Below are positions 1 to 64,000 of a stretch of 64,000 nt of DNA, in pieces. The notes below the pieces were generated by a model that saw only the letters and a program-made list of their open reading frames with translations, was not told the origin of the DNA and did not search any database. This stretch comes from Laetmonice hystrix. Its lineage: Eukaryota. How positions within the stretch are numbered: the first letter of the stretch is position 1; each line of letters starts with the position of its first letter. The stretch spans positions 19,158,001-19,222,000 of the forward strand of contig OZ249445.1 in assembly GCA_965235115.1 (NCBI GenBank). The letters run 5' to 3'. The position numbers and the translations under genes were made by a program.

Positions 1-3000
1 GTTGGTAGATCAGTATCGTTAATAACAAATGGGCAGAGTAGAGAAAGAACATCCACTTGTGTGTCGTTAAGTGACACTGGCTAAGTGAAATTCTGTCTGG
101 CATTTTGTTGACAACTTCCGAACTTGTCCTGCCCCTGTGTGAGTGTGTCCCCGCCTCTCACCGTACTCACGCCCGCACACTACCGTTTCCCCGTTCACTC
201 CCCTCCCCCAGGCTCTCGGCCTTTGCCTGACCAGGGGCAACGAGGACTGATATCCATGTCAGTGCTCCATTTCTTAGACATATCGTCCCCTCCCCATCGG
301 CATTCCAGAGTACGAGATATAGCTGGTGCTCAAACTCAAACGCTATCTTTTGAGTTCTGAAGATTCTCCTGTGTGACCTACATTGTCATTGTTGCGATTG
401 TATCGGGTAAGGCAAGTCATGACATGGCTGTGTTTGTGACCGTCATCTTCTTTTTGATATTCTCTATGCTTTTCTAAGTCACAGACCTGGTAAAATGCAG
501 CAGCCTATGCAGGACCGCCTACGCATACAGGCACTGTTTCCACTGTTTTAAATAGTAAAGAGTCGGTACCGGTAACTATTTCAAACACTGCATGTGCTGG
601 ACATTCTGAAGTTGTAATGAGCATGTGAAAAATATTAAAATGTAGATCTACCAAAAGTACAATATTTCCCACCTAACGGTGTAACAAAAATTCTACCCTA
701 AAATATTATGTTAGTTGTTACTCAATACTGTACATACACATGACGTTGAAAACATGACTATCAATATTTATGTATACGTAGGGATTCATACTTCTAGAAA
801 ATCTTGTTTTCACAATGTAGCCTAGTGACTGTGCAATTTAAATGCCCAAGATGTCTCGAGAACCCCCTTATGCTGCCCTTTCCATTTCTTGCCCCCATTG
901 CATTTCTAATCTCTTTTTTTTCAGATGAATTCCTATTTATATTGCAGTATTCCTATAAAACCCCAAAAAATCATTTTTCAACTAATCTTGGTTGACATAT
1001 GGTCTGAACAGGGGTCGAATGCCGTGACGCCCCCAGACTTTTGCTGAGATACCCTTAGATTATGCCTCTTTACAGCGGCATTGTGTTGCCATGTCCTTTT
1101 TCTCCTCTGCTGTGGGTGCGTGGGTGCTGATCACTGCTTGTGGACACCATACCGAGTCTTTGGCCAGAGAGCCAAACATAAAAACATCGACAGTCATTAC
1201 AAATGCTGTGGTACCCTCATAAATCAAAGACTATTCAAGGCAAAAATTGCTGTGCCCCTTGTATGAGGATTAAACAACAGATCATTTATGATTTCAAAAT
1301 GCAGAGTGAACACATTAAATTCTTAATAAGACTGTGGCCATCTTCACTGATAAACAAAATGGACCAAAAAGCTTGTTTAATGTCACAAAATGAAAACTGA
1401 CCAGGCGTTGGAAAGCCATCATAAATAAAAATGTGTCGGTTGGGTTTTTTTCTCATTTACACTCCTATATTTCTGTTGTGGTGCTTTTTTTGGTCATGTT
1501 CAATTTTGGTCATGAATCAAGGACACACCTGCCTTTTGTTTATTGAAAGTACAGGTTATAAGCCTTGTAACTCCATCAGTTTTTTTAGTGCTTTCCAAAC
1601 ATACTACATGCATGTGTAGTTCTCAAACGAGAATAAACAGAAAACCTGGTGGCATTTGTTGCACATCCACAGGTGGTACCAGAGTGAAAACCAGGTTACA
1701 GTTCGAGGCGCCACCTGGTGTTTTATAGGATAATTTGTATTAGTCACAAGGGGGCGCCACGGATGTCAGATGTGATTAGCTGAAATTCCCAGCTGACACC
1801 ACTGGAATCTTGTCAGATGAACAAGTCAGATTGAAAAAGCACCAGAAAGTTGTGATAAAAAAGTTTACCAAGTTAACTTAATATGGTAATGTGGCTCACA
1901 TCATACAGAAACCGTTTTTTGTTTTGTTTTGTTTTTCCTTTTTTGTCATTCAGACTCCCTAAGTATTGTGGCCCCTAATTCCTTTCACATAGATAAATTA
2001 ACTTCATTTCCATTTCGGTATGTGCGCTGACATAATTTCCTTTGTCCTGCTTTAAAGAACTTTATGACGCCAATTTAAATTTGGCCATAGTCTATAGCTC
2101 AGACCTGCTTCATTCAAAGAGAACAACCCCGTTTGATGTAAAATTCAATTTTTCAATTTAAAATTTTGACCTGGGCTACACCCTCAGGTATGGGCGGCAA
2201 CAACTTCCATTCACCGAAAATGGTTTTCTTTAATTTAATAGAAACAATGAGAGGTAATAAGGTAGTGGTGTGAAAAACTGTCCGACTAAACGCCCTTTGT
2301 GTCTTTTTTTTAAATATCCATTCAGCCTTTTTTGCGAAAGAGATGGCCTATGAGATGTCTCGTTTGAAATGGGAAGCTGTAAATCAAGGTGTGGACTTCC
2401 AGGTGGCTATAAGCAATAATGATATAATAAATTAGTCGGATATTGAATGTTTATGCTTATTTTATGGTTAAACGTCCTTCTTAGTTCACAAAGATATCGC
2501 CAGGGGTAGCTGTCCAATTTGGTTCAGGAAAACTGCTGCCAGGTGTGCTCAGCTAAGTGGAACGTCCTTTAAAACGGGCACTCCCCAAATGCGGACAGTT
2601 TTACATAGCAAGACAGGTGTCTGTAATGGGGACATTTTACTCTATTTATGTTATGGCTGGTTGCCTGGTAACTTGCCCATAGTAACGGTATATCTGTTAC
2701 TTTCATTGGTCATGTTATCAGTGACTTTTTGTCGAGACTGCTATACCCAGAGAGCCTGTTGGTGCAAGTGTGAACATTGATACTCAAGTCAAAGTCTTAA
2801 GTCAAAGTCAATGAATAGCAAAGTCAATGAATAGCAAAAAATTGTTGTGTGAAGAAATTCTGGAGGTGTATATTAACACAAAAATTTGATTCTGCCAGTT
2901 GAGACCAGCACACAAGTTGTGTTTTAAAATAACAAGTACTGTTACAAGTATTGTGAATGTTTATGCTTATTTATGGTTAAACATTAAAAGTAGATTAAGA

Positions 3001-4037
3001 TTTGGAAAACCTTGGATCTCAGGAAGCTTGCTTTCTGAAAATATCTTTTGATAGCTATGAAGTTCTTCATCTCTGACAACTTCCTAAACGGAAACAAGCC
3101 TAAACAAGGCCATGACACCAGGCTCAGTGTAGTGATGTCGAATTTCAATATTTACATTAGTAACCAATCAGTAAGGGCTGCAAGCATGTAGTGGAAGCTG
3201 TCACCGGTTAGTCACGCAGATCCTGGTTGCTGCTATCTGCCACTTGAGCGTCATCCTGTAGAGTAAATTTATCCTGGCCACGTTTTCTGGGGCAAGCTGG
3301 CTTTGCTGTCCCTTTTGTTGAGAGCCTTGTTGTACTGACCTGACATCATATATCATCAGCTCTGGTTGAGTGGGTGGTTCTTCAGGCATTTTTAAAAGGA
3401 GTCTCTCCATCAGTGAGTTGGTAGTATGTCGAGTGTAGTCCTTCATAGTGAATCACATTTTAGCCTGTCCGGCTACAGTCAACAGCATTCAATGTGTATT
3501 GAAAGGAATCATCTCACCCATGTATGTATTTATTATTATGATTGGGTCTCTGATTGTAGAGAATTTTGTTTGTGCTCCTGGTTTTTGTTACTAACCAGTG
3601 TCGGGCTGGGAGACATCAGTTAAAGTTATGTTTGACTTGTGTTGTATATGTAAAAATGATCTATTGAGATGAAGGGCATGTGTTATTTCATGTATATGTA
3701 AATTGTGAAATTAATCTCTCCTGTGAACTGAACTGAATCTGTTCATCAGCAATTCCAGTAAAGATGCAGGTATCTACTGGAGACAGTAATGTTGCCAGAT
3801 CACACACAGCTTTTTCTGGGACAGTTACATTTTTTGTGCTAAGGTTAACATTTCTGAAGTTATTTCAGTTCCCCATATCCCTGCCCAAACTATTGTAGCT
3901 CAACAAATTTCCGCTTGGAAGTGGAGACAGAAAGGGGAGTGTTAAGTAACTAGTGCACACGTTATTTACCAACAATTTCATTTCCTTTGTTTCAGAGCTG
4001 TGAACAGTATGGTTGTGGAAACCAGTTTAAGGTCGTG

Positions 4038-7000
4038 ATGGCAGAAAATCTGGTCACGTCATCCAATGGAATTGCCCCCCTCTTGCCTCCATGTCGGGTT
4101 TGTGGGGAGAAGGCCTCCGGATTCCACTATGGGGCAAATACATGTGAAGCATGCAAGGTAAGATCATAATGTTTGAATGTTGATAGTTATTGATAGCTTG
4201 AATCTGAAGAGGCATATTTGAAACTGAATGTTTTATATTAATGGTCTAAATTTCGTTTAAAGATATCAGGGGTAGATTTCGTGCATGATTTTTTAGGAGT
4301 CAGCAGGACTCCCAAGTTGCAAAATTTAGGAGTCTCCCAAAAAATGTGGGAGTCCAGTGGATGTAAAAAAAAGTTTGGCATAAACATTCAAGTAATCAAG
4401 CCACCACAGAGGGGGGGGGGGGGTCTGAGTGAAACATATCAGTATTGTGACCACTGCTGAGTACCAGATATTTGGTTCACCGAGACTGGGGGATGGTCAC
4501 CTAGTCGTCGGTTAAAACCTGCATCAATCTGTGTGTAAATATTTTTTGGGTCACTGTATTACTTGCTAATGACATTTTACCTACCAGAAAAATAGCACGA
4601 CACCAAGGTTTTAAAGGTTACCTTTTAAAAGGTAATACACCACTTAAACTAATGGTAAAATTGCTTGATTGTTTATGATCATTGTTACCTGAAAAGTCAA
4701 AGGTACCGAGGCAAGAATCACTTATAACTGCTTTAAAAGGTGTAAAATGCTCCAAAAATATTAAGGGTGTAAATTTCTCCAAGTCAAAGGGATGAATAGC
4801 TCTTTCTTAGAACAAGACAGTCCCACATTAAGACACACACATCCGACTGTAGTATCAAGTTCTTGCTGACAGCACTTCCGAGTACTAGCAGTACATGGTC
4901 TTCCGCCTACTCAGCCCAACAGAGGTGTATAGGAGATGCATCCTAGTTTCTCCCCTCTCATTAAACCTCGGAAGAACGCTTTCTGAACTTAATGACCCCA
5001 AGACAGAACTGGCACAGATGTAATTTAAGGAAATGTTTACATTGTTTCAATGGTGGCACACACATTGACGTAATCTTTGCTATGACTCACCAAGGCTTGG
5101 TCCGTCTTCCCTAAACAATGTCTGTTTCCATGGGAAAGCAGTCAGTTTGTCCATAGTCAGATCCGTTATCTGATGTGTTATGACTCTGTTTAAGAAAGTG
5201 GCAGTAAAAATTATCATGAGGGTATATTTAGAATTGTAAGTTATGACCCCTAATCAATGTTTACTGTGATGATATGAAGGGCCTGTAATTAAGATATAAG
5301 TTTGGTCTGGTGACCATAGACACGATGGCACAAATTGTTGCTTGAGTGACGGGAGGGCCATGACGCCATTTAGATTTCTCTGTAGGGTTAACACAGGTTT
5401 GGCAGACCAGATGCACTTCTCTTCAACAAAAATTCTTATGACTGAATTTGTTAAGTGGTCATAAGGTTAACATCCAGTATCCTTAACCAGTATGACTCAA
5501 GAAACCAGAAGTGTCTGACCTTTGGACTTTGACTCACTAATCCTGAAGATTCAAATATGCAACTACTGGGCTCTTTCAATGTGAAGGAATGGATTGCTGC
5601 GACCAAGTAATAGCTTTATTGTATGACCAAATGGGTAATCACTTCATGGGTTTATGGTGAAGGAAAAATTAAAATAGGGAAATGAGGACACTGATAGCCT
5701 GCTATCAGACTCTCCCACCCACACAGACAAGACATGCCCGAGTGATGATCAGTGCCTTAACTCTTAGTGTAAACAGGAGCTGGCCACCACACTGACAACA
5801 TGGGTGATAGATCAGCCCCTACAGTTCCATTCCATGACCATATCATTCCTTGATGTTATAACAGTCAGTTTATATTTGGATAAAATATTCACTGAATTGA
5901 TCCAGTAGGATTAACACGTAGTAAAGCACTCGTATTTGATGGAAAACATTCTTTTTGCATTATGTGCAAGTCTTGTGTGAAAGATACCGTCCATCCAACA
6001 AATTTGGTCTAAGAATTTTTAGAATGACCAACAAATTTCTAGAATGACCATTGTATCAGAACAACAAAAAGTGGTTTTATATGTATAAGGTTTTAGATAG
6101 ACCTCAACTAGCAGGAGCTAGGCCTAGAATGTGGTATTGTTCAGGAAAATTTTTTATGCTTCTTTACCTTACTATTGTACATTGCATTCTTCGAGTGACA
6201 TCTTTCACAAATAACCATTTGTCCATTTCAGGGTTTCTTCAGGCGCAGCCTGGCGAGAAAAGCAGACTACATGTGTGCAGCATTAGAAAACTGTGAAATA
6301 CAGCCGGGCAGGCGAAGTATATGTGCCTTCTGTCGCTACCAGAAATGTTTGGCAGTGGGCATGTCTAAAGAAGGTACATTGGTTAAATACCAATCCTGTG
6401 GCTATATACCATGTTCTTGTGTTTCCAATGGTAACTTCTAAAAATTAGATGACCAAATTCAAGAAGACCTTAAACTTAACACCTCCAGTTATATTTTTAA
6501 TTTTTATTCCTTATTTCCAGCAATAAAAACAGGTCGCTACACACATGAAAAGAAAACTCGAGACATAGAGGAAGTGAAACGGATACAGAGAAGAGAGGCG
6601 GTCCAGAATTCCAAACGTGGGGTCAAGAGTCCCGAAGAGAGGGAAGCAGAACTTGAAAAAATCATTAAACACATCACGGCTGCACACCTGCAGCAAACCC
6701 CTCACTCTCCAGACTTCTTCCAGAAACTCCCCGAACGCGAAGCAAAATATCTGGTACGTCACCAGAAATAATCCATGCTCTAATCCACTGGTGGGATATC
6801 TTGAACTTTTTTCAGTGGTGCAAGGGAGAAAATTTTGTGGGGGAAAAAGCTAACAGTTATATTATGGTTAAGAACCCTGTTACCATAATCTAGGCTCTCT
6901 CAAGAACTTGTAGAGTCTCTGAAGAATGTACACAGCACAGAACAGTAGCTTCACTTACAAATGTTCCCAAGGAATGACTAAAGTATTGGAACTCCTGGCA

Positions 7001-9915
7001 TCTATCTGAAGTTGCCTCGGGATATCTTTGGTTTAGCAGAAGTCATTGGTTACATGTGTTGCAGGAGAAGCGAGCCCTTCAGGAAAGGATGTTCGGCACG
7101 ATGAAGCCAATCCCAAGGGAAGAATACCAACAAATCTACCAGTCCACAGGCATTGACATCGATGGTCGGCGAGAGATGATTTCACAGATGATACCCTGTA
7201 TAGAAAAGGCCATCAAACGCTTCATTGCATTTGCCAAAGCATTGCCAGGATTTAAAGACCTTGCTATTGAAGACCAGATTGCACTCATTAAAGGTTAGTT
7301 CCATCACAGAGGGAGCAAGACAAAAGAAATAAATATATATCATTGGAAAAAGGAAAATGGAGGGTTGAAAGCCCGAAAGAGAAGGCAAAAAAGTATTCTT
7401 TGCCGACTTAGTGACAATTTTGATATAAGATCACATCATATAACCATGTGGTGCTCAAGACGCACTTCGCAGTTGCACTGTATAAGCAGTGGTGTTACAT
7501 ACCCTGGAATTGCATGCGCCCTGATTGCATGTGACGAATTAAGGTGCCTTAAGGCGCCCACCCATTAGTTTCATGGTAAAGTTCTCTGTCTGTCCTTGGT
7601 TGAATATATATTTTTTCCTGGGAACACTAAGAGCTTTACAATCAAAGAGGCCATGGGTGATTGGGAGTCTCAAAGGAGCTGGTAATCTACAGGTTTCGAA
7701 TAACTTGATTTTATCAGTTTGGTGCCAGTAATGGTTGATCTAGGATATACAGATAACCATGACAAATTCTTCAACCTAAAGGAATCTATCCATCCTGAAC
7801 TCTATTGCCACTCCATACTCTGATTCGCCAATTACCCACTGGCTCGTCTTAACCTGATGAATTCTTTGTAGGACAATCTTTAATAAGGCCCCCGCCCCTT
7901 CTCGAAAATTTACTCCATTGATGGTGACGAAAAAGGCAGACGTACAGTCACCTATGTAGGATGCATGGCGACCCATAAATAATGTGTTAAAACCAGATTT
8001 GGCCTTTTCCACAACGAAAGTGTGGCGGCTGCTGCTGCATCTAGTGCATTCGGTTATTTCAAAGCTTGGACGGCCATTGTAAGTGGAAGCTATGCATGGA
8101 GGCAATCAGAAAAACCGGTGAGCATTTTATCATAATAGCAAGCATGAAAGTATAGGGTTATTTGAGGATCTCGAGGCTTTCAGCACAACAAAACAATGTC
8201 AGCTGAGGATTTGCTTAAAATCGAATAAAAAATATCATCAGTTAACTTGTAGTAAGAAGTTAAAAAAGGGAATCTGTTCATTTCTCACACTTTGTTGATT
8301 TTGTATCTGACATGGTTTGGTTGTGCATTATTTTAAGGAAAAGTTTTAATCAAAACGTCTATCATCAGAGAACATAATAAATGGATAACAGTGGCCTTGA
8401 AATAACATAAATAACATAAACTAGATATGTTAGCGTCTAAAGAATTGCTATTTTGAGCACATTTATTTGGTCACTTGTAAATAGATAATCATGTGCTTAT
8501 TCTGTTAATACTGTAATAGGTATCTCAATCAGGGATTTCTATGTTGCGTTTTTAAATTCACAAAAGTTTTCTTTAATTGCTTACCATTAAAATTCTCTTC
8601 TAGTTTTATTTTATTTATTTATTTTTTATTGCCAGGGGGTGGGGGTGGGGGGGGGGGGTAAAAAGGATTACATGGTATCGGCAGATTATGCCTTTTAAAT
8701 CTGGGTAATTAGGACCGATATATAGTGAGATTGGCCTTCCAGCTTTGAAATACGGTACTAAATGCAATCGATTAACTTCGGCTTTTCATGCCTCTGCATG
8801 CTTTTCCCTCTTTTTTTAAACAATGCTTGAAAGGTATTCTCTAGTACTCCCACATTCCTTTACTTTACATTCCCATTAGTTAAGGTTCTAATTTTTAACC
8901 TATTTTGTGCCAGTTTGGTCCTTACTTAAAAGTTTTAAAATTAATTTAAAATTAAAATTAAGAGAGTCAACCCCTCAATGTTTCTTGAACATAACCAAGT
9001 TAGATTTACTCTAGCGTTAGCAATAATAGGTTCTCTTTGCCCCTACTGAAAAGTACTGAACATTTGATTTTGTTGCTATTTTTCAGCATCACGGTATGAC
9101 ATCTGGGTGCTCACCCACTTCAGGTCATTCAACGTCAAGGAACAGCTCTACTCGTCACTTGAGGACTCACCGAAGGAGACCATCAGCATTGATGAATGGT
9201 CGAGCATCATGAGTCTCGAGTATCTGATTGATCTGTTTCGATTGGTCAAAAAGGTGCAGCAGCTGCAGCTGGTAGAAGAGGAGGTGGCCTTGTTGAAAGC
9301 ATTTTGTATCTTCTCACCAGGTACCATCTTTCAAACATGATAGCTGAAGACGAGGGGGTCCGGGGTGGCGCAGTGGTTAGAGCATAGGATCTTGATTAAA
9401 CACCATTAAACACGAACTACTCACTCGCCCACACTCACCCACTCGCTCTCTCATTGAAGACGATAGCTTGAAATTATGTTTGTCTATTCGTGAACCTGGT
9501 ATCTTTGGACCACTGATATTTGACTTGGTTGAAATTATGGTTTAGGATGGAGGGATATGGCTACATCTCATGTGGAAATAGAAATGTTATTGTAGTTCAA
9601 TGTAAAGACCTGTAGGACTGGGTCAAAATGGAAAGAACTATGATTGAAGTGTTATTTCTTTCTTCAGATCGGTGTCAAACCAGTGAAGGGGCCAAAAAGG
9701 TTGAGTTGAAACAGAGCGAGATTATTGACTGCCTGGACTTGTTGTTCCGTCGGAACCACCCTAAACAACCAATGTTGGTGCCAAACACCATCCACATCCT
9801 CACACAGCTGCGCACATTGGAACACATTCAGAGGAAAGAAATTAGCCAAGCATTCAGTGACTTTGAGACGGTTGAATTCCCCACACTCTTTTTTGAACTG
9901 ATGAATGCGTTATGA
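4038..9915 (+). CDS. Nuclear receptor, NR1-like (invertebrate-expanded type); isoform using LBD cassette A, 401 aa, 6 exons
   Basis: Exons 4038-4157, 6232-6373, 6521-6753, 7065-7293, 9087-9320, 9668-9915, all GT-AG and phase-consistent (1206 nt). C4 zinc fingers [22 protein letters not shown]|GFFRRS...[17 protein letters not shown]; [15 protein letters not shown]; LBD signature [24 protein letters not shown]; AF-2-like PTLFFELM. The exon may start at acceptor 3996 in frame, so an upstream coding exon is possible. Confidence 0.92.
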
Positions 9916-10673
9916 AGGGCCTACAGATTTCTGCCGTAACTTTGATGTGGATAAATACAGGGAGAGCCAATGGGTTTGTAGGGGTATGAATTTGCAGCCA
10001 GTTGTGCCAAGAGGCAGTACACTGTCCCGGTAACTCCTGGAAGGAAGTCTAGATTTACAGCCAGATTTTTGTACCTAACTTAAGAAAAGGTGCTGTTGTA
10101 GTTGTCTTTAATTTGTAAGTGCTCTTCGTGTGTATTTCCTGCTTGTTCAACTGAATTTGCGATTATAAAAAAGATAGAATATTGTTAATTATTTCGGTAT
10201 TTTTCAAGCAATTATTGTAAATCAGAAAGGTGCTAAGCAGTGAGGCAAAACAGTGTAATAGGTCTACTATAGAATTGTTATCGCCTTCGGCACTTTATTA
10301 TCATTCCAGTCCGCTAGCCACAGTAATGTAACTATATATTTTTATTAAGGTTAGATAGAAAGACTCGTACGTATGACCAATGGTGCTTCTACTTGTATAA
10401 TGCCAAGATCAAAATAACTCCAGTGTATTCAGATATATTATATAATGAGATACCCACAGCTTGGCATTCTCACCACTTTCGGAGGTTGTTTTTTTACTTG
10501 TGTTTCAGCATTATGTATGATATCTTTGGAAGTCTTTATAAGACATCAGAGAACACAGAATGAAACCGGTATCTCTAAAAGTTTAGATTTATATGTCTAA
10601 GGCCCGGCCTTACTATGGGGAAGGCATGGCATTGCTATATTGTTTGGATATGACTCGATTTTGGGCATTATCC

Positions 10674-10978
10674 ATGTTGTTTTTGGGGGTGGGGGGAGTG
10701 ATCAGATGCCTCCAGAATGTTGTGTTTGGGTGGGGGTGGGGGAGTGGTCAGATGCCTCCAGAATGTTGTGTTTGGGTGGGGATGGGAGGAGGGATCAGAT
10801 GCCTCCAGAATGTTGTGTTTGGGTGGGGGTGGGGGAGGGATCAGATGCCTCCAGAATGTTGTGTTTGGGTGGGGGTGGGGGGAGTGATCAGATGCCTCCA
10901 GAATGTTGTGTTTGGGTGGGGGTGGGGGGAGTGATCAGATGCCTCCAGAATGTTGTGTTTGGGTGGGGGTGGGGGGAG
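10674..10978 (+). repeat. G-rich 46-47 bp minisatellite, ~6.5 copies
   Basis: Unit GATCAGATGCCTCCAGAATGTTGTGTTTGGGTGGGGGTGGGGGGAGT; CAGATGCC recurs at 10703, 10749, 10796, 10842, 10889, 10936. Confidence 0.95.
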
Positions 10979-12691
10979 ATTTGTTGAATGTCAAGCAAGA
11001 GAAAACTTGGCAGTATTTGATCTATTATTGATACAACCTACCTGATGCTACATGTACTTAATTTGACATCTGATTTGCACATCAGTCATTTACGAACCAG
11101 TGCGTTGATTATCTTTTATGAATTGTATTTGATGGTACATACCAAATCGTATCACACTTAACACTTTCCACTTTTATACGTAAACATAGGTAACACAAAA
11201 ATAGGTTTTCATTGTTGGTCATTTCTGATCCGTGATATAGAGGTGTAATCATGTGAGCCAGTGAGTCTGGAAAAGATTACCCGGTAATAGATTAAGAATC
11301 TGTAATTTTACACCTTGAATGTAACAGAGATTGCCTCCATTTACAGTATCAGTCCTACTTGTTTGCCAAAGATTATCATAAAGAATATTTAAAACAGTCC
11401 AATTTTCAAAAGCATTTGAAGTGACGATACAATAAATGTGGGTCATGTATATTTTTATAGCCATGTATTTTTACAAATAAATTGCATTGCCCAGCGTATG
11501 CTCAAAAAGTTGCAACGTTATTTAGTCTCTGTCAAACAGGCCTGCTCTATGTTTAGGAACCTTATGTTGCTGCATTTCGTTAGCTTGAGGAGAGACGGTT
11601 CCACCCTATGTAAAGGCTACAGTTGCTGGCAGGGCCTAACCCCCTTACTCTGTTACGTGCTTGCTCATTTTCCGCATCACTTGCGTTGATTCCATTCTGG
11701 CATGCAACTTTATTTGTAGCGGTACTTTAGGGTGTGGCTAGAGTAGGGCCAACACCTCGACAAGTATGGAAGTAATGCTTGGTTCTTGATGCTTGGATAG
11801 TGGGATCCAGGGTGAAAAGTGCAGAAGATTCATGTGGTTTTGTCTTGTGGTTATGGCTGGAATAGTATGGTAGAGTTGCTTGTCATTGCTCGTATTGGTG
11901 CCTCCTGGCAGGTTCAAGCACCCCCCCCCCCTCCTTATTCACTAAAGTAGAGACTGTGGACGAGCTTAGGTTCCCCCCCCCCGACCAATAGCTTGTAGCT
12001 ATGTCTGCTGTGATTCAGGGAAAACGCTCATCTCTTATTGAAACTTAATCAAAAAGTAACCAGAAGTAAAAGTAAAGTCGTTTCTCATCTTCATCACACA
12101 TGGACTGAATAGGTTGAAGTATAAATATTTTCGCCCTGAGGATGGCCAACAGTTGTCCGTTCACTCAATGTCAGGACACCGTGGGAAAGATGACCGGGTC
12201 ACCTACTTAAGGGATCCTCCCTCACACAGGTAGGGGTGCACAGTCTTGACCTTTAGCCTTGCACCAATACATGTACTGCCATTTAGTTTAGGATCTTCAT
12301 TTCTTTCTGAAACCAACAAACTTTTAAAAAACAGTAATACTAGACATACTATATAGCATCCTTTTCTACGCTTAGGCTCCCCTTGTCGACAAACTTAAGA
12401 ACCCGTAGGCACTATCTAAAGTACACCTAGTACACTGATGTGGGATGCCCCAAAGGGAATCTATGCTACACCTCGGTTTGTTGTAAGAAAAAATTTATTT
12501 TTGAACATGGGCATAAGGGAAAAACCAAAGTATATTTTGAAATTGAAGTGGTGTATTTTTTTCATTGCTTTGAAGACTAATCTGCTTCTATACACTTATG
12601 GCTAAATTGCTCGATGGTCTTGTTCTATTTGGTTCAAACTTTCTGGATCAGAAACATAAAAACATAGAAAAACAATTCCTGCTTGTTTAAA

Positions 12692-13117
12692 ACCCATCAT
12701 GATCATCTCTTGTTTCAGTGACTCCAAAATGAAGACGTTGGCTGTTGGGTTAGATAAGGGCTTAGACTACATAAATCTATACATATATACCAGCAGAAAT
12801 CGAGAAATCGAAAGAAATTCAATATTTCAGTTGCCCGTTGGCGCCATGAAGCGATCGTTTCATGGCTGGTTGTTGACCTGGTAGTGACTTGAGCAGCCAA
12901 TGAAATTCATCGGTTCGCCAATGAATCTTGGCTGTTAAAGCCATAAGCCGATCGCTTCATAGAGACAACAGGTAACTGGAGGAATGTGGAATTTCATTAG
13001 ATTTCTCCATTTCTGTGGGTGTACATTTATTCAATTATGTAGTCTAAGGCCTTATCTAACCTAAAAGCCAATGTTTTCATTTCGGAGTCATTGAAATGAG
13101 AGATAATCGTGACGGGC
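12692..13117. mobile_element. Foldback-type MITE (long imperfect inverted repeat)
   Basis: Left arm cccatcatgatcatctcttgtttcagtgactccaaaatg... matches the reverse complement of the right arm ...catttcggagtcattgaaatgagagataatcgtgacggg, with CpG-type decay. Confidence 0.75.
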
Positions 13118-13744
13118 TAAGGTTGTGTTAACGTTCCAATATAGGCCTACAATCATTAAATGAAGAATAAGAAAGCACTATAATAGCACTATAAGTATAT
13201 AATCCCTATTAGAACCTGATATTTGTTTAAAGCCTCAAGCAAAGTACCAGTACCGTTGCTTTATGACTGACAATGACTGCTTTGCTTTGTGATAATGCTT
13301 CCACCCCAGCTGCAATATCTTGGGTCTCCTCTTACCTCGCCCAGACCCATCCAATGCAAGGCAACTGCGAGTGCAGAGTGTTTCGGAAATGAAGGAAAAT
13401 TACTTTTTGATATAAAAAGTGACTTTAAATGCCAAGATGGTTTTCATTCAGTGGGAGGAGTTGGACTGCCGTCCTTCAAGTACCAGTAGTAGATTGTCAT
13501 ATTTATTTTTTTGCTTTTTAATAAAAATTAAAAGGTGGAGCTCCGTATGACATTTCGGGGTCTTTTTCTCCGTGATTAAATGTAGGTTTTTAGATTGGTT
13601 ATGCCGGTACCAGCAAAGGACAGTGTTTTATATATATTATAATTAAATACAGATTGTGTTAATTGGGTGAAGTACCTATTCTGTGCTTATTTCAAAGTTT
13701 TATTTATGCCTTTTATCCTAACGAGCAAATTTCTTATTTTTCAG

Positions 13745-14663
13745 CTGGTAGATTTGAGACATGGCTTTTGGCCCAACATCGAGCTGTTAACGTGGAGCAA
13801 AGATTATTCACAGTAATCTGTGGGAAAACGTTACATCAGGATGACATGAAGATGATCAATGATGACATCTTCATTGAAGAGTTCTTTCGTGGCTGTAGCA
13901 TTCTGAAGAGGCTTCACCTCCAGGTGCCAGAAATTGGACTGCTACAAGGGATTGTTATACTGTCTGCAGGTAAGGCACTGATTCTGAAAGTGGGGGTGTT
14001 TCCCCTAAGTGACCAATGTAGTGTAAGTTACTGGGACTTTAATTTCGCAGGATTAAGATTTGGCAATTTATAATTTTCGCATTGTTTATTGTTTCTTAAA
14101 TTAACGTTTTGGCAATGACACTCTTGTTAAAAAGTGAAAAACATATATTAAATTGAAGTTTCATTTCACCACCAGCAAAAAGAACTTAGAATAGTTAATC
14201 ATATTTGAGGCTTGGAACAGTTGGTAATAATGGAATAGATCCACAGAATTAAGTTCCAAGTTTTTTAGTTGGTGTTTCTCTATATATTTTTCAATACGTT
14301 TCGCTCTCAATCCCTCTCGATCTCTCAACAAAAGCAAATTTAAACACTCTAAATACACAAGATCTTCAATACGCATTTATATGTAGTATTTAAAAATGAA
14401 TGCTGTGCTGTTTTCTTCATGCAGACAAGGTTGAAGTGTCCAATCCCGAGAAGGTGGAGGAATACCAGATGACCCTGGTGGAGGCCCTCAAATACTGGTT
14501 AAACAAAACCAGACCAGACGACCCTCACATGTTCCCCCGGTGTATCACAGCTCTGGCTGAACTCCGCCAGGTCGCTCGCTGTCAAAAACGTTCAGAGGAA
14601 GTACTGGAAAATTTGGCTGGGCTAGACGTGCCTCCCCTTCTCCTGGAAATGTGGTCGTCATAA
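13745..14663 (+). CDS. Nuclear receptor LBD C-terminal cassette B (two exons, approx. helices 5-12); no own DBD or LBD N-half found
   Basis: Exons 13745-13969 (phase 1-1, AGRFETWLLAQHRAVNV...EIGLLQGIVILSA) and 14425-14663 (DKVEVSNPEKVEEYQ...VPPLLLEMWSS*). Homologous to exons 5-6 of the upstream gene with identical intron phases; open frame and canonical splice sites. Confidence 0.85.
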
Positions 14664-17600
14664 AGGGGGGGGGGGGGAGATATATTCAGGTCACAGTTTG
14701 ACAGGTTACGTAGAGTTTGATCAGCATTGGGTGCTTTGATGGCTCATCTCAGCTCACCAGATTTTTGTACAGTTTTAGAATGTGTAGAAAAGTCATTGAA
14801 CGTTAAAAGACGAAACTATGTATTTACATGTCCTTTTCTAAGCTCAATACAGTATTTGGCACTAAGTGCATCACATTGTTTCATGCAAAAGTAAATGTTG
14901 TTGATGTAAGCATTTGTCTATCACTGTAAGCATTTGTCTATCGCTGCTAGAAATGGGACCAAAAATACATTTTCCATCATTATTGTGTCCACCCGTTTGC
15001 ATATCACACACATGAAATCCCAGGCCAAAATATTTTTTTCACGGTGGCAAGTTTTTATTTTTACATGTATGGCGAGAACAAACATTTTTTCTGCACCTCC
15101 GCTGAAAAGAAGTTTTGAAGTTTAAAAACCATAGCCCCCCTCGGGTATCCAATGATCTACCCCTAAGGTGACTGGACTTATTGGTCTGTCAGTGTTACCA
15201 GATCAAACCAATCTGTTTTTAATGATTCATTGAATTATTGAAGCATAAAGTCACGATAGTGTGCTGCCTCAACTTTCATAGAGAGCAGAGTCTCTGAGAT
15301 GTCACGATCAGTGAGTTTTGTAAGTCGTTAAATTAGCAAAAATCTTCTAATTGGTTTTATCGACAAAGAGACTAGAACGTTTTACTACGGTGTGTAACTT
15401 ATTATTTTAAATGCTGTAAATTGCTTTTGCCGCCAGTAATTACCGTAGTAATTAAGTATGGCAGGTGTATAAAACAAGAAGACAATTTTGGTGCAAAAAT
15501 AGCTTTGTTCCTGGTTAATTAAAAACTCGAAAATGTGATACCATCAAGGCTTAGCAAGACAGATTTTTTAAAAGACCACAGCTATTCTAGTACTTTTACC
15601 TAAATCTATTGAGCCATCGGTTGTATTCTCTGAATGTACAATTAACTTGTTCCATCGACATGTGATGTCTTTCACCGTTTTTCTTCGAAACACTCTTTGC
15701 ATGAATGTTTTAACACAGTGAAGTGCTGTTGATTGATTGATTTTCTAATCGATATTTGACGAGAAAGTTTTCCCCTATAATGTTGGTTGTATTATATTTT
15801 ACCTTTGGACATGAAAAAGTTACATTGTTTATTATTAACCGGTAGATTATTGCAGTTATTATACATGTATTACAAATAATGATGGAAGAAAGTAGTGGGA
15901 TATTGACTTACATATATGGTTGGTCTTAGTTTTGACTATAGATGATCAGCAAAAATGGCTAAATACTATGTTGCTTTGCCAATGTTTTTACTCACTGTAC
16001 ATGTATTAAGTTACAGGCTGGTCTAAGTCAAAATAGTAACATACGGTATGTCCATTTTTGCAGCATGTTGAAAGTAATAAGTTTTTCTGCTCTCCCATTT
16101 CATGCTGCAAAGTGATTTGTCTGGTTTGTTATTCGAAAATGTCAAAAATACTAGAAAGAATCTAGTAGTACAGTGTTATCTATATTATGTTGATGAGTTT
16201 AGGGGATGCAGTTCCTGTCCAGTGTATTTAAGTTCTGTGCGTTTTTCCAGAATGATTCTTTACATTCTACACAAAGCTTGTACGTGTATGTGGTTAGAGC
16301 CTTGAAAGATGAAGTCTCCAGTAAAAAGCACTTCCGACAGCTCTTTACATATGAAATAGATCAGTTATTGGGAAAAATCGGTAAAGATGAAAAAAGGAAT
16401 AATATTGGTTGATATGTTTGTACCATTACTCCCCAACATGATAATGCTGTATAGATAGAAAATGAGAATGCTTTTACTCGAGTACAAAGAAGATGCAGCT
16501 GTGATAAAGTTTTCGATTTTCATCGTTCTTCAAAGACCAACAATTCGATCCTACCAAGGGTCCAGTTTATATGTTTATATATACTGTATGCCTGTTAATT
16601 GCTTACAAATATACATACCGGTATATAGATATACTCATGAAGACCATTCTGCTCTGCATTCAGCAGGTTATATAGGTTTTAGGTTGACCTTTGCAATTTG
16701 AAACGTGGCACTTCTACAGAGGTTAGAATCAAACACGTGATATTAATATATCAGTGCTTACGTGTCTGTTTCATGTGAAAAATCCTTTCGCCTTAACGTT
16801 TCGCTAAGACACGAAGGTCATAACGGTCTGTGACCAAGGCAAGACGACTACGTCTATAAGTAACATTATAATGGAAGTCATTTGGCATAATCTACTCAAC
16901 TACATGTACTTGTACCTTAGGGATATATATTACTCAAGAGTATCGCTGGCAATACTGTTTTATTGGATCGATAGAAAGGTCATTTAAGGTACATGTCCTA
17001 ATGTAATGCTAATTTTGCTACTTAGACGATTCAGGATTAAGGTGTAGATGGCCATTTAAACGAGCCGCCATATAATTGTAAACCCAAAGGCAGTATTGAT
17101 AATAAAAACTACTTTTCAGTTTCTGTTTCTCATGTACTGTATGTATGAAAATATTGAATTACTCTAAAGGTGGACCCATGCAATTAAGGCTAACCCAGCG
17201 TCGTTAAATGTTGTTGCTACATGATTTTATTTTAAACTGAATGGTCTTAAAGGTAATCGATCACCCTACGGCCTCCGATTTTGGCGAAGCGCTGTCCCCA
17301 TCTCCTACGAATCCGCGTATTTCAAGCTTACCTGATCTTGAATTTATCCCACTGGACTGATAAAACATTCTGTCGTATCCATAACATTGTTGTGCTAGGT
17401 CTATTGTTGATTATGAGCCATAATGAGGCGATACGTCCCATATTTTTCATCTCAATGGACTGAGAACCGAGAACGACCGCCATGGCCGCGTTTGCATTGT
17501 CAGGGCGGTCGTTACTAAGCAACGGGATTGGGCGCATGCGTTGCCTCGCACTGCTCCGCCCGCCCTCCCCCCATAAACCAAATAAGGGCATGATTTGATT

Positions 17601-18336
17601 CGCGTGCTCTCGTCTCTAGTCAAATAGGTAACGCTTAATTGATTAATTAAAAATATTGTCGATATGGACACGCCATGGTACCAGACTGCTAGAAATCCCT
17701 TAAAATAATTGTTTTTACTCAAGTTTTGTTGAATTGACTGCGTTTATTTCAATTTTCGGACAGATCTCCTTTAGGGGAAACTGAGTATTGAGATTAGGCC
17801 TATCATTGCATAATTTCAACTTTTAAAATTACTCTTTGCTAAGGTTTACCGCGAGCAGATAAATTGTACTGGGAAAATGAATCTTGGGTGGATGGAATCA
17901 GGTGGGCGTGTGATTCTGAGGATGTGGACTAAAATAAAATGACGATTTGCAATATAATACTGAGAATCCATCCCCGGGCTATAATCTATAAAGTATTGTT
18001 GTTGTAAGAGGTTCTTTATTTCGAGGAATTTCATGTACCCCCCGGTACATAATAATAAAAGTTCGGAGAGAGGAAACCAAGGAGGGCTTAAATATTATAC
18101 GTAATATGTCATCCGAGAAACAATATTATACAAATATTGTACAGATCTAATCAAGATCCGCGTTGTACAGATCTGATCCGCTCTGACGAGTTGCACAAAA
18201 AGGACACTTGCAAAAGAGAAAAGAGGACTAGTGTTTCCGTCCTGAAGGTGACCAACATTATTTGGGTAGAATCATAGCTGTGTGCCAAAATTTATACTGT
18301 GTGCCTAATGTTTATATTTTGTGTGTGTGTACCTAG

Positions 18337-19176
18337 CTCACCGGCCCGACCTGTGGCTGCTGGGATCACACCGGGCCGTCAATGTGGACAGACAACTGTA
18401 CACGAACAGTGAGGGAACCACCATCGGTGTGGACGATTTGCTCAAGGTGCACGGCGAGCTGTTTGTTCACACACTCTTCCGAGTGTCCAGAATCCTCCAA
18501 TCACTTCACCTCCAGGTTCCCGAGATCTCCCTCCTCCAGGGAATCTGTTTGTTCTACACAGGCAAGTTCCGTGTTTATAACTATTTGAAACAAAAAGATT
18601 CCTTAGGTCTCTTGTCATTTAACTGCCCCCCCCCCCCCCTCAAGAAAAAAATGGATTGCCATTGTATCTCGAGATGTTAACATAATATAATTTAAAAGTT
18701 TACTCTATGATTTGAGGTTATAAATATGTATAGCGTGACTCGGTGAACTGATACCAAACCAGAGAAATAAACTCGCTTTTAATAACAATTCATTTTATTT
18801 TGGGCCTGCATTCTTACCACTGATGTACATTAAGTGGTCTGTGGAAGTTTTAGAAGCACATGACGTTCACGTTTTAATATTCAGAACCGCATAATTCATA
18901 GCATTAACAATTTACATCCACATGTCTTGTCCTGCAGACACCGTAGAGCTGAAGAATCCGGAGAAGGTGGAAGAATGTCAGATGTTATTAGTGGAGGCCC
19001 TCCGTTACTGGCTGCATAAAACCCGTCCAGACAACCGCTTCATGTTCCTTTACTGTATCCACGCCCTGACCGAGCTCCGCGGGGTGGTCGAGTGTCAGGA
19101 GAAACTACAACACATCTTGAACACTTTCGATGGATTCAATATCCCGCCGCTAGTTCTGGAGATGTGGTCCGCATGA
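18337..19176 (+). CDS. Nuclear receptor LBD C-terminal cassette C (two exons); GC-AG intron
   Basis: Exons 18337-18561 (AHRPDLWLLGSHRAVNV...EISLLQGICLFYT; donor AG|GCAAGT) and 18938-19176 (DTVELKNPEKVEECQ...IPPLVLEMWSA*). Same exon lengths as cassette B (225 and 239 nt); first exon 35/75 aa identical to B by manual alignment. Confidence 0.85.
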
Positions 19177-19339
19177 GGCTAATCTCACAGCACGCTTCGG
19201 AACAGTGTAAGAGATGTAAACGATAAGAAATGGATAACTTTCCTGAAATCATGTTGTTGTATTAGCATTCTGAAGTCCCATGAAATCCCGGGAAGGTATT
19301 TCAGTCCAAATATGTTAACAGGACCTTACGATATAGGTA

Positions 19340-20318
19340 CAGTGGTCCCCCTGTTAAAGACCACCCCTTATAAGCGACCGCATTTCCACTGCATTAACCA
19401 CTTCACACTATAATTCCACCCTTATAAGCGACCATCCGGCACTAACGACCAGCGACCGGCATATCACTGCATCAACTCCACTGATCACCCCTTATCAGCG
19501 ACCAGCCTTTGAGAATCAGTCAGCCGTGGCTTGTCATAACACTGTTGTCTCCCCATGCCCGGCTGCCTGGCATCCTGCCGACCGAACACAAACACACACC
19601 CCCCCCCCCCACACACACACTTCCATCCCAGCATGGCCGGCCACGTGTCTCACCTTGCCCACCCGACTTCCATCACATGGCCCCACCACAGCTGCTAGGC
19701 CCAGTCTCTCACCTTCCCCGCCAGGCTTCCATCACACATTAAGCTGACGGTTTTGCTCCCCCTCCTACTACCATGCCTGTTGAAAAAACGGCATGCTAAA
19801 AGAAGAGTCTAGAAAAGCCGTAAATGAAATGAAACAGACAAGACTAGGGTTTTTCTTTGAGTAAAACTAAATATTTTTGTCTTTCTGAACTGAAACCGTG
19901 CCATATTTTAGACTTTGCTCTGCCACAGCAGTATACTCAGATGCTGGACTGCATTACAAACTGCAAGACTTGCTAAAAGAAGAGTCTAGAAAAAGCAATA
20001 AATAAAATGAAACAGACAAGACTAGGGTCTTTCTTTAAGTAAAATAAAATATTTTTTGTCTCTCTGAACTGAAACTGTCATGTTGTCATGTGGGAGGGGT
20101 TATTTGGCAAGAATAACTCCATACCTGCCCCCCCCCCTCTTTGTCCCTCCCTCTAACTGGGAAGTCGCCACCTAGTGTTAACTGTGTGTAGTTATCTCGC
20201 ATGTCGCCACCTGGTGGTAACCATGTGTACTTAACAACCCCTCGTTTAGGCGACCACCCGCCACTAGCGACCACTTTCTCTCTGCAGCAGGGGTGGTCGC
20301 TTATGAGGGGGACCACTG
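19340..20318. mobile_element. Non-autonomous Tc1/mariner (pogo/Tigger-like) element, TA TSD
   Basis: TA|CAGTGGTCCCCCT...AGGGGGACCACTG|TA; repeated TAAGCGACC subterminal motifs; internal ~110 bp direct duplication (~19793 and ~19972). Confidence 0.85.
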
Positions 20319-21539
20319 TAGTTGTTAGGCCTATTGACTAGCCCCACGATTGCCATACATGTGATAGTCTGTGTGGTATGGGCTCAATCTTGTATACAGT
20401 GATAGCAAAGTATTGCTAAGTATAGCTGATTTGAATGGATAATATTCATTTGTATAGTTAGAGCATAAAATGCTCGATTCTTTAACTTTGATAACTGCTA
20501 TTTCGGTGGCCAAAATAACGAAGCAGTAGTTGAACTAATTATACTATTAGGCCTAGGGGTCAGCAAACCTGAGGCAGCGCCTGAACAATTATTTACCAAG
20601 ACCGGTCACTTGAATTTTGAATGTTATATTGTTCTGTGAATAAAAGGGAAAATTATTAGAGGATTCTAACTGACGAAAACTTCTTTCTGATAATTATTTT
20701 AGAACATTTAAATAAAATCATTTAAGACAAAATAGAAAAGCACAAAATTACATACTTTGATATATGATATACATATTTGGTCATTCCCTATAGGCCTATT
20801 AGGCAACAGCTTTTTTCCTTCATAGTAATCTTTATTAGTATTTTTACATTTTACTGAGTACTCGCAGTGTTAAAACATTGCGCGCTCTCTCGCGGTGATA
20901 TGCTTTCATTACCAACGAAGTGATGTTGTCTCTCGCCAGGTGGCTAACCGGGCGACCTGATCTAGTAGCATGATAGGGCCCTTGCAGTTCTATGTAGGCC
21001 TAGGCCTATTTATCAATCGTCTTGCTTGCAAAGCACCACCCCCCACCCCCACACCCCCTCCCTCTCCGACCCGGGACGCCTATGATTATGTAGGGGTGGG
21101 GGAGCACAAACGTTAAAAAGTTCTGGCATTGCCATTGTAGTTGATTTCAACAATAGCACGGATGACATAGAGACTACATAGCATTCTCGCCATGTCATCC
21201 GGTTCTATCCAGATCTCGCTGAGTTGGCCTTATTTGGACGCGCAGGTCCAGCCCTGTGAGGCAGCATCATATGAGAGGATGCCACCGCTGCCTTCCCTTA
21301 CAACGCAACATTTTAACGGGGGGCGCATGGTGTAAAGATGGAGTCTTTAAATTCATAATAGGTATACCCCTACACCACGCCAATTTAACTCTCCTTCATC
21401 TTTATTTAGCCTAATAATATCCTTCAGTCCAGCCAGATAGATCTCTTTATTATATGTTTTATATGTGCTCAAAAGTATAAAGAAATAAAGTTACAATCGC
21501 AATATTTAGTAGTCCACGTGGTTTTAACCTGTACGTAGT

Positions 21540-21676
21540 ATAAGTCCCCGGGAAAGGTTGAGCGATCTGTACGGCTCCGTGAAGGTCTGGGAGTACACTG
21601 ATGGCGTCGAGCAGGCTCAACAAAAACCGTGACAAAGGCATCGATTCCAGATGTTCTGGGCCAAAACCTTGAACTG
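21540..21676 (+). other. Possible non-coding first exon of the SLC16 gene
   Basis: GC-richer segment ending in a consensus donor CTG|GTAAGT at 21677; the coding exon has an acceptor at 25082. Start is approximate and there is no transcript support. Confidence 0.3.
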
Positions 21677-22904
21677 GTAAGTCTGAAGTCGTCACTTGTC
21701 GGTACAACTGCATTCAACTCTACACACCCTTGAAGCATAGGTTTGCCTGGCAACCCGGTGAGCGATATATCAAGGTAGACTTGGTCATAATATTTTGTAG
21801 GGAAGCGTTGCTGGCGTAGCCTAGGCCTAATCGCTCAGCAGGCTCATGTTTATTCAATGTTTGATTGACGTGTACTGCTGATTATTATTCATTAGCCTAG
21901 GGCGGGAGTACTCAAATCTACTCAACTCTGAGTGAGGCGTTCCAAAGAATGTAAATTAGCTCACACTTAGCCTACTAAGTAGGCCTATTTTCGAGAAACC
22001 GGGCCAGACAATACGGGTTGCCTGGAAACCCACCCCCTGCCAAAAAATAGATAATTAATAGATAGGCCTAGGCCTAATTGAATAACTAAATAGATCTAAA
22101 TGATTGACTAAAATTATGGTTGGGTACTTTAGGGATGGCCATAAGGCCATGGTTCTCGATCTGGGAAATTAAAAAAAAAGACATCAAATAATGCATTCTC
22201 GGGACATCTTGTGTGGAAATATGAAGGTTTCCTTTGGTTAAACTAATGCATTTTACACCCCCTTTTTACCAGAATGTCCTTAATATAGTAATTTTTTTAA
22301 GGGGGGGGGGGGGTCCGGGATACTTGGAAACGCCCCTGGATACGCCACTGCCCCCCCCCCTCCCTTAGACTTAGTTCTGCCTACACCCCTGCTGGCACTG
22401 ACCTAGTCATACTATAGAGGGCCCGTATGTATAGGCCTACTTGCATAAAGGTGGCAAATGGGAGTTTAGCAAAACTGAAGTTTAACGTATCAGATTTGTA
22501 CCTCTGTCCGTATGCATAAATAGGGTTCAAGAAAACCAGCGGTTTATAGTTAGGCCCGGGCTACACCCGGTATAAGTGCCAGTATGCAGGAAGATGGTTA
22601 AAGCTTAAATTTTCTTACACCATGCATGCAGGGACAGGGGATTTTAAACCAGGTTTTGGTTAAACCAAAGTATAGTTGTACCTCTTTTATGCATGTACAT
22701 ACGGGCCCAGGGGTCGCAGGCACGTATAGAGGTCTAGGCCTGTAGGGTGGGGGGGGGCAGAGTTTCCGGACCCCCCCCCTTGCCCATGCTGTAAACACAT
22801 TTAGGTAGGCCTCCCAGCCGACACGTGATATCAACATGACGTCATGCTGTTATCACAAATATCTCAGACGCCTGACATCACATGTGTGATCTCGAAGTGA
22901 GCTC

Positions 22905-23826
22905 ACAGTGATGTAAAAATCTCAGAACTACGTCACAGTGACGTCAAAAGTTCCTCACACAGTGATCTCACATTCGTGATCCATTGAAAATCTCATACAG
23001 ATCTCACAAAATTCTCACCATGTGACGTCACAGATATGATTTTAGAACTACGTCACAGTGACGTCACAAATTTCTCACACGGTGATATCACATTCGTGAT
23101 CCATTGAAAATCTCATACAGATCTCACAAAATTCTCACCATATGACGTCAGAGATATGATTTTAGAACTACCTCACATTGACGTCACAAGTTTGTCACAC
23201 AGTGATATCACATTCGTGATCCATCGAAAATCTCGCACAGATGTCACAAAATTCTCACCATGTGACGTCAGAGATATAATTTTAGAACTACGTCACAGTG
23301 ACGTCACAAGTTTCTCACACAGTGATATCACATACGTGATCCATCAAAAATCTCACACAGATCTCACAAAATTCTCACCATGTGACGTCACAGATATGAT
23401 TTTAGAACTACGTCACATTGACGTCACAAGTTTCTCACACGGTGATATCACATTCATGATCCATCGAAAATCTCACACAGAACTCACAAAATTCTCACCA
23501 TTCTCACGTCACAGATATGATTTTAGAACTACGTCACAGTGACGTCACAACTTTCTCACACAGTGATATCACGTTCGTGATCCATCGAAAATCTCATACA
23601 GATCTCACAAAAATTCTCACCATGTGACGTCACAGATATGATTTTAGAACTACGTCACATTGACGTCACAAGTTTCTCACACAGTGATATCACCTTCGTG
23701 ATCCATCGAAAATCTCACACAGATCTCACAAAATTCTCACCATGTGACGTCACAGATATGATTTTAGAACTACGTCACAGTGATGTCACAAGTTATCACA
23801 GGGTGATGCCACACTCGTGATCCATG
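22905..23826. repeat. 120-bp tandem repeat, ~7.5 copies, rich in TGACGTCA palindromes
   Basis: AGAACTAC recurs at ~120-bp period (22924, 23044, 23164, 23284, 23404, ~23525, ~23645, ~23765). Confidence 0.95.
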
Positions 23827-25139
23827 GAAAATCTGGGAAAACCTACGTACGCCACCCCATTATTGACAAAGTAGGCTGACAAGGTATGGCTGAGTTGGTT
23901 TCATCATACCCTTATTGCACTGCACCCCTGATAAAACAACCGATAGGCCTACTGGCGATAAGGCCTAGGCTATCAGTGGCGGATCGGGGGGGGGGGGGGG
24001 GGGTGCACTCCCCCCTTACAAAGTAGGTCTTATTTTTCTTTTTCTGCTTGAAAGGTTCAAACCAAACTTGGCGCCAACCTGGATCCACCTTTGCCTCTTC
24101 CTAAAAGATGTAGGCCTAGGCCTAGGCTAATAGTTCATGCTCTTCATGCGTAGGTCTACGGGGGGGGGGGGGGCGCACAATGCTCAAAATAGTTCAGACA
24201 GCTAGAAAATGATTAGGCCCATTAGGTTAATCAAACTTATAATATAGGGCCTCATGATAGGCCTTATCAATAGATTCTATTGTGTTTTACTCCTGGTCCA
24301 TGTACATGTATTAACATAGTCGTTAGAGGTAAGCCGAACCACTTTTACAGTATCTTGGTATGTACGGAGAACCCACGGCGCCACCCAGACAGCCAAACCT
24401 CAACAGAGCGCCTAGTTGGTGGCTTCTTATGGCATTCAGATAAAGCCGCTCTGAGATCAGATTAACCGAGTCAATTGAAAACTAAACAGTGAAGTCAAGG
24501 GGTTCGCTTTAAAGCCAGGTACACAAAGCACCTTTATAGTAAAACCAGGGCATGGGCCCAGACTAAAAAGTGGGTCATTTCATAGGCTTACATCTGCTCT
24601 CATAAACGCCTCTTTCGCCTTTCAACAGAGCCAAACCGCCTGGTTATAGGTCTATCATAGAACTGTACTGGCAGGGAGTTCTATGGTTATCGTACAGGAT
24701 AACCAGGTACATGTATTAATAACAGTATTGGCGGCGGAAATGGCGAGAGTAGGTTATTTTATCCTAGTACAATCTTTGCCTACCTATATTTGGCTATAGT
24801 GCCGTATAGGATATAGGATGGAGTGTGTATATGCTATTGATTTTAAATTGGTCTTAGGCACTGCGGCCACAGGAAGCTACAGGATGATACTTCCTATACT
24901 TGTCTGTATATTATGAATGTATGTCTGTTGCTATATGGTTCTGTGCATGTTATCTATCTGGTAACAGATATAATTTTTTTCGTCATAAAATAGGGCCTAA
25001 TGTCGGGAGATTGTGGGTACGGTGGATGCATGGATACCTTTGTAATATTGTTCATTTGCCCTCTTAAAATTATATTTGACAGGAAAGCAAACATGAGCAA
25101 AAGGTAGACAAAGCAGGAAGTACGTATACCATCTATACG

Positions 25140-28100
25140 ATGTCGCCGGATGGTACGAAATGTGTGAACTCTGACGCCAACGGTTCGCAAAAAGGAAGTC
25201 CGCGTATGGGGAACGAACCTCATGATCATACAAGCCATCACAGCCTCATGCCCTCACCGCCATCTTCCAAAGACGTAGAATTCCCAGGGTCGGATCTGCC
25301 CAATAAGTTGTCGCTGACAAACGCCGGCGTCGCGTTCGGTTCGGACGCGCCGTTAGACCACAGTGCCGCCAAGTTGTTCCCAGTGCCCCCTGACGGCGGG
25401 TACGGCTGGGTGATCATTGTCGCCTGCTTCCTCTGTAACGCCATTGTGGAGGGAACGGTCGGCTCCTTCGGAGTGTTCATGCCACACTTGATGGGGTATT
25501 TTGGAGGGAGCCAAGGGAAAATGGCTGTTGCGGGGTCTGTGCTCATTGGAGGATTCCTAGTCTCAGGTATATAGCAATAACATGTCTTTGCATTCGTGAT
25601 TCGTGATAAAAGAAATTAATAAAATTGACTATGCATTAAAAAAGTGTCGAACAACCCAAAGGGAACCTCAGAATTGAAGCTTTCTACAACATTTCACTAT
25701 TATAGGCAGGTTGTAGTCAGTTATTATCTCTATCATCTATGTGAAGATGTGTCTTCGATAAGCAGAACACAGATATACCGGATGCAATCGGCCTATTGTT
25801 TCTGACATCAGGGCCCATTGTGAGCGCTCTGGTGAATTGCTTCGGCTGTCGCGTGGTAACAATGAGTGGTGCTGTTATCGCCTGTGTCGGATTCGTTCTC
25901 AGTACCCTGGCGCCTTCTGTCAACGTCTTCATTCTATTGTATGGGGCCCTTGGCGGTAAGTCCTCTGGTAATCGTATTACATGTGTATGTTTCCGGAAGT
26001 ACTTTCATGCTGGTACACTGGGGCCCGTCTTACTAACGTAGGTCGCCGCAATATCGCCGTCAAAGTCGCCAAATTTGTTGTTATTATGTATTGACTGGCC
26101 GTTTGGCGATGTCGCCGTTCGTCCAGGAATATTAAGACGGGCCCCAGATTCTCCACACCCTTTTACGTCCTTGCTTACATGGTTGGATACCCCATACGTG
26201 GTGTAGCATGATAGTTGAGGGCTGACCTTGCTGCTCCAAAAATGACATAACTTGATTCGCTTAACTGGTTTTGATGAATTAAAGACTATTTTTCATGTAA
26301 AAGATTCCCGTTCAGGATCTGGAAGAACATAGATTCTGAGGTTGCTTGGTTTCGTCTGGACGTTTTTGGGGGACACCCTGTATTATATGATATTATATGA
26401 TATTATATTATGTTATGTTATGTTATGTTATGTTATGTTATATTATGTTATGTTATGTTATGTTATGTTATGTTATGTTATGTTATATTTTAAACTTTGC
26501 ACAGCTAAGCAATCTGATTGGTCCATATGTACCACGTGACCCTCCCGAAAATAAGATAGACCTTGGCTCTGAAAAACCATATCAACGTCAAAATAGAAAA
26601 AAAACGTCACGATATGGGACGGATTACTTGACCCAAACATGTATAATATAGCAAAAGTTGTATGGCAGCTCGTGCACTATACAGTTTACGGGACTACGAA
26701 AAGCGATAATGGACTCGCCTTTGCCTCATTCATTATCACTTTTCCCGCGAGTTCACGACCGTCACCTCAACAACATGCAACTCCAGCTGTTGCATAGATC
26801 CATGTATAGCTTATAATCAATTATATGGTAAAATACTTTTATGCATGGTGGTACGCTACTGGGGCCTGTCATAAAGCCTAGCCTAATTGTAGAATTGACT
26901 CACGCTTTTGCCACTGAAAGTTACGTGCAATAATTATGAACGATTTACATCCAATAAAGGTTCGTCTAGGGGAGTCGTATAAATTAACCTACATTATGTA
27001 TCCTCAGTGTCAATTTAAGCCCCCTAACTTTACGATTGCGAATCTACCCATACAGTGTTCATATATTTCGCTATCAATTTGTCCTTGACCCGTTTGTCTG
27101 CTGTGTTGTTGCCAGGGCTGGGAGTCGGGATGCTCTACCTGCCTGCTATGTTGATGGTCGGGTTTTACTTCGAAAGGCGGCGGTCACTGGCGACGGGAAT
27201 CGCTTACTCCGGGGCGGGGATGGGCATGCTTGTCATGGCGCCCACCTGCGCCACACTGCTCTCAGTGCTGGACTGGAAGAACTCGCTGATCCTCCTGTCG
27301 GGATTCGTCCTCCAGGGTCTAGTGCTCGGGGCCCTGATGAGACCTCTCCAGCCGCAGAACGATGAAAGGGACGTCACCGGCCTGGAGACGACGCCCAGCA
27401 CGGAAGACAACAAGGATCTGGTCAGTGAACAAAGTTTCCGGTCCTCTAGGGACGCGGCGGACGATTGCAGGATGGCAGTCGACATTCCGCAAGGCACGTT
27501 TGGGGAGTCACGGTGTAGCAGCTATTCCAGCGCAGTCAGAGCTGTGGTCGTCACTGATGTAATAACTAGGCCGGCTGTTAAAACTCAATCACTCAATGTG
27601 CTTTCTGTGAAAGCGAATAGTGCATTTCCGAGGCTCATTGAGACAGAACCCCCGGGAAACACATCAGTGCAGGCCACCCCTTTACTGACAGAATCATGTC
27701 TGGAACTCCCCAGTGACCCTTCATCCCGCAACCAGAGACTCCACGCGCACAAAAACATCAGGAACCATCTAGATTCGGGCGCGAGACAATACGGCGACGT
27801 CCGGTTCGTGTCATACAGCGAGCTGGCCAGGGTGTGTGAGGACACGTTCAGCCAGATAGACCTGGAAAAACTCAAGACCGAGATGTGGAAACCTTTAGCC
27901 CGGCGTGATATTTTCTACTCCGGCAGCGTGTCCAGGCTGCCAGAGTTCCAAGCTCAGCCCGACATGGCGTCGTACATTGCCTCGGTGACGATGATTCCAG
28001 TGGAGGACCTCTCAAAATCCGTGTCCTCCCGCTGCCCCTGCCTCTCCAGGAGCACCTTGGCCACCTTGTACGAGATGATCGACGTCGCCATTCTAGCCAA

Positions 28101-30597
28101 CCCGTATTTTCTGATCATATGTCTTGCTAGCATCTTCATCCAAGTGGCCTATTTTGTGCCCATTGTCTTTGTTCCTGTTTTTGCAGCCAGTCTCGAAATT
28201 GACCCTGAGAAGGCGTCTATGTTAATCTCGGTTATAGGTAAGCTCCTCGCCTGCCGCACATTGTCAAAATTTTGGCCATCTTCGACCAACTTTTAGTCGG
28301 GAACCAGTCGTGCAGTTGGTCCAAATCGTAGCCCATTCGAAAAACAAATCGGGAGCCAAGCGGCTCGGTTGCAGTTGACCACCTGGCCAATCACCGTACA
28401 GTATTTGATCATGTGAGGATCGCACCGATTCCCGAAACACCCACTAGGTTCGCATGATCTCTTGGCGTGAATCGGCGCCTGTTCTACCGCACAGGTCATA
28501 ACAGTGTGCGAGCGCAGTTGGCGTTGGCTCCAGTTGAGTTGGCTCGGTCGGCCAAAATCATGATAATGTGCGGCTGGCTTTGGGGTTTGTCCATAAAAAT
28601 ATTGGAATCGCATCGTAACTGCAGAGTATGGAAATGGCGACGGTGTATGCGTGTTGCCATTGGTGTGAAATCCAAGCATTGGTCTGTTCGGTGTATGTGT
28701 GTGTTTGCGTGCGGGAGAGATGGAGAGAACAAGCATATTGAAGAATAGTTGAATGCAGTGATGGAGATAGCGAGTCTCCCGGTGTTATTTGAGATGGATG
28801 TTTATCTTAAAATATAAAGACTATGTTGATGATGTGCCTGTGTCCAGTTTCTTTACCTCTATACCTGTAGGTGTTGCCAACACGGTGGGCCGTGCCGGGG
28901 CGGGGTGTTTGGCCAACATCCCACGCGTTCACGACCTTCACCTCAATAACATATCACTCATCGTGTCGGGAATCTCAACCATCGCCGTCGTTTTCATCTG
29001 TAACTCGTTCACGGCTCTAGTTGTCTATGCCGCCATCTTCGGCATGTTTATCGGTAGGTGGCCACCGATCCAGGCTGTATACGTTACTCTTCTTCTGCTC
29101 CACTGACTTTGCAGTACTTCATCTTTAATGTTTCTGTTAAGACTTGGGTTAAAGGGGCATGCTATGGAACACGTTTTTTTGGATTTCCGGCAATCCAACA
29201 TGACCGTGTACTGGGATCCAAGTAAATAATCCTACCACAGCATTTTGTCTCCGACGTGTTTTCGCTGCGTATGCAGCACAAGTAGGTTCTATACGACCAA
29301 ACCCATAGATTTCTCCCGATAGCACATCTCCCGCCATAATTTGACAACCTCCCATCAACCCGTGTAATTGCATACTGTGTCACCTCCTGCGTGTGGACTC
29401 TCTGCATGTGCTTAGTCACGTGCTTCGTTTAGTTGTAAACAATTCATCAGTTGCACTCGATCGTCTGGCATCAGAATGCCACCCAAAATATTTTACGAAA
29501 TCGGCAGAGAAGCAGGCAAGGGAGCTTCATAAACTTCGATTTCTCACGCAAAATGAAACTGATAAGTCTGTCTTTGTTTACCAAGCAATTTTAATGAAAG
29601 ATCTCTTTATGAAAACAGGAAAAGTTCTTTAAAATACAGATTTTTCACATTTCCTCATAATATGCCCCTTTAAGTGTTTCTGCATATCATGACGAGCTCT
29701 CTAGCTGTCCATGACAGTTGACAAATAATCTCCTTTATGATTGTAGCTGCCTTTGTGCCTTTGACTACCATTTTCCTCGTGCGATTCCTTGGCCTCCATC
29801 GCCTCAATAATGCCATGGGTTTACTCTCCATGGTGCGAGGCCTGGCCTCCATGGCAGGACCTCCTATAGCAGGTAGACAGTAGAGGGCATAGTCTCGGGG
29901 AATTGGAAAGCTGGAAGTCACTAGGACCAACTCGGGCGAGACAAGCTGGCGCTAGTTGACGGTCTGGTGCTCCTGTGAAAATAGTTTACGATCCATTTCA
30001 TTCATACAAATGTAAAGGTTTCATCTAAGGTTGGCCTCCAGGTCTGTTTATAGTATACCTCCACACAGATCATTCATACGAATGTAAACCGTTTCTTCTA
30101 AGGTTGGCCTCCAGGGGTGCGTTTCACAACCTGTCGTTAGCTTGTCTTATCGTTAACACCAATGTATTTTCAATGGGGATTTTAACGCACGACAGGATAA
30201 CGATGGTTGTGAAACGCACCCCAGGTCTGTTTACAGTATACCTCCACACAGAAAGCGCTGGAATATCAATATTTTATCACAAACCAAATTTTGCGGCGTT
30301 GCTCTTCCAGAATTTTCAGGTATCTGCATGGCAACGCCGGTTTAAATGGTAAATTGATGAAGCATCGTGTAATGGAATGTACAACTACCTCATTCAGTGA
30401 TGAACTATTCTCTGTATTTTCTTTTCGTTTTGCTTGTAGGCGTTCTCCTGGACAAGTACTCGTCGTATACAATTGTGTTCTCCTTTGCGGGCACCATGTT
30501 TGTGATGGCAGGCTTGACCTTCTACCTACTGCCCATCTATCACAAGTGGAATATCGCACGGGGACAATCTGCCGTGCTAAAAGATCCCGCATGGTAG
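25140..30597 (+). CDS. Monocarboxylate transporter family (SLC16/MCT, MFS), long-central-loop invertebrate type, 719 aa, 6 coding exons
   Basis: Exons 25140-25566, 25812-25955, 27116-28237, 28871-29053, 29747-29872, 30440-30597 (2160 nt, phase-consistent). Motifs PPDGGYGWVII, GPIVSALVN.FG.R, YFERRRSLATGIAYSGAG, RRDIFYSGS, GPPIAG.LLD. Confidence 0.93.
26020..26145. mobile_element. Short Harbinger-like MITE
   Basis: TIR GGGGCCCGTCTTA...TAAGACGGGCCCC. Confidence 0.6.
26385..26487. repeat. (TATGT)n microsatellite
   Basis: Directly visible pentanucleotide run. Confidence 0.95.
29153..29669. mobile_element. Kolobok-like non-autonomous element, TTAA TSD
   Basis: TTAA|AGGGGCAT...ATGCCCCT|TTAA in SLC16 intron 4; superfamily assigned from the TTAA target and AGG termini only. 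Confidence 0.65.
30115..30221. mobile_element. 107-bp PIF/Harbinger-type MITE with CAG TSD
   Basis: CAG|GGGTGCGTTTCACAACC...GGTTGTGAAACGCACCC|CAG; an uninterrupted copy of the target (GGCCTCCAGGTCTG) is in the adjacent duplicate at ~30033. Confidence 0.85.
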
Positions 30598-31055
30598 ACT
30601 TATGTACAGTGTAGTCAGCCACACCAGCGTGACTGGCTGTGCTAATTAAGACTCCGGTTGACTACTCTTATACGTCTGCCGTATTACACCCCCCCCCCCC
30701 CCATCGCGGCCGATGGGTTAGTTATCCGATTGGTGAATGCATGGAGGGGACCACCGTCGATGTATTATAGTGACTAGTCAACCGACTGGTCAGAGCCAAT
30801 AAATGGATGACCCAGCAGGAGCAAAATACAAACAGTATCTGTGTAAATTAAAAGGAAATCTAATGATAGTTGTGGTTTTTTTTGTTGGTTCTTGTCTGAA
30901 ATGTCAAGGTAGGCCTAATGTTACGCGATACGATCATGCCGCAGGTGCGCGTCACGTGACACAAGGGAATTCCCCCGTGAAATCCTAGTCACAGTTCATA
31001 TGGCGTAAATGCGCACCAAAGGGTTGACGGTGAACGATTGACGAATTCATGTTAA

Positions 31056-31250
31056 CAGGGCCGGATCCAGGATTTTTTTTTTTTTTTGGGGGGGGGGGGG
31101 GGGGGGCACTGGTGTATAGGTGGATGAATGGATCCATATAGCTACCTGACATGGGCAAAGGTCACTCAGTATAGGGGGGACTAGAACCCTGTTTTTGAAA
31201 AATTTCGGGGGGGGGGGGGGGGGCTGTGCCCCCCCCTAAATCCGCCCCTG
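31056..31250. mobile_element. MITE of the CAGGG(G/C)CGGATCCAGG...ATCCGCCCCTG family with poly-G runs (related copies ~22300, ~23975, ~36235-36467, ~44800)
   Basis: Imperfect TIRs, GTTAA on both flanks, several similar copies in the window. Confidence 0.65.
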
Positions 31251-31530
31251 GTTAATATGCTAGATTATCGTTTTTTCTCAGCTAAAATACACGTATTACC
31301 TATGATATCGTTTCTGCAGCTTGATGTTGAAAGCGGCTATAGGGTAAGTAGGCCCCCCTCTAGGATAACTTCGAAAATAAAATACTTGCCTGTAACCGAT
31401 AGCAACCTATTTACATACGTGAAGATCCCCTGCGGCTTACCCAGGCGTTCATTTTAACTGCTGGGCGCGAATGTGGGCGTGAACATCGACGTGTGCCGGA
31501 CCAAGGATTCTGTATAGCTCCACCGTACTA

Positions 31531-32324
31531 CGGTGGCCCAGAAGTACAAAATCGTCTACTCGTCGACCAGATTCCTCCACTCGTCGACTAGATTCCTCCA
31601 CTCGTCGGCCTCAATCCTCTACTCGTCGACCACTCAATCGTCTACGAGTTCGTCGACCAGATTCCTTCACTCGTCAGCCTCATTCCTTCACTCGTCGGCC
31701 AGATTCCTCCACTCGACGGTCGCACATTCCTCGACTTGACGGTCGCAAATTCCTTGACTCCACGGCCAGATTCCCCTACTCCACTCATCTATGGGTTCAG
31801 GAAGTACGAGATGTGAAGGTCTGAGACTGCCTCTGACCGCCGGAGATGTGACGGCCTAACCGCCGGGGATGTGACGGTCTGACTGTCAGTGCCATTGAGA
31901 GTGTGGCTGTGCCGTCACGCGGGCGGTTTGACTTCAGCCGTGTGACGGCAATTCATTACGACAGTGTGTACTTCAGTGCTACGTTTATTTGCGTTATTTA
32001 GGGACTACAATTCAAAATCAATATGCTGTGGTAGGTAATCAGATGAAAAAAATCCTTTGTGGCTTCTTTCGCTCCTTCCGGTCTATGCAAGCGCCCTCTG
32101 GTGAGAGCCACGGCAGCAGCGAGTTCAGTTTTACCACAATATCTGAGAACTGAATCGATGAGCCGAGGAATATGTGGGGCCGTCGAGTGAAGGAATATGT
32201 GACCGTCGAGTGAAGGAATGAGGCCGACGAGTGAGGGAATGTGCGACCGTCGAGTCGAGGAATCTAGCCGACGAGTGAAGGAATGAGGCCGACGAGTGGA
32301 CGATTTTGTACTTCTGGGCCACCG
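31531..32324. mobile_element. Tc1/mariner-like non-autonomous element with minisatellite-containing long inverted ends, TA TSD
   Basis: TA|CGGTGGCCCAGAAGTACAAAATCGTC...GACGATTTTGTACTTCTGGGCCACCG|TA; both arms continue into ~21-bp CACTCGTCGGCC/ATTCCT repeats in inverted orientation. Confidence 0.8.
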
Positions 32325-32838
32325 TACTACGGATGTAGTTGGTGGCGGCTCTGAACTCATCCATCCAAGCGTCGTTGAACATATTATTATGGATGAGTTC
32401 CTCTCTGTGCTATGATGCGTCGATCGTGTTGGCTTCTCTTTTACGTGCAGCATCTTCAGTCGTATATATAGGCCTACATACACTCACAAATGTGCAGAGG
32501 AGGCTGGGCTACACATACATGGGCCGCCCCTTTCCTGAATACGTTTAACTGACTGAAGTTGCAGGCCACCTTTGTCGTTTTCATATTTTACCGAAGCAGG
32601 AAAATCGTCTCGAACGGGTATGTTGTAACGTTTTTGAAACTGATCGTGAAATGAATGGTTTGTAAAATAAGTTAAATTGATCTTTCGGTGTGCTGAAGTA
32701 AACAGCTCCGATGAGATTAGTGGGAAGTAATATTTTGTGCTCTTATTATCAACTATTTAGGTAGAGCCTGACGTGATTTAGAAGGAGCCCGCAGTGACTT
32801 AGCAGATGTGTGTTGAGTTTTTTTTTTACTCAAGTCTA

Positions 32839-33132
32839 AAGCTGTGAACACATGTAGCGTTTTTGCGGCAACGGCAAGGATAATGCGGCAATGCGGCAGC
32901 GGCCAAAAAAAATCGCCAAAATGAAATCCAGTGAATGTGTACACATGCGTACGGTCACGGCAATACGACTATCCGACTATTTGCCTGGTAGATAGTCGGA
33001 TAGTCGTATTGCCGTTACCGTACGCATGTGTACACATTCACTGGATTTCATTTTGGCGATTTTTTTGGCCGCTGCCGCATTGCCGCATTATCCTTGCCGT
33101 TGCCGCAAAAACGCTACATGTGTTCACAGCTT
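32839..33132. mobile_element. Near-perfect ~294-bp palindrome (hairpin MITE), TA flanks
   Basis: Arms of ~140 bp with very few mismatches around an ~11-nt loop at 32981-32991. Confidence 0.85.
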
Positions 33133-33867
33133 TATGCATATGTTGACTATTATCTGCTAGTTTTTTTTATCTCTTGTAACACTAAGTTTGGGCATTATGA
33201 CCCCTGCTGGAATGAGGTTTGCTACATACACCTCTGCTGTTGATGCTGTGTGCTCCGAATATTTTGTCAACCAGAACGTCATGCAGGGAACGCCTATTAG
33301 ATAACATTAGAGGTCACGTTTTGACTCAGACATGGAAATAGGCCTAATATATTTGGGAGATTTCATTTTAAATTGAATATTGAAGTGTCATGCTCTGCAT
33401 ATAGATTGCGTTTCATAACTCAGCCATATACCCCAGTGGCCTAACTGCTGGGGGGGGGGGCAAGAGGTGGTAGAGATAAAAATTTGGGAGGGGGGCGAGC
33501 GGGAGGTGTCAGCCTCCTGACGGGGGGCGGGGGGGGGGGCGCTTGCTCCCCCTGCCCCTATAGTTATGCATATACCCACACAAAGTCTGCATGGGGTCTG
33601 AAAGTTCAACCAAAATTTTATCCACTGATTTCCACGAAGGCTGATAAAACAGTAGATAAGATTATGTCAAAGTAATTTAACAAAAAATTACATGAATGTA
33701 TTAAGTTACGTCCACCTGTCCTTCGAAAGATCGCGTTATAAGTCTTAAATGATACCCCTATATAGAAGTATTGACTACAACCTATAATTTGGCGTGGGAT
33801 ATACTATATAGTGCCTACTACGTGCATGTTTATGTGACTACACAAAACTAGAGACTATAGAGAGGAC

Positions 33868-36800
33868 ATGGACACTACTTCTGGCACCGAGACACAGTCC
33901 TACAAGGACAGCATCCCTCGCTACAAACTGGTGGACGGATTACCTATCCCAGGCAGCCTGGTACGGACAGACCTCGAGACTATCAGGGACTTCTGGGTGC
34001 GTCCCGACGACATCTTTATAGTTGGATATCCTAGATCTGGTCAGTATATCCATAGATGTGTAGTACTACACATCTATGGTATATCCTATTGCTTCAGTTA
34101 GGGCTTCAAAGATGCATATATTTCATTTAGGCACCTATATATAGCCATGCGGTTGAACATTCATGTAGGCCTATAGGCCTATGCACGCGCGTGCATGTGC
34201 GAGGCCCCTATGCATGGCTATGTACGTTTGCATCAACATGAAATACACGCGTTATTATAGTCGTGTTAGCTGTTTTCTTATTTGCATGCATTCAGGATCA
34301 TGAGCTGCTCCTGTCTACAGAGATATATGCGAACAAAATCCTTTATTCCAATCAGTTGGGTTTCTTCAGTTTTGTGCTTTTGTAGGAAACCATTTGTTGA
34401 AGGAGATTGTGACGGCGCTTTACGGGGACAAGCTGTCCTTCTACAAATCTCGTCACACACATGAACGTATACCTTGTATGGAGTTTGCGCTCGACATCGA
34501 AAACGTGATATCTACCTGGTTACGTTAGTATTCGAATCACTTCTCCCTTTTTGCAGGGGGTGGGGGGGGGGTGCTAACAATCGGGAGAAGCCGCCGACCA
34601 TTAAAAAACGACGAAAGAGTGGAGAAAAATACCCTTTTTACACTGAAAAAATCAAGCTCCTCAAACTTGTCACAAAGTCTTCTACTGTTACAAGTTTTGC
34701 CTTGTCAAAGTGACGGTCATAAAATTAACAAGTTTAGCCTTGTCAACATGACGACCTGCCAGGGGGCCTGACGAAAACTTGTCAAACTGACAAGTTTAGC
34801 CTTGTCAATGGGACGTCGTCTCATCAGACAAGGTTTCCCTTGTCAAAGCGACGGTCATAAAATTAACAAGTTTAGCCTTGTCAACATGACGACTTGTCAG
34901 GGTGCCTGGCAAAAAGTTGTCAAACTGGCGACTCTCGCTTCGTCAATGGGACGACTGGATCACTTGTCTCTTCCTGTAAGAGAATAAACTAAAGTCAGTC
35001 ACAAAAATAAATTATTACTTCATTCACATTTCATTGTTAAACTGTTAGATTCCGGTAGTCAATCTTAACCCCAGGGGTATTTCGTGCGATCGCCACACAA
35101 ACCCTAACCAAAAGTGTGTAAAGATAGCAGCTACTCAGGTGTTCAACTTGTAGGCTTGATCCACCTCTGGAACTTTTTATATGGGGGTTATTAAGTAATT
35201 GATCTCAGACGATGTCGTTCAGGAGCCAAATCATATCATAAGTTGACGGTGATCAAACTGCCAAACATGGTATGACCCCATGGTACTGATATAACGAACT
35301 ATAATATCAGTTTCTTCATTTCTTCACCATACAGTGTATCCGTACGATTCTCAAACAGAAGTGTATTTCCATTGTCCATGACTTTGAGAAGCCTGCCACC
35401 CTAGAGATCATGTTCAGTCTACTCCAGGTACTTCTGTTTTTGCTGGGCTACTGAGTTTGAATTAGTGAACACAAATTTGGGGCTAGTTGGGCCTAAGTTC
35501 TCCACTGCTGCTTACTCCAGGTGTAATACTAATAGGCCCTAATAACCCCCTGATATCATGAAATCTGGGTATATAATGGGCCTGCCTACAATATTCTGCA
35601 TGGCCGAGGCCAGTTTACACCCCGGGGGTTATTTTTGGCTATAGGCCAGAACATATANNNNNNNNNNNNNNNNNNNNNNNNNNNNNNNNNNNNNNNNNNN
35701 NNNNNNNNNNNNNNNNNNNNNNNNNNNNNNNNNNNNNNNNNNNNNNNNNNNNNNNNNNNNNNNNNNNNNNNNNNNNNNNNNNNNNNNNNNNNNNNNNNNN
35801 NNNNNNNNNNNNNNNNNNNNCTTCCTTTGCTTCTTCCTCTACTTAATTCCTCATCTTCCTCTGCTTCTTTCTCTTCTTCCCCTTATTCCACTTCTTCTGG
35901 TTGGGGGGTATAAAATGGGTCAGAGGTATGTTCTGGCCTAGCCCAGAATAACCTCCGGGGTGTAAACTGGCCTACACCCATGAACTTAAAAATATGAAAG
36001 TATCACATGATATTAATATATTCTATAGACACACTCTTCGATCATCCATGATCAAGGACGGTACAGTTTCCTCTAATGGGTTTTATACCCGGGTATACTT
36101 TGGGCCAGGGTTATAATCCGGCCTGTTACACCGGGCTATTGGTTGCTGAAAAAACTTAACACTGCACTGTCTGTAGTGCTGGCCATACAAATGGTATGAA
36201 CTGCTTGTCCAGAAAAATATATTAGGGGCATGCTCAGGGGCGGATCCAAGATTTTGCAACTGGGAGGGGGGCTGGGGGGTGTATGTAAGTCCTCTTAGGT
36301 GCGGGGATGGGGCTTAAGCCCCCTATCCACTGGCGGATCCAGGATTTCACTAAAGGGGGGGGGGGGCACAGAAAAGTAATTCATGATTGTTTCCATTACT
36401 AATTAAAGCTCATGCTCTTGAATGAGAGTTTTAGAGTTATCCCCCCCCCCCTCTGGATCCGCCTTTGCTATCCCCCCTCCTGAATCTGCCACTGCATGCT
36501 GTAGTCTACATGGCTATAATACATGACATAGCTCGCACAAGGCATATAACGTTAGGCCTAAGTTTTAACATGGGAGTCTATAACAGTGTCAGGCTTCTGA
36601 TTAATCTGCACACTTTACTTAGGCCTACTTTATTCAGGTGGAAGAAATATTACGTTTTTCTCCAATAAGTCCCATCTACTGATCAGTGATAGATAAGGGT
36701 AAAAGCAAGAGATTTGTCCATTCTTACCTTTGCGGGACATGTGTCCAAGACCATTCCGCCAGTTTGGTTTCGAACGAATGATAGACGGTATCAGTACAGT

Positions 36801-39800
36801 CTGTCCACCGCGTCGACTTGAAACTAATCTAACAACCATTCTAGGTCACTGGATTTACAGTTTACAGTGATTAGTAAGGAAAATATGATCTCCCTTGAGT
36901 CTATGTGGTTACTGTTCCAGGTTATTTCACTCAAAAATAACAAGTGTTGTACACATTATATGACAAATTCTTGTGAGACCTGAATAGTCACATGACCGTT
37001 TTGGGCAAGTTTATGACAAGTTTGAATTGTCTATACGTCAGTGTGGCTGTCATTAACTCGTAAATACATCGGCGACCGTTGACAGGGCAAAACTTGTCAT
37101 AAACTTGTCATGTTGGCAACGTTGGGACGAGTTTAGCCGAGCTTGATTTTTTCAGTGTACGTCTCATGCATTATACATCTCCAGACGTGAAATTACTGAA
37201 TAAAGTTTTTAAAAGGCAATTAAACTCACAGGTCACCGCTTCCATTCATATGGGCCTCTTCAACCGATGCTCACAGCTGCCGGGAACTTTTTCGGCGCTC
37301 GGAAACCGAATTCTGACTCGGTAACACGTACGTATAATTATCTTGTACACAGGGGTGCGTTGCATAAAAAATCCCCGCCCTTAAATCCTCCGCTAACGGT
37401 CAGTTAACGGGATGTTGCGTTGCATAATAAATTCCCACCCGCTACAATTCCCGTTAACTGTTGTTTTTTAACGGGCACCTAAAAGGTCCCCGCTATTTTA
37501 AAGGGGCATTTTAACGGAGCGGGCGGGGATTTTTTTATGCAACGGGCCCACCGAATTACGCCCGATTTTGAGAAGCGGCCCTATCTCAAAATATGGCGTA
37601 ATTCGGTCTGTGTAGGTTTATCTGGATTATGTAGGCCTACGGATTGTGTACGGCGTTATACGGGCTCTTCCCGTCTAATCCCACAAAAGTGGCATTTCCA
37701 AAGAGTAGCCTATTGCTTGTTTCTAATCTAGGTAGTAACTTTAAAAACTATTAGCACTCCAGTAGAGTTGTAGGCCTGCATAAGCACAGATTTCCACGAG
37801 ATTTAGAATTTTTTTAGCAGCTCTTTGCCAAAGGGAGGTTATGCGTTGGAGGTTATGCAATATCGCCCTCATGCATGCAGTAGCCACTATATGATATTAT
37901 TAAATATCGCCCTCATGCATGCAGTAGCCACTATATGATATTATTAAATATCGCCCTCATGCATGCAGTAGCCACTATATGATATTATTAAATATCGCCC
38001 TCATGCATGCAGTAGCCACTATATGATATTATTAAATATCGCCCTCATGCATGCAGTAGCCACTATATGATATTATTAAATATCGCCCTCATGCATGCAG
38101 TAGCCACTATATGATATTATTATCACCACAAGCATCAACACGATCCTTCATTTATGCTGCGTTGTAATTTTAGTGCATCTTGATGCATTGGTCGAACTCG
38201 ACAATCGTCCGTCTCCCAGGATCTACCATAGCCATCTGGCCTACAGATTCATCCCAGAAAGGGCGAAGGCTGGTGATTGCAAAGTAAGGCAAACGTCTTG
38301 CTGCGTTCATGTTGTTTTCTATCCCACTTTGTTACCTTTTTATAATCAGAAACACTTTCTATCAAAATACATAATATTGATATGTAGTGGGTTTGACTTA
38401 GCGTAGCACATGGCCTAAACAGAATAGAACAAAATAAAAGAAAACGAAAAATGAAAATGACGAGTGGAAAGAGAGCAAGAACCAGGGATAGGTTAACGCT
38501 ATCTATCAAAAATGAAATACATGCATTCAATTAATAACGTGCAAATTTCCTGCTTCCAGATACTGGTAATGGTAAGGAACGGCAAGGATGTAGCTTTTAG
38601 CTACTCTGAGATGCACAAAATGTATCCGCCGTTCGGCTACTTCAACGGACCGTGGAGGGAATTCCTAGAGTGCTTCATCCGTGGAGAGGGTCAGTTTGTT
38701 TTTCAATCCAATAAACTATGATTAGAAATATTATTTTTCTCTCATATTCGAGATTTATTTGCGACTTAAGGTCATGTGCTACAAGTCAAACCCATTACAT
38801 ATCAATGTTATGTATTTTGATAGAAAGAACAAGTGTTTCTGATTTTAAAAAGGTAAAAATATCCATGTGTCACCATTATGTCACCATGACGTTTGTGTGA
38901 GCTGTCTATTAAACATGATTTTGTGTGTTCGCCCCAGATCACAGCACGAGGACCGAAACGGAATGTCGAGGTCCGAACGCTGTGATCTGGGGTAACACAT
39001 TGAAAGTCATGGTTAAACCCTGTTCTACCATGACAATACTATATCTTAGACACTATTTTATTTCATAAATATTACCTAAAACATCAGAAAAAAGGCTAAC
39101 CGCGTTTATAAGCGCCACATTACGACCGTCTTTTTTACAACCTCTGACCATGCTGTTGGTCTCAGGACCAACAGCACGGTATTAATCCATCGTTCTCTGT
39201 AGGGAGTCCACGGCTAGTGGTAGAACTGTAGACCATAAAGCCACTGTTATTACAAACGTAGTTCATCCGGCATACCGCTTCACTCAAGCATATCGGTTAA
39301 ACGGTTTAGCATATATATGGAGACGCCCCTCTAAATTGAGACAAACCACTCAGGCATAAAGTACATCCGTACCAACATCTGTTCAGAGAGACATGCTGTT
39401 AGCATCCCTTATGAAAAATTAGGACATAAGTAGGAATAAGAATATAGAAAAAGTAGGATTGAAACAGCCCACATGCCAACATGACTCATGCTCATACTGG
39501 ATAAATGAAATGATTTCAGACTCGTACTGAGTCAGAGATGATGTCAGACTCGGACTTCAATGACACAGATATTTCGTTCCCCTTTCACCCCACGGCCCTC
39601 CACGATGTCGCACTGTTTGTTACAAATAGATTTACACGTGCGTAAAATAGGTTCTTAAATATTAACTTTTGTTTCGGCCAGTTTGCTATGGATCGTGGTT
39701 CGATCACGTGCGGGACTGGTGGCAGCATAGACACGAACCACACATATTGTTTATACATTATGAGAACATTGTCCTGGTAGGTATTATACAATTCGTAAAC

Positions 39801-40372
39801 ACTGTCTTTGCTCTGTTAAAGTGTGCCATTTCAAAAAGCGACATGAAATATGGCATGGCTAATTTCTCGACAAATTTTCAGGATCTCCCAAAGGAGGTTC
39901 AGAGAATTGCAAAGTTTCTTGGCATACCGTGGACCGCTGAATTAGCGGCAAATGTCGCCAACGCGGCCAACTTCAATCAAATGAGAAAAAATCCTTTGGT
40001 CAGCTATGACTCCTTCCACGACAGTGTTAACACCAACAACACCAAATTTATACGAAAAGGTACGGCTTTACAAGTTTGTTCCTCAGATTCAAGAGGATAA
40101 TATCTTGCAATTATCTTTAATTTCAAACATAAGCGGTTTTTAAAAAATTTAAACCGAAATGATTTAATGATAATATGCGTTGTGGATATTATACACTGCA
40201 AAGAAAAATAAGCGTTTGCAATAGACTTATTGTAGTTCTCTTTCCTTGTTCTGTAGGAAAGATTGGCGGATGGAAGGCAAGATTTTCAATCGACGATAAC
40301 GAACTCTTCGACGAGAAATATGAAAAGGCAGATATGAAGACTTTGGGACCTGAATTTACATTTTCGTTTTGA
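33868..40372 (+). CDS. Cytosolic PAPS-dependent sulfotransferase (SULT1-like), 312 aa, 7 exons
   Basis: Exons 33868-34039, 34386-34523, 38174-38283, 38560-38689, 39682-39776, 39882-40059, 40257-40372 (939 nt). Motifs RPDDIFIVGYPRSG (5'-PSB), RIYHSHL (catalytic His), RNGKDVAFS (3'-PB), YGSWFDHVRDWW, RKGKIGGWK. Confidence 0.9.
34641..37157. mobile_element. CACTA/EnSpm-like non-autonomous element with nested MITEs, in SULT intron 2
   Basis: TA|CACTGAAAAAATCAAGCTC...GAGCTTGATTTTTTCAGTG|TA; subterminal AAACTTGTCA/TGACAAGTTT repeats at both ends. Confidence 0.75.
35658..35820. other. Assembly gap (163 N) flanked by an inverted repeat
   Basis: N run; AGGCCAGTTTACACCCCGG..GGCCAGAACATA on the left and its reverse complement on the right. 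Confidence 0.98.
37352..37549. mobile_element. Harbinger-like MITE
   Basis: TIR GTTGCATAAAAAATCCCCGCC...GGCGGGGATTTTTTTATGCAAC; termini resemble the 30115 element. Confidence 0.7.
37858..38122. repeat. 44-bp minisatellite, 6 copies
   Basis: Unit AAATATCGCCCTCATGCATGCAGTAGCCACTATATGATATTATT, ending ~50 bp before the SULT exon 3 acceptor. Confidence 0.95.
38910..39017. mobile_element. Unclassified small hairpin element
   Basis: TGTGTT..CCCCAGATCACAGC..GGACC...GGTCCGAACGCTGTGATCTGGGGTAACACA inverted repeat. Confidence 0.5.
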
Positions 40373-41519
40373 TGCATCCAAAGGGTTTACGGTATAATCA
40401 GACCGTAAAATCAAGGGAGGCAGACGAAGGGAGATGCTCGTTCAATTCTGCGAAGGCCACGAGCATAGCCCCGTTAACCGGCCCAGAAGCAGAGGAGGCA
40501 GAACTCCGTCTTTGGCCTCAAACTATGCCACGGCTCTGAGTAATCGAATGTTTTCCTTTTTGTTGGTGGAAGTCTTACGAACCTTGACGCTGTTCGGTGC
40601 AAATGAACCATAACATGACTGGCTGCTTGTTGAATAGAGGCAGTAAATATATTTTAACAGTGAACCTCCGTTGGGAGGTTTCATAATGTATACAAACGTA
40701 TGTGTGGTTATTCTGATTTATTTACTTTGTAGACTAATGATGAAAAATGGTGCTGAGTATTTCCCTCTCGCTCACTCCCAACGTGTACAACTTGTAAACA
40801 ATATTTATTACTTTGCGGGCTATTGTGTTCTTATATCGTTTCATTTCAATACTTAGCACACATAACAATAGTCAGGGCCTACTTATAACAACAAAAAGAT
40901 ATATGACCTTTATTTCTTCATAAATTATCGTTCATTCTTAATTACGCTTACTGGACATCAACATCGGCACGGTGTCGACTACGAACTAATGGCTACTTGA
41001 GTTTCTACGAACTACCTTTAGAGTTGGTGGATACATCCACAATAGCCCACCATACCCGACATATCTGGATTATAGGTCCACGTGTGATATGAAGTGGAAC
41101 TGCATTGGCCAAGGCCATTCAGTGACCGATTGACATATATCATGGATTGGCTTAGAGAGAAGTAGAGAGAGGGAGAGAGTTGAGGGAGAGGACATGTTTG
41201 CACCCCCCTGACGGTGTCCCCTGGTTGTAAGTTGTGAGCATAGAATCTAAAGTAAAGGAAAATCTTAATAGAGCCAGATGAACATTCACGCCTAAAGCTG
41301 TTCCTGAATGACGTGGGGGACTTGAGGTCATCCTATCACCAACAGGTGACAGTGTGAGCCACTTAGACCGTATAGGCGTATCCGTGAATCGACCCAATCA
41401 GTGCCACCGCACCCAACCGCCCGCTCAGTTCTTTGTTCAACACTTCTGGCAGACCTCGACACAATGTTATTGCGACTATACGGCTATCTGACTAATATAG
41501 GCCTACTAGTATTATAGGT

Positions 41520-42058
41520 TTACGGTAAGATTGAGTCATTAGGCATGCCGTATGTTGCCGGTTGAATGCCCTGGAATCCTGTCTTGCTGTCTGTATAGTC
41601 GATTGCTGAGATTGGCTGCGAGGGGTCGCTGGCCTCCTTGTCGGCTCCCGAGTGAGCCCGACGTAAAAGGCGCTCCATCCGTTCTCGGCGCTGCTCCTCT
41701 TCGTCTCGCCTGGCGACGAGTTTTTTCGCGAAGTTGAAAACAAACAAATCGATGAGTTCGAAAACTGTCAAAACGCTTCCGCCCAGGAGAAGGCCCATAA
41801 ATCCGCCAACGTCACCTGTTAAACGAAAAAAAAACAGGATGTAACCATCCAGATGTCGATACTATACTCATTTATGGCTTCATTAACATCATTTATAACC
41901 TATATATATACACGTATAGCTATTTTATAAATCTGCATTATAGTGGTGTGCAGGTAAACTTCTTACCCAGAAATTGTGTCAACTGATATGCCTCGATTTG
42001 AGTGACTGTTTGGTGTTTCAGCTGTGCGAAGTAGACATCCATTGCCAGAAAATTGTCT
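41520..42058 (-). CDS. DEG/ENaC beta11-12, TM2 pore and cytoplasmic tail
   Basis: DNFLAMDVYF...EAYQLTQFL|GDVGGFMGLLLGGSVLTVFELID... Confidence 0.93.
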
Positions 42059-45000
42059 CTGGAAATAAATTTGACATGGCAAAGACAAGGTTATTTGGGT
42101 GATTAAAATACATACTTGAACACAGATCTTTGTTTGTTGAATAATTCATATTATTAGTATATAGATCTATTCAAACGTTACTTTTACATCACAGAATTTG
42201 TGTCAAGTTTTGCTGCTGTTGCACGAGTATGTAGAACTATAGTCGTACAGGACAAAGCGATGGCCAATATCTCGTTCTTCCATGTATTTCTGGTAGCCCT
42301 GTTGGATCTTGTACATTGCATCGATCAGCTTCTGTTTATTGAAGACCAGCTGTTCCTCAAAGTTGTCGAGCAGCTGGAGAAGCTCGTTGCAGAAGGCGTG
42401 CAAGGCCTCGCGGAGGTGTTCTTCCGCTTGTTGGCCCACGAAGCTCGATATGGGCACGTCACGGTTCCAAACCTTTATAAGAAAGAAATCGTCGTCCCCA
42501 TTCATAATCCTACATAATGTACTGAAGTTTGAACCGGATGGTATAAATATTATACAGAACTTAAAATGGACCGTCATTTACAAGCACCTAGGGGTGTAGG
42601 CAGAACTGAGATAAGAGGGGGGGGGGGGTCCAACTGAGATTGGGGGGGGGGGTGTGTGTGTTCCCAACCATAATATTAGTAATTCATTTCGATCTATTTA
42701 GTTATTTAGTTATCTATTAATTATCTTCTTTTTTTTCGGGGGGGGGGGGGGGGGTCCAGGCCCGGAAACCCTCCTGGCTACACAGAGTATTTTTTACCTT
42801 CCAATGTTCTCGCCCTATAGCGTTAAATCTAGCGGGGTTGTCCATGTTTGGTGTCGGTAGACCCCATATTTTCATCTTTGCACTTTTATCATAGAAGGCG
42901 TTTTCGTCCAGGTAGCTCTGCATGTCGCTAGCCTTGCGTAGTGCCTCCATGTAGAACTCCAGCAGGTCGTCGCGGATGGCAATGATTCGCTGTCGGAGCG
43001 GTTCGGTCAGTCTGGACTGGATCCGCTCCACAAAGGTCTTGATATGTGACAGGACAGCCGAGCTCTTGTCGTCCGGCTTGAAGTGTTTCAGATAAGCCAG
43101 CTTGTTGATCTTGCCCTGAGTGTAACGCTGCAAAAGACGGCGCACGTCCTTTTCATCCTTCTCTAAGATACAGGCCTCATGCGTCAAGTTATACGTGGTT
43201 CCTATGAGAATGTTTTGGTGTTGACGTTCCTTCACTGATTTCAAAAGTGTCTCCTCCCATCGCTGGACCTTTCCCAGCATGTTCTCATACTCCTCGAGGC
43301 ATTCCTTCAAGTTTGGGAATCTTGCCATGTATACAGCGGTGTTTCTTCTCAACGTCTCGATATGCTCTTTGTGAAACGGTCCGTGACGTAGATGTTCTGG
43401 CAGTGACGGGATGGCACTGACCTGCTCCAGGACCAACACGGTCTGGTTCAGTGTTTTGGTGATTTCCTCCATGTACTGGAGGCAGTATTCGTTGCGGACG
43501 AACAGAGTAGTTGGAATGTTGTGACGCTGACGGAGGGACGCTGCCGTCGGCTTGCCGTACCTGTCCACTTTATTCAACAGTTCCTCCAACGTCTCCCGCA
43601 TCATGTCTGCCTGCGTGACGCACTTCTTGGTCACCTCGTCCAGAAAACGGTGCTTTCGGTTCTTTGTGATTGACATGGCCACCAGCTGCTCGAGTTCCTT
43701 CAGACATACCTAAAGTAACAGGATGGCTTACATAATATTATAGTAATCTAATCTGATCCATGTGTGCGTATGGGGACTCTTGTTTAAGGGGGCAGAGGGT
43801 TTGATTTGCCTGAAATCTGTCCGATTTCTTTTCTTGTTGCTTTTCCCCACTGTTTGGGAGGGCAGATGTCCTCTGCCCCCCCCCCCCCCAGCTCGTACGC
43901 CTATGAGTGATCATCTCTTTTAAAAATCGAGTATTATGTAAACCGCCGACCTCTTTAGAAAAATGTCAGTGTCAAGAAGTCAGAAACTTTAAGTAGGACC
44001 TTGACCGCCTAGTCGAACCCTTTAGTTCTGGAAATCGTATGTTGTAAGCCTAATTTACCTTCGTATCTCCAAGATATATTTGAAGGAGTTGGACTGTGTC
44101 GGCGTAGAGTCTGTTGTATGATGCCTTGAGATGCGGCAGGTCCTCCATAAGGTATTCTAGATCTCCACGGAAAAGTCCGAGTAAAGTCGAAGACGCTGTC
44201 GCTATCTTGGCAAAGGTGGACGTCGCCAGGTCGCCAAGGTATTTGTTGGCAAACCTGATCAGGTGACGATAGAGACGGGCGACACCTGGCGATAAATGGT
44301 ACAGTTAGGGTCAAGGCTTTCCTGCAAATTGTTTTTTTAAAGACTCCCCTAAATTCAATTACTCTCCCGTAAAAGGTTTCCGACTTTTCTCACTTGCCTA
44401 CCCCCATGCTACTTTCAAACTCTCCTTCAAATAAAGTGAAATCCTCCCGGAACCCCTGCTCATCTCTTCTTCCAACCCAACTTAAACGTACCGGCCATAT
44501 TTCTTATATCTGCTATGAAGATGTTCTCGTCGACGCGTTGTTTGACCTCGAGAGCGCCGCGGTATTTGTTTAGTAGGGTGTCCGTGCCCCCTCGCAGAAT
44601 GTAGTCGACGCTTAGATAGGACAACGATGCTGAGGACAACGATGGTTCGTACACAGTCTGCTCACAAGGTTTCGGACACTCGCACCCTTTGCCTCTGGAC
44701 TTGGGCGAATCTGCTCAAGTTTACATTGTACTTTTAGAAAAAAAGCTTCGAACTGGGAAAATCGTCTTTTAATGCACTTTTAAACACGGGCCCTTGGCTG
44801 CAGGCGCGTGTGCAGGATTTTCAGCAGGGGGGTCTCAGGAAATTTTTTAAAAATTAGAAGCTCTGACACCTGATTCCCCGCCATTTAGGGACCATTTTAG
44901 GGCATTATATTTTGTGGATTCATCGCCCCCCCCCCTCTGGACACGCACCTGAGCTGCTTGGCGAGCAAATTATCGGTTGACCTATAGGCGATAAACTTAC

Positions 45001-45189
45001 ACAAATAGAATTGTTGAAAAGATAACTAAATAAGGTGTCACTTACTGATGGCAGGTAAGGCACATGTGAAATATTTGGTGAGGTTGCATATTGGTGGACG
45101 TCCTGCCGGATAAAAGAAAAAAAGGAATGGTAGACCCTACTCGTTATTGAAACAAATATTGGACACACAATTGTGGATAAACCAGAGAA

Positions 45190-45249
<60 letters not shown>

Positions 45250-48200
45250 CTACCGTCGGCGTTTCCCGGCATGTAGGCGTCCCGACATTGGCATTCCCGC
45301 AATACTTCCTTTGTCTCGCACTCTCGGATGCAACGAGAATGCACGTAGTCGTCATAGAAGTTCAATGGCTTTGTGCCGCACTCGCCCCATGGATGCGCTA
45401 AGTTTTTGGCCTTTGAAATAAATGCACATGCAGATTATGTTAAACTACAAGGTACGCCTCACCAACAGCCAGGGCTAAGGAAACGGTCCACTCTCCCGAT
45501 TTTCACCCGATTTCTCATCCGACGATAACAAATATCCATCAAAAATTGTGGTAACCAAAAATCGTTCTTGTCATATTACGCCAGAATTTAATTCTTTAAA
45601 AATAGTTCATTATCTCATCTAAAAGATCGGATGAGAGATCGGAAAAAATCGGGACAGTAGACGTCCGCTATATGCCCCTGTACATAGTCGGTCAGTAGGT
45701 GGGAAATCGGAGTGCCGGGCGAACCAACGAATTTGTAGCAAGAAACTGGCAAATTGCCCAAATAGGCCTATGGCACAAAGAGGTTTCACCCCCGGAGGTG
45801 GGAGGCTCTGCGATCACCAGCCACAGCCCGAGACCACTTACTCATACAATTGCTGGCAATGATTATATGATTGTGTGTGGGGGGGGGGGGGGGGTATTTA
45901 CCTCATTCAGTCTGATACCGACGAGCGTGTGTGTCCCAGGTGGGATAGCAAATCCCAGGTCCCGCACCTGAGGCAGTTCGTTCTTAGTGTGAAGGAAAAC
46001 CTGCGGATGTGATCACGTCAAAATATTTCAGTCACCATCACAATTTTATCATTACTTTCGACTGACTGCCCTCGTTAGCTTGGTAACTTTGCCACTGTAT
46101 TCCCATAGCAGTTCAAAGCGGTTGTCTGTACTAGATATTCATTAACGTGTTAATTAACTGATGATTAACATTACCTCCTTCCGTTCCTACCTTTATTCCT
46201 GCATCACTTTGTGGGCCGCTCATATATTCATACTGTTCAATGTTCAACGTTAAGCTCAGCCCAAATCGCGACCCTGGTTGAAAAAAAAAATAAACGAAGA
46301 ATCATGTGTTTTGGAAGCATAACTGCCTTATAAGGAGGCTGGGGTTAAAGGGGGAAGTGGAGGCTAAGATGTGAAATAATTTTTAGTACAGCTAGGGAAA
46401 TCAGGAAACGGCCTATATTATGACGTTGTACTTTCCTGTATAGGAAAAACGTAGGTCTACCTGTCTGGGCCGTCGTCCGTTCTCTGTGACCGGCGTTGAA
46501 GGTGTAACAGACGCCATAATCGGTTACCTGTTTGGTGAACTCCGAGTAGGAACACTCTTCACCCTCCCACTCACACCTGGGTCACAAAATATGATGTTGA
46601 AATCATGGACACCATGCAAGATATAGACCCTCACTAACATTGTATACAGTATGTTTGTGCTATTGTTCACACACCCTCACTAACATTGTATACAGTATGT
46701 TTGTGCTATTGTTCACACACCCTCACTAACATTGTATACAGTATGTTTGTGCTATTGTACACACACCCTCACTAACATTGTATACAGTATGTTTGTGCTA
46801 TTGTTCACACACCCTCACTAACATTGTATACAGTATGTTTGTGCTATTGTTCACACACCCTCACTAACATTGTATACAGTATGTTTGTGCTTGTTCACAC
46901 ATAACTATAGGAAACAAATGATTGCAGTTACTCAATGCCGAAATAGGAAAGGCCCTTCTTAAGTTGTAGAAGGCACTTACTGGAAAATGAAATCGTCGCC
47001 TTGGTGGGCAGCTCGCATGTATATCTCAGTAAGGTTTAGGGCAACCCCTATGGAGGAAAGTTACAGGATTCACAGTTATAGACCAGTTTCTTTAAGTACA
47101 ATCAGGTTAAAATCTTCGCACTTGACCCCTGTTGGCCCAAGCGTTTTTCTCAGCTTTCCCTATCTACCCTCCATTTTGCCCTTCTTTTCACATCGGAACA
47201 CCCTTTTCAAAATCCTTATCCGTTGCTCATAATGATATACATGTATGTACATGAGGATCGTGTCTTACCAATGTCCTCCTGGGCGACCTTCTCGGGCCCG
47301 TTCAGTAGGCGGATGGCCGAGTCTGGGGACGTGGACTCCGGGGACTTGGACCCGGGGGCAGTCCCCGAATCTTCCGTGCCGTTCAAGCTAATAACTTCTA
47401 TCTGAGCTGATGGGAGATGAAAACGAGCTACAATGGCTATTTGGAATGTTAGTTTCACTCCGGCTTCACTATGGTCATTACTAACTAGGCTTCTCTCTTT
47501 ATTATCAGATGATTGCATATGGTGACAAGGTGTTAAGTGACCAGTAGATCTACACCCGACATCTCTGACACTATTACACAACTCTACGCCTGCATTCACC
47601 ACGTCTTCCATGTACAGGCCTATTAGGTAGGAGTCTTACTTACAAACAATTTGCTCCCTTCTCTTAAGAACCGATTGAGTATCATGATTGGTAACTTTTC
47701 ATTCACAATATGCACAAGATAAGTATACGTGCAGAAGGATTTGCACATGGTCCCCGTACCTGTGCAATCTTCATCTTCCGCCATGTGGCAGTTGGGCATG
47801 CCATTACACTCGAACCGGAGAGGGATGCAGGCAAAGCGAGATGAGCATGTTGTCTCCTCTTCACTGCAATCTGAGGGAAAAAGTTTTCAAGAAAAGTTTT
47901 TGTAAAGAAAATGGTTGAAATAAAGTAATGATGAGGGCCGTATAGGCCTACACAATAGAATTTCAAAGTGAAAGAGAAAACATTAGGTCATATAATATAA
48001 TAGTATTTAAAGCGATAATAGGGTCTATATATGAATGTATATATTAGGTATCACCAATTCTGAATTTAGACTCATCACGGCTTGACTATAATATAAGGTA
48101 TGACCTCGCAGGACAATTTGCATAGACCCTTACTGAAGGCAGGACAGTCTCCATCCACAGTGATGACGTCATCAATTCCGCCTCGAACTTGTTCGCCATT

Positions 48201-51200
48201 TAGTTCGAAAACGAGGCGATAGTAACCCTCGGATAGATCTACCTGTAGGAAAGAGCCATCAGGTCCAAATGAATTGGTGTGTGGGTGTGGGTGTAGGGGA
48301 CGCCCAAACCTTCAAAATCTTAATATTGGTTCATGATTCGGTCCTACCTGTGCGAAATGCCACGCGTTATCCATGACACTTCGCACGCTCCAGACGGTCT
48401 CGCGAGATCCATCGAACTGTTCGAGACTGAGTGAAAGTGTGTTGACGAGTAACTCCTGGCGATCTCTGCCCTGGAGGAAGAAGTAGAACTGAAGACAGGA
48501 GGTGTTGGTGACGAGCTGGAAGGGCGAATTGACCATCGTGTGCGACTTGCCCTCCAGGTGTCTGCTCGTTCTCAGGTAATACCCACCTTGAGCAAAAAAA
48601 CAAACTGTTATTGTACTCTGGAGGCCTGGATCTCCTATGAATATCACTAGTGCTCAATTTTAGGTTCTTTATGACTTTAACATACATTTGTGTCTGCACG
48701 ATATTATTGTACTGATTAGTTACCCTCAGGGTTGTCCTGAAACTATGAGTGATGTCATTTAATGCCTCATGTGGGCTACTAAAAGTTAAAAACGAATTGA
48801 AAGAACGTGCTCACTACATTATTGTGAGCTATAATTTTGCCCCCATATTTCAACAGTACAAGACAGAATTGGTATTGAGATTTTATTCCACAGTCAAAGT
48901 CATATCGAGGCGGTCCGTTTGACTGGACGGGCAACTGGAGTAGCGGGGGAAACCCCAATGTTTTAGCAAGTATCTAACAAACATAAGGCACGAGGGTCCT
49001 ACCAGGGGAGGTATCCTTATATTGTTTACTGCGGGTCCACTTGACTGGGCCTGGAGACACGTCTTGATATCCGCAGTAGTCATCAGGCTCAAAGGTGCAG
49101 TTAAACGACCCGTCTATTACTGAAAACGGCATATCTTAGCTTGCTTTAACCTCAGTCATTGAATCTAGAATACATGCATCTTTAGACAACAGTGTAGGTT
49201 TGTTGGCATTTGACATTTAAGGTACCAGCGTCGTATTTCTTATTGATGCTTTTACCCCGATTTTAAAAATGTATTTATTTATTGGGGGGTTACGCCTAAG
49301 TCAGCCAGGGTATAATTTCGAGGCTGTCAGTTATATTGGTGGAGAACCCGGTGAAAATCAACGAACTTACGGCAGGTAGCTGACTACCCTATACTTACAG
49401 GCGTCTCCAAGGGGATCCAACCCCAGACGTATTATTAGCTTTCCCAGGAAATATTTACAGACTTACCTACTTCACTGCACAAGCCAGACCTCAGGGACAC
49501 CTCATCAATGCCAGCATACTCTTGGGCCCACTGTTCGGCATACATGAACTCAAACACGACGCCATAGAGTCCTGGCCTGAGGTCAGCGGACGCGGTGTGC
49601 CAAGCATTATGCTTCCCATCGTGTAGAATATCTACTATTTTTACAGTGCCACTACTGTTGTAGGTATACACTCTAATGTCTACGTATCTGGTGAAGTATT
49701 GGAAGGTGAGGCAGGTGTCGTTGTGGATAGGTTGGATGGGTGACAGGAGGCGGTTCCAGTCGTGTCGGCGGGGCCGTACGCCCTGGGTGTTGGTGATCGT
49801 TATGTAATAGTCTGAAGGGAAGTGTTAGTGTCGTCATCATTAAATTTAGGGGTTCGAGGATAATTATCCCGGAGGTAAAAGAGTGGCAGAAAAACTGTAG
49901 TAAAAGATATTTACGGTACCTTCTATTTGTTGAGATATTGAAGTTATTGGCCATATAGTTTTGTTTGTCTAGGCCCCGGTTTCAGAAAGGCTTTCAGCAG
50001 CAAACTCGTGGGCCTGTCTCTGCATTGATTGGAGGACCACCTACCGTATGGCTTGAGTTCGGGTGGAGGACCCTCTAGATCGGTGCTGTTATCGTTTGGT
50101 ATCGAGACATTGGTGGGGCCCTCCGATATGTCCTCAAACAGAGGTTCACGGATCCACACGTCATAGATGTTAGAGGAAGTCTGCATGTAGCCGCACGCAC
50201 ATCGGTCACGGAATGAACAACTGATTCCCGTCTCCTCGCTGGTTTCTGGGTATGAGAATGTTTCTGCTTTACAATTCAGATATTTGTAGGGATATCATAA
50301 TATTGGAAAAGGATTAAAGCAGAGTAAAATTATGATGGTATAGGCTAGTAAGTTTGAAAATGGAAGGCCATACAGTGATAGGCCTAAATGATGGCCAGAT
50401 CGAGTGCTTTATATAAGTTTGTGTTCAATTGACATTGATCAATGCACAAAATATTTGTACGAGAGTTGGTTCTATCATATTTTTCAACTTGGGGGGGGGG
50501 GGCTCACTACTGTAGCCCGCAAAATGCACAAAAACAACAATTCGTATTATTATTAATATTATTATTATTATTTATTCATTTATTTTTTTATTTTTTTATT
50601 TATTTATTTATTTCTGTTTATGCCCCCTGTGTCACCTATAGGCTACCTTGAAATAAAACATTAATATTTAGCGCGGTTTTATTCTAACGTCGTGCTTGTC
50701 CGAGGAGGCCTCTAATATTATATGACCGTCTTTTGAAAACTTTGCTCCATCTTTGCGGGAAGGTTGCCGTTATGTTCTCTGCCGTGACCCACGGTGGATA
50801 TGCGGCAGCGCCTGCTGGCGGGAATTTTGAGAAACTAATTGATTCAGTCTCATCACAACGTACGTTGAAGTCGGACCTTTTAACGATCGAGTTACAATAA
50901 TGTCAACGTAGTTTAATAATTATTTCATCATTCATGTCTTATACCTTCTGGACATGCGATCATTATGCATCCAGTCGTCGTTTTATTATGTTATAGAAGC
51001 ACCGAAGGGGAGGTCTGTCCACTGCCGTCTGCAGCGCATGCTAAATATAGTTAGTTCCGTACAAAACGCTAGATGGCGGTCGTCATTCTTAGTTTCAAGT
51101 TAAAACGTCAGATGGCAGCAAAGAAGCTCTGAATTGCTACTTGAACTAGTACTTCCGGTAAAACGCCGTCGCGACCATTTGAAGAGAGGTGGCGCTCCTG

Positions 51201-54200
51201 TAGGAGCCTATCGCTGAACTGAACTGGAAATCAGGCCTCTAAAGCCTAAAGAAAATTGGTTTGGAGATTGCCAAAGTGTAAATAGTTACATCACAAGACA
51301 CATTTGGCCAACAGGCGGATCATTTGGAGATTCAGGTAGGCCTGCTATAGCCGTAATCATGTCGTAGAGGTACCCTGTCCTTGTGTTGCCGTTGGCTTAT
51401 CTTTTCTTCTGTTTTAAATTGTTTATTACCTATAACATAACTTTGTACAAGTATGAAGGGACTAAAGAATCTATCTATTCTAAAAGTGCATAGATAGAAA
51501 GCGATGCCTATGATTCATGTTTCCACTCCGAGCCAGCCAATTAAGGCTCCATGCCTGCTCTGTACGAAATGGTTATAAGGATGTTTTCCCTGTAATTTCT
51601 GCAAGAGATTTGTGGCTTACCCCCCACTTAATCACATTATTTCAGTGTTAGCCTACCTGACCTTTATGAGACCTGGGGAGGTCGGTACTGTATGCTAATA
51701 GGGCTCATCCACTATGTCGCAGGCCCCTCCACTATTAACGATCTGATCGCTAGAGGCAAGCGATCAGATCTTTAATCGCTACCGATCGCTTAGAATATTA
51801 AAAAACTTAAATATTGAGCGATTGGATCGCTAGTTGCTTGATGATGCCTTGATCGCTTGGGCCCTGCGATAGAGTGGATGAGCCCTATTAGATAGACCCG
51901 TCCCTCGTAATGAGCCGTCCATAAATTTCGTAACGCTCAGAAGGGGGTGGGGGTGGGGTTGTACATATATGTCCAAGCGTTACGGTCCATTATAACGCCC
52001 CATTGAAAGCGTTATGGGGGAGGTCGGATTTTGGTCAGAATAGCGTTATGTAATTTATGGACGGCCCCAAATTAGTAGGCCTAATGGGACTTTGACTCTA
52101 TAGCATCACAAAAACAAAGTGAAAATATAACAATGTGCTAATTAAATAGTGATTGGTGATTTCTCTTAATTAAAACATTTTCGTGGTAGTAACTGAAAAG
52201 AAATAATACCACGACTAACAATGTGAAATAAAAGATAACCTGGGCCCTAGAATAAGCCAGGATAAACTAGGCCTACATGCACATGCCAGCACTTGCAATT
52301 AATTGATGTCATGCACGAAGTAAACCCTAGGACGAGAAGAAGAAAAATACAGGGTATTACCAAGCATTTGATAAACGTCGAATCCACCAAAGTTTTGGGT
52401 CAAACGTAAGTCGCCATTAGTACAAAGTTTGACGTAACATTGCCGCTTAGATTTATGAAAGTTGATGACATTAGCTCCTTGGTTCATCATATATTGCATA
52501 CAGCCCTCAAGGTCGAGCCCACGTGTCCCGTTAACATGGAGACATCGACTGGCCAGGCCACGTATCAGCGGATAGACCAGTATGAAATCATAGCCACACC
52601 CTACACCAGAGAGAAAACAAAACACTTTTAATAACCACTTCTAATCAAATGAAGCCATGCAGGCCTATAATAATTACACATCGATGTAGGTGCCTAAAGG
52701 TGTGCCATTTTAACTGTCAATATGAAACATTTAGGGGTAGGAGCCTACAAACTCTTGTAGGCATCCGACACGCTAATTAACTGAAGACAGTTTTTTACTT
52801 TTTACAGGGTGGTGGTGATGGTGGTTGCTTTCACCCCTCCAACACATTGATGACGTAATTGGTAAATATAATAGAGGGCAGGAGGAGTATATCATAGCGA
52901 CAAGGCCATTAAATGGTCGAGATGAAATGGGGAAATTGCTTAGGTACGCCTAGCCTACAGGAGAAACTCCTATGCCCCAATATAGGCCTAGCGACTATCA
53001 GGACTTGGAGTAATACAGGAAATATATTTAGACCTAATCTGATGTTTCTGCAATATGTGTAAATGTCTACAGAGCATTTAGCATGTCGTACAACGATTGC
53101 CCACAAAGTTAACGTAGATTCACAGCAAAAAGAAAAAGAAAGCAAGCCATATGAGTGAGAAACAACCAGCAGAATGTATAAAATAATACCGTTATCAACA
53201 GGGAATCTTCGGATGCACGTCTCGCATTTGATCGTTGTGGGGCAGAAGAAAATGGGGAGTTCTGGTTCGAGCGTCACATTCTCTGCGGAAGTTGTTGTGA
53301 CGTCATACGTGGTTGTGGTTTCTAAGGCTGTCGTCACGGTTGTGTTACTGCTCGTGACGTTAGAATACACATCCATGTCTGTCGTTGTTAGAGTCTCCAT
53401 CGTAGTGGGAACTGCATACATAAACGAATCATTTGTAGGCCTACCTTGACAGATGGGTTACGGCACTCAGTTATCAAAGTCAGAGGGTGATCAAATTTAG
53501 GCAGGTATTGTATCTTAAAAAATGAACTCGAACCCCCATTACAGCTTAAAGTATTAGCCACCCCCATCCCTACCTTATGGATGAGAAAGAACAATTCATT
53601 GCAGAGGGTTTACACAATGTTGCAAGAGAAAAGACATAATGTCTGTAATATTGGCCTAGTCAGGGGAACAATCTCTTATAGGTGTAAATATCTAGGCCCA
53701 CATTAGGCTTATGTCTCATTCGTTACTCACCATACTCGGGTATGATCTCAGTATTCGTTACTCACCATACTCGGGTATGATCTCAGTATTCGTTACTCAC
53801 CATACTCGGGTATGATCTCAGTATTCGTTACTCACCATACTCTGGTATGATCTCAGTATTCGTTACTCACCATACTCGGGTATGATCTCAGTACAGTTTT
53901 CTGTCAGAAGAGTGATGTTGTCAATCATGACGTATGTGAAGTAAGGATCACCAATGACGGCGCTCCAGATGAGTTTGAGGGTGTCATTGGGCAGCATGAC
54001 ATGGGTATAGTTCCACTGGCCTTGGCCTTCACCATACAGAGAGCAGACGTGTTGGCGGCTCTGAAAGTAGCCAATTTATTCGGTCAGAAATCAAAACCAT
54101 TAATTTGTGAACATTGCAAAGTTGGAGCAGTAGGCCTAGGCCTATCTGCTAATAAAAAAAGGATAGACATAGAATATGCTATTATATTTATACTTTTCCT

Positions 54201-57200
54201 TTGGCGGGAAGCATAATGTTAAAAGACGATTTTCTAAAATACCATACTGCAAAGAAACATGGATTCCCAGCTGATTTTGTTACCGTAAATCGGGAAGGTC
54301 CGGTTTGTATATAGACGTCGAGGGTACTTGGTGCCGACAGGTAGTAGTGGAAGCTGACGCAGGCGTTGGCTGTGAGGTGGACGGGTGGGGAGATGAGGGT
54401 AGCCACATCACCATCACGGGTGTTGGCTGTCTGCGCCCTGACTACTGACTGGCCGTCCCCTGGATAATACCAACCAGACACCACACCTTGTATAACTCAG
54501 TCTCTATCGCCATGCTTTGTCATGGATAGTGGTGTTGCAATTGAGGTTTTACGCCAGGGGTAACAGCCAAACATAGAAAGACGGTTCGTTTGACTGGTGA
54601 AGGAAACCAGAGAACCCGGCGAAAACAAAATATTTTGTAGCAAGTGTGGCGTATTTATAAAATGATGACACGGGATGCAACACTCTTAACGGGGTTCCAT
54701 GGATTACCGTAAAAGGGAGCATATATTCACATATATTGGGAGCAGCACGACCCACTCCAGTACCAGTGCTGAACCTTTTCACATAGAAAGTATTTTGATG
54801 CCAGGATATTATAGAAATGGATTGGATCGTGAGAGAATCACCTGTATGATAGTGATCCCATGACACTCGAGAATCAGGGCTCGTCGTGTATCCACACATC
54901 ATCCTGTCGTCAAAGCCACATGACATGTCTTCACTGAAATCTACAGAGTTGGATGAAAATTAGGGAGAGTCAGAATATGAGGGACGAGGAGTGGGCATGA
55001 GGGGGGGGGGGGGGGGCAAGGAGGGGATGGTGTATGTTTGGTTGAAACCTTTCAGGCATCCCCTTTACCCCCCCCCCCCCCACCCCCCGATCTAACACTG
55101 TCCTGAGACAGGGTTCTTCTGAATCATCAAAGGAAACTTGATACAGGGTATGGATGAGTAGTTGCTTTAACAAAAACTGACCAAATATCTAAGGCTTAGT
55201 TCAAAAGCATTTTCTTGCAGGCCTCAGTTTAAATGAAGGATAGGGGGTGTAGATTACACGTACTGCAAGGACGAAGTTCGTCACTAAGGTCCCCACAGTT
55301 ATCGACTCCGTTGCAGAGTTGATCACGTGATATACACTGACCATTGTCGCAGGCAAATTCCACGTCTCGGCATTCTAGTTGGAAGAGCAATTCACTTATA
55401 ATTATTCCTTACGTATATCGAATTTAAAAAGAATAAAATGTAGAAATGTCTATGCTTTTCAAAATTCAATAGTCATAATTAGGAAGATTATCATATTGTG
55501 CTAAACTGAAATTCGTCCATCGGAGAAGGAACATTGACATACCTGGCATTTTTTCGTAAAATGGGCAGGGCCCTATTATTGCATGGCTATATTACTTATT
55601 TTGGGTTATTTGTGGGAGGGAAGCCAACATAATAAAGTAACATTTACGACAGGGCGGGATGTGGCAGTAGTCCCTCCGACCCGTGTCCAAGTCAGTAAAA
55701 CACCAGGGTCCGCGAGTGTCATCGTCAGGGTTACGACAGAAGTTCTCCTGATGGGGCAACATGTGGCGGGTTAGTTCGGGGCTCTGGGACCGCCAGATGA
55801 GACTCTGCAGGAAGCTGGGCACGGCATCCCATCTATAAAACATAAAGACACGTCATCCAGCAGAGGTCCACGGATTGGTATTTTCTTGGGATACTTCAAT
55901 TTTAAATCCTTGATGCCTTGGGGGCGATTTTCAGTACATGGAATTGTTTTCAATGTTTGCTTGCTGTCCAAAGGTTATTGTGAAAAGAGGTATGGACTAC
56001 CTTTGACATGTCCTATTTGATTTGCTGATGGCTAAGGTCCCAGAATAACCTTTCCCCGATGATGTTTCCTTGCAGTATATATCTGGAAGGACAAAGCGTC
56101 ATTTGTATAGCTTCAGATAATATCTTTGACGGCTAGGGTTATATATGTTTATTCCGCTGCCCCGAGCCATAATGGTTAACTGTTTATCCAAAGTTCTGCT
56201 GCCAGTATGAACATTCCCTTCGAACAAAGGCTTGAGGGTGATGTCAGAAGGGCACCCTGACCACAAGGAGTACCTGCTCGTAAAGGGGGCACTTTTTCAC
56301 CATAATTATTGGGGAGGCGGGGGAGGAGAAGATGATATATGATGGCAAGATGTTTCAATTCCAACAGTATATCATTTAGGTGCATCTTGGGCCTACGTGC
56401 AGACACGAAATAATGATAATTTTTCACTGTACCTCTCCTACATTCACCGATGTAAATGTCGTCAATGGCAACATTCAGAAGGTCGGAGTCTTTCGTTGTG
56501 GAAGCTTCCACGACTAACCGGAAGTAGCCGTTTGGTAGTTTTTGATAGCCTCGTTCCCACTCCGTGTTGGTGCCAGCCCCAGAGCGGGACCAGACGGTCG
56601 TCAGAACGTTCTTGGTGGTTTTGGTCCTGATGTTAAGGGTCCCGCCGCGGACTTGGTAATAGAAACTAACGCAGGTTGAACTGGAGGAGAGAATGTATGG
56701 GGACACTATGTGGGCGGCGCTATCAGGCTGGTTGAATTTGGTGGCAGCCAGCAGATATGTTCCTCTACCTAGAATACAAAATGGAAATCATTTTGTAAAT
56801 GAGAGGTTTTCGTTTACCTACCTTGTTGACTTGACAATAATGGACCTAGGTGGGGGGGGGGGGCAAACGCCATGAGGGGCCCGGGCACAGAAAGGTTTTT
56901 TATTTTAGCAAATTAGTGTTTAGTGTTACTTCACCTGACATCTGGGTGTGGTCAAACTCGGGGTATCTTTGGCCAAGTCGTTCCTCTTCGTTAACGAGTT
57001 TCCAGGACATAGATTGCTGAGAGTCCTGAACAAAACTACAAAGGTCGTCCTCAAACCGGCAGCTGGCCCGTGTCTGAACTGTGGTAGAAATATCATAGTA
57101 CCTGACCACATTCGGATAATTATACCTTAATCCCCCACTTACCTGTCCTATTCGCGAAGTGGCCGAAAATTGCCTAAGTCCGAAAAGGTACTACATTGGG

Positions 57201-60200
57201 CGGGGGTAACAATTAATAATAACAGAACAGCCCTATCAAAACCTCTGTCATTGAATAGGACATGCTGAGCTGTTTAAAATTTGAATTTTTATGCGCTAGG
57301 GAATAGGACAGGTAAGTGGGGGTATGTACTCTAGTTATTACGTCTCTTGGTATGCAAATATATGAAAGCTGTACAAAACCTGAACTAACTTGGAAAGATA
57401 TATCTTGAAGGCCAACAACCTTGGTAACGTATCACTGTTCTCACGGTGGCTTTGCTCGACTTACCTTGACACTTCTTTCTGTGAAAATAGTCGACATAAA
57501 GCAGAGGAACGAGCTTTGCGTCTGATGACGTCATATCTAAGGGTGTGACGAAACACTGGCGGTCTCGTCGGTCGTAGACGACCGAGCAGCAGGAGTCACC
57601 ATGCTGTGTGAGACAAACATGGCGGCACACCTGGGCCGACACGTCCCGGTATGACGCCAGCGGCTCCTCCAGACCAAGTAACCATTGGTTACGGTGGACG
57701 AGAAAACCCGTCTTCCACGACTCTGTATGTCATAACATAGAGAACGGTGGGGTGGGGGGTTTAGGGGGCAAGAGGGGCGACTTCTCCGGGACCAGGGCTT
57801 CCCAAGAGCCTGGAGTTTTGAGACTTGCTTTCTGTAATGGGCAAGGAACCCGGTGTAACAGTTTCAAGCCCCCCCCCCCCCCATTCAACAAGTGACATAA
57901 CTATTAACCCTGACCCCTAATTATTCTGTTATTTTGTCATTTGAAACTGCATGGAAGGGGTCATTCGAACCTCAGAGGGGCTCATGACCGGGGGAATGTT
58001 GAATGGGGGTGGGGGGGTGGGGGGGTATTTGGGGTTTTACGCCTTGCAACAGCCAGGGTCATATCACGGCGGTGAAGATGAGATGAAAGTCAGTTTTTCT
58101 TGGTGGAGGAAACCGGAGTACCCGGAGGAAACCACCGACCTTCGGGAAGGAACTGACTGACAAACCTTTCACACATGCAGCCCAGGCCGGGAATCGAACC
58201 CGGGTCGCAGCGGTGTGAGGCGATGGTCCTAGGTGTCATGATGGAGCCGACACCTTAGACCACTCGGCCACCCGAGGCCCCGGGGGGGGGGGGCACATCA
58301 AACCTAATACACAGGTCTGTACTAAATGATGTCCCCTGTTTTTCGGTGATGGTTTCAGGATGGTAGGATATCAAGAAATCGAACTTCAAGTGAGGCCATT
58401 GATAATGAACTACAGTTAATAGTCTGGAACTGTTTAGCTGTTAGGGCTAACCTGTTGGCCGTATATTATTATTGGAAGGACTGCCCGCCCTACCTTCCTG
58501 GTCCTCCTGACCTCGACCCCTGCCTTGTAACTTCATAAAACTTTCCTCCACGATGTCGTGGAGCCCCAGCTTGTGTGTCGCAGACATCCTGGATAAAAGG
58601 ATACCATAAACGTTCAGGCATGAATGTTCTTTAACACGGCTAAAATTTATTGTATCCTATCCTCCTCATCCCTATATCCCTAAGAAATGGAGCAAATTAG
58701 ACTGGAAAACACAAGACCATCAGCATCAGGATTACTTGAGCTTCTTAAACAACCCCCAGAGGCCGTGAAGAAGATACCTGAAGACATTCTGGTTGCAGAT
58801 TGTGACGGCGGGGAAGCCGACAGAGTCAGTGTAGATAACCTCCACGTCGACAGCCTTGGGGTAACTGTACAGGTAGACCAGACGATCCGACATGAACCAG
58901 AAGAAGAAACTGGTCGCCAGTAACACCACGAACGTCCAGAGAACCCTGAAATATAGAGTGGGCGTGGCTCTACCGTAATGGGCGTGACACTCTATACTAT
59001 AGTCGGAATGAAATTAATATACAGGAATTATTATATAGGATTTGGGCGATATGGTTCATATAGAGATACAAGGAAGGGAAGCCTTCAGAGAAGTTATTTA
59101 AGAATGCAGAATTTATCATCGGGGTTCGTTCTACAGCATGTGTGGAGAAGGTTATATTTAACCAGCGTTCAGGTATCAGATAGTTGCCATTTATAGGGTG
59201 AATGTATCATCTCATATATTAGTTGGCCATCAACAGACGATTGTAGCGATTCTGAAGAATGAACATGGGCTGTACCCGTGTTATTGTTTGTTACTGTGTG
59301 TGTTCTCCAATTGTTTGGGGACCTTGGGACGATCAGCTTTGCTCGATATGTTCCCACGGTCAACATGACAGACGCACACGCTGTTGGACCATGTGATGTG
59401 GATGCAAAACTGACAATTAGCAATGCACATTGCGCCGTTCAGGCACGCAGGACATATGCTAGAGCCACAAAATTATGGCCATACGATATTTGTGGTATAG
59501 ACTGTGAAGATATGTACAGGTGTAGTTGGTTGTGTTTTATGTTACTTTTAGCGCTTTAGATCTGGATTGTTCTCTCGGACTAATAGGCCCACTTTGACAC
59601 ATCATTCCAACTGATGGCTTTGCTAATGGTGCATTTGATAATCGTGTGACTGGCTTTTCTTGTAGGAGTTCCATCAAACGCTAACGAGTTGTATGCCAGT
59701 ACATCCGCGCCTATATGTGCAGCGTGCATGTATATGACAGTTGTATGATGTTACTGGGCGGCAGGACGAGCCGTTTGTTCCCGGGGGAGGGACTTGTATT
59801 TAGATATGTGTTATTGATTGGAAACCTGTTGATGGCGGAGACGGGGACGCATCATGTTCCGCCTCTATGGGATTCCTGGTTGCAATGATTGGGGAGAAAC
59901 TCGGGCTGCACTCCCGTGGTATTAAATGATTACAAAATGGGTTCGGCGGAACGAAGTAATTGTAACAATGGCGCGCCATGCTGCACCAATGTTATTAGTC
60001 TCCTATTTGATGCCACAGAGGATTAAAACCCGCAACCCGTTACCCATAAAAGCGCAGTATCGTACGTGCGTTATAGTTTTAGTATGTGCTTAACTGTTCT
60101 GTTTCATGGTATTCATAATTCTCCTTGTGAATAAAAATCACCAATTTACACAAAGGTAAACTAGGAAGACCTAATTTTGAAGGTTGTAACCTATGGTGTA

Positions 60201-60542
60201 ACATATAACCTATGGTGTATATAACATACAAGGCTAGACAAGCCAGGATATAGCAGAGGGTGAGCCACCCCCCGGTAACCATAGCAATAACCCTTTTATG
60301 AACGAATTATAATATAGATCCTCGTTCAGGTTGATGAACCAGATTATACCTTTAAAAATGAAGTTGAGCGATGAGGGCGCTGATGATCACGTGATGTGAG
60401 TAACTTACCGTCTGGACACGTAGGGTGTGTCTGCCGTGATGTAACGGACCCCATGGAACGTGGTGTCCTGGGTGAACTGGAAGACCAGGGACGCCCACGA
60501 TTTCTTCACCCCGTTCCCTGAATCAGTGGCCGCGGTATACAT
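41520..60542 (-). CDS. Giant DEG/ENaC (ASIC-related) channel subunit with multidomain extracellular inserts, ~2090 aa, 33 exons (5' end uncertain)
   Basis: Exons in transcript order: 60542-60409, 58945-58778, 58588-58494, 57722-57465, 57078-56935, 56768-56433, 56082-56001, 55832-55648, 55374-55264, 54940-54842, 54486-54284, 54060-53871, 53411-53190, 52600-52361, 50245-50045, 49811-49467, 49119-49003, 48586-48348, 48242-48134, 47870-47760, 47406-47269, 47047-46981, 46576-46461, 46273-46191, 46000-45902, 45410-45254, 45102-45046, 44710-44492, 44285-44059, 43709-42798, 42472-42249, 42058-41967, 41815-41520. Total 6276 nt, all GT-AG, one continuous frame. Hallmarks: TTFHG, FPAVTICN, CYTFN, GLSLTLNIEQYEY, GFAIPPG, 14 conserved ectodomain Cys, GDVGGFMGLLLGGS. 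Confidence 0.82.
42249..44285 (-). CDS. Large Leu/Glu/Lys-rich, probably helical insertion in the knuckle region (3 exons, including a 912-nt exon)
   Basis: Exons 44285-44059, 43709-42798 and 42472-42249 splice in frame between the post-thumb strand and DNFLAMDVYF. No recognisable named domain. Confidence 0.75.
44492..47406 (-). CDS. DEG/ENaC ectodomain core (end of finger, beta-ball, palm, thumb)
   Basis: IYMRAAHQGDDFIFQCEWEGEECS...DYGVCYTFN; GSRFGLSLTLNIEQYEYMSGPQSDAGIK; VFLH...GFAIPPGTHTLV; PWGEC...CIRECET...CQCR; CECPKPCEQTVY. Confidence 0.92.
45192..45247. repeat. (GA)n microsatellite immediately behind a DEG/ENaC donor site
   Basis: Directly visible. Confidence 0.97.
46628..46900. repeat. 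46-bp minisatellite, ~6 copies
   Basis: Unit CCCTCACTAACATTGTATACAGTATGTTTGTGCTATTGTTCACACA. Confidence 0.95.
47760..47870 (-). CDS. LDL-receptor class A repeat 2 (degenerate acidic motif)
   Basis: CSEEETTCSSRFACIPLRFECNGMPNCHMAEDEDC; phase 1-1. Confidence 0.8.
48134..49119 (-). CDS. MAM domain 4 (3 exons)
   Basis: FNCTFEPDDYCGY...WTR; GGYYL...SCLQFYFF...VWS...WHFAQ|VDL..GYYRLVFE...GGIDDV...GDC. Confidence 0.85.
49467..50245 (-). CDS. MAM domain 3 (2 exons)
   Basis: ISCSF..RCACGY...W; YYI...LLSP...CLTFQY...WHTAS...YGVVFEF...GIDEVSLRSGLC. Confidence 0.8.
51698..51888. mobile_element. MITE
   Basis: TIR ATAGGGCTCATCCACT.T.TCGCAGG / CCTGCGATAGAGTGGATGAGCCCTAT. Confidence 0.7.
51913..52068. 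mobile_element. Harbinger-like MITE
   Basis: TIR GCCGTCCATAAATT.CGTAACGCT / AGCGTTATGTAATTTATGGACGGC. Confidence 0.65.
52361..52600 (-). CDS. Second PAN-like domain exon
   Basis: GCGYDF...CLH...LEGCMQYMMNQGANVINFHKSKRQCYVKLC...GGFDVY; phase 1-1. Fold assignment is from the Cys/aromatic pattern only. Confidence 0.6.
53190..53411 (-). CDS. Thr-rich mucin-like spacer exon
   Basis: PTTMETLTTTDMDVYSNVTSSNTTVTTALETTTTYDVTTTSAENVT..., with several NxT sequons; phase 1-1. Confidence 0.7.
53719..53893 (-). repeat. 35-bp tandem repeat x5 containing an exon end plus GTGAGT donor
   Basis: CGTTACTCAC recurs at 53721, 53756, 53791, 53826, 53861. Confidence 0.95.
53871..54940 (-). CDS. MAM domain 2 (3 exons)
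   Basis: SCGFDDRMMCGY...W; ATLISPP...CVSFHYYL; GQWNYTHV...VMIDNITL...C. Confidence 0.8.
55264..55374 (-). CDS. LDL-receptor class A repeat 1
   Basis: CRDVEFACDNGQCISRDQLCNGVDNCGDLSDELRPC; phase 1-1 exon. Confidence 0.9.
55648..56082 (-). CDS. Kringle domain (2 exons)
   Basis: C...GKGYSGT.AISKSNRTCQR|WD...ENFCRNPDDDTRGPWCFT...DYCHIPPC. Confidence 0.9.
56433..57078 (-). CDS. MAM domain 1 (2 exons)
   Basis: SCRFEDDLCSFVQ...W...DHT...G.GTYL...IVSP...CVSFYY...VWS...W...FRLVVEA...VAIDDIYI..C. Confidence 0.85.
57465..57722 (-). CDS. PAN/apple domain exon (insert module 1)
   Basis: VSAQVCRHVCLTQHGDSCCSVVYDRRDRQCFV fits the PAN Cys pattern; phase 1-1 exon. Confidence 0.75.
58030..58281 (-). mobile_element. 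tRNA-derived SINE (degenerate relatives at ~48905, ~49280, ~54545)
   Basis: Minus strand begins GGGGCCTCGGGTGGCCGAGTGGTCTAAGG (A box) ... GGGTTCGATTCCCGG (B box), followed by a body with a GGTGGAGGAAACCGGAGTACCCGG motif (as read on the + strand) that I recall from widespread invertebrate SINEs. Confidence 0.85.
58494..60542 (-). CDS. DEG/ENaC N-terminus: HG gating motif, TM1, beta1-beta2 and start of finger
   Basis: (MYTAATDS)GNGVKKSWASLVFQFTQDTTFHGVRYI...RVLWTFVVLLATSFFFWFMSDRLVYLYSYPKAVDVEVIYTDSVGFPAVTICNQNVFR. The ATG at 60542 is in frame, but an acceptor at 60517 could link to an upstream exon instead. Confidence 0.9.
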
Positions 60543-63500
60543 GAATTAATTCATTATCGCTGCTAGAAATTACTTGCGGATTCATACGCAAAAATTCTTA
60601 TTCACTTTGACAATACATTTTCTTTTCGTTACCTGCTTGTGCATGGTACATCATAGGCATAGCCTATAGGTATACATATATAGGCCTAACAGTAGGAGTG
60701 AGAACTGTAAGTTTCCTTTTCAGTTGTCGAACATTCAGTTAAAGAAATTTCTGTTAATCTCCTACCCTGCTAACACTACACTGTTTATGTTAATCCTTAT
60801 ATTTAGCGTAAATAAAGCTTTACATATGGTGTGCCAATTCCGTAAGCTGGCATTTGTTGAAATTTCGGCATTTTTTAACGCGCTTTCGGACTGAACTCAT
60901 GCCCCTCGCCTTCAAATTTAAACAATGAGGTATATGGTGTTCCATGCCAAATTCCTCTTTTAGAAGTGAGCTTGAAAAAGAAAAAGTTATAGAAAGTATA
61001 ATTACTTAAAGAATGTGTGACATACCATTTCCTTCTGGATTCATCCTTTCTTTGAAGAAGGCAACAAGGCCTGAGAGTCCAACTCGCGGAGCCTATGAGA
61101 AAAACAAATCTTCCCTCAGTTTTATACAGAAACTCCAATAATTACAGAATGTCTTACTACAATAAGTGATGAGATGATATTATAACAAATTGTTAAAGTA
61201 CCTTACCTTCATGTCATCCATTTTAAGATATTCCTACGAGTATAGTTATCACAGAGAAGCTGATATTTTGCCTACTCCATTAGAAAATGGCAAAATAACT
61301 ACACTTCATGTGAAATATCCGTGAAACAGGCAACGCTTATCCCACTCTATACCGTACAACAGTCGCGCCAAAATGGGCATCATGTAAGGGTATTATTGCA
61401 GACTATAGAGCATATCACATTTGACATCATAACAGACTCCGTGTCAACCCTGCTTACCTTCGATTACCAATTCCTCATCGTCTGACAGACCGGCTTTTGT
61501 AAACGTCACGTCACGGCAGACGACCAACGTGTGATCACCAACGACAATGAGTCAGCTCGGATGCTCCCAACCACGGTATCATATAATGGTGGCAGGCCCC
61601 AGTAATTTGATTTCGATACGTTTCAACTGCGATGGTTGTTAGTAATTGTTTTTCGTGGGCCACCAGGGTAAACAACTGCTGAATGATTGCATCTTCTCTA
61701 GGGGAATTCATGTCAACAGGGCGGCTGACCAACAGGGGGAATAATGGGTGTGGGCTCACTGGCGGTTGCAGGCAGCGCATGACGCTCAGCTGATGGTCGG
61801 GTTACCTTCGTTACAATGATATTAGAGAAAAATTGTAACGAACTTGAGGATAAATTGAGAAAAGGTTTATTTAATACAGGTGAAACTGATAGTTCTTTTA
61901 CATAAAAGTCACATGCCACTTTAGGATAATAATTTTACAGACATTTCATTTGTCCTGTTCAACAATAATTATCAACCAATTTGCTGTTTTTGATTGCTGA
62001 CCTCTCATGACTTCGAGCTCAATTTTTGGCCGAATCAGACGAATGTACATAAAGCATGTTTTTTAGAACAATCCAGAAAAAAAACTACCAATCGCAAGCT
62101 ACCATCATTATAACCCGTACACGCGAGCCATTGAGCCATGCAAGAAGGGATCATTGAAACGAACGTTAACGATATGGGTGTCCATGTCGTCAGTCATCTA
62201 CATATGTAGACTCGTGTCCAACATCTAATCAGACGTAAAATGTGATATTGAATGTCGGAGCCTTTTACTGAATGAGAACCCCGCGGGAGATTGGAATGAT
62301 TAATTGGGACTGCAACATGTATAAATGTGTTTACATTCATGTCTACATAAAAGTGCATGCATCGAAATAATCGGGAAAACTTTAGAGATTTAGTATGTTA
62401 TCTTTAGTGATAAGGCGATGTATAAAGAGGCAGGGCCATAGAATCAAAAGACATTTAAGTAGAGGAGACAGGGGAGGATGGGGTGGGGTGGATGGGGTGG
62501 CGTGGGGTGGGGGTTCACCGATGCCATTCATACATTTGGTGCCAACTCGGTAATAGATAAGTCATAATAAAAAGTCAGACGTTAATGTGTCAAAATAAAA
62601 GATCACATATGACACGCTGTTTTATTGTCGGAATATATAACAATGGTTATCTCTCTACGTATTGAAGGATTTGCACATCACTGTCTCAGATGACGTCACA
62701 GGAAAGCATTCAGTTTAAGCTAAGTTGACCTGTCCCCATGTACTATAAATCCATGATACGCAAATTTGTGTCTCAAAAATAGAAAACACGCAACAATTAC
62801 CGTTCATTTAACAGTTGGTCCAATATCAATTAAAATGTAAACTCAAACCGTGCGTCCGTATACATCAAAAACAGTACAAGTAACTATTAATTCAATGTAC
62901 ATACTAATGCCCTTACTCGTGGGAGCGACCCTTACAACAAAACATTGAATAGTCCACCTGGAATTAGCACTGCATGTGAGTGAACATAACTAACGTTACA
63001 ATAAATGTTAAAAAAAACCAATGGTATGAATGAATCAAAATATCACAGTTGTATAAAAGGTCATTTAAAATCAAATCAGCTTAAAAAGAGTTTGGGTGGG
63101 GGGGGGGGGGAAGAGTAATGCAAAATATTTCCCCCTGGAAATTTTCTTTTAGGGGGGGGGGAGTAGCTGAATAATGGGGGGAGTCTCCCCCCCCCCCCCA
63201 AAAAAAAAGGGCCTGCAGGAAACTCTGCTTGAGCCACAATGATGTCGTCGAAGGCCATGAACAACTTTATTGCGAATCACAAAGTATGTTCTGCATACCT
63301 TTAATTAGGAAAAAGGGACCAACTTTGATAACTGTTCTTTTGTCGAAGGATGTAAGAATTGCCTGAGGTTTTCCTATTCTGATGAGTTTTTATAGTCTAC
63401 TGACTCCAGGCACCAGTCGTTAAATATTCCTTATTACAAGATTCCATAAATCATCGTACAATTCGGATATAGCAAGGAGAAGCGATGATTTCTCCGGGGA

Positions 63501-64000
63501 ACAGTGGGCTTTCCACGTCACAATTCACATGATGTGTACATGACGTTCATTGCCTTGGTCAAGCCTTCCCTCCAAGACAAAGTACCCCCATCACAACCGA
63601 CAAGCAATAGTCTTCTAAACCTTTTAAAGCTACATATAATTACAAAAATAGAGATTAGGCGACTGCCTTCTTACAACCCTAGCTAAAAGCAGTATTATAT
63701 AACTACCTCAGAACGTGGTTCTGAGTAACATCTGTGATGTACATGTATAAGTAAAGATACTTTGTATGTATGTTGTGTGTATATATACAATGAATAATGT
63801 TGACCTTGTTACCTATACTGTTGTAAATCATAGAAATACAGTTGTAGGTTAAAATAAATAGTGATATGTCTACATTAATTACATCTATATAGGCATAGGC
63901 ATCACTGGTCGTGAAAAATGTCTGCTTACATCATTTACATTGAACAATGCACAACCACCCCAATCAGATAGAAATTACTTCCTACTGATACCAGGGTTCT

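Follow-up and report, generated by a model that had tools for sequence, protein, structure and literature searches.

The window that we analysed is a 64,000-nucleotide stretch of Laetmonice hystrix DNA in which one set of nuclear receptor 5' exons is followed by three pairs of terminal exons. Are these pairs alternative 3' ends of one gene, as a reading of the sequence alone (hereafter the sequence-only reading) had proposed, or do some of them have another origin or another partner?

Shared 5' exons and three terminal cassettes

We re-derived the coordinates and phases of all exons from the sequence (Table 1). Exons e1-e4 (4038-7293) code for one DNA-binding domain (DBD), a hinge, and helices 1-4 of a ligand-binding domain (LBD). 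The ATG and GT donor of e1 are directly readable. Both e1 and e2 match Pfam zf-C4 (E=4e-9 and 6e-15) and they jointly span profile positions 2-70, showing that a C4 DBD with two zinc fingers is present. Exon e4 ends with ...IALIK plus a G, in phase 1, and provides the sole donor available to the three cassettes; the same ...LIK/G exon end is present in 25 relatives.

Each cassette consists of two exons, the first of which supplies the last two bases of an Ala codon (G+CA or G+CT). Every internal intron is phase 1. The predicted spliced products with A, B, and C are 401, 395, and 395 aa long and remain open until stops that lie directly after LFFELM.., LLLEMW.., and LVLEMW.., respectively. The sequence-only reading had described just this arrangement: a shared exon ending at 7293, three stop-free terminal pairs of equal phase with AF-2-like ends, and the same product lengths. 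Our analysis reproduced all of it. The GC donor and ..cctag acceptor of the first exon of C are additions to that reading.

Table 1. Exons of the receptor locus in window coordinates.
Feature	Position	Strand	Description
e1	4038..4157	+	Start codon, short A/B region, first half of C4 zinc-finger DBD
e2	6232..6373	+	Second half of DBD; AG/GT borders
e3	6521..6753	+	DBD C-terminal extension (GMSKEAIKTGRY), hinge, LBD helix 1; AG/GT borders
e4	7065..7293	+	LBD H1/H3-H4 (FAKALPGF...DQIALIK); AG/GT borders
Cassette A, first exon (A1)	9087..9320	+	H5, beta-sheet, H6-H8; phase 1 to 1, strong acceptor, GT donor
Cassette A, terminal exon (A2)	9668..9915	+	H9-H12, AF-2 LFFELM, stop 9913-9915
Cassette B, first exon (B1)	13745..13969	+	Strong acceptor (tttttcag), donor (gtaagg), phase 1 to 1
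Cassette B, terminal exon (B2)	14425..14663	+	RAR-like H9-H12, AF-2 LLLEMW, stop 14661-14663
Cassette C, first exon (C1)	18337..18561	+	GC-AG intron donor (CAG/gcaagt), ..cctag acceptor
Cassette C, terminal exon (C2)	18938..19176	+	AF-2 LVLEMW, stop 19174-19176

Common 5' exons, a single donor, paralogous terminal cassettes, phase-matched acceptors, and separate stops make up a lola-type layout, and the same layout was found in the relatives' contigs L024/L026 and L003/L004. The cassettes do not form an internal, mutually exclusive cluster: each is terminated by a stop and no common coding exon follows. AATAAA/ATTAAA hexamers, weak evidence when taken alone, occur 0.8-1.5 kb past each stop in the window, which is unremarkable, and 37-420 nt past the stops in L024. 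An inverted-repeat scan of 7294-19300 returned a foldback element, homopolymer G/C runs, and short pairs at chance level, with no RNA pairing of the docking/selector type. DNA-level alignment with L024 revealed no conserved intronic block.

How are the cassettes related to one another? B and C align without gaps, with an identity of 46% for the first exon and 53% for the whole cassette. The sequence-only reading had given ~47% for the first exon; this figure needed a small correction, and its point that the exons are intact at such low identity stood. At the DNA level the terminal exons B2 and C2 are 71% similar over 156 nt. Cassette A is more distant, with an identity of just 24-29% to B and C. 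In tblastn searches B and C matched each other with E values of 1e-17 to 1e-28, and A matched B or C with E values of 1e-2 to 1e-9. These matches, together with the profile matches of cassette exons to receptor LBDs (see below), show that the resemblance reflects homology and not chance. A and B/C are probably different, older cassette lineages rather than three recent copies.

To place the exon junctions on a fold, we used a structure model of the full-length homologue L007 (pLDDT 84.5), not of the window's own isoforms. The model adopts an LXR/RAR/VDR-like LBD fold (TM about 0.7), and the top Foldseek matches were LXR, RAR, VDR, and Rev-erb. Sequence matches, the fold of the homologue, and the AF-2 motifs all point to a helical-sandwich LBD with an AF-2 helix. 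In the model, e4 is joined to the cassette at the H4/H5 kink, and the two exons of a cassette meet between H8 and H9, in agreement with the earlier assignment of H5-H12 to the cassettes. That assignment had been taken to mean different pockets; what it overlooked is that, judged from the homologue model, a swap would alter the dimer-interface helices H9-H10/11 and AF-2 as well as the pocket.

Conservation of the cassettes in relatives

We compared the window with a third species, ERZ25767047 (contigs L026/L024). At its orthologous locus, e2-e4 occur once, ahead of cassettes of the A, B, and C types that are arranged as in the window, with identical first-exon lengths (234/225/225 nt), phases, and stop positions. 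Only the exons align at the DNA level, and synonymous sites are saturated. Among the shared exons, e2 aligns at the DNA level with its orthologue at L026 5495-5650, e3 is 81% identical in amino acids to L026 6940-7173 (pN 0.13, pS 0.82), and e4 is 91% identical (pN 0.05, pS 0.92); over e2-e4 identity ranges from 78 to 91%. Identity of the cassettes is 47%, 38%, and 38% for A, B, and C (pS 0.70-0.85, pN 0.36-0.44). The cassettes thus differ from a neutral pattern, which is the outcome that the sequence-only reading had expected of a dN/dS comparison across species. Non-synonymous evolution was 3-8 times faster in the cassettes than in the shared exons, a difference that is compatible with weaker constraint.

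The correspondence extends to individual exons. The orthologue of A1 lies at L024 4033-4266 (both 234 nt) and that of A2 at L024 4659-4912, where it ends in ..FFELTNIL-stop with the stop at the same position. B1 has its counterpart in a B-type exon at L024 9050-9274, and C1 in a C-type exon at L024 17192-17416 that shares the motif HRPD.WLL..HRA (225 nt in every case). C2 aligns with L024 18016-18162. In a tree that included just two RARs, serving as outgroup, cassette A of the window (win_A) grouped with the first L024 cassette (L024_1; support 98/99), and win_C grouped with L024_3 (86/90).

Within the window, B and C differ by a pS of 0.82 (saturated) and a pN of 0.30, without gaps over 154 codons, and the differences at the three codon positions amount to 0.38/0.27/0.62. 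No stops or indels were found in the window cassettes and third-position differences dominate, a pattern unlike that of a pseudogenised duplicate. GC3 is 0.53-0.69 in the exons, and intron GC is 0.32-0.41. The earlier suggestion that B and C are old, selected sequences is borne out by these values and by the conserved array in ERZ25767047.

A closer relative, ERZ26222911, carries an e4 orthologue that is 96% identical. The B1 orthologue (ORF P0144, 69% identical) keeps the donor position and lies on the contig of the e4 orthologue; the B2 orthologue (P0027, 73% identical) keeps the stop position and lies on the same strand, 15.7 kb downstream of the e4 orthologue. Thus B1 and B2 are both found on the same strand downstream of e4 in this relative, despite an inserted retroelement.

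In ERZ26052287 (L003/L004), two cassettes in tandem, with 55% identity to each other (pS 0.85), lie downstream of e1-e4. These cassettes form a clade of their own with 100/100 support, showing that they arose by independent duplication; by this sequence evidence, a two-cassette version evolved a second time. L003 and L004 are haplotype-like contigs. In the distal cassette (b) they are separated by 6 synonymous changes and by 0 that are non-synonymous (P about 1e-4 under neutrality); with cassette a included, non-synonymous changes make up 2/11 of the total (P about 3e-5). A single cassette is found in several of the more distant relatives (L002, L009, and L013), and also in the homologues L007 and L008, RNA-derived contigs from which all introns have been removed.

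Could B and C be silent remnants left by partial tandem duplication of the gene's 3' end, with e4-to-A the sole product? The proximal position and strong acceptor of A would fit, as would the non-GT donor of C1 and the much faster change of B than of e4 between the window and ERZ26222911. Against this, the frames are open and gapless despite synonymous saturation, six out of six cassette exons persist as islands in a species whose introns no longer align, and the distal L003/L004 cassette changed at synonymous sites alone. The C1 donor itself carries CAG/GCAAGT, the full consensus typical of working GC-AG introns. Silent relics are therefore very improbable and, on sequence grounds, strongly disfavoured. 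The substitution patterns and the conserved arrays show that every cassette has been under long-term purifying selection, and that the cassettes are functional coding exons and not relics.

Origin of the 5' partner exons and the proposed splicing

If the cassettes are functional, which 5' exons do they use? The sequence-only reading had reported no DBD, hinge, or helix-3/4 exon in the spacers. We extended the search to the whole 64 kb and came to the same result: tblastn (word size 2, E<=10) detected no second DBD, hinge, or H3/H4 exon, and a --max search with a profile built from 25 e4 homologues detected no further e4-like exon. Cassette-exon profiles did not reveal a fourth cassette. Likewise, there was no DBD or e4 between the cassettes of L024/L026 or of L003. 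Across the whole window and the sequence available for the orthologous loci, the cassettes therefore lack 5' coding exons of their own by both tblastn and profiles.

These searches bear on the possibility that B and C are separate transcription units, with promoters of their own and with 5' exons that have escaped recognition in the spacers or lie beyond the window. Their products would then be DBD-less or otherwise different proteins, not isoforms of the e1-e4 gene. Purifying selection implies translation and leaves the 5' partner exons unspecified, the window includes just 4 kb of sequence ahead of e1, and the spacers between the cassettes (3.8 and 3.7 kb) could accommodate a promoter. On the other hand, no other DBD, hinge, or H1-H4 occurs in the 64 kb or between the cassettes of the relatives, and blastn against L024/L026 detected no extra conserved island in the spacers, although very divergent short exons would escape it. 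A fragment that starts at H5 and lacks H1-H4 would not fold as an LBD, as the homologue model illustrates. Finally, the acceptor phase of all cassettes fits the e4 donor in three species. We thus consider separate units unlikely.

Alternative splicing of the 3' cassettes onto the e4 donor is, with good probability, the best explanation of the locus, because the comparative evidence from relatives shows that the cassettes are functional. The phase-1 donor at 7293 would be joined to the A1, B1, or C1 acceptor in an alternative choice of last exons. Use of a distal cassette would require that the proximal acceptor(s) be skipped and that the proximal cleavage site(s) be read through. The outcome would be three receptors that have in common the DBD, H1-H4, and half of the pocket wall (H3), and that differ in the rest of the pocket, the dimer-interface helices, and AF-2. 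From the sequence we infer the splicing itself, its exclusivity, its regulation, and isoform differences in ligand or partner. The proximal A form is favoured by its strong acceptor, which is transcribed before those of B and C, and the B and C isoforms may therefore be minor, or made only under certain conditions.

A variant of this scheme is that all cassettes are used, with their exons mixed (e.g., A1+B2) or with B and C serving mainly in regulated unproductive splicing. Hybrids would remain in frame because the internal introns are all phase 1. RNA contigs of relatives also keep the intron after e4, hinting at regulated processing there: in the RNA-derived contig L005 introns 1-3 are removed and the intron after e4 is retained for 650 nt or more, and L011, which may be RNA or DNA, runs from e4 into the following intron. 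However, in the homologue model H5-H8 packs against H9-H12 of its own cassette, and first and second exons of each type are still adjacent pairs in both array-bearing species. Strong conservation at the amino-acid level also favours a protein function over a purely regulatory role. Mixed or mainly unproductive use is thus quite unlikely, and we found no support for the up to six isoforms that mixing of first and last exons had been suggested to give.

If the three cassettes are used as alternative last exons of one gene, one DNA-binding specificity would be coupled to three ligand, partner, and cofactor surfaces. In the literature we found no nuclear receptor LBD described as being organised in this way.

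Relation to known splicing systems and receptors

UGT1A and the clustered protocadherins have variable first exons, each with its own promoter, that are joined to constant 3' exons. The present locus likewise joins a tandem array of variable exons to constant ones, with the polarity reversed. Of the analogies drawn in the sequence-only reading, UGT1A is therefore a mirror image, and lola/mod(mdg4) fits better. In the Drosophila genes lola and mod(mdg4), a set of shared 5' exons can be spliced to any of many 3' cassettes, which code for different DNA-binding or FLYWCH domains. Both there and here, one common 5' module with a single donor faces several paralogous 3'-terminal cassettes with their own stops, and diversity comes from tandem duplication of the 3' module. 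Here there are only three cassettes of two exons each, and, in reverse of lola, the back two-thirds of the LBD varies while the DNA-binding part is constant.

A second analogue is FGFR2 IIIb/IIIc (also FGFR1 and FGFR3), where the C-terminal half of Ig domain III comes from alternative exons and ligand specificity depends on which of them is used. As in FGFR2, part of one ligand-binding domain would be exchanged and the rest shared, and the alternative exons are homologous duplicates. Unlike the FGFR exons, which are internal, mutually exclusive, and followed by a common exon, the cassettes are terminal with their own stops. By analogy, lola/mod(mdg4) and FGFR2 IIIb/IIIc appear closer to this locus than UGT1A.

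C-terminal splice variants are known among vertebrate nuclear receptors (TR-alpha1/alpha2, GR-alpha/beta, and ER-beta-cx). There too an alternative last exon alters the C-terminal part of the LBD and leaves the DBD unchanged. In those variants unrelated sequence takes the place of H11/H12, giving non-ligand-binding or dominant-negative forms, whereas the alternatives here are homologous to one another, span all of H5-H12 with an AF-2 each, and are conserved across species.

By sequence, the gene is an NR1-type nuclear receptor. NR1 members were the closest relatives in both sequence and structure (phmmer, and Foldseek on the homologue L007); phmmer matched L007 to LXR-beta (3e-39), RAR-gamma (3e-38), and PPAR-gamma (1e-35) in the PDB. 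The DBD and LBD folds match those of LXR (NR1H), VDR (NR1I), RAR (NR1B), and Rev-erb (NR1D), from which the gene differs in an identity of only 25-40%. The best NR1 match varies by segment: VDR LBDs are the best PDB matches of e4, the first-exon profiles match the mid-LBD of LXR and Rev-erb, and for the second exons of B and C the profile matches lie in the C-terminal part of the RAR LBD. The nearest characterised proteins to B2 are RARs (37-43% identity), and A1 has a weak Pfam Hormone_recep match. The motif GMSKEAIKTGRY after the DBD presumably resembles the Rev-erb/ROR/PPAR type of C-terminal extension. The P-box of the window is CEACKG, an unusual form, and not the canonical NR1 CEGCKG. 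It is also present in the homologues L005, L007, L008, and L023, and in the literature searched the CEACKG string appears in one paper, for the second DBD of rotifer 2DBD receptors.

Anatomy of the receptor gene and its cassettes

The window is AT-rich animal genomic DNA (GC ~0.4) with a single N run (35658-35820). It holds one nuclear receptor gene, in which four shared 5' exons (e1-e4) precede three tandem two-exon 3' cassettes, A, B, and C, with first exons A1, B1, and C1 and terminal exons A2, B2, and C2 (see the table). Every border of e1-e4 is AG/GT. The two opening bases of each cassette complete an Ala codon, the internal intron is phase 1 in all three, and a stop codon lies immediately 3' of the AF-2-like motif in each. 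The donor of C1 is a GC site within an otherwise full consensus (CAG/gcaagt). Joined to A, B, or C, e1-e4 gave open products of 401, 395, and 395 aa. B and C are 53% identical with zero gaps, versus 24-29% identity between A and either of them. When coordinates, phases, and stops were re-read from the sequence, every checkable detail of the sequence-only reading, which had described three phase-matched cassettes after one DNA-binding domain (DBD), was confirmed.

Features of the receptor locus, of a related two-cassette locus, and of neighbouring genes in the window
Feature	Position	Strand	Description
e1	4038-4157	+	C4 zinc-finger DBD part, Pfam zf-C4 E=4e-9
e2	6232-6373	+	C4 zinc-finger DBD part, Pfam zf-C4 E=6e-15
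e3	6521-6753	+	DBD extension, hinge, helix 1
e4	7065-7293	+	FAKALPGF...DQIALIK signature region; ends phase 1
Cassette A	9087-9320, 9668-9915	+	First exon, terminal exon
Cassette B	13745-13969, 14425-14663	+	First exon, terminal exon
Cassette C	18337-18561, 18938-19176	+	First exon, terminal exon
Two-cassette version, ERZ26052287	L003 10637-13305; L004 10635-13562		
Major Facilitator Superfamily match	27028-28293	+	Long open exon
Sulfotransferase-domain exon	39666-40097	+	
MAM-domain exons (two)	49438-49824, 56179-56787	-	

Do the cassettes have 5' exons of their own? A tblastn search with the three products (word size 2, E<=10) detected no second DBD, hinge, or H1-H4 sequence in the whole window, and a profile of 25 e4 homologues (--max, unfiltered) found no further e4-like exon in its six-frame translation. 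The spacers between the cassettes, already read as lacking such exons, thus held up to both searches. Cassette-exon profiles recovered exactly three first and three second exons and no fourth cassette in the window, which contains no other nuclear receptor.

The best solved relatives of e4 were VDR ligand-binding domains (LBDs). The first-exon profiles matched the mid-LBD of LXR-beta and Rev-erb, and the B/C second-exon profile matched RAR LBDs through to the C-terminus. With best matches that shift by segment in this way (VDR; LXR and Rev-erb; RAR) at 25-40% identity, the gene would be placed only as NR1-type, not in a named NR1 group. A structural model of L007, a full-length single-cassette homologue (pLDDT 84.5; top Foldseek matches LXR, RAR, VDR, and Rev-erb, TM ~0.7), put the e4/cassette junction at the H4/H5 kink and the inner junction between H8 and H9, so that a cassette corresponds to H5-H8 plus H9-H12. 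On this model a cassette would thus supply the greater part of the pocket together with AF-2 and the dimer-interface helices H9-H10/11.

NR1-type receptors customarily carry the P-box CEGCKG. The P-box of e1 reads CEACKG (window 4098-4115), as it does in all homologues read (L005, L007, L008, and L023), and may confer a non-canonical preference for DNA half-sites. Within the literature searched, CEACKG turned up in one listed paper, as the P-box string of the second DBD in certain rotifer 2DBD receptors.

Retention of the cassettes in the window and in relatives

B and C differ at saturated synonymous distance (pS 0.82) with a pN of 0.30. Across 462 nt without indels, the differences at the three codon positions amount to 0.38/0.27/0.62. 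GC3 is 0.53-0.69 in the cassette exons versus a GC of 0.32-0.41 in the flanking introns. By these measures, B and C are old copies retained as coding sequence. Cassette C, with GC3 0.69 and GC 0.54, is clearly GC-richer than the shared exons and B, where GC3 is 0.49 and 0.53, and local GC climbs from ~0.37 to 0.45 around it, at 18001-20000.

Public metagenome assemblies contain invertebrate contigs, and exon ORFs called on these led to the related loci. The e4 database search matched only genomic exon ORFs of relatives, each running past ...LIKG into the intron, and cassette-exon profiles run on large databases recovered nothing beyond the B1 and B2 orthologues in assembly ERZ26222911. This closest relative (e4 96% identical) carries, in this order on one strand of a single 569-kb contig, the e4 orthologue, an RVT_1 retroelement, and the orthologues of B1 and B2. 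Identity is 69% for B1, whose donor position is preserved, and 73% for B2, which lies 15.7 kb downstream of e4 with an unchanged stop. The RVT_1 ORF (836 aa) lies 7.8 kb after e4, and the B exons are intact regardless. A 116-aa ORF 2.0 kb after e4, where the window has A1, was not recovered by the cassette profile.

The orthologous locus on a 3-Mb contig of ERZ25767047 has single-copy e2, e3, and e4 (78%, 81%, and 91% aa identity), followed after 4.6 kb by an A-type, after a further 4.1 kb by a B-type, and after another 6.9 kb by a C-type cassette, with no DBD or e4 between them. Splice sites are canonical, phases and first-exon lengths (234/225/225 nt) are those of the window, and the stops are positioned likewise (..FFELTNIL, ..LILQMWGS, ..LLVDMWMS). 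Compared with the window, pS is saturated throughout (0.69-0.92), pN is 0.05-0.13 in the shared exons versus 0.36-0.44 in the cassettes, and alignment at the nucleotide level is confined to the exons, introns and spacers giving none. Across this saturated distance aa identity is still 47% for A and 38% for both B and C, and frame, length, and splice sites have been kept as well, showing that the cassettes are not neutral sequence. In the tree, cassette A grouped with the first cassette of this locus (98/99), and C with the third (86/90) within a B/C-type clade (90/96); the second is B-like by synteny and motifs, with an unresolved tree position. Among the window cassettes, A had a long terminal branch (0.44), and those of B and C measured 0.16 and 0.31.

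Two haplotype-like contigs of ERZ26052287, L003 and L004 (e4 ~81% identical to the window), carry e1-e4 and then two tandem cassettes, with phases as in the window. The two cassettes share 55% identity (pS 0.85, pN 0.30) and group as a clade of their own (100/100) with a long stem, and so go back to an independent duplication. Between the contigs, the distal cassette shows six synonymous and no non-synonymous changes (P ~1e-4 under neutrality), and two of the 11 changes in the pooled cassettes are non-synonymous (P ~3e-5). The non-coding DNA around the cassettes contains many indels. The proximal cassette has a ~100-aa acidic tail past AF-2 and branch lengths of 0.64-0.71, versus 0.02-0.05 for the distal one. 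Compared with L004, L003 carries an additional 6.3 kb of inserted DNA between e2 and e3.

More distant homologues (L002, L009, L013, and the cDNA-like L007 and L008) have a single cassette of the A-like or B/C-like lineage. The contigs of L021 and L022 consist of e4 and ~2.8 kb of intron only, and that of L023 has e1-e4 and ends ~0.5 kb past e4. An origin of A, B, and C as one lineage-specific clade was rejected only marginally (AU p=0.03), in a comparison chosen post hoc after the tree and involving a long branch. From moderate supports and this marginal test, A is likely of older origin than B/C. Among 50%-identity cluster representatives, whose clustering could hide isoforms, no close full-length protein was found for B2, and the nearest full-length proteins were RARs. 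The top-scoring match, P0026 (805 aa), consists of 13 repeats of a cysteine-rich unit in which a brief ..RPD..NPNDPH.F.. motif is shared with B2; the repeats account for this spurious hit to a non-receptor. A metagenome scan with the B2/C2 motifs gave no match.

Probable alternative splicing of the cassettes

The cassette exons are translated, unable to fold alone, and without 5' exons of their own, and in three species they always lie 3' of a single phase-matched donor. The best explanation, and a likely one, is that they are alternative terminal cassettes of the e1-e4 gene. The A1, B1, and C1 acceptors would then compete for the donor at 7293, and acceptor choice would be coupled to using, or reading past, proximal 3'-end sites. 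Because A1 is proximal and strong, the distal cassettes would probably be used only where A is repressed or the intron after e4 is spliced slowly. The isoforms would have the DBD, hinge, H1-H4, and the H3 pocket face in common and diverge in the remaining pocket, in H9-H10/11 (dimerisation), and in AF-2. Six isoforms through mixing of first and terminal exons would be allowed by phase alone. Rfam returned zero matches and no docking/selector RNA structure was detected in an inverted-repeat scan of 7294-19300; such pairing is dispensable for terminal cassettes.

L005 (1-1716, sample Ga0099809) lacks introns 1-3 and is therefore RNA-derived. Its e4 runs into the next intron (..LIKG/gtag..) for at least 650 nt, and in L011 (1-1415, same sample) e4 likewise continues straight into the following intron. 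This retained intron is in keeping with a regulated step at the junction, and read-through in L005 predicts a product with the DBD and H1-H4 but without the remaining LBD. In the window, read-through past the e4 donor meets a stop after one codon.

There is probably a clade of invertebrate NR1-type receptors with a gene design in which a DBD plus H1-H4 is alternatively spliced to two or three paralogous H5-H12 modules, a design that arose at least twice independently and was kept past synonymous saturation. The modules would evolve several-fold faster than the common part and include two old lineages, A and B/C, the latter with a RAR-like second exon.

The usual view is that nuclear receptors diversify as entire genes duplicate, their DBD and LBD co-evolving. 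Here, several copies of part of an LBD seem to have arisen within a single gene and to have been kept very long. The polarity and logic, a common 5' part with alternative 3' domain cassettes, are those of lola and mod(mdg4); UGT1A has the opposite polarity. FGFR2 IIIb/IIIc embodies the same functional idea, the exchange of part of one ligand-binding domain. The vertebrate receptor C-terminal variants TR-alpha2 and GR-beta are unlike the window locus, as their tails are non-homologous. In the literature searched for nuclear receptor LBDs encoded by mutually exclusive or duplicated exons or by alternative last exons, no relevant paper came up.

If the splicing reading is true, one DNA-binding specificity is wired to several pockets, dimer interfaces, and AF-2 surfaces, and a given set of target genes could, depending on splice choice, be brought under the control of several signals or partners. 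The locus would also be a natural domain swap, in which H1-H4 must suit three H5-H12 partners (two in the other lineage), giving a direct handle on which contacts shape the pocket and the dimer interface and position AF-2. At such loci, two-thirds of the receptor forms would escape both gene counts of nuclear receptors in invertebrates and receptor-based ecotoxicology screens in which "the" LBD of a gene is cloned. Pending RNA confirmation, this reading should interest nuclear-receptor and splicing specialists.

Repeats and homopolymer runs around the cassettes

About 0.7 kb past the A stop, at 10632-11022, lie ~8 tandem copies of a G-rich 46-47-nt unit (..GGGTGGGGG..GATCAGATGCCTCCAGAATGTTGTGTTT), which would belong to a long A 3' UTR or to the A-B spacer. 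The same spacer holds a MITE-like foldback at 12693-13116, whose inverted arms, each 134 nt long, are 81% complementary and enclose a second pair of 40 nt. A G13 run directly follows the B stop (14665-14677); the internal intron of C contains a C14 run complementary to it (18626-18640), and the A-B spacer a C11 run (11921-11931). These runs are probably homopolymer noise; they could pair in a read-through pre-mRNA.

What the first reader, a model, noticed from the sequence alone, without database searches (positions are those of the whole stretch)
47760..57722. DEG/ENaC ion channel carrying a ~1060-aa adhesion/receptor array (PAN-MAM-kringle-LDLa-MAM-mucin-PAN-MAM-MAM-LDLa) inside its finger domain
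Seen: 17 consecutive exons (3192 nt) splice in frame between the exon after FPAVTICNQNVFR and the exons leading to IYMRAAHQ/CEW..C. The array has no start codon, signal peptide, TM segment or stop of its own; it begins at an acceptor and ends at a donor. Established: DEG/ENaC subunits are typically ~500-700 aa, and the finger is the variable region that receives gating stimuli (peptides in FaNaC, proteases in ENaC). MAM/LDLa arrays (MAMDC4/MALRD1-type) and PAN-kringle pairs (plasminogen/HGF) mediate adhesion and ligand binding. Inference: a receptor-channel chimera that could be gated by matrix tethering (mechanosensing), by a macromolecular or cell-surface ligand, or by proteolysis. I do not know of a characterised DEG/ENaC with this architecture.
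Basis: partly seen in the sequence, partly recalled or inferred. Interest (0 to 1): 0.92.

Follow-up and report, generated by a model that had tools for sequence, protein, structure and literature searches.

The report
Giant DEG/ENaC channel with adhesion array
One sodium-channel gene of the DEG/ENaC (ASIC-like) family carries about 1,055 residues of adhesion and ligand-binding modules inside its extracellular finger, plus a second 454-residue helical insert. The same layout occurs in two annelid genomes and an orthonectid genome, so it looks like a real but unstudied receptor-channel hybrid.

Summary
On the minus strand I rebuilt a 33-exon, all-GT/AG, 6,249-nt ORF of 2,082 aa. Seventeen exons (57722-47760) encode PAN, MAM, kringle, LDLa, MAM, a T-rich mucin stretch, a PAN-like module, MAM, MAM and LDLa. 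They lie between finger helix alpha1 and alpha3 of an ASIC-like DEG/ENaC. Every module, and the host intron, is phase 1. The model has only two TM helices (TM1 and TM2), and I found no credible signal-peptide exon.

The decisive evidence is comparative:
- The model is collinear with the Capitella teleta locus and with Intoshia linei OAF70867.1 (2,120 aa).
- In Intoshia, MAM4, LDLa2, the ASC core and the helical insert sit in one 972-codon stop-free stretch, so a nested separate gene is essentially excluded.
- The exon C to PAN junction is a phase-1 GT-AG intron in all three genomes.

- The second "PAN" has only weak fold support.
- The "nested ORF" at 43709-42206 is a second, family-wide helical insert in the knuckle.
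- Uncharacterised orthologues are already in public databases.

No transcript or functional data exist. Gating by tether or ligand through the finger is inference. I rate it a new variant of a known kind.

The parts
60409..60542 (-). Exon A: start codon and cytosolic N-terminus with the HG motif (FHGVRYI)
   Evidence: The homologous stretch is in Intoshia at L001 11049-11165.
58778..58945 (-). Exon B: TM1 plus beta1 (FPAVTICNQNVF)
   Evidence: Pfam ASC 2.3e-11, profile positions 23-77. 72% identical to Capitella L002 867-1037.
58494..58588 (-). Exon C: finger helix alpha1 and a Gly/Arg/Glu-rich linker. Its donor is phase 1.
   Evidence: 68% identical to Capitella L002 1115-1195.
57465..57722 (-). 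Array exon 1: PAN/apple domain (phase 1-1)
   Evidence: Pfam PAN_1 5.5e-7. Orthologous exons occur in about 12 other genomes.
56935..57078 (-). Array exon 2: MAM1, N-terminal part
   Evidence: Pfam MAM profile positions 1-38.
56433..56768 (-). Array exon 3: MAM1, remainder
   Evidence: Pfam MAM 8.6e-14, profile positions 43-157.
56001..56082 (-). Array exon 4: kringle, N-terminal half
   Evidence: Read directly from the sequence. Its length matches the Intoshia kringle.
55648..55832 (-). Array exon 5: kringle, C-terminal half (CRNPDDD)
   Evidence: Pfam Kringle 7.3e-12.
55264..55374 (-). Array exon 6: LDLa1
   Evidence: Pfam Ldl_recept_a 1.2e-9.
54842..54940 (-). Array exon 7: MAM2, part 1
   Evidence: Pfam MAM profile positions 1-24.
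54284..54459 (-). Array exon 8: MAM2, part 2
   Evidence: Pfam MAM profile positions 47-95.
53871..54060 (-). Array exon 9: MAM2, part 3
   Evidence: Pfam MAM profile positions 102-158.
53190..53411 (-). Array exon 10: T-rich mucin-like stretch plus a short Cys motif. The donor is the least certain in the model.
   Evidence: No Pfam hit.
52361..52600 (-). Array exon 11: Cys module, PAN/apple-like by fold only
   Evidence: No Pfam or BLASTP support. 36% identical to Capitella L002 6305-6532. AF2 pLDDT 68; the top Foldseek hits are plasminogen, HGF and apple domains at E = 0.03-0.5.
50045..50245 (-). Array exon 12: MAM3, N-terminal part
   Evidence: 59% identical to Capitella P0043 residues 20-46, which lie within its full MAM domain.
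49467..49811 (-). Array exon 13: MAM3, remainder
   Evidence: Pfam MAM 8e-8. 42% identical to P0043.
49003..49119 (-). Array exon 14: MAM4, part 1
   Evidence: Pfam MAM profile positions 1-26.
48348..48586 (-). Array exon 15: MAM4, part 2
   Evidence: Pfam MAM profile positions 43-116.
48134..48242 (-). Array exon 16: MAM4, part 3
   Evidence: Collinear with P0043 residues 234-366.
47760..47870 (-). Array exon 17: LDLa2. Its donor is phase 1.
   Evidence: Pfam Ldl_recept_a 1.4e-6. Junction checked.
47269..47406 (-). Exon D: Ser/Thr/Pro-rich flexible linker from the array back to the finger
   Evidence: Poorly conserved and variable in length between species.
46981..47047 (-). Exon E: finger helix alpha3 (LNLTEIYMRAAHQ)
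   Evidence: 59% identical to P0043 residues 423-444.
46461..46576 (-). Exon F: ASC beta-ball (CEWEG..YGVCYTFN)
   Evidence: Pfam ASC 2.6e-7, profile positions 156-189.
44492..46273 (-). Exons G, H, I, I2 and J (46273-46191, 46000-45902, 45410-45254, 45102-45046, 44710-44492): ASC palm, thumb and knuckle
   Evidence: 63% identical to Capitella over the ASC core. The nearest solved structure is ASIC1, E = 7e-24 for the Capitella core.
42249..44285 (-). Exons K1, K2 and K3 (44285-44059, 43709-42798, 42472-42249): second insert of 454 aa, all-helical, between the knuckle and beta11
   Evidence: Collinear with P0014, P0043, P0045 and P0046. Shares a single ORF with the knuckle in Capitella. No Pfam or PDB relative.
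41967..42058 (-). Exon K4: palm beta11-beta12 (MDVYFAQLKHQ)
   Evidence: 65% identical to P0043.
41520..41815 (-). Exon K5: TM2 with the GGS filter belt, the cytosolic tail and the stop codon
   Evidence: Pfam ASC profile positions 430-454. Aligned to chicken ASIC1 TM2.

Best explanation
Shown or strongly supported: this is one gene for a 2,082-aa subunit of an ASIC-like DEG/ENaC channel.

- Its ectodomain carries two insertions at the top outer corner of the channel.
- The first is a 1,055-aa array (PAN, MAM, kringle, LDLa, MAM, mucin, PAN-like, MAM, MAM, LDLa). It is spliced between finger helices alpha1 and alpha3 and joined by flexible linkers on both sides.
- The second is a 454-aa all-helical domain between the knuckle and palm strand beta11.
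- TM1 acts as the signal anchor that puts the disulfide-rich array outside the cell.
- The pore hallmarks are intact, so the protein probably still conducts.
- The array looks assembled by exon shuffling of phase-1 modules into a phase-1 intron, and it is conserved in annelids and the orthonectid Intoshia.

Inferred (about 0.35-0.4): the array binds matrix, a cell surface or a macromolecular ligand. Displacement of alpha1-alpha3 by that binding or by force then gates the trimer. This is the same lever that FMRFamide moves in FaNaC and that proteases release in ENaC.
For: - Gene model: 33 GT/AG exons forming one ORF.
- Domains: identified per exon.
- Topology: only two TM peaks; 50 Cys and 17 sequons in the array.
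- No signal-peptide exon in phase with the PAN exon.
- Pore and family motifs: HG, FPAVTICN and the thumb Cys pattern; GDVGG...GGS aligned to ASIC1 GDIGG...GAS.
- Nearest solved relatives of the Capitella orthologue's ASC core are ASIC1 and ASIC2.
- Intoshia OAF70867.1 has ASC, MAM, kringle and LDLa, with PAN at the same place.
- One 972-codon stop-free stretch in Intoshia contains a MAM, an LDLa, ASC profile positions 128-391 and the helical insert.
- The Capitella locus is collinear from TM1 to TM2 with roughly 50-nt introns.
- The exon C to PAN intron is phase 1 in all three genomes.
- All ten modules are bounded by phase-1 introns.
- Array modules are 42-49% identical to Capitella, versus about 22-26% between the Capitella MAMs and non-orthologous MAM exons of the window.
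- The finger alpha1-alpha3 corner is the gating lever and the proposed tether site across the superfamily (PMC11026163).
Against: - There is no transcript, protein or current for any member.
- All orthologues are automatic gene models. The Intoshia N-terminus and the Capitella 5' half are mis-predicted.
- Both array boundaries are phase 1, so an array-less isoform would stay in frame.
- An array-less relative exists in Dimorphilus.
- The linkers have no conserved protease site.
- The only structure model of the core plus helical insert was unusable, with pLDDT 36.
- The C. elegans module-bearing EGAS channels gave no currents in oocytes (PMC10424705). Function may therefore need partners.
Confidence: 0.75

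Rival explanations
1. Nested independent gene. The 17 exons belong to a separate secreted MAM/LDLa-type protein that lies in an intron of the channel gene, and gene predictors (and the reader) fused the two.
For: - Modular MAM/LDLa proteins are common stand-alone genes.
- Reading through the exon-17 donor gives a stop after 44 codons.
- A TM-like ORF sits at 60282-60082 in the A-B intron, with weak phase-1 donors.
- The Capitella annotation calls the kringle as a separate 82-aa gene.
Against: - In Intoshia, MAM4 and LDLa2 share one uninterrupted ORF with the ASC core.
- The order is identical in three genomes.
- The exon C to PAN junction is phase 1 in all three genomes, with introns of only about 170-770 nt.
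- Capitella introns are about 50 nt, which leaves no room for a promoter or terminator.
- There is no credible signal-peptide exon.
- The Capitella split coincides with a retroelement gag on the opposite strand.
Confidence: 0.04
2. Alternatively spliced cassette. The gene makes both a conventional-finger channel (exon C joined to D or E) and the giant form, and the array-less form may be the major one.
For: - Skipping from C to D or from C to E stays in frame and gives a finger like that of the array-less Dimorphilus relative.
- All modules are phase 1-1, so any subset could be skipped.
Against: - In Intoshia, part of the array (MAM4 and LDLa2) cannot be skipped, because it shares an exon with the ASC core.
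- The array is under clear constraint: 42-49% identity to Capitella and intact ORFs.
Confidence: 0.25
3. The chimera is real, but the array is not a gating element. It anchors, clusters or sorts the channel, or mediates homophilic MAM contacts at a particular membrane or cuticle site, while another stimulus (protons, a peptide) gates the channel.
For: - From general knowledge: MAM, LDLa, kringle and PAN domains are adhesion and ligand-binding modules. CUB/LDLa auxiliary proteins cluster other ligand-gated channels.
- Long, poorly conserved flexible linkers of variable length (about 17-46 aa on the C side) would transmit force or conformational change poorly.
- The ASC core is ASIC-like.
Against: - The insertion point is exactly the alpha1-alpha3 segment that moves 3-5 Å on gating in FaNaC and is the proposed tether site in mechanosensitive members (PMC11026163).
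- A related Owenia model carries different modules (LamG plus mucin) directly upstream of the same finger-alpha3 segment. This suggests the site itself is what is used.
Confidence: 0.4
4. Adhesion receptor with a degenerate, non-conducting channel scaffold.
For: The ectodomain additions (about 1,500 aa) dwarf the channel core. EGAS channels gave no currents in oocytes (PMC10424705).
Against: - The HG motif, beta1 motif, GDVGG and GGS belt, and the conserved Glu in TM2 are all intact.
- The stretch from beta11 through TM2 is the most conserved region: 79% identity to Capitella.
Confidence: 0.08

Closest known systems
Acid-sensing ion channels (ASIC1/2), DEG/ENaC superfamily, Pfam PF00858
   Same: Two TM helices, HG motif, FPAVTxCN beta1, thumb Cys pattern, and GDxGG...GxS in TM2. 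ASIC1 and ASIC2 are the best solved-structure matches to the orthologous core, at E about 1e-23.
   Different: About four times longer. It has a 1,055-aa module array in the finger and a 454-aa helical insert in the knuckle. Proton-sensor residues were not examined, and no phylogeny was built, so ASIC-clade membership is open.
Predicted orthologues: Intoshia linei OAF70867.1 (A3Q56_01374), Capitella teleta CAPTEDRAFT_191217, Paralvinella palmiformis LSH36_50g03009
   Same: The same collinear architecture and junction phases. Identity in the ASC core is 63% (Capitella) and 49% (Intoshia).
   Different: All three are 'hypothetical' or 'MAM domain-containing' models with errors. The Intoshia N-terminus is fused to a transposase piece and uses the wrong TM1 frame. 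The Capitella and Paralvinella models are truncated. None is described in any paper found.
ENaC finger / GRIP domain (protease-released inhibitory tracts)
   Same: An extra domain inserted in the finger between alpha1 and the later finger helices, used as a gating switch (my recollection of the ENaC structures; also PMC11026163).
   Different: The ENaC insert is about 100 aa of beta-strands with furin sites. Here the insert is 1,055 aa of unrelated modules, and the linkers have no furin-type motif.
C. elegans MEC-4/MEC-10 touch channel with matrix partners MEC-1, MEC-5 and MEC-9
   Same: A DEG/ENaC proposed to be coupled to extracellular matrix at the outer ectodomain corner (tether idea cited in PMC11026163).
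   Different: There the matrix-binding modules are separate proteins. Here comparable modules are built into the subunit itself.
[quoted passage not shown]
   Same: A named precedent for DEG/ENaC subunits that carry additional extracellular modules. Also functionally uncharacterised: no currents in oocytes (PMC10424705).
   Different: EGF modules, not MAM, LDLa, kringle or PAN. No EGF hit occurs in any exon here. The position of the EGF modules relative to the finger was not checked.
MAM/LDLa array proteins (MALRD1 / MAMDC4 type) and PAN-kringle proteins (plasminogen/HGF)
   Same: The same module types; MAM and LDLa alternate in part of the array. The exon-11 model resembles plasminogen and HGF PAN domains.
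   Different: No own signal peptide, TM or stop. PAN and kringle are separated by a MAM. There is no protease domain.

Membership tests
DEG/ENaC (PF00858 ASC) | ASC profile match above Pfam's gathering score | tested here: met
   Exon B scores 43.8 bits and exon F 30.5 bits against a cut-off of 23.6. Orthologues score 198 and 148 bits.
DEG/ENaC (PF00858 ASC) | Exactly two TM helices flanking a large Cys-rich ectodomain | tested here: met
   The only Kyte-Doolittle 19-residue peaks of 1.5 or more are aa 46-64 and aa 1993-2011. There are 69 Cys between them.
DEG/ENaC (PF00858 ASC) | Cytosolic HG motif and post-TM1 FPAVTxCN strand | tested here: met
   FHGVRYI and FPAVTICNQN are in the model. Both are conserved in Capitella and Intoshia.
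DEG/ENaC (PF00858 ASC) | TM2 GxS selectivity belt preceded by GDxGG | tested here: met
   GDVGGFMGLLLGGS aligned to chicken ASIC1 GDIGGQMGLFIGAS.
DEG/ENaC (PF00858 ASC) | Trimer that conducts amiloride-sensitive Na+ current | not testable with these tools
   Needs expression and electrophysiology.
ASIC subfamily (proton-gated) | Groups with ASICs in a phylogeny and keeps the proton-sensing residues | not tested
   Only E-value ranking against solved structures is available: ASIC1/2 > ASIC5 > ENaC > FaNaC. No tree was built and no residue check was made.
Stand-alone MAM/LDLa array proteins (MALRD1/MAMDC4 type) | Own signal peptide and own membrane anchor or stop | tested here: not met
   No in-phase signal-peptide exon. 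No TM in the array. The array is continuous with ASC in one Intoshia ORF.
Plasminogen/HGF-type PAN-kringle proteins | N-terminal PAN directly followed by kringles and a serine-protease-like domain | tested here: not met
   A MAM separates PAN from the single kringle, and no protease domain hit occurs.
EGAS (EGF plus ASC) channels | EGF modules on an ASC subunit | tested here: not met
   No EGF family hit in any exon at E <= 1.
Annelid/orthonectid giant ASC orthologue group (OAF70867.1, CAPTEDRAFT_191217) | Collinear array in the finger, helical insert before beta11, and a phase-1 exon C to PAN junction | tested here: met

The most novel reading that the evidence does not exclude
A self-contained receptor-channel. 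The trimer carries three built-in matrix- or ligand-binding arms on the finger helices that gate DEG/ENaCs, and possibly a helical crown from the three knuckle inserts. Force or a macromolecular ligand would then open the pore directly, without separate tether proteins. That would be a gating mode not yet shown for this superfamily.
Probability: 0.3. Interest if true: 0.85.

Novelty: new variant of a known kind. Interest (0 to 1): 0.66.

Why it matters
How extracellular force or large ligands reach the gate of DEG/ENaC channels is an old open question. The tether model for MEC-4-type channels rests on separate matrix proteins.

Here the candidate tether modules are covalently inserted in the alpha1-alpha3 finger segment, which structures show to be the gating lever. 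The idea therefore becomes directly testable: express the channel with and without the array, and swap modules.

The gene is also a clean example of phase-1 exon shuffling into an ion-channel gene. It defines an unstudied channel family so far recovered only from annelids and an orthonectid, and the family has a second domain of unknown fold. Capitella teleta is a laboratory species in which it could be studied.

Tried and rejected
- Signal-peptide search. I scanned 64000-57723 for ATG-started hydrophobic exons with donors. None was found in phase 1 with a usable donor. Only a TM-like ORF at 60282 with weak donors turned up.
- The 330-aa and 124-aa open stretches at 43709-42206 first looked like a nested gene. 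I rejected that because they align collinearly inside the Intoshia, Capitella, Owenia, Paralvinella and Dimorphilus proteins.
- Word-indexed homologue search with the whole Intoshia protein found only itself. Restricting the query to the conserved ASC core, and then to the Capitella protein, found the annelid relatives.
- Transcript evidence. None of the 42 PAN-exon hits is spliced; those inspected are genomic exon-level ORFs or unrelated PAN-repeat proteins. I could not submit the spliced model to the search tools, because it has no reference and I did not type long sequences.
- AlphaFold2 of the Dimorphilus relative with a 5-sequence alignment gave pLDDT 36. I did not use it for fold search.
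- The helical insert has no Pfam or PDB sequence relative.
- Exon 11 as PAN. Pfam and BLASTP were negative. The fold match is weak, with E >= 0.03.
- Literature searches for ASC with MAM or kringle, for the accession numbers and for the assembly accession found nothing relevant. The Owenia locus was not on record.
- A suspected G/C-rich intron repeat family was not confirmed by self-BLAST.

Full report
**What is there**

The window is eukaryotic DNA, and the feature lies on the minus strand. Stop-free stretches show DEG/ENaC (ASC) exons on either side of a run of MAM-, LDLa-, kringle- and PAN-like stretches.

I scored GT donors and AG acceptors, required frame continuity, and so rebuilt the gene. 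The model has 33 exons, all with AG/GT boundaries, and 6,249 nt. It encodes 2,082 aa with a single terminal stop.

They are the top-scoring in-frame combinations, both are phase 1, and their contexts are canonical (AAG|GTAGGG, ACATACAG|AG, ACAG|GTACGG, TCCCATCAG|CT). Between them lie 17 exons. The difference is probably the weak donor of the mucin exon.

**Domain identity**

Pfam on individual exons gives the following:
- PAN_1 (5.5e-7).
- MAM1 in two exons (profile positions 1-38 and 43-157).
- Kringle C-half (7e-12). The N-half is a separate 82-nt exon that I found in a short open stretch.
- LDLa (1.2e-9).
- MAM2 in three exons.
- A T-rich mucin-like exon.
- An 80-aa Cys module.
- MAM3 in two exons.
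- MAM4 in three exons.
- LDLa (1.4e-6).

- It has no Pfam hit even at E <= 10, and no BLASTP similarity to exon 1.
- It is conserved in Capitella at 36% identity.
- A two-sequence AlphaFold model has mean pLDDT 68, with 83-86 in the core.
- The closest PDB folds are plasminogen, HGF NK1, parasite apple lectins and factor XI apple domains. These matches are weak, with E = 0.03-0.5.
- I call it PAN-like and weakly supported.

The flanking exons are ASC. Exon B covers profile positions 23-77 and exon F covers 156-189. The array therefore sits between finger helix alpha1 (exon C) and alpha3 (exon E, "EIYMRAAHQ").

**One gene or two?**

Within the window:
- The model has only two hydrophobic TM peaks, aa 46-64 and aa 1993-2011.
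- The array has 50 Cys and 17 N-glycosylation sequons, so it must be extracellular.
- No ATG-started hydrophobic exon with a usable phase-1 donor exists upstream of 57722. The only TM-like ORF, at 60282, has weak donors and lies upstream of exons B and C.
- All ten modules are bounded by phase-1 introns, and the host intron is phase 1. This is the classical signature of exon shuffling.

Comparative evidence decides the matter.
- An exhaustive search with the PAN exon found Intoshia linei OAF70867.1 (2,120 aa). It has ASC, MAM, kringle and LDLa, with PAN at residues 187-268. It aligns collinearly to the window from PAN to beta11-12, just before TM2.
- In the Intoshia contig, residues 1026-1996 lie in a single stop-free stretch of 972 codons (L001 19526-22444). 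That stretch holds MAM4, LDLa2, ASC profile positions 128-391 and the helical insert. The 3' boundary of the array therefore needs no splicing there.
- Capitella teleta CAPTEDRAFT_191217 (1,275 aa) reads MAM, MAM, LDLa, ASC core, helical insert, TM2.
- The Capitella locus also holds TM1/beta1 (72% identical), exon C, PAN, MAM, kringle plus LDLa, MAM and the PAN-like module. They lie upstream, on the same strand and in the same order.
- The window model maps to that locus as residues 45-2018 onto 867-14783, and the measured introns are about 50 nt.
- The annotated split coincides with a retroelement gag gene on the opposite strand.
- The exon C to PAN junction is a phase-1 GT-AG intron in Capitella (364 nt) and Intoshia (about 170 nt), as in the window (771 nt).
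- Array modules are 42-49% identical to Capitella. The ASC core is 63% identical, and the stretch from beta11 through TM2 is 79% identical.

A nested independent gene is thus very unlikely.

**A second insert**

The open stretches at 43709-42720 and 42577-42206 first looked like a nested gene. With 44285-44059 they encode aa 1500-1953. This region is 454 aa, Leu-rich and charged, and has few Cys. It lies between the knuckle and palm strand beta11.
- It aligns inside all relatives.
- It shares a single ORF with the knuckle in Capitella.
- It has no Pfam or PDB sequence relative.
- It was predicted all-helical, though in a model too poor to use, with pLDDT 36.

Dimorphilus DgyrCDS14464 has this insert but no finger array. 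An Owenia model carries Laminin_G_3 plus a T-rich stretch directly upstream of the same finger-alpha3 segment. Its locus could not be fetched, so a mis-fused model is not excluded. The helical insert is therefore family-wide. The finger site appears to accept different modules.

**Is it still a channel?**

- The HG motif, FPAVTICN and the thumb Cys pattern are present.
- TM2 reads GDVGG...GGS...E and aligns with chicken ASIC1 GDIGG...GAS...E.
- The nearest solved relatives of the Capitella orthologue's ASC core are ASIC1 and ASIC2 (E about 1e-23), then ASIC5, ENaC and FaNaC.
- The pore region is the most conserved part.

**How it may work (inference)**

The FaNaC1 structures show that alpha1-alpha3 of the finger, next to the knuckle of the neighbouring subunit, form the ligand pocket. 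Ligand binding moves alpha2/alpha3a by 3-5 Å, and that movement pulls the thumb and opens the pore. The authors note that this corner also holds the ENaC protease and ion sites and the proposed matrix-tether sites of mechanosensitive members (PMC11026163).

Both inserts here emerge from that corner. I therefore favour a model in which the array binds matrix, a cell surface or a large ligand, and biases or drives gating through the finger. I put this at about 0.35-0.4. The main functional rival is that the array only anchors or clusters the channel.

Protease gating of the ENaC kind has no sequence support. The one RX[KR]R motif lies inside MAM3 and is absent at the aligned position of the Capitella orthologue by eye.

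Both boundaries are phase 1, so an array-less isoform is possible. In Intoshia, however, MAM4 and LDLa2 cannot be skipped.

**Novelty**

- I found no paper describing an ASC protein with MAM, kringle, LDLa or PAN, and none citing the orthologues.
- Uncharacterised orthologous predictions are public. The architecture is therefore not new to databases, but it is unstudied.
- My verdict is a real feature and a new variant of a known kind.
- All relatives recovered are annelid or orthonectid. That may partly reflect the limits of the word-indexed searches.

**Limits**

There is no transcript or functional evidence. The spliced model could not be submitted to the database tools. The species was not identified. 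No phylogeny was built.

Noticed in passing
window 44285-42249 (exons K1-K3): A second large insert of the same gene. It is a 454-aa Leu-rich, charged, all-helical region between the knuckle and palm beta11, with no Pfam or PDB relative. It is conserved in Capitella, Intoshia, Paralvinella, Owenia and Dimorphilus. At first sight it looks like a nested intronless gene.
   Followed up: yes
L001 (Intoshia LWCA01000103.1) 10001-13450: The N-terminus of the public Intoshia model OAF70867.1 is wrong. It starts with what looks, by eye, like a mariner-type transposase fragment, and it reads the TM1 exon in the wrong frame. The true TM1 (12415-12540), FPRVTICNQN (12915-12968) and exon C (13344-13443) are all present.
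   Followed up: partly
L002 (Capitella KB310159.1) 3802-4047 and 7503-9094: The Capitella gene is annotated in pieces: an 82-aa 'kringle' gene and the 1,275-aa P0043. A retroelement gag (PEG10_N-capsid) gene sits on the opposite strand inside the array and probably caused the split.
   Followed up: partly
P0045 (Owenia fusiformis, 1,037 aa): A related channel model carries a partial Laminin_G_3 domain and a T-rich mucin stretch directly upstream of the same finger-alpha3 segment where this gene has its array. This hints that the finger site accepts different modules. The locus was not on record, so the model could not be checked.
   Followed up: partly
L003 (Dimorphilus CAJFCJ010000041.1) 6001-9482 and 1597-1761: A nearly intronless 905-aa relative with the helical insert but no finger array. 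A second ASC TM2-like hit lies on the opposite strand about 4 kb upstream.
   Followed up: partly
window 60282-60082 (-): A 67-codon ORF in the A-B intron starts with a 22-residue hydrophobic stretch (MVTGGWLTLCYILACLALYVIYTIGYML). Its phase-1 donors are only weak. It may be chance or an alternative first exon.
   Followed up: partly
window about 45248-45190: A dinucleotide microsatellite immediately after the exon I donor. It reads as (LS)n in the exon's frame and could mislead ORF-based exon calls.
   Followed up: no
window 25140-28296 (+), 39669-40100 (+), 13663-14073 and 18321-18680 (+): Other apparent genes, judged from motifs by eye only. One is MFS / monocarboxylate-transporter-like, with a 413-aa ORF. 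One is a sulfotransferase-like ORF. Two ORFs resemble nuclear-receptor ligand-binding domains. A weak LDLa-like tblastn hit lies at 6229-6483 (+).
   Followed up: no
window 35658-35820: The only run of N in the window (163 bases). It lies outside the gene and was left untouched.
   Followed up: no
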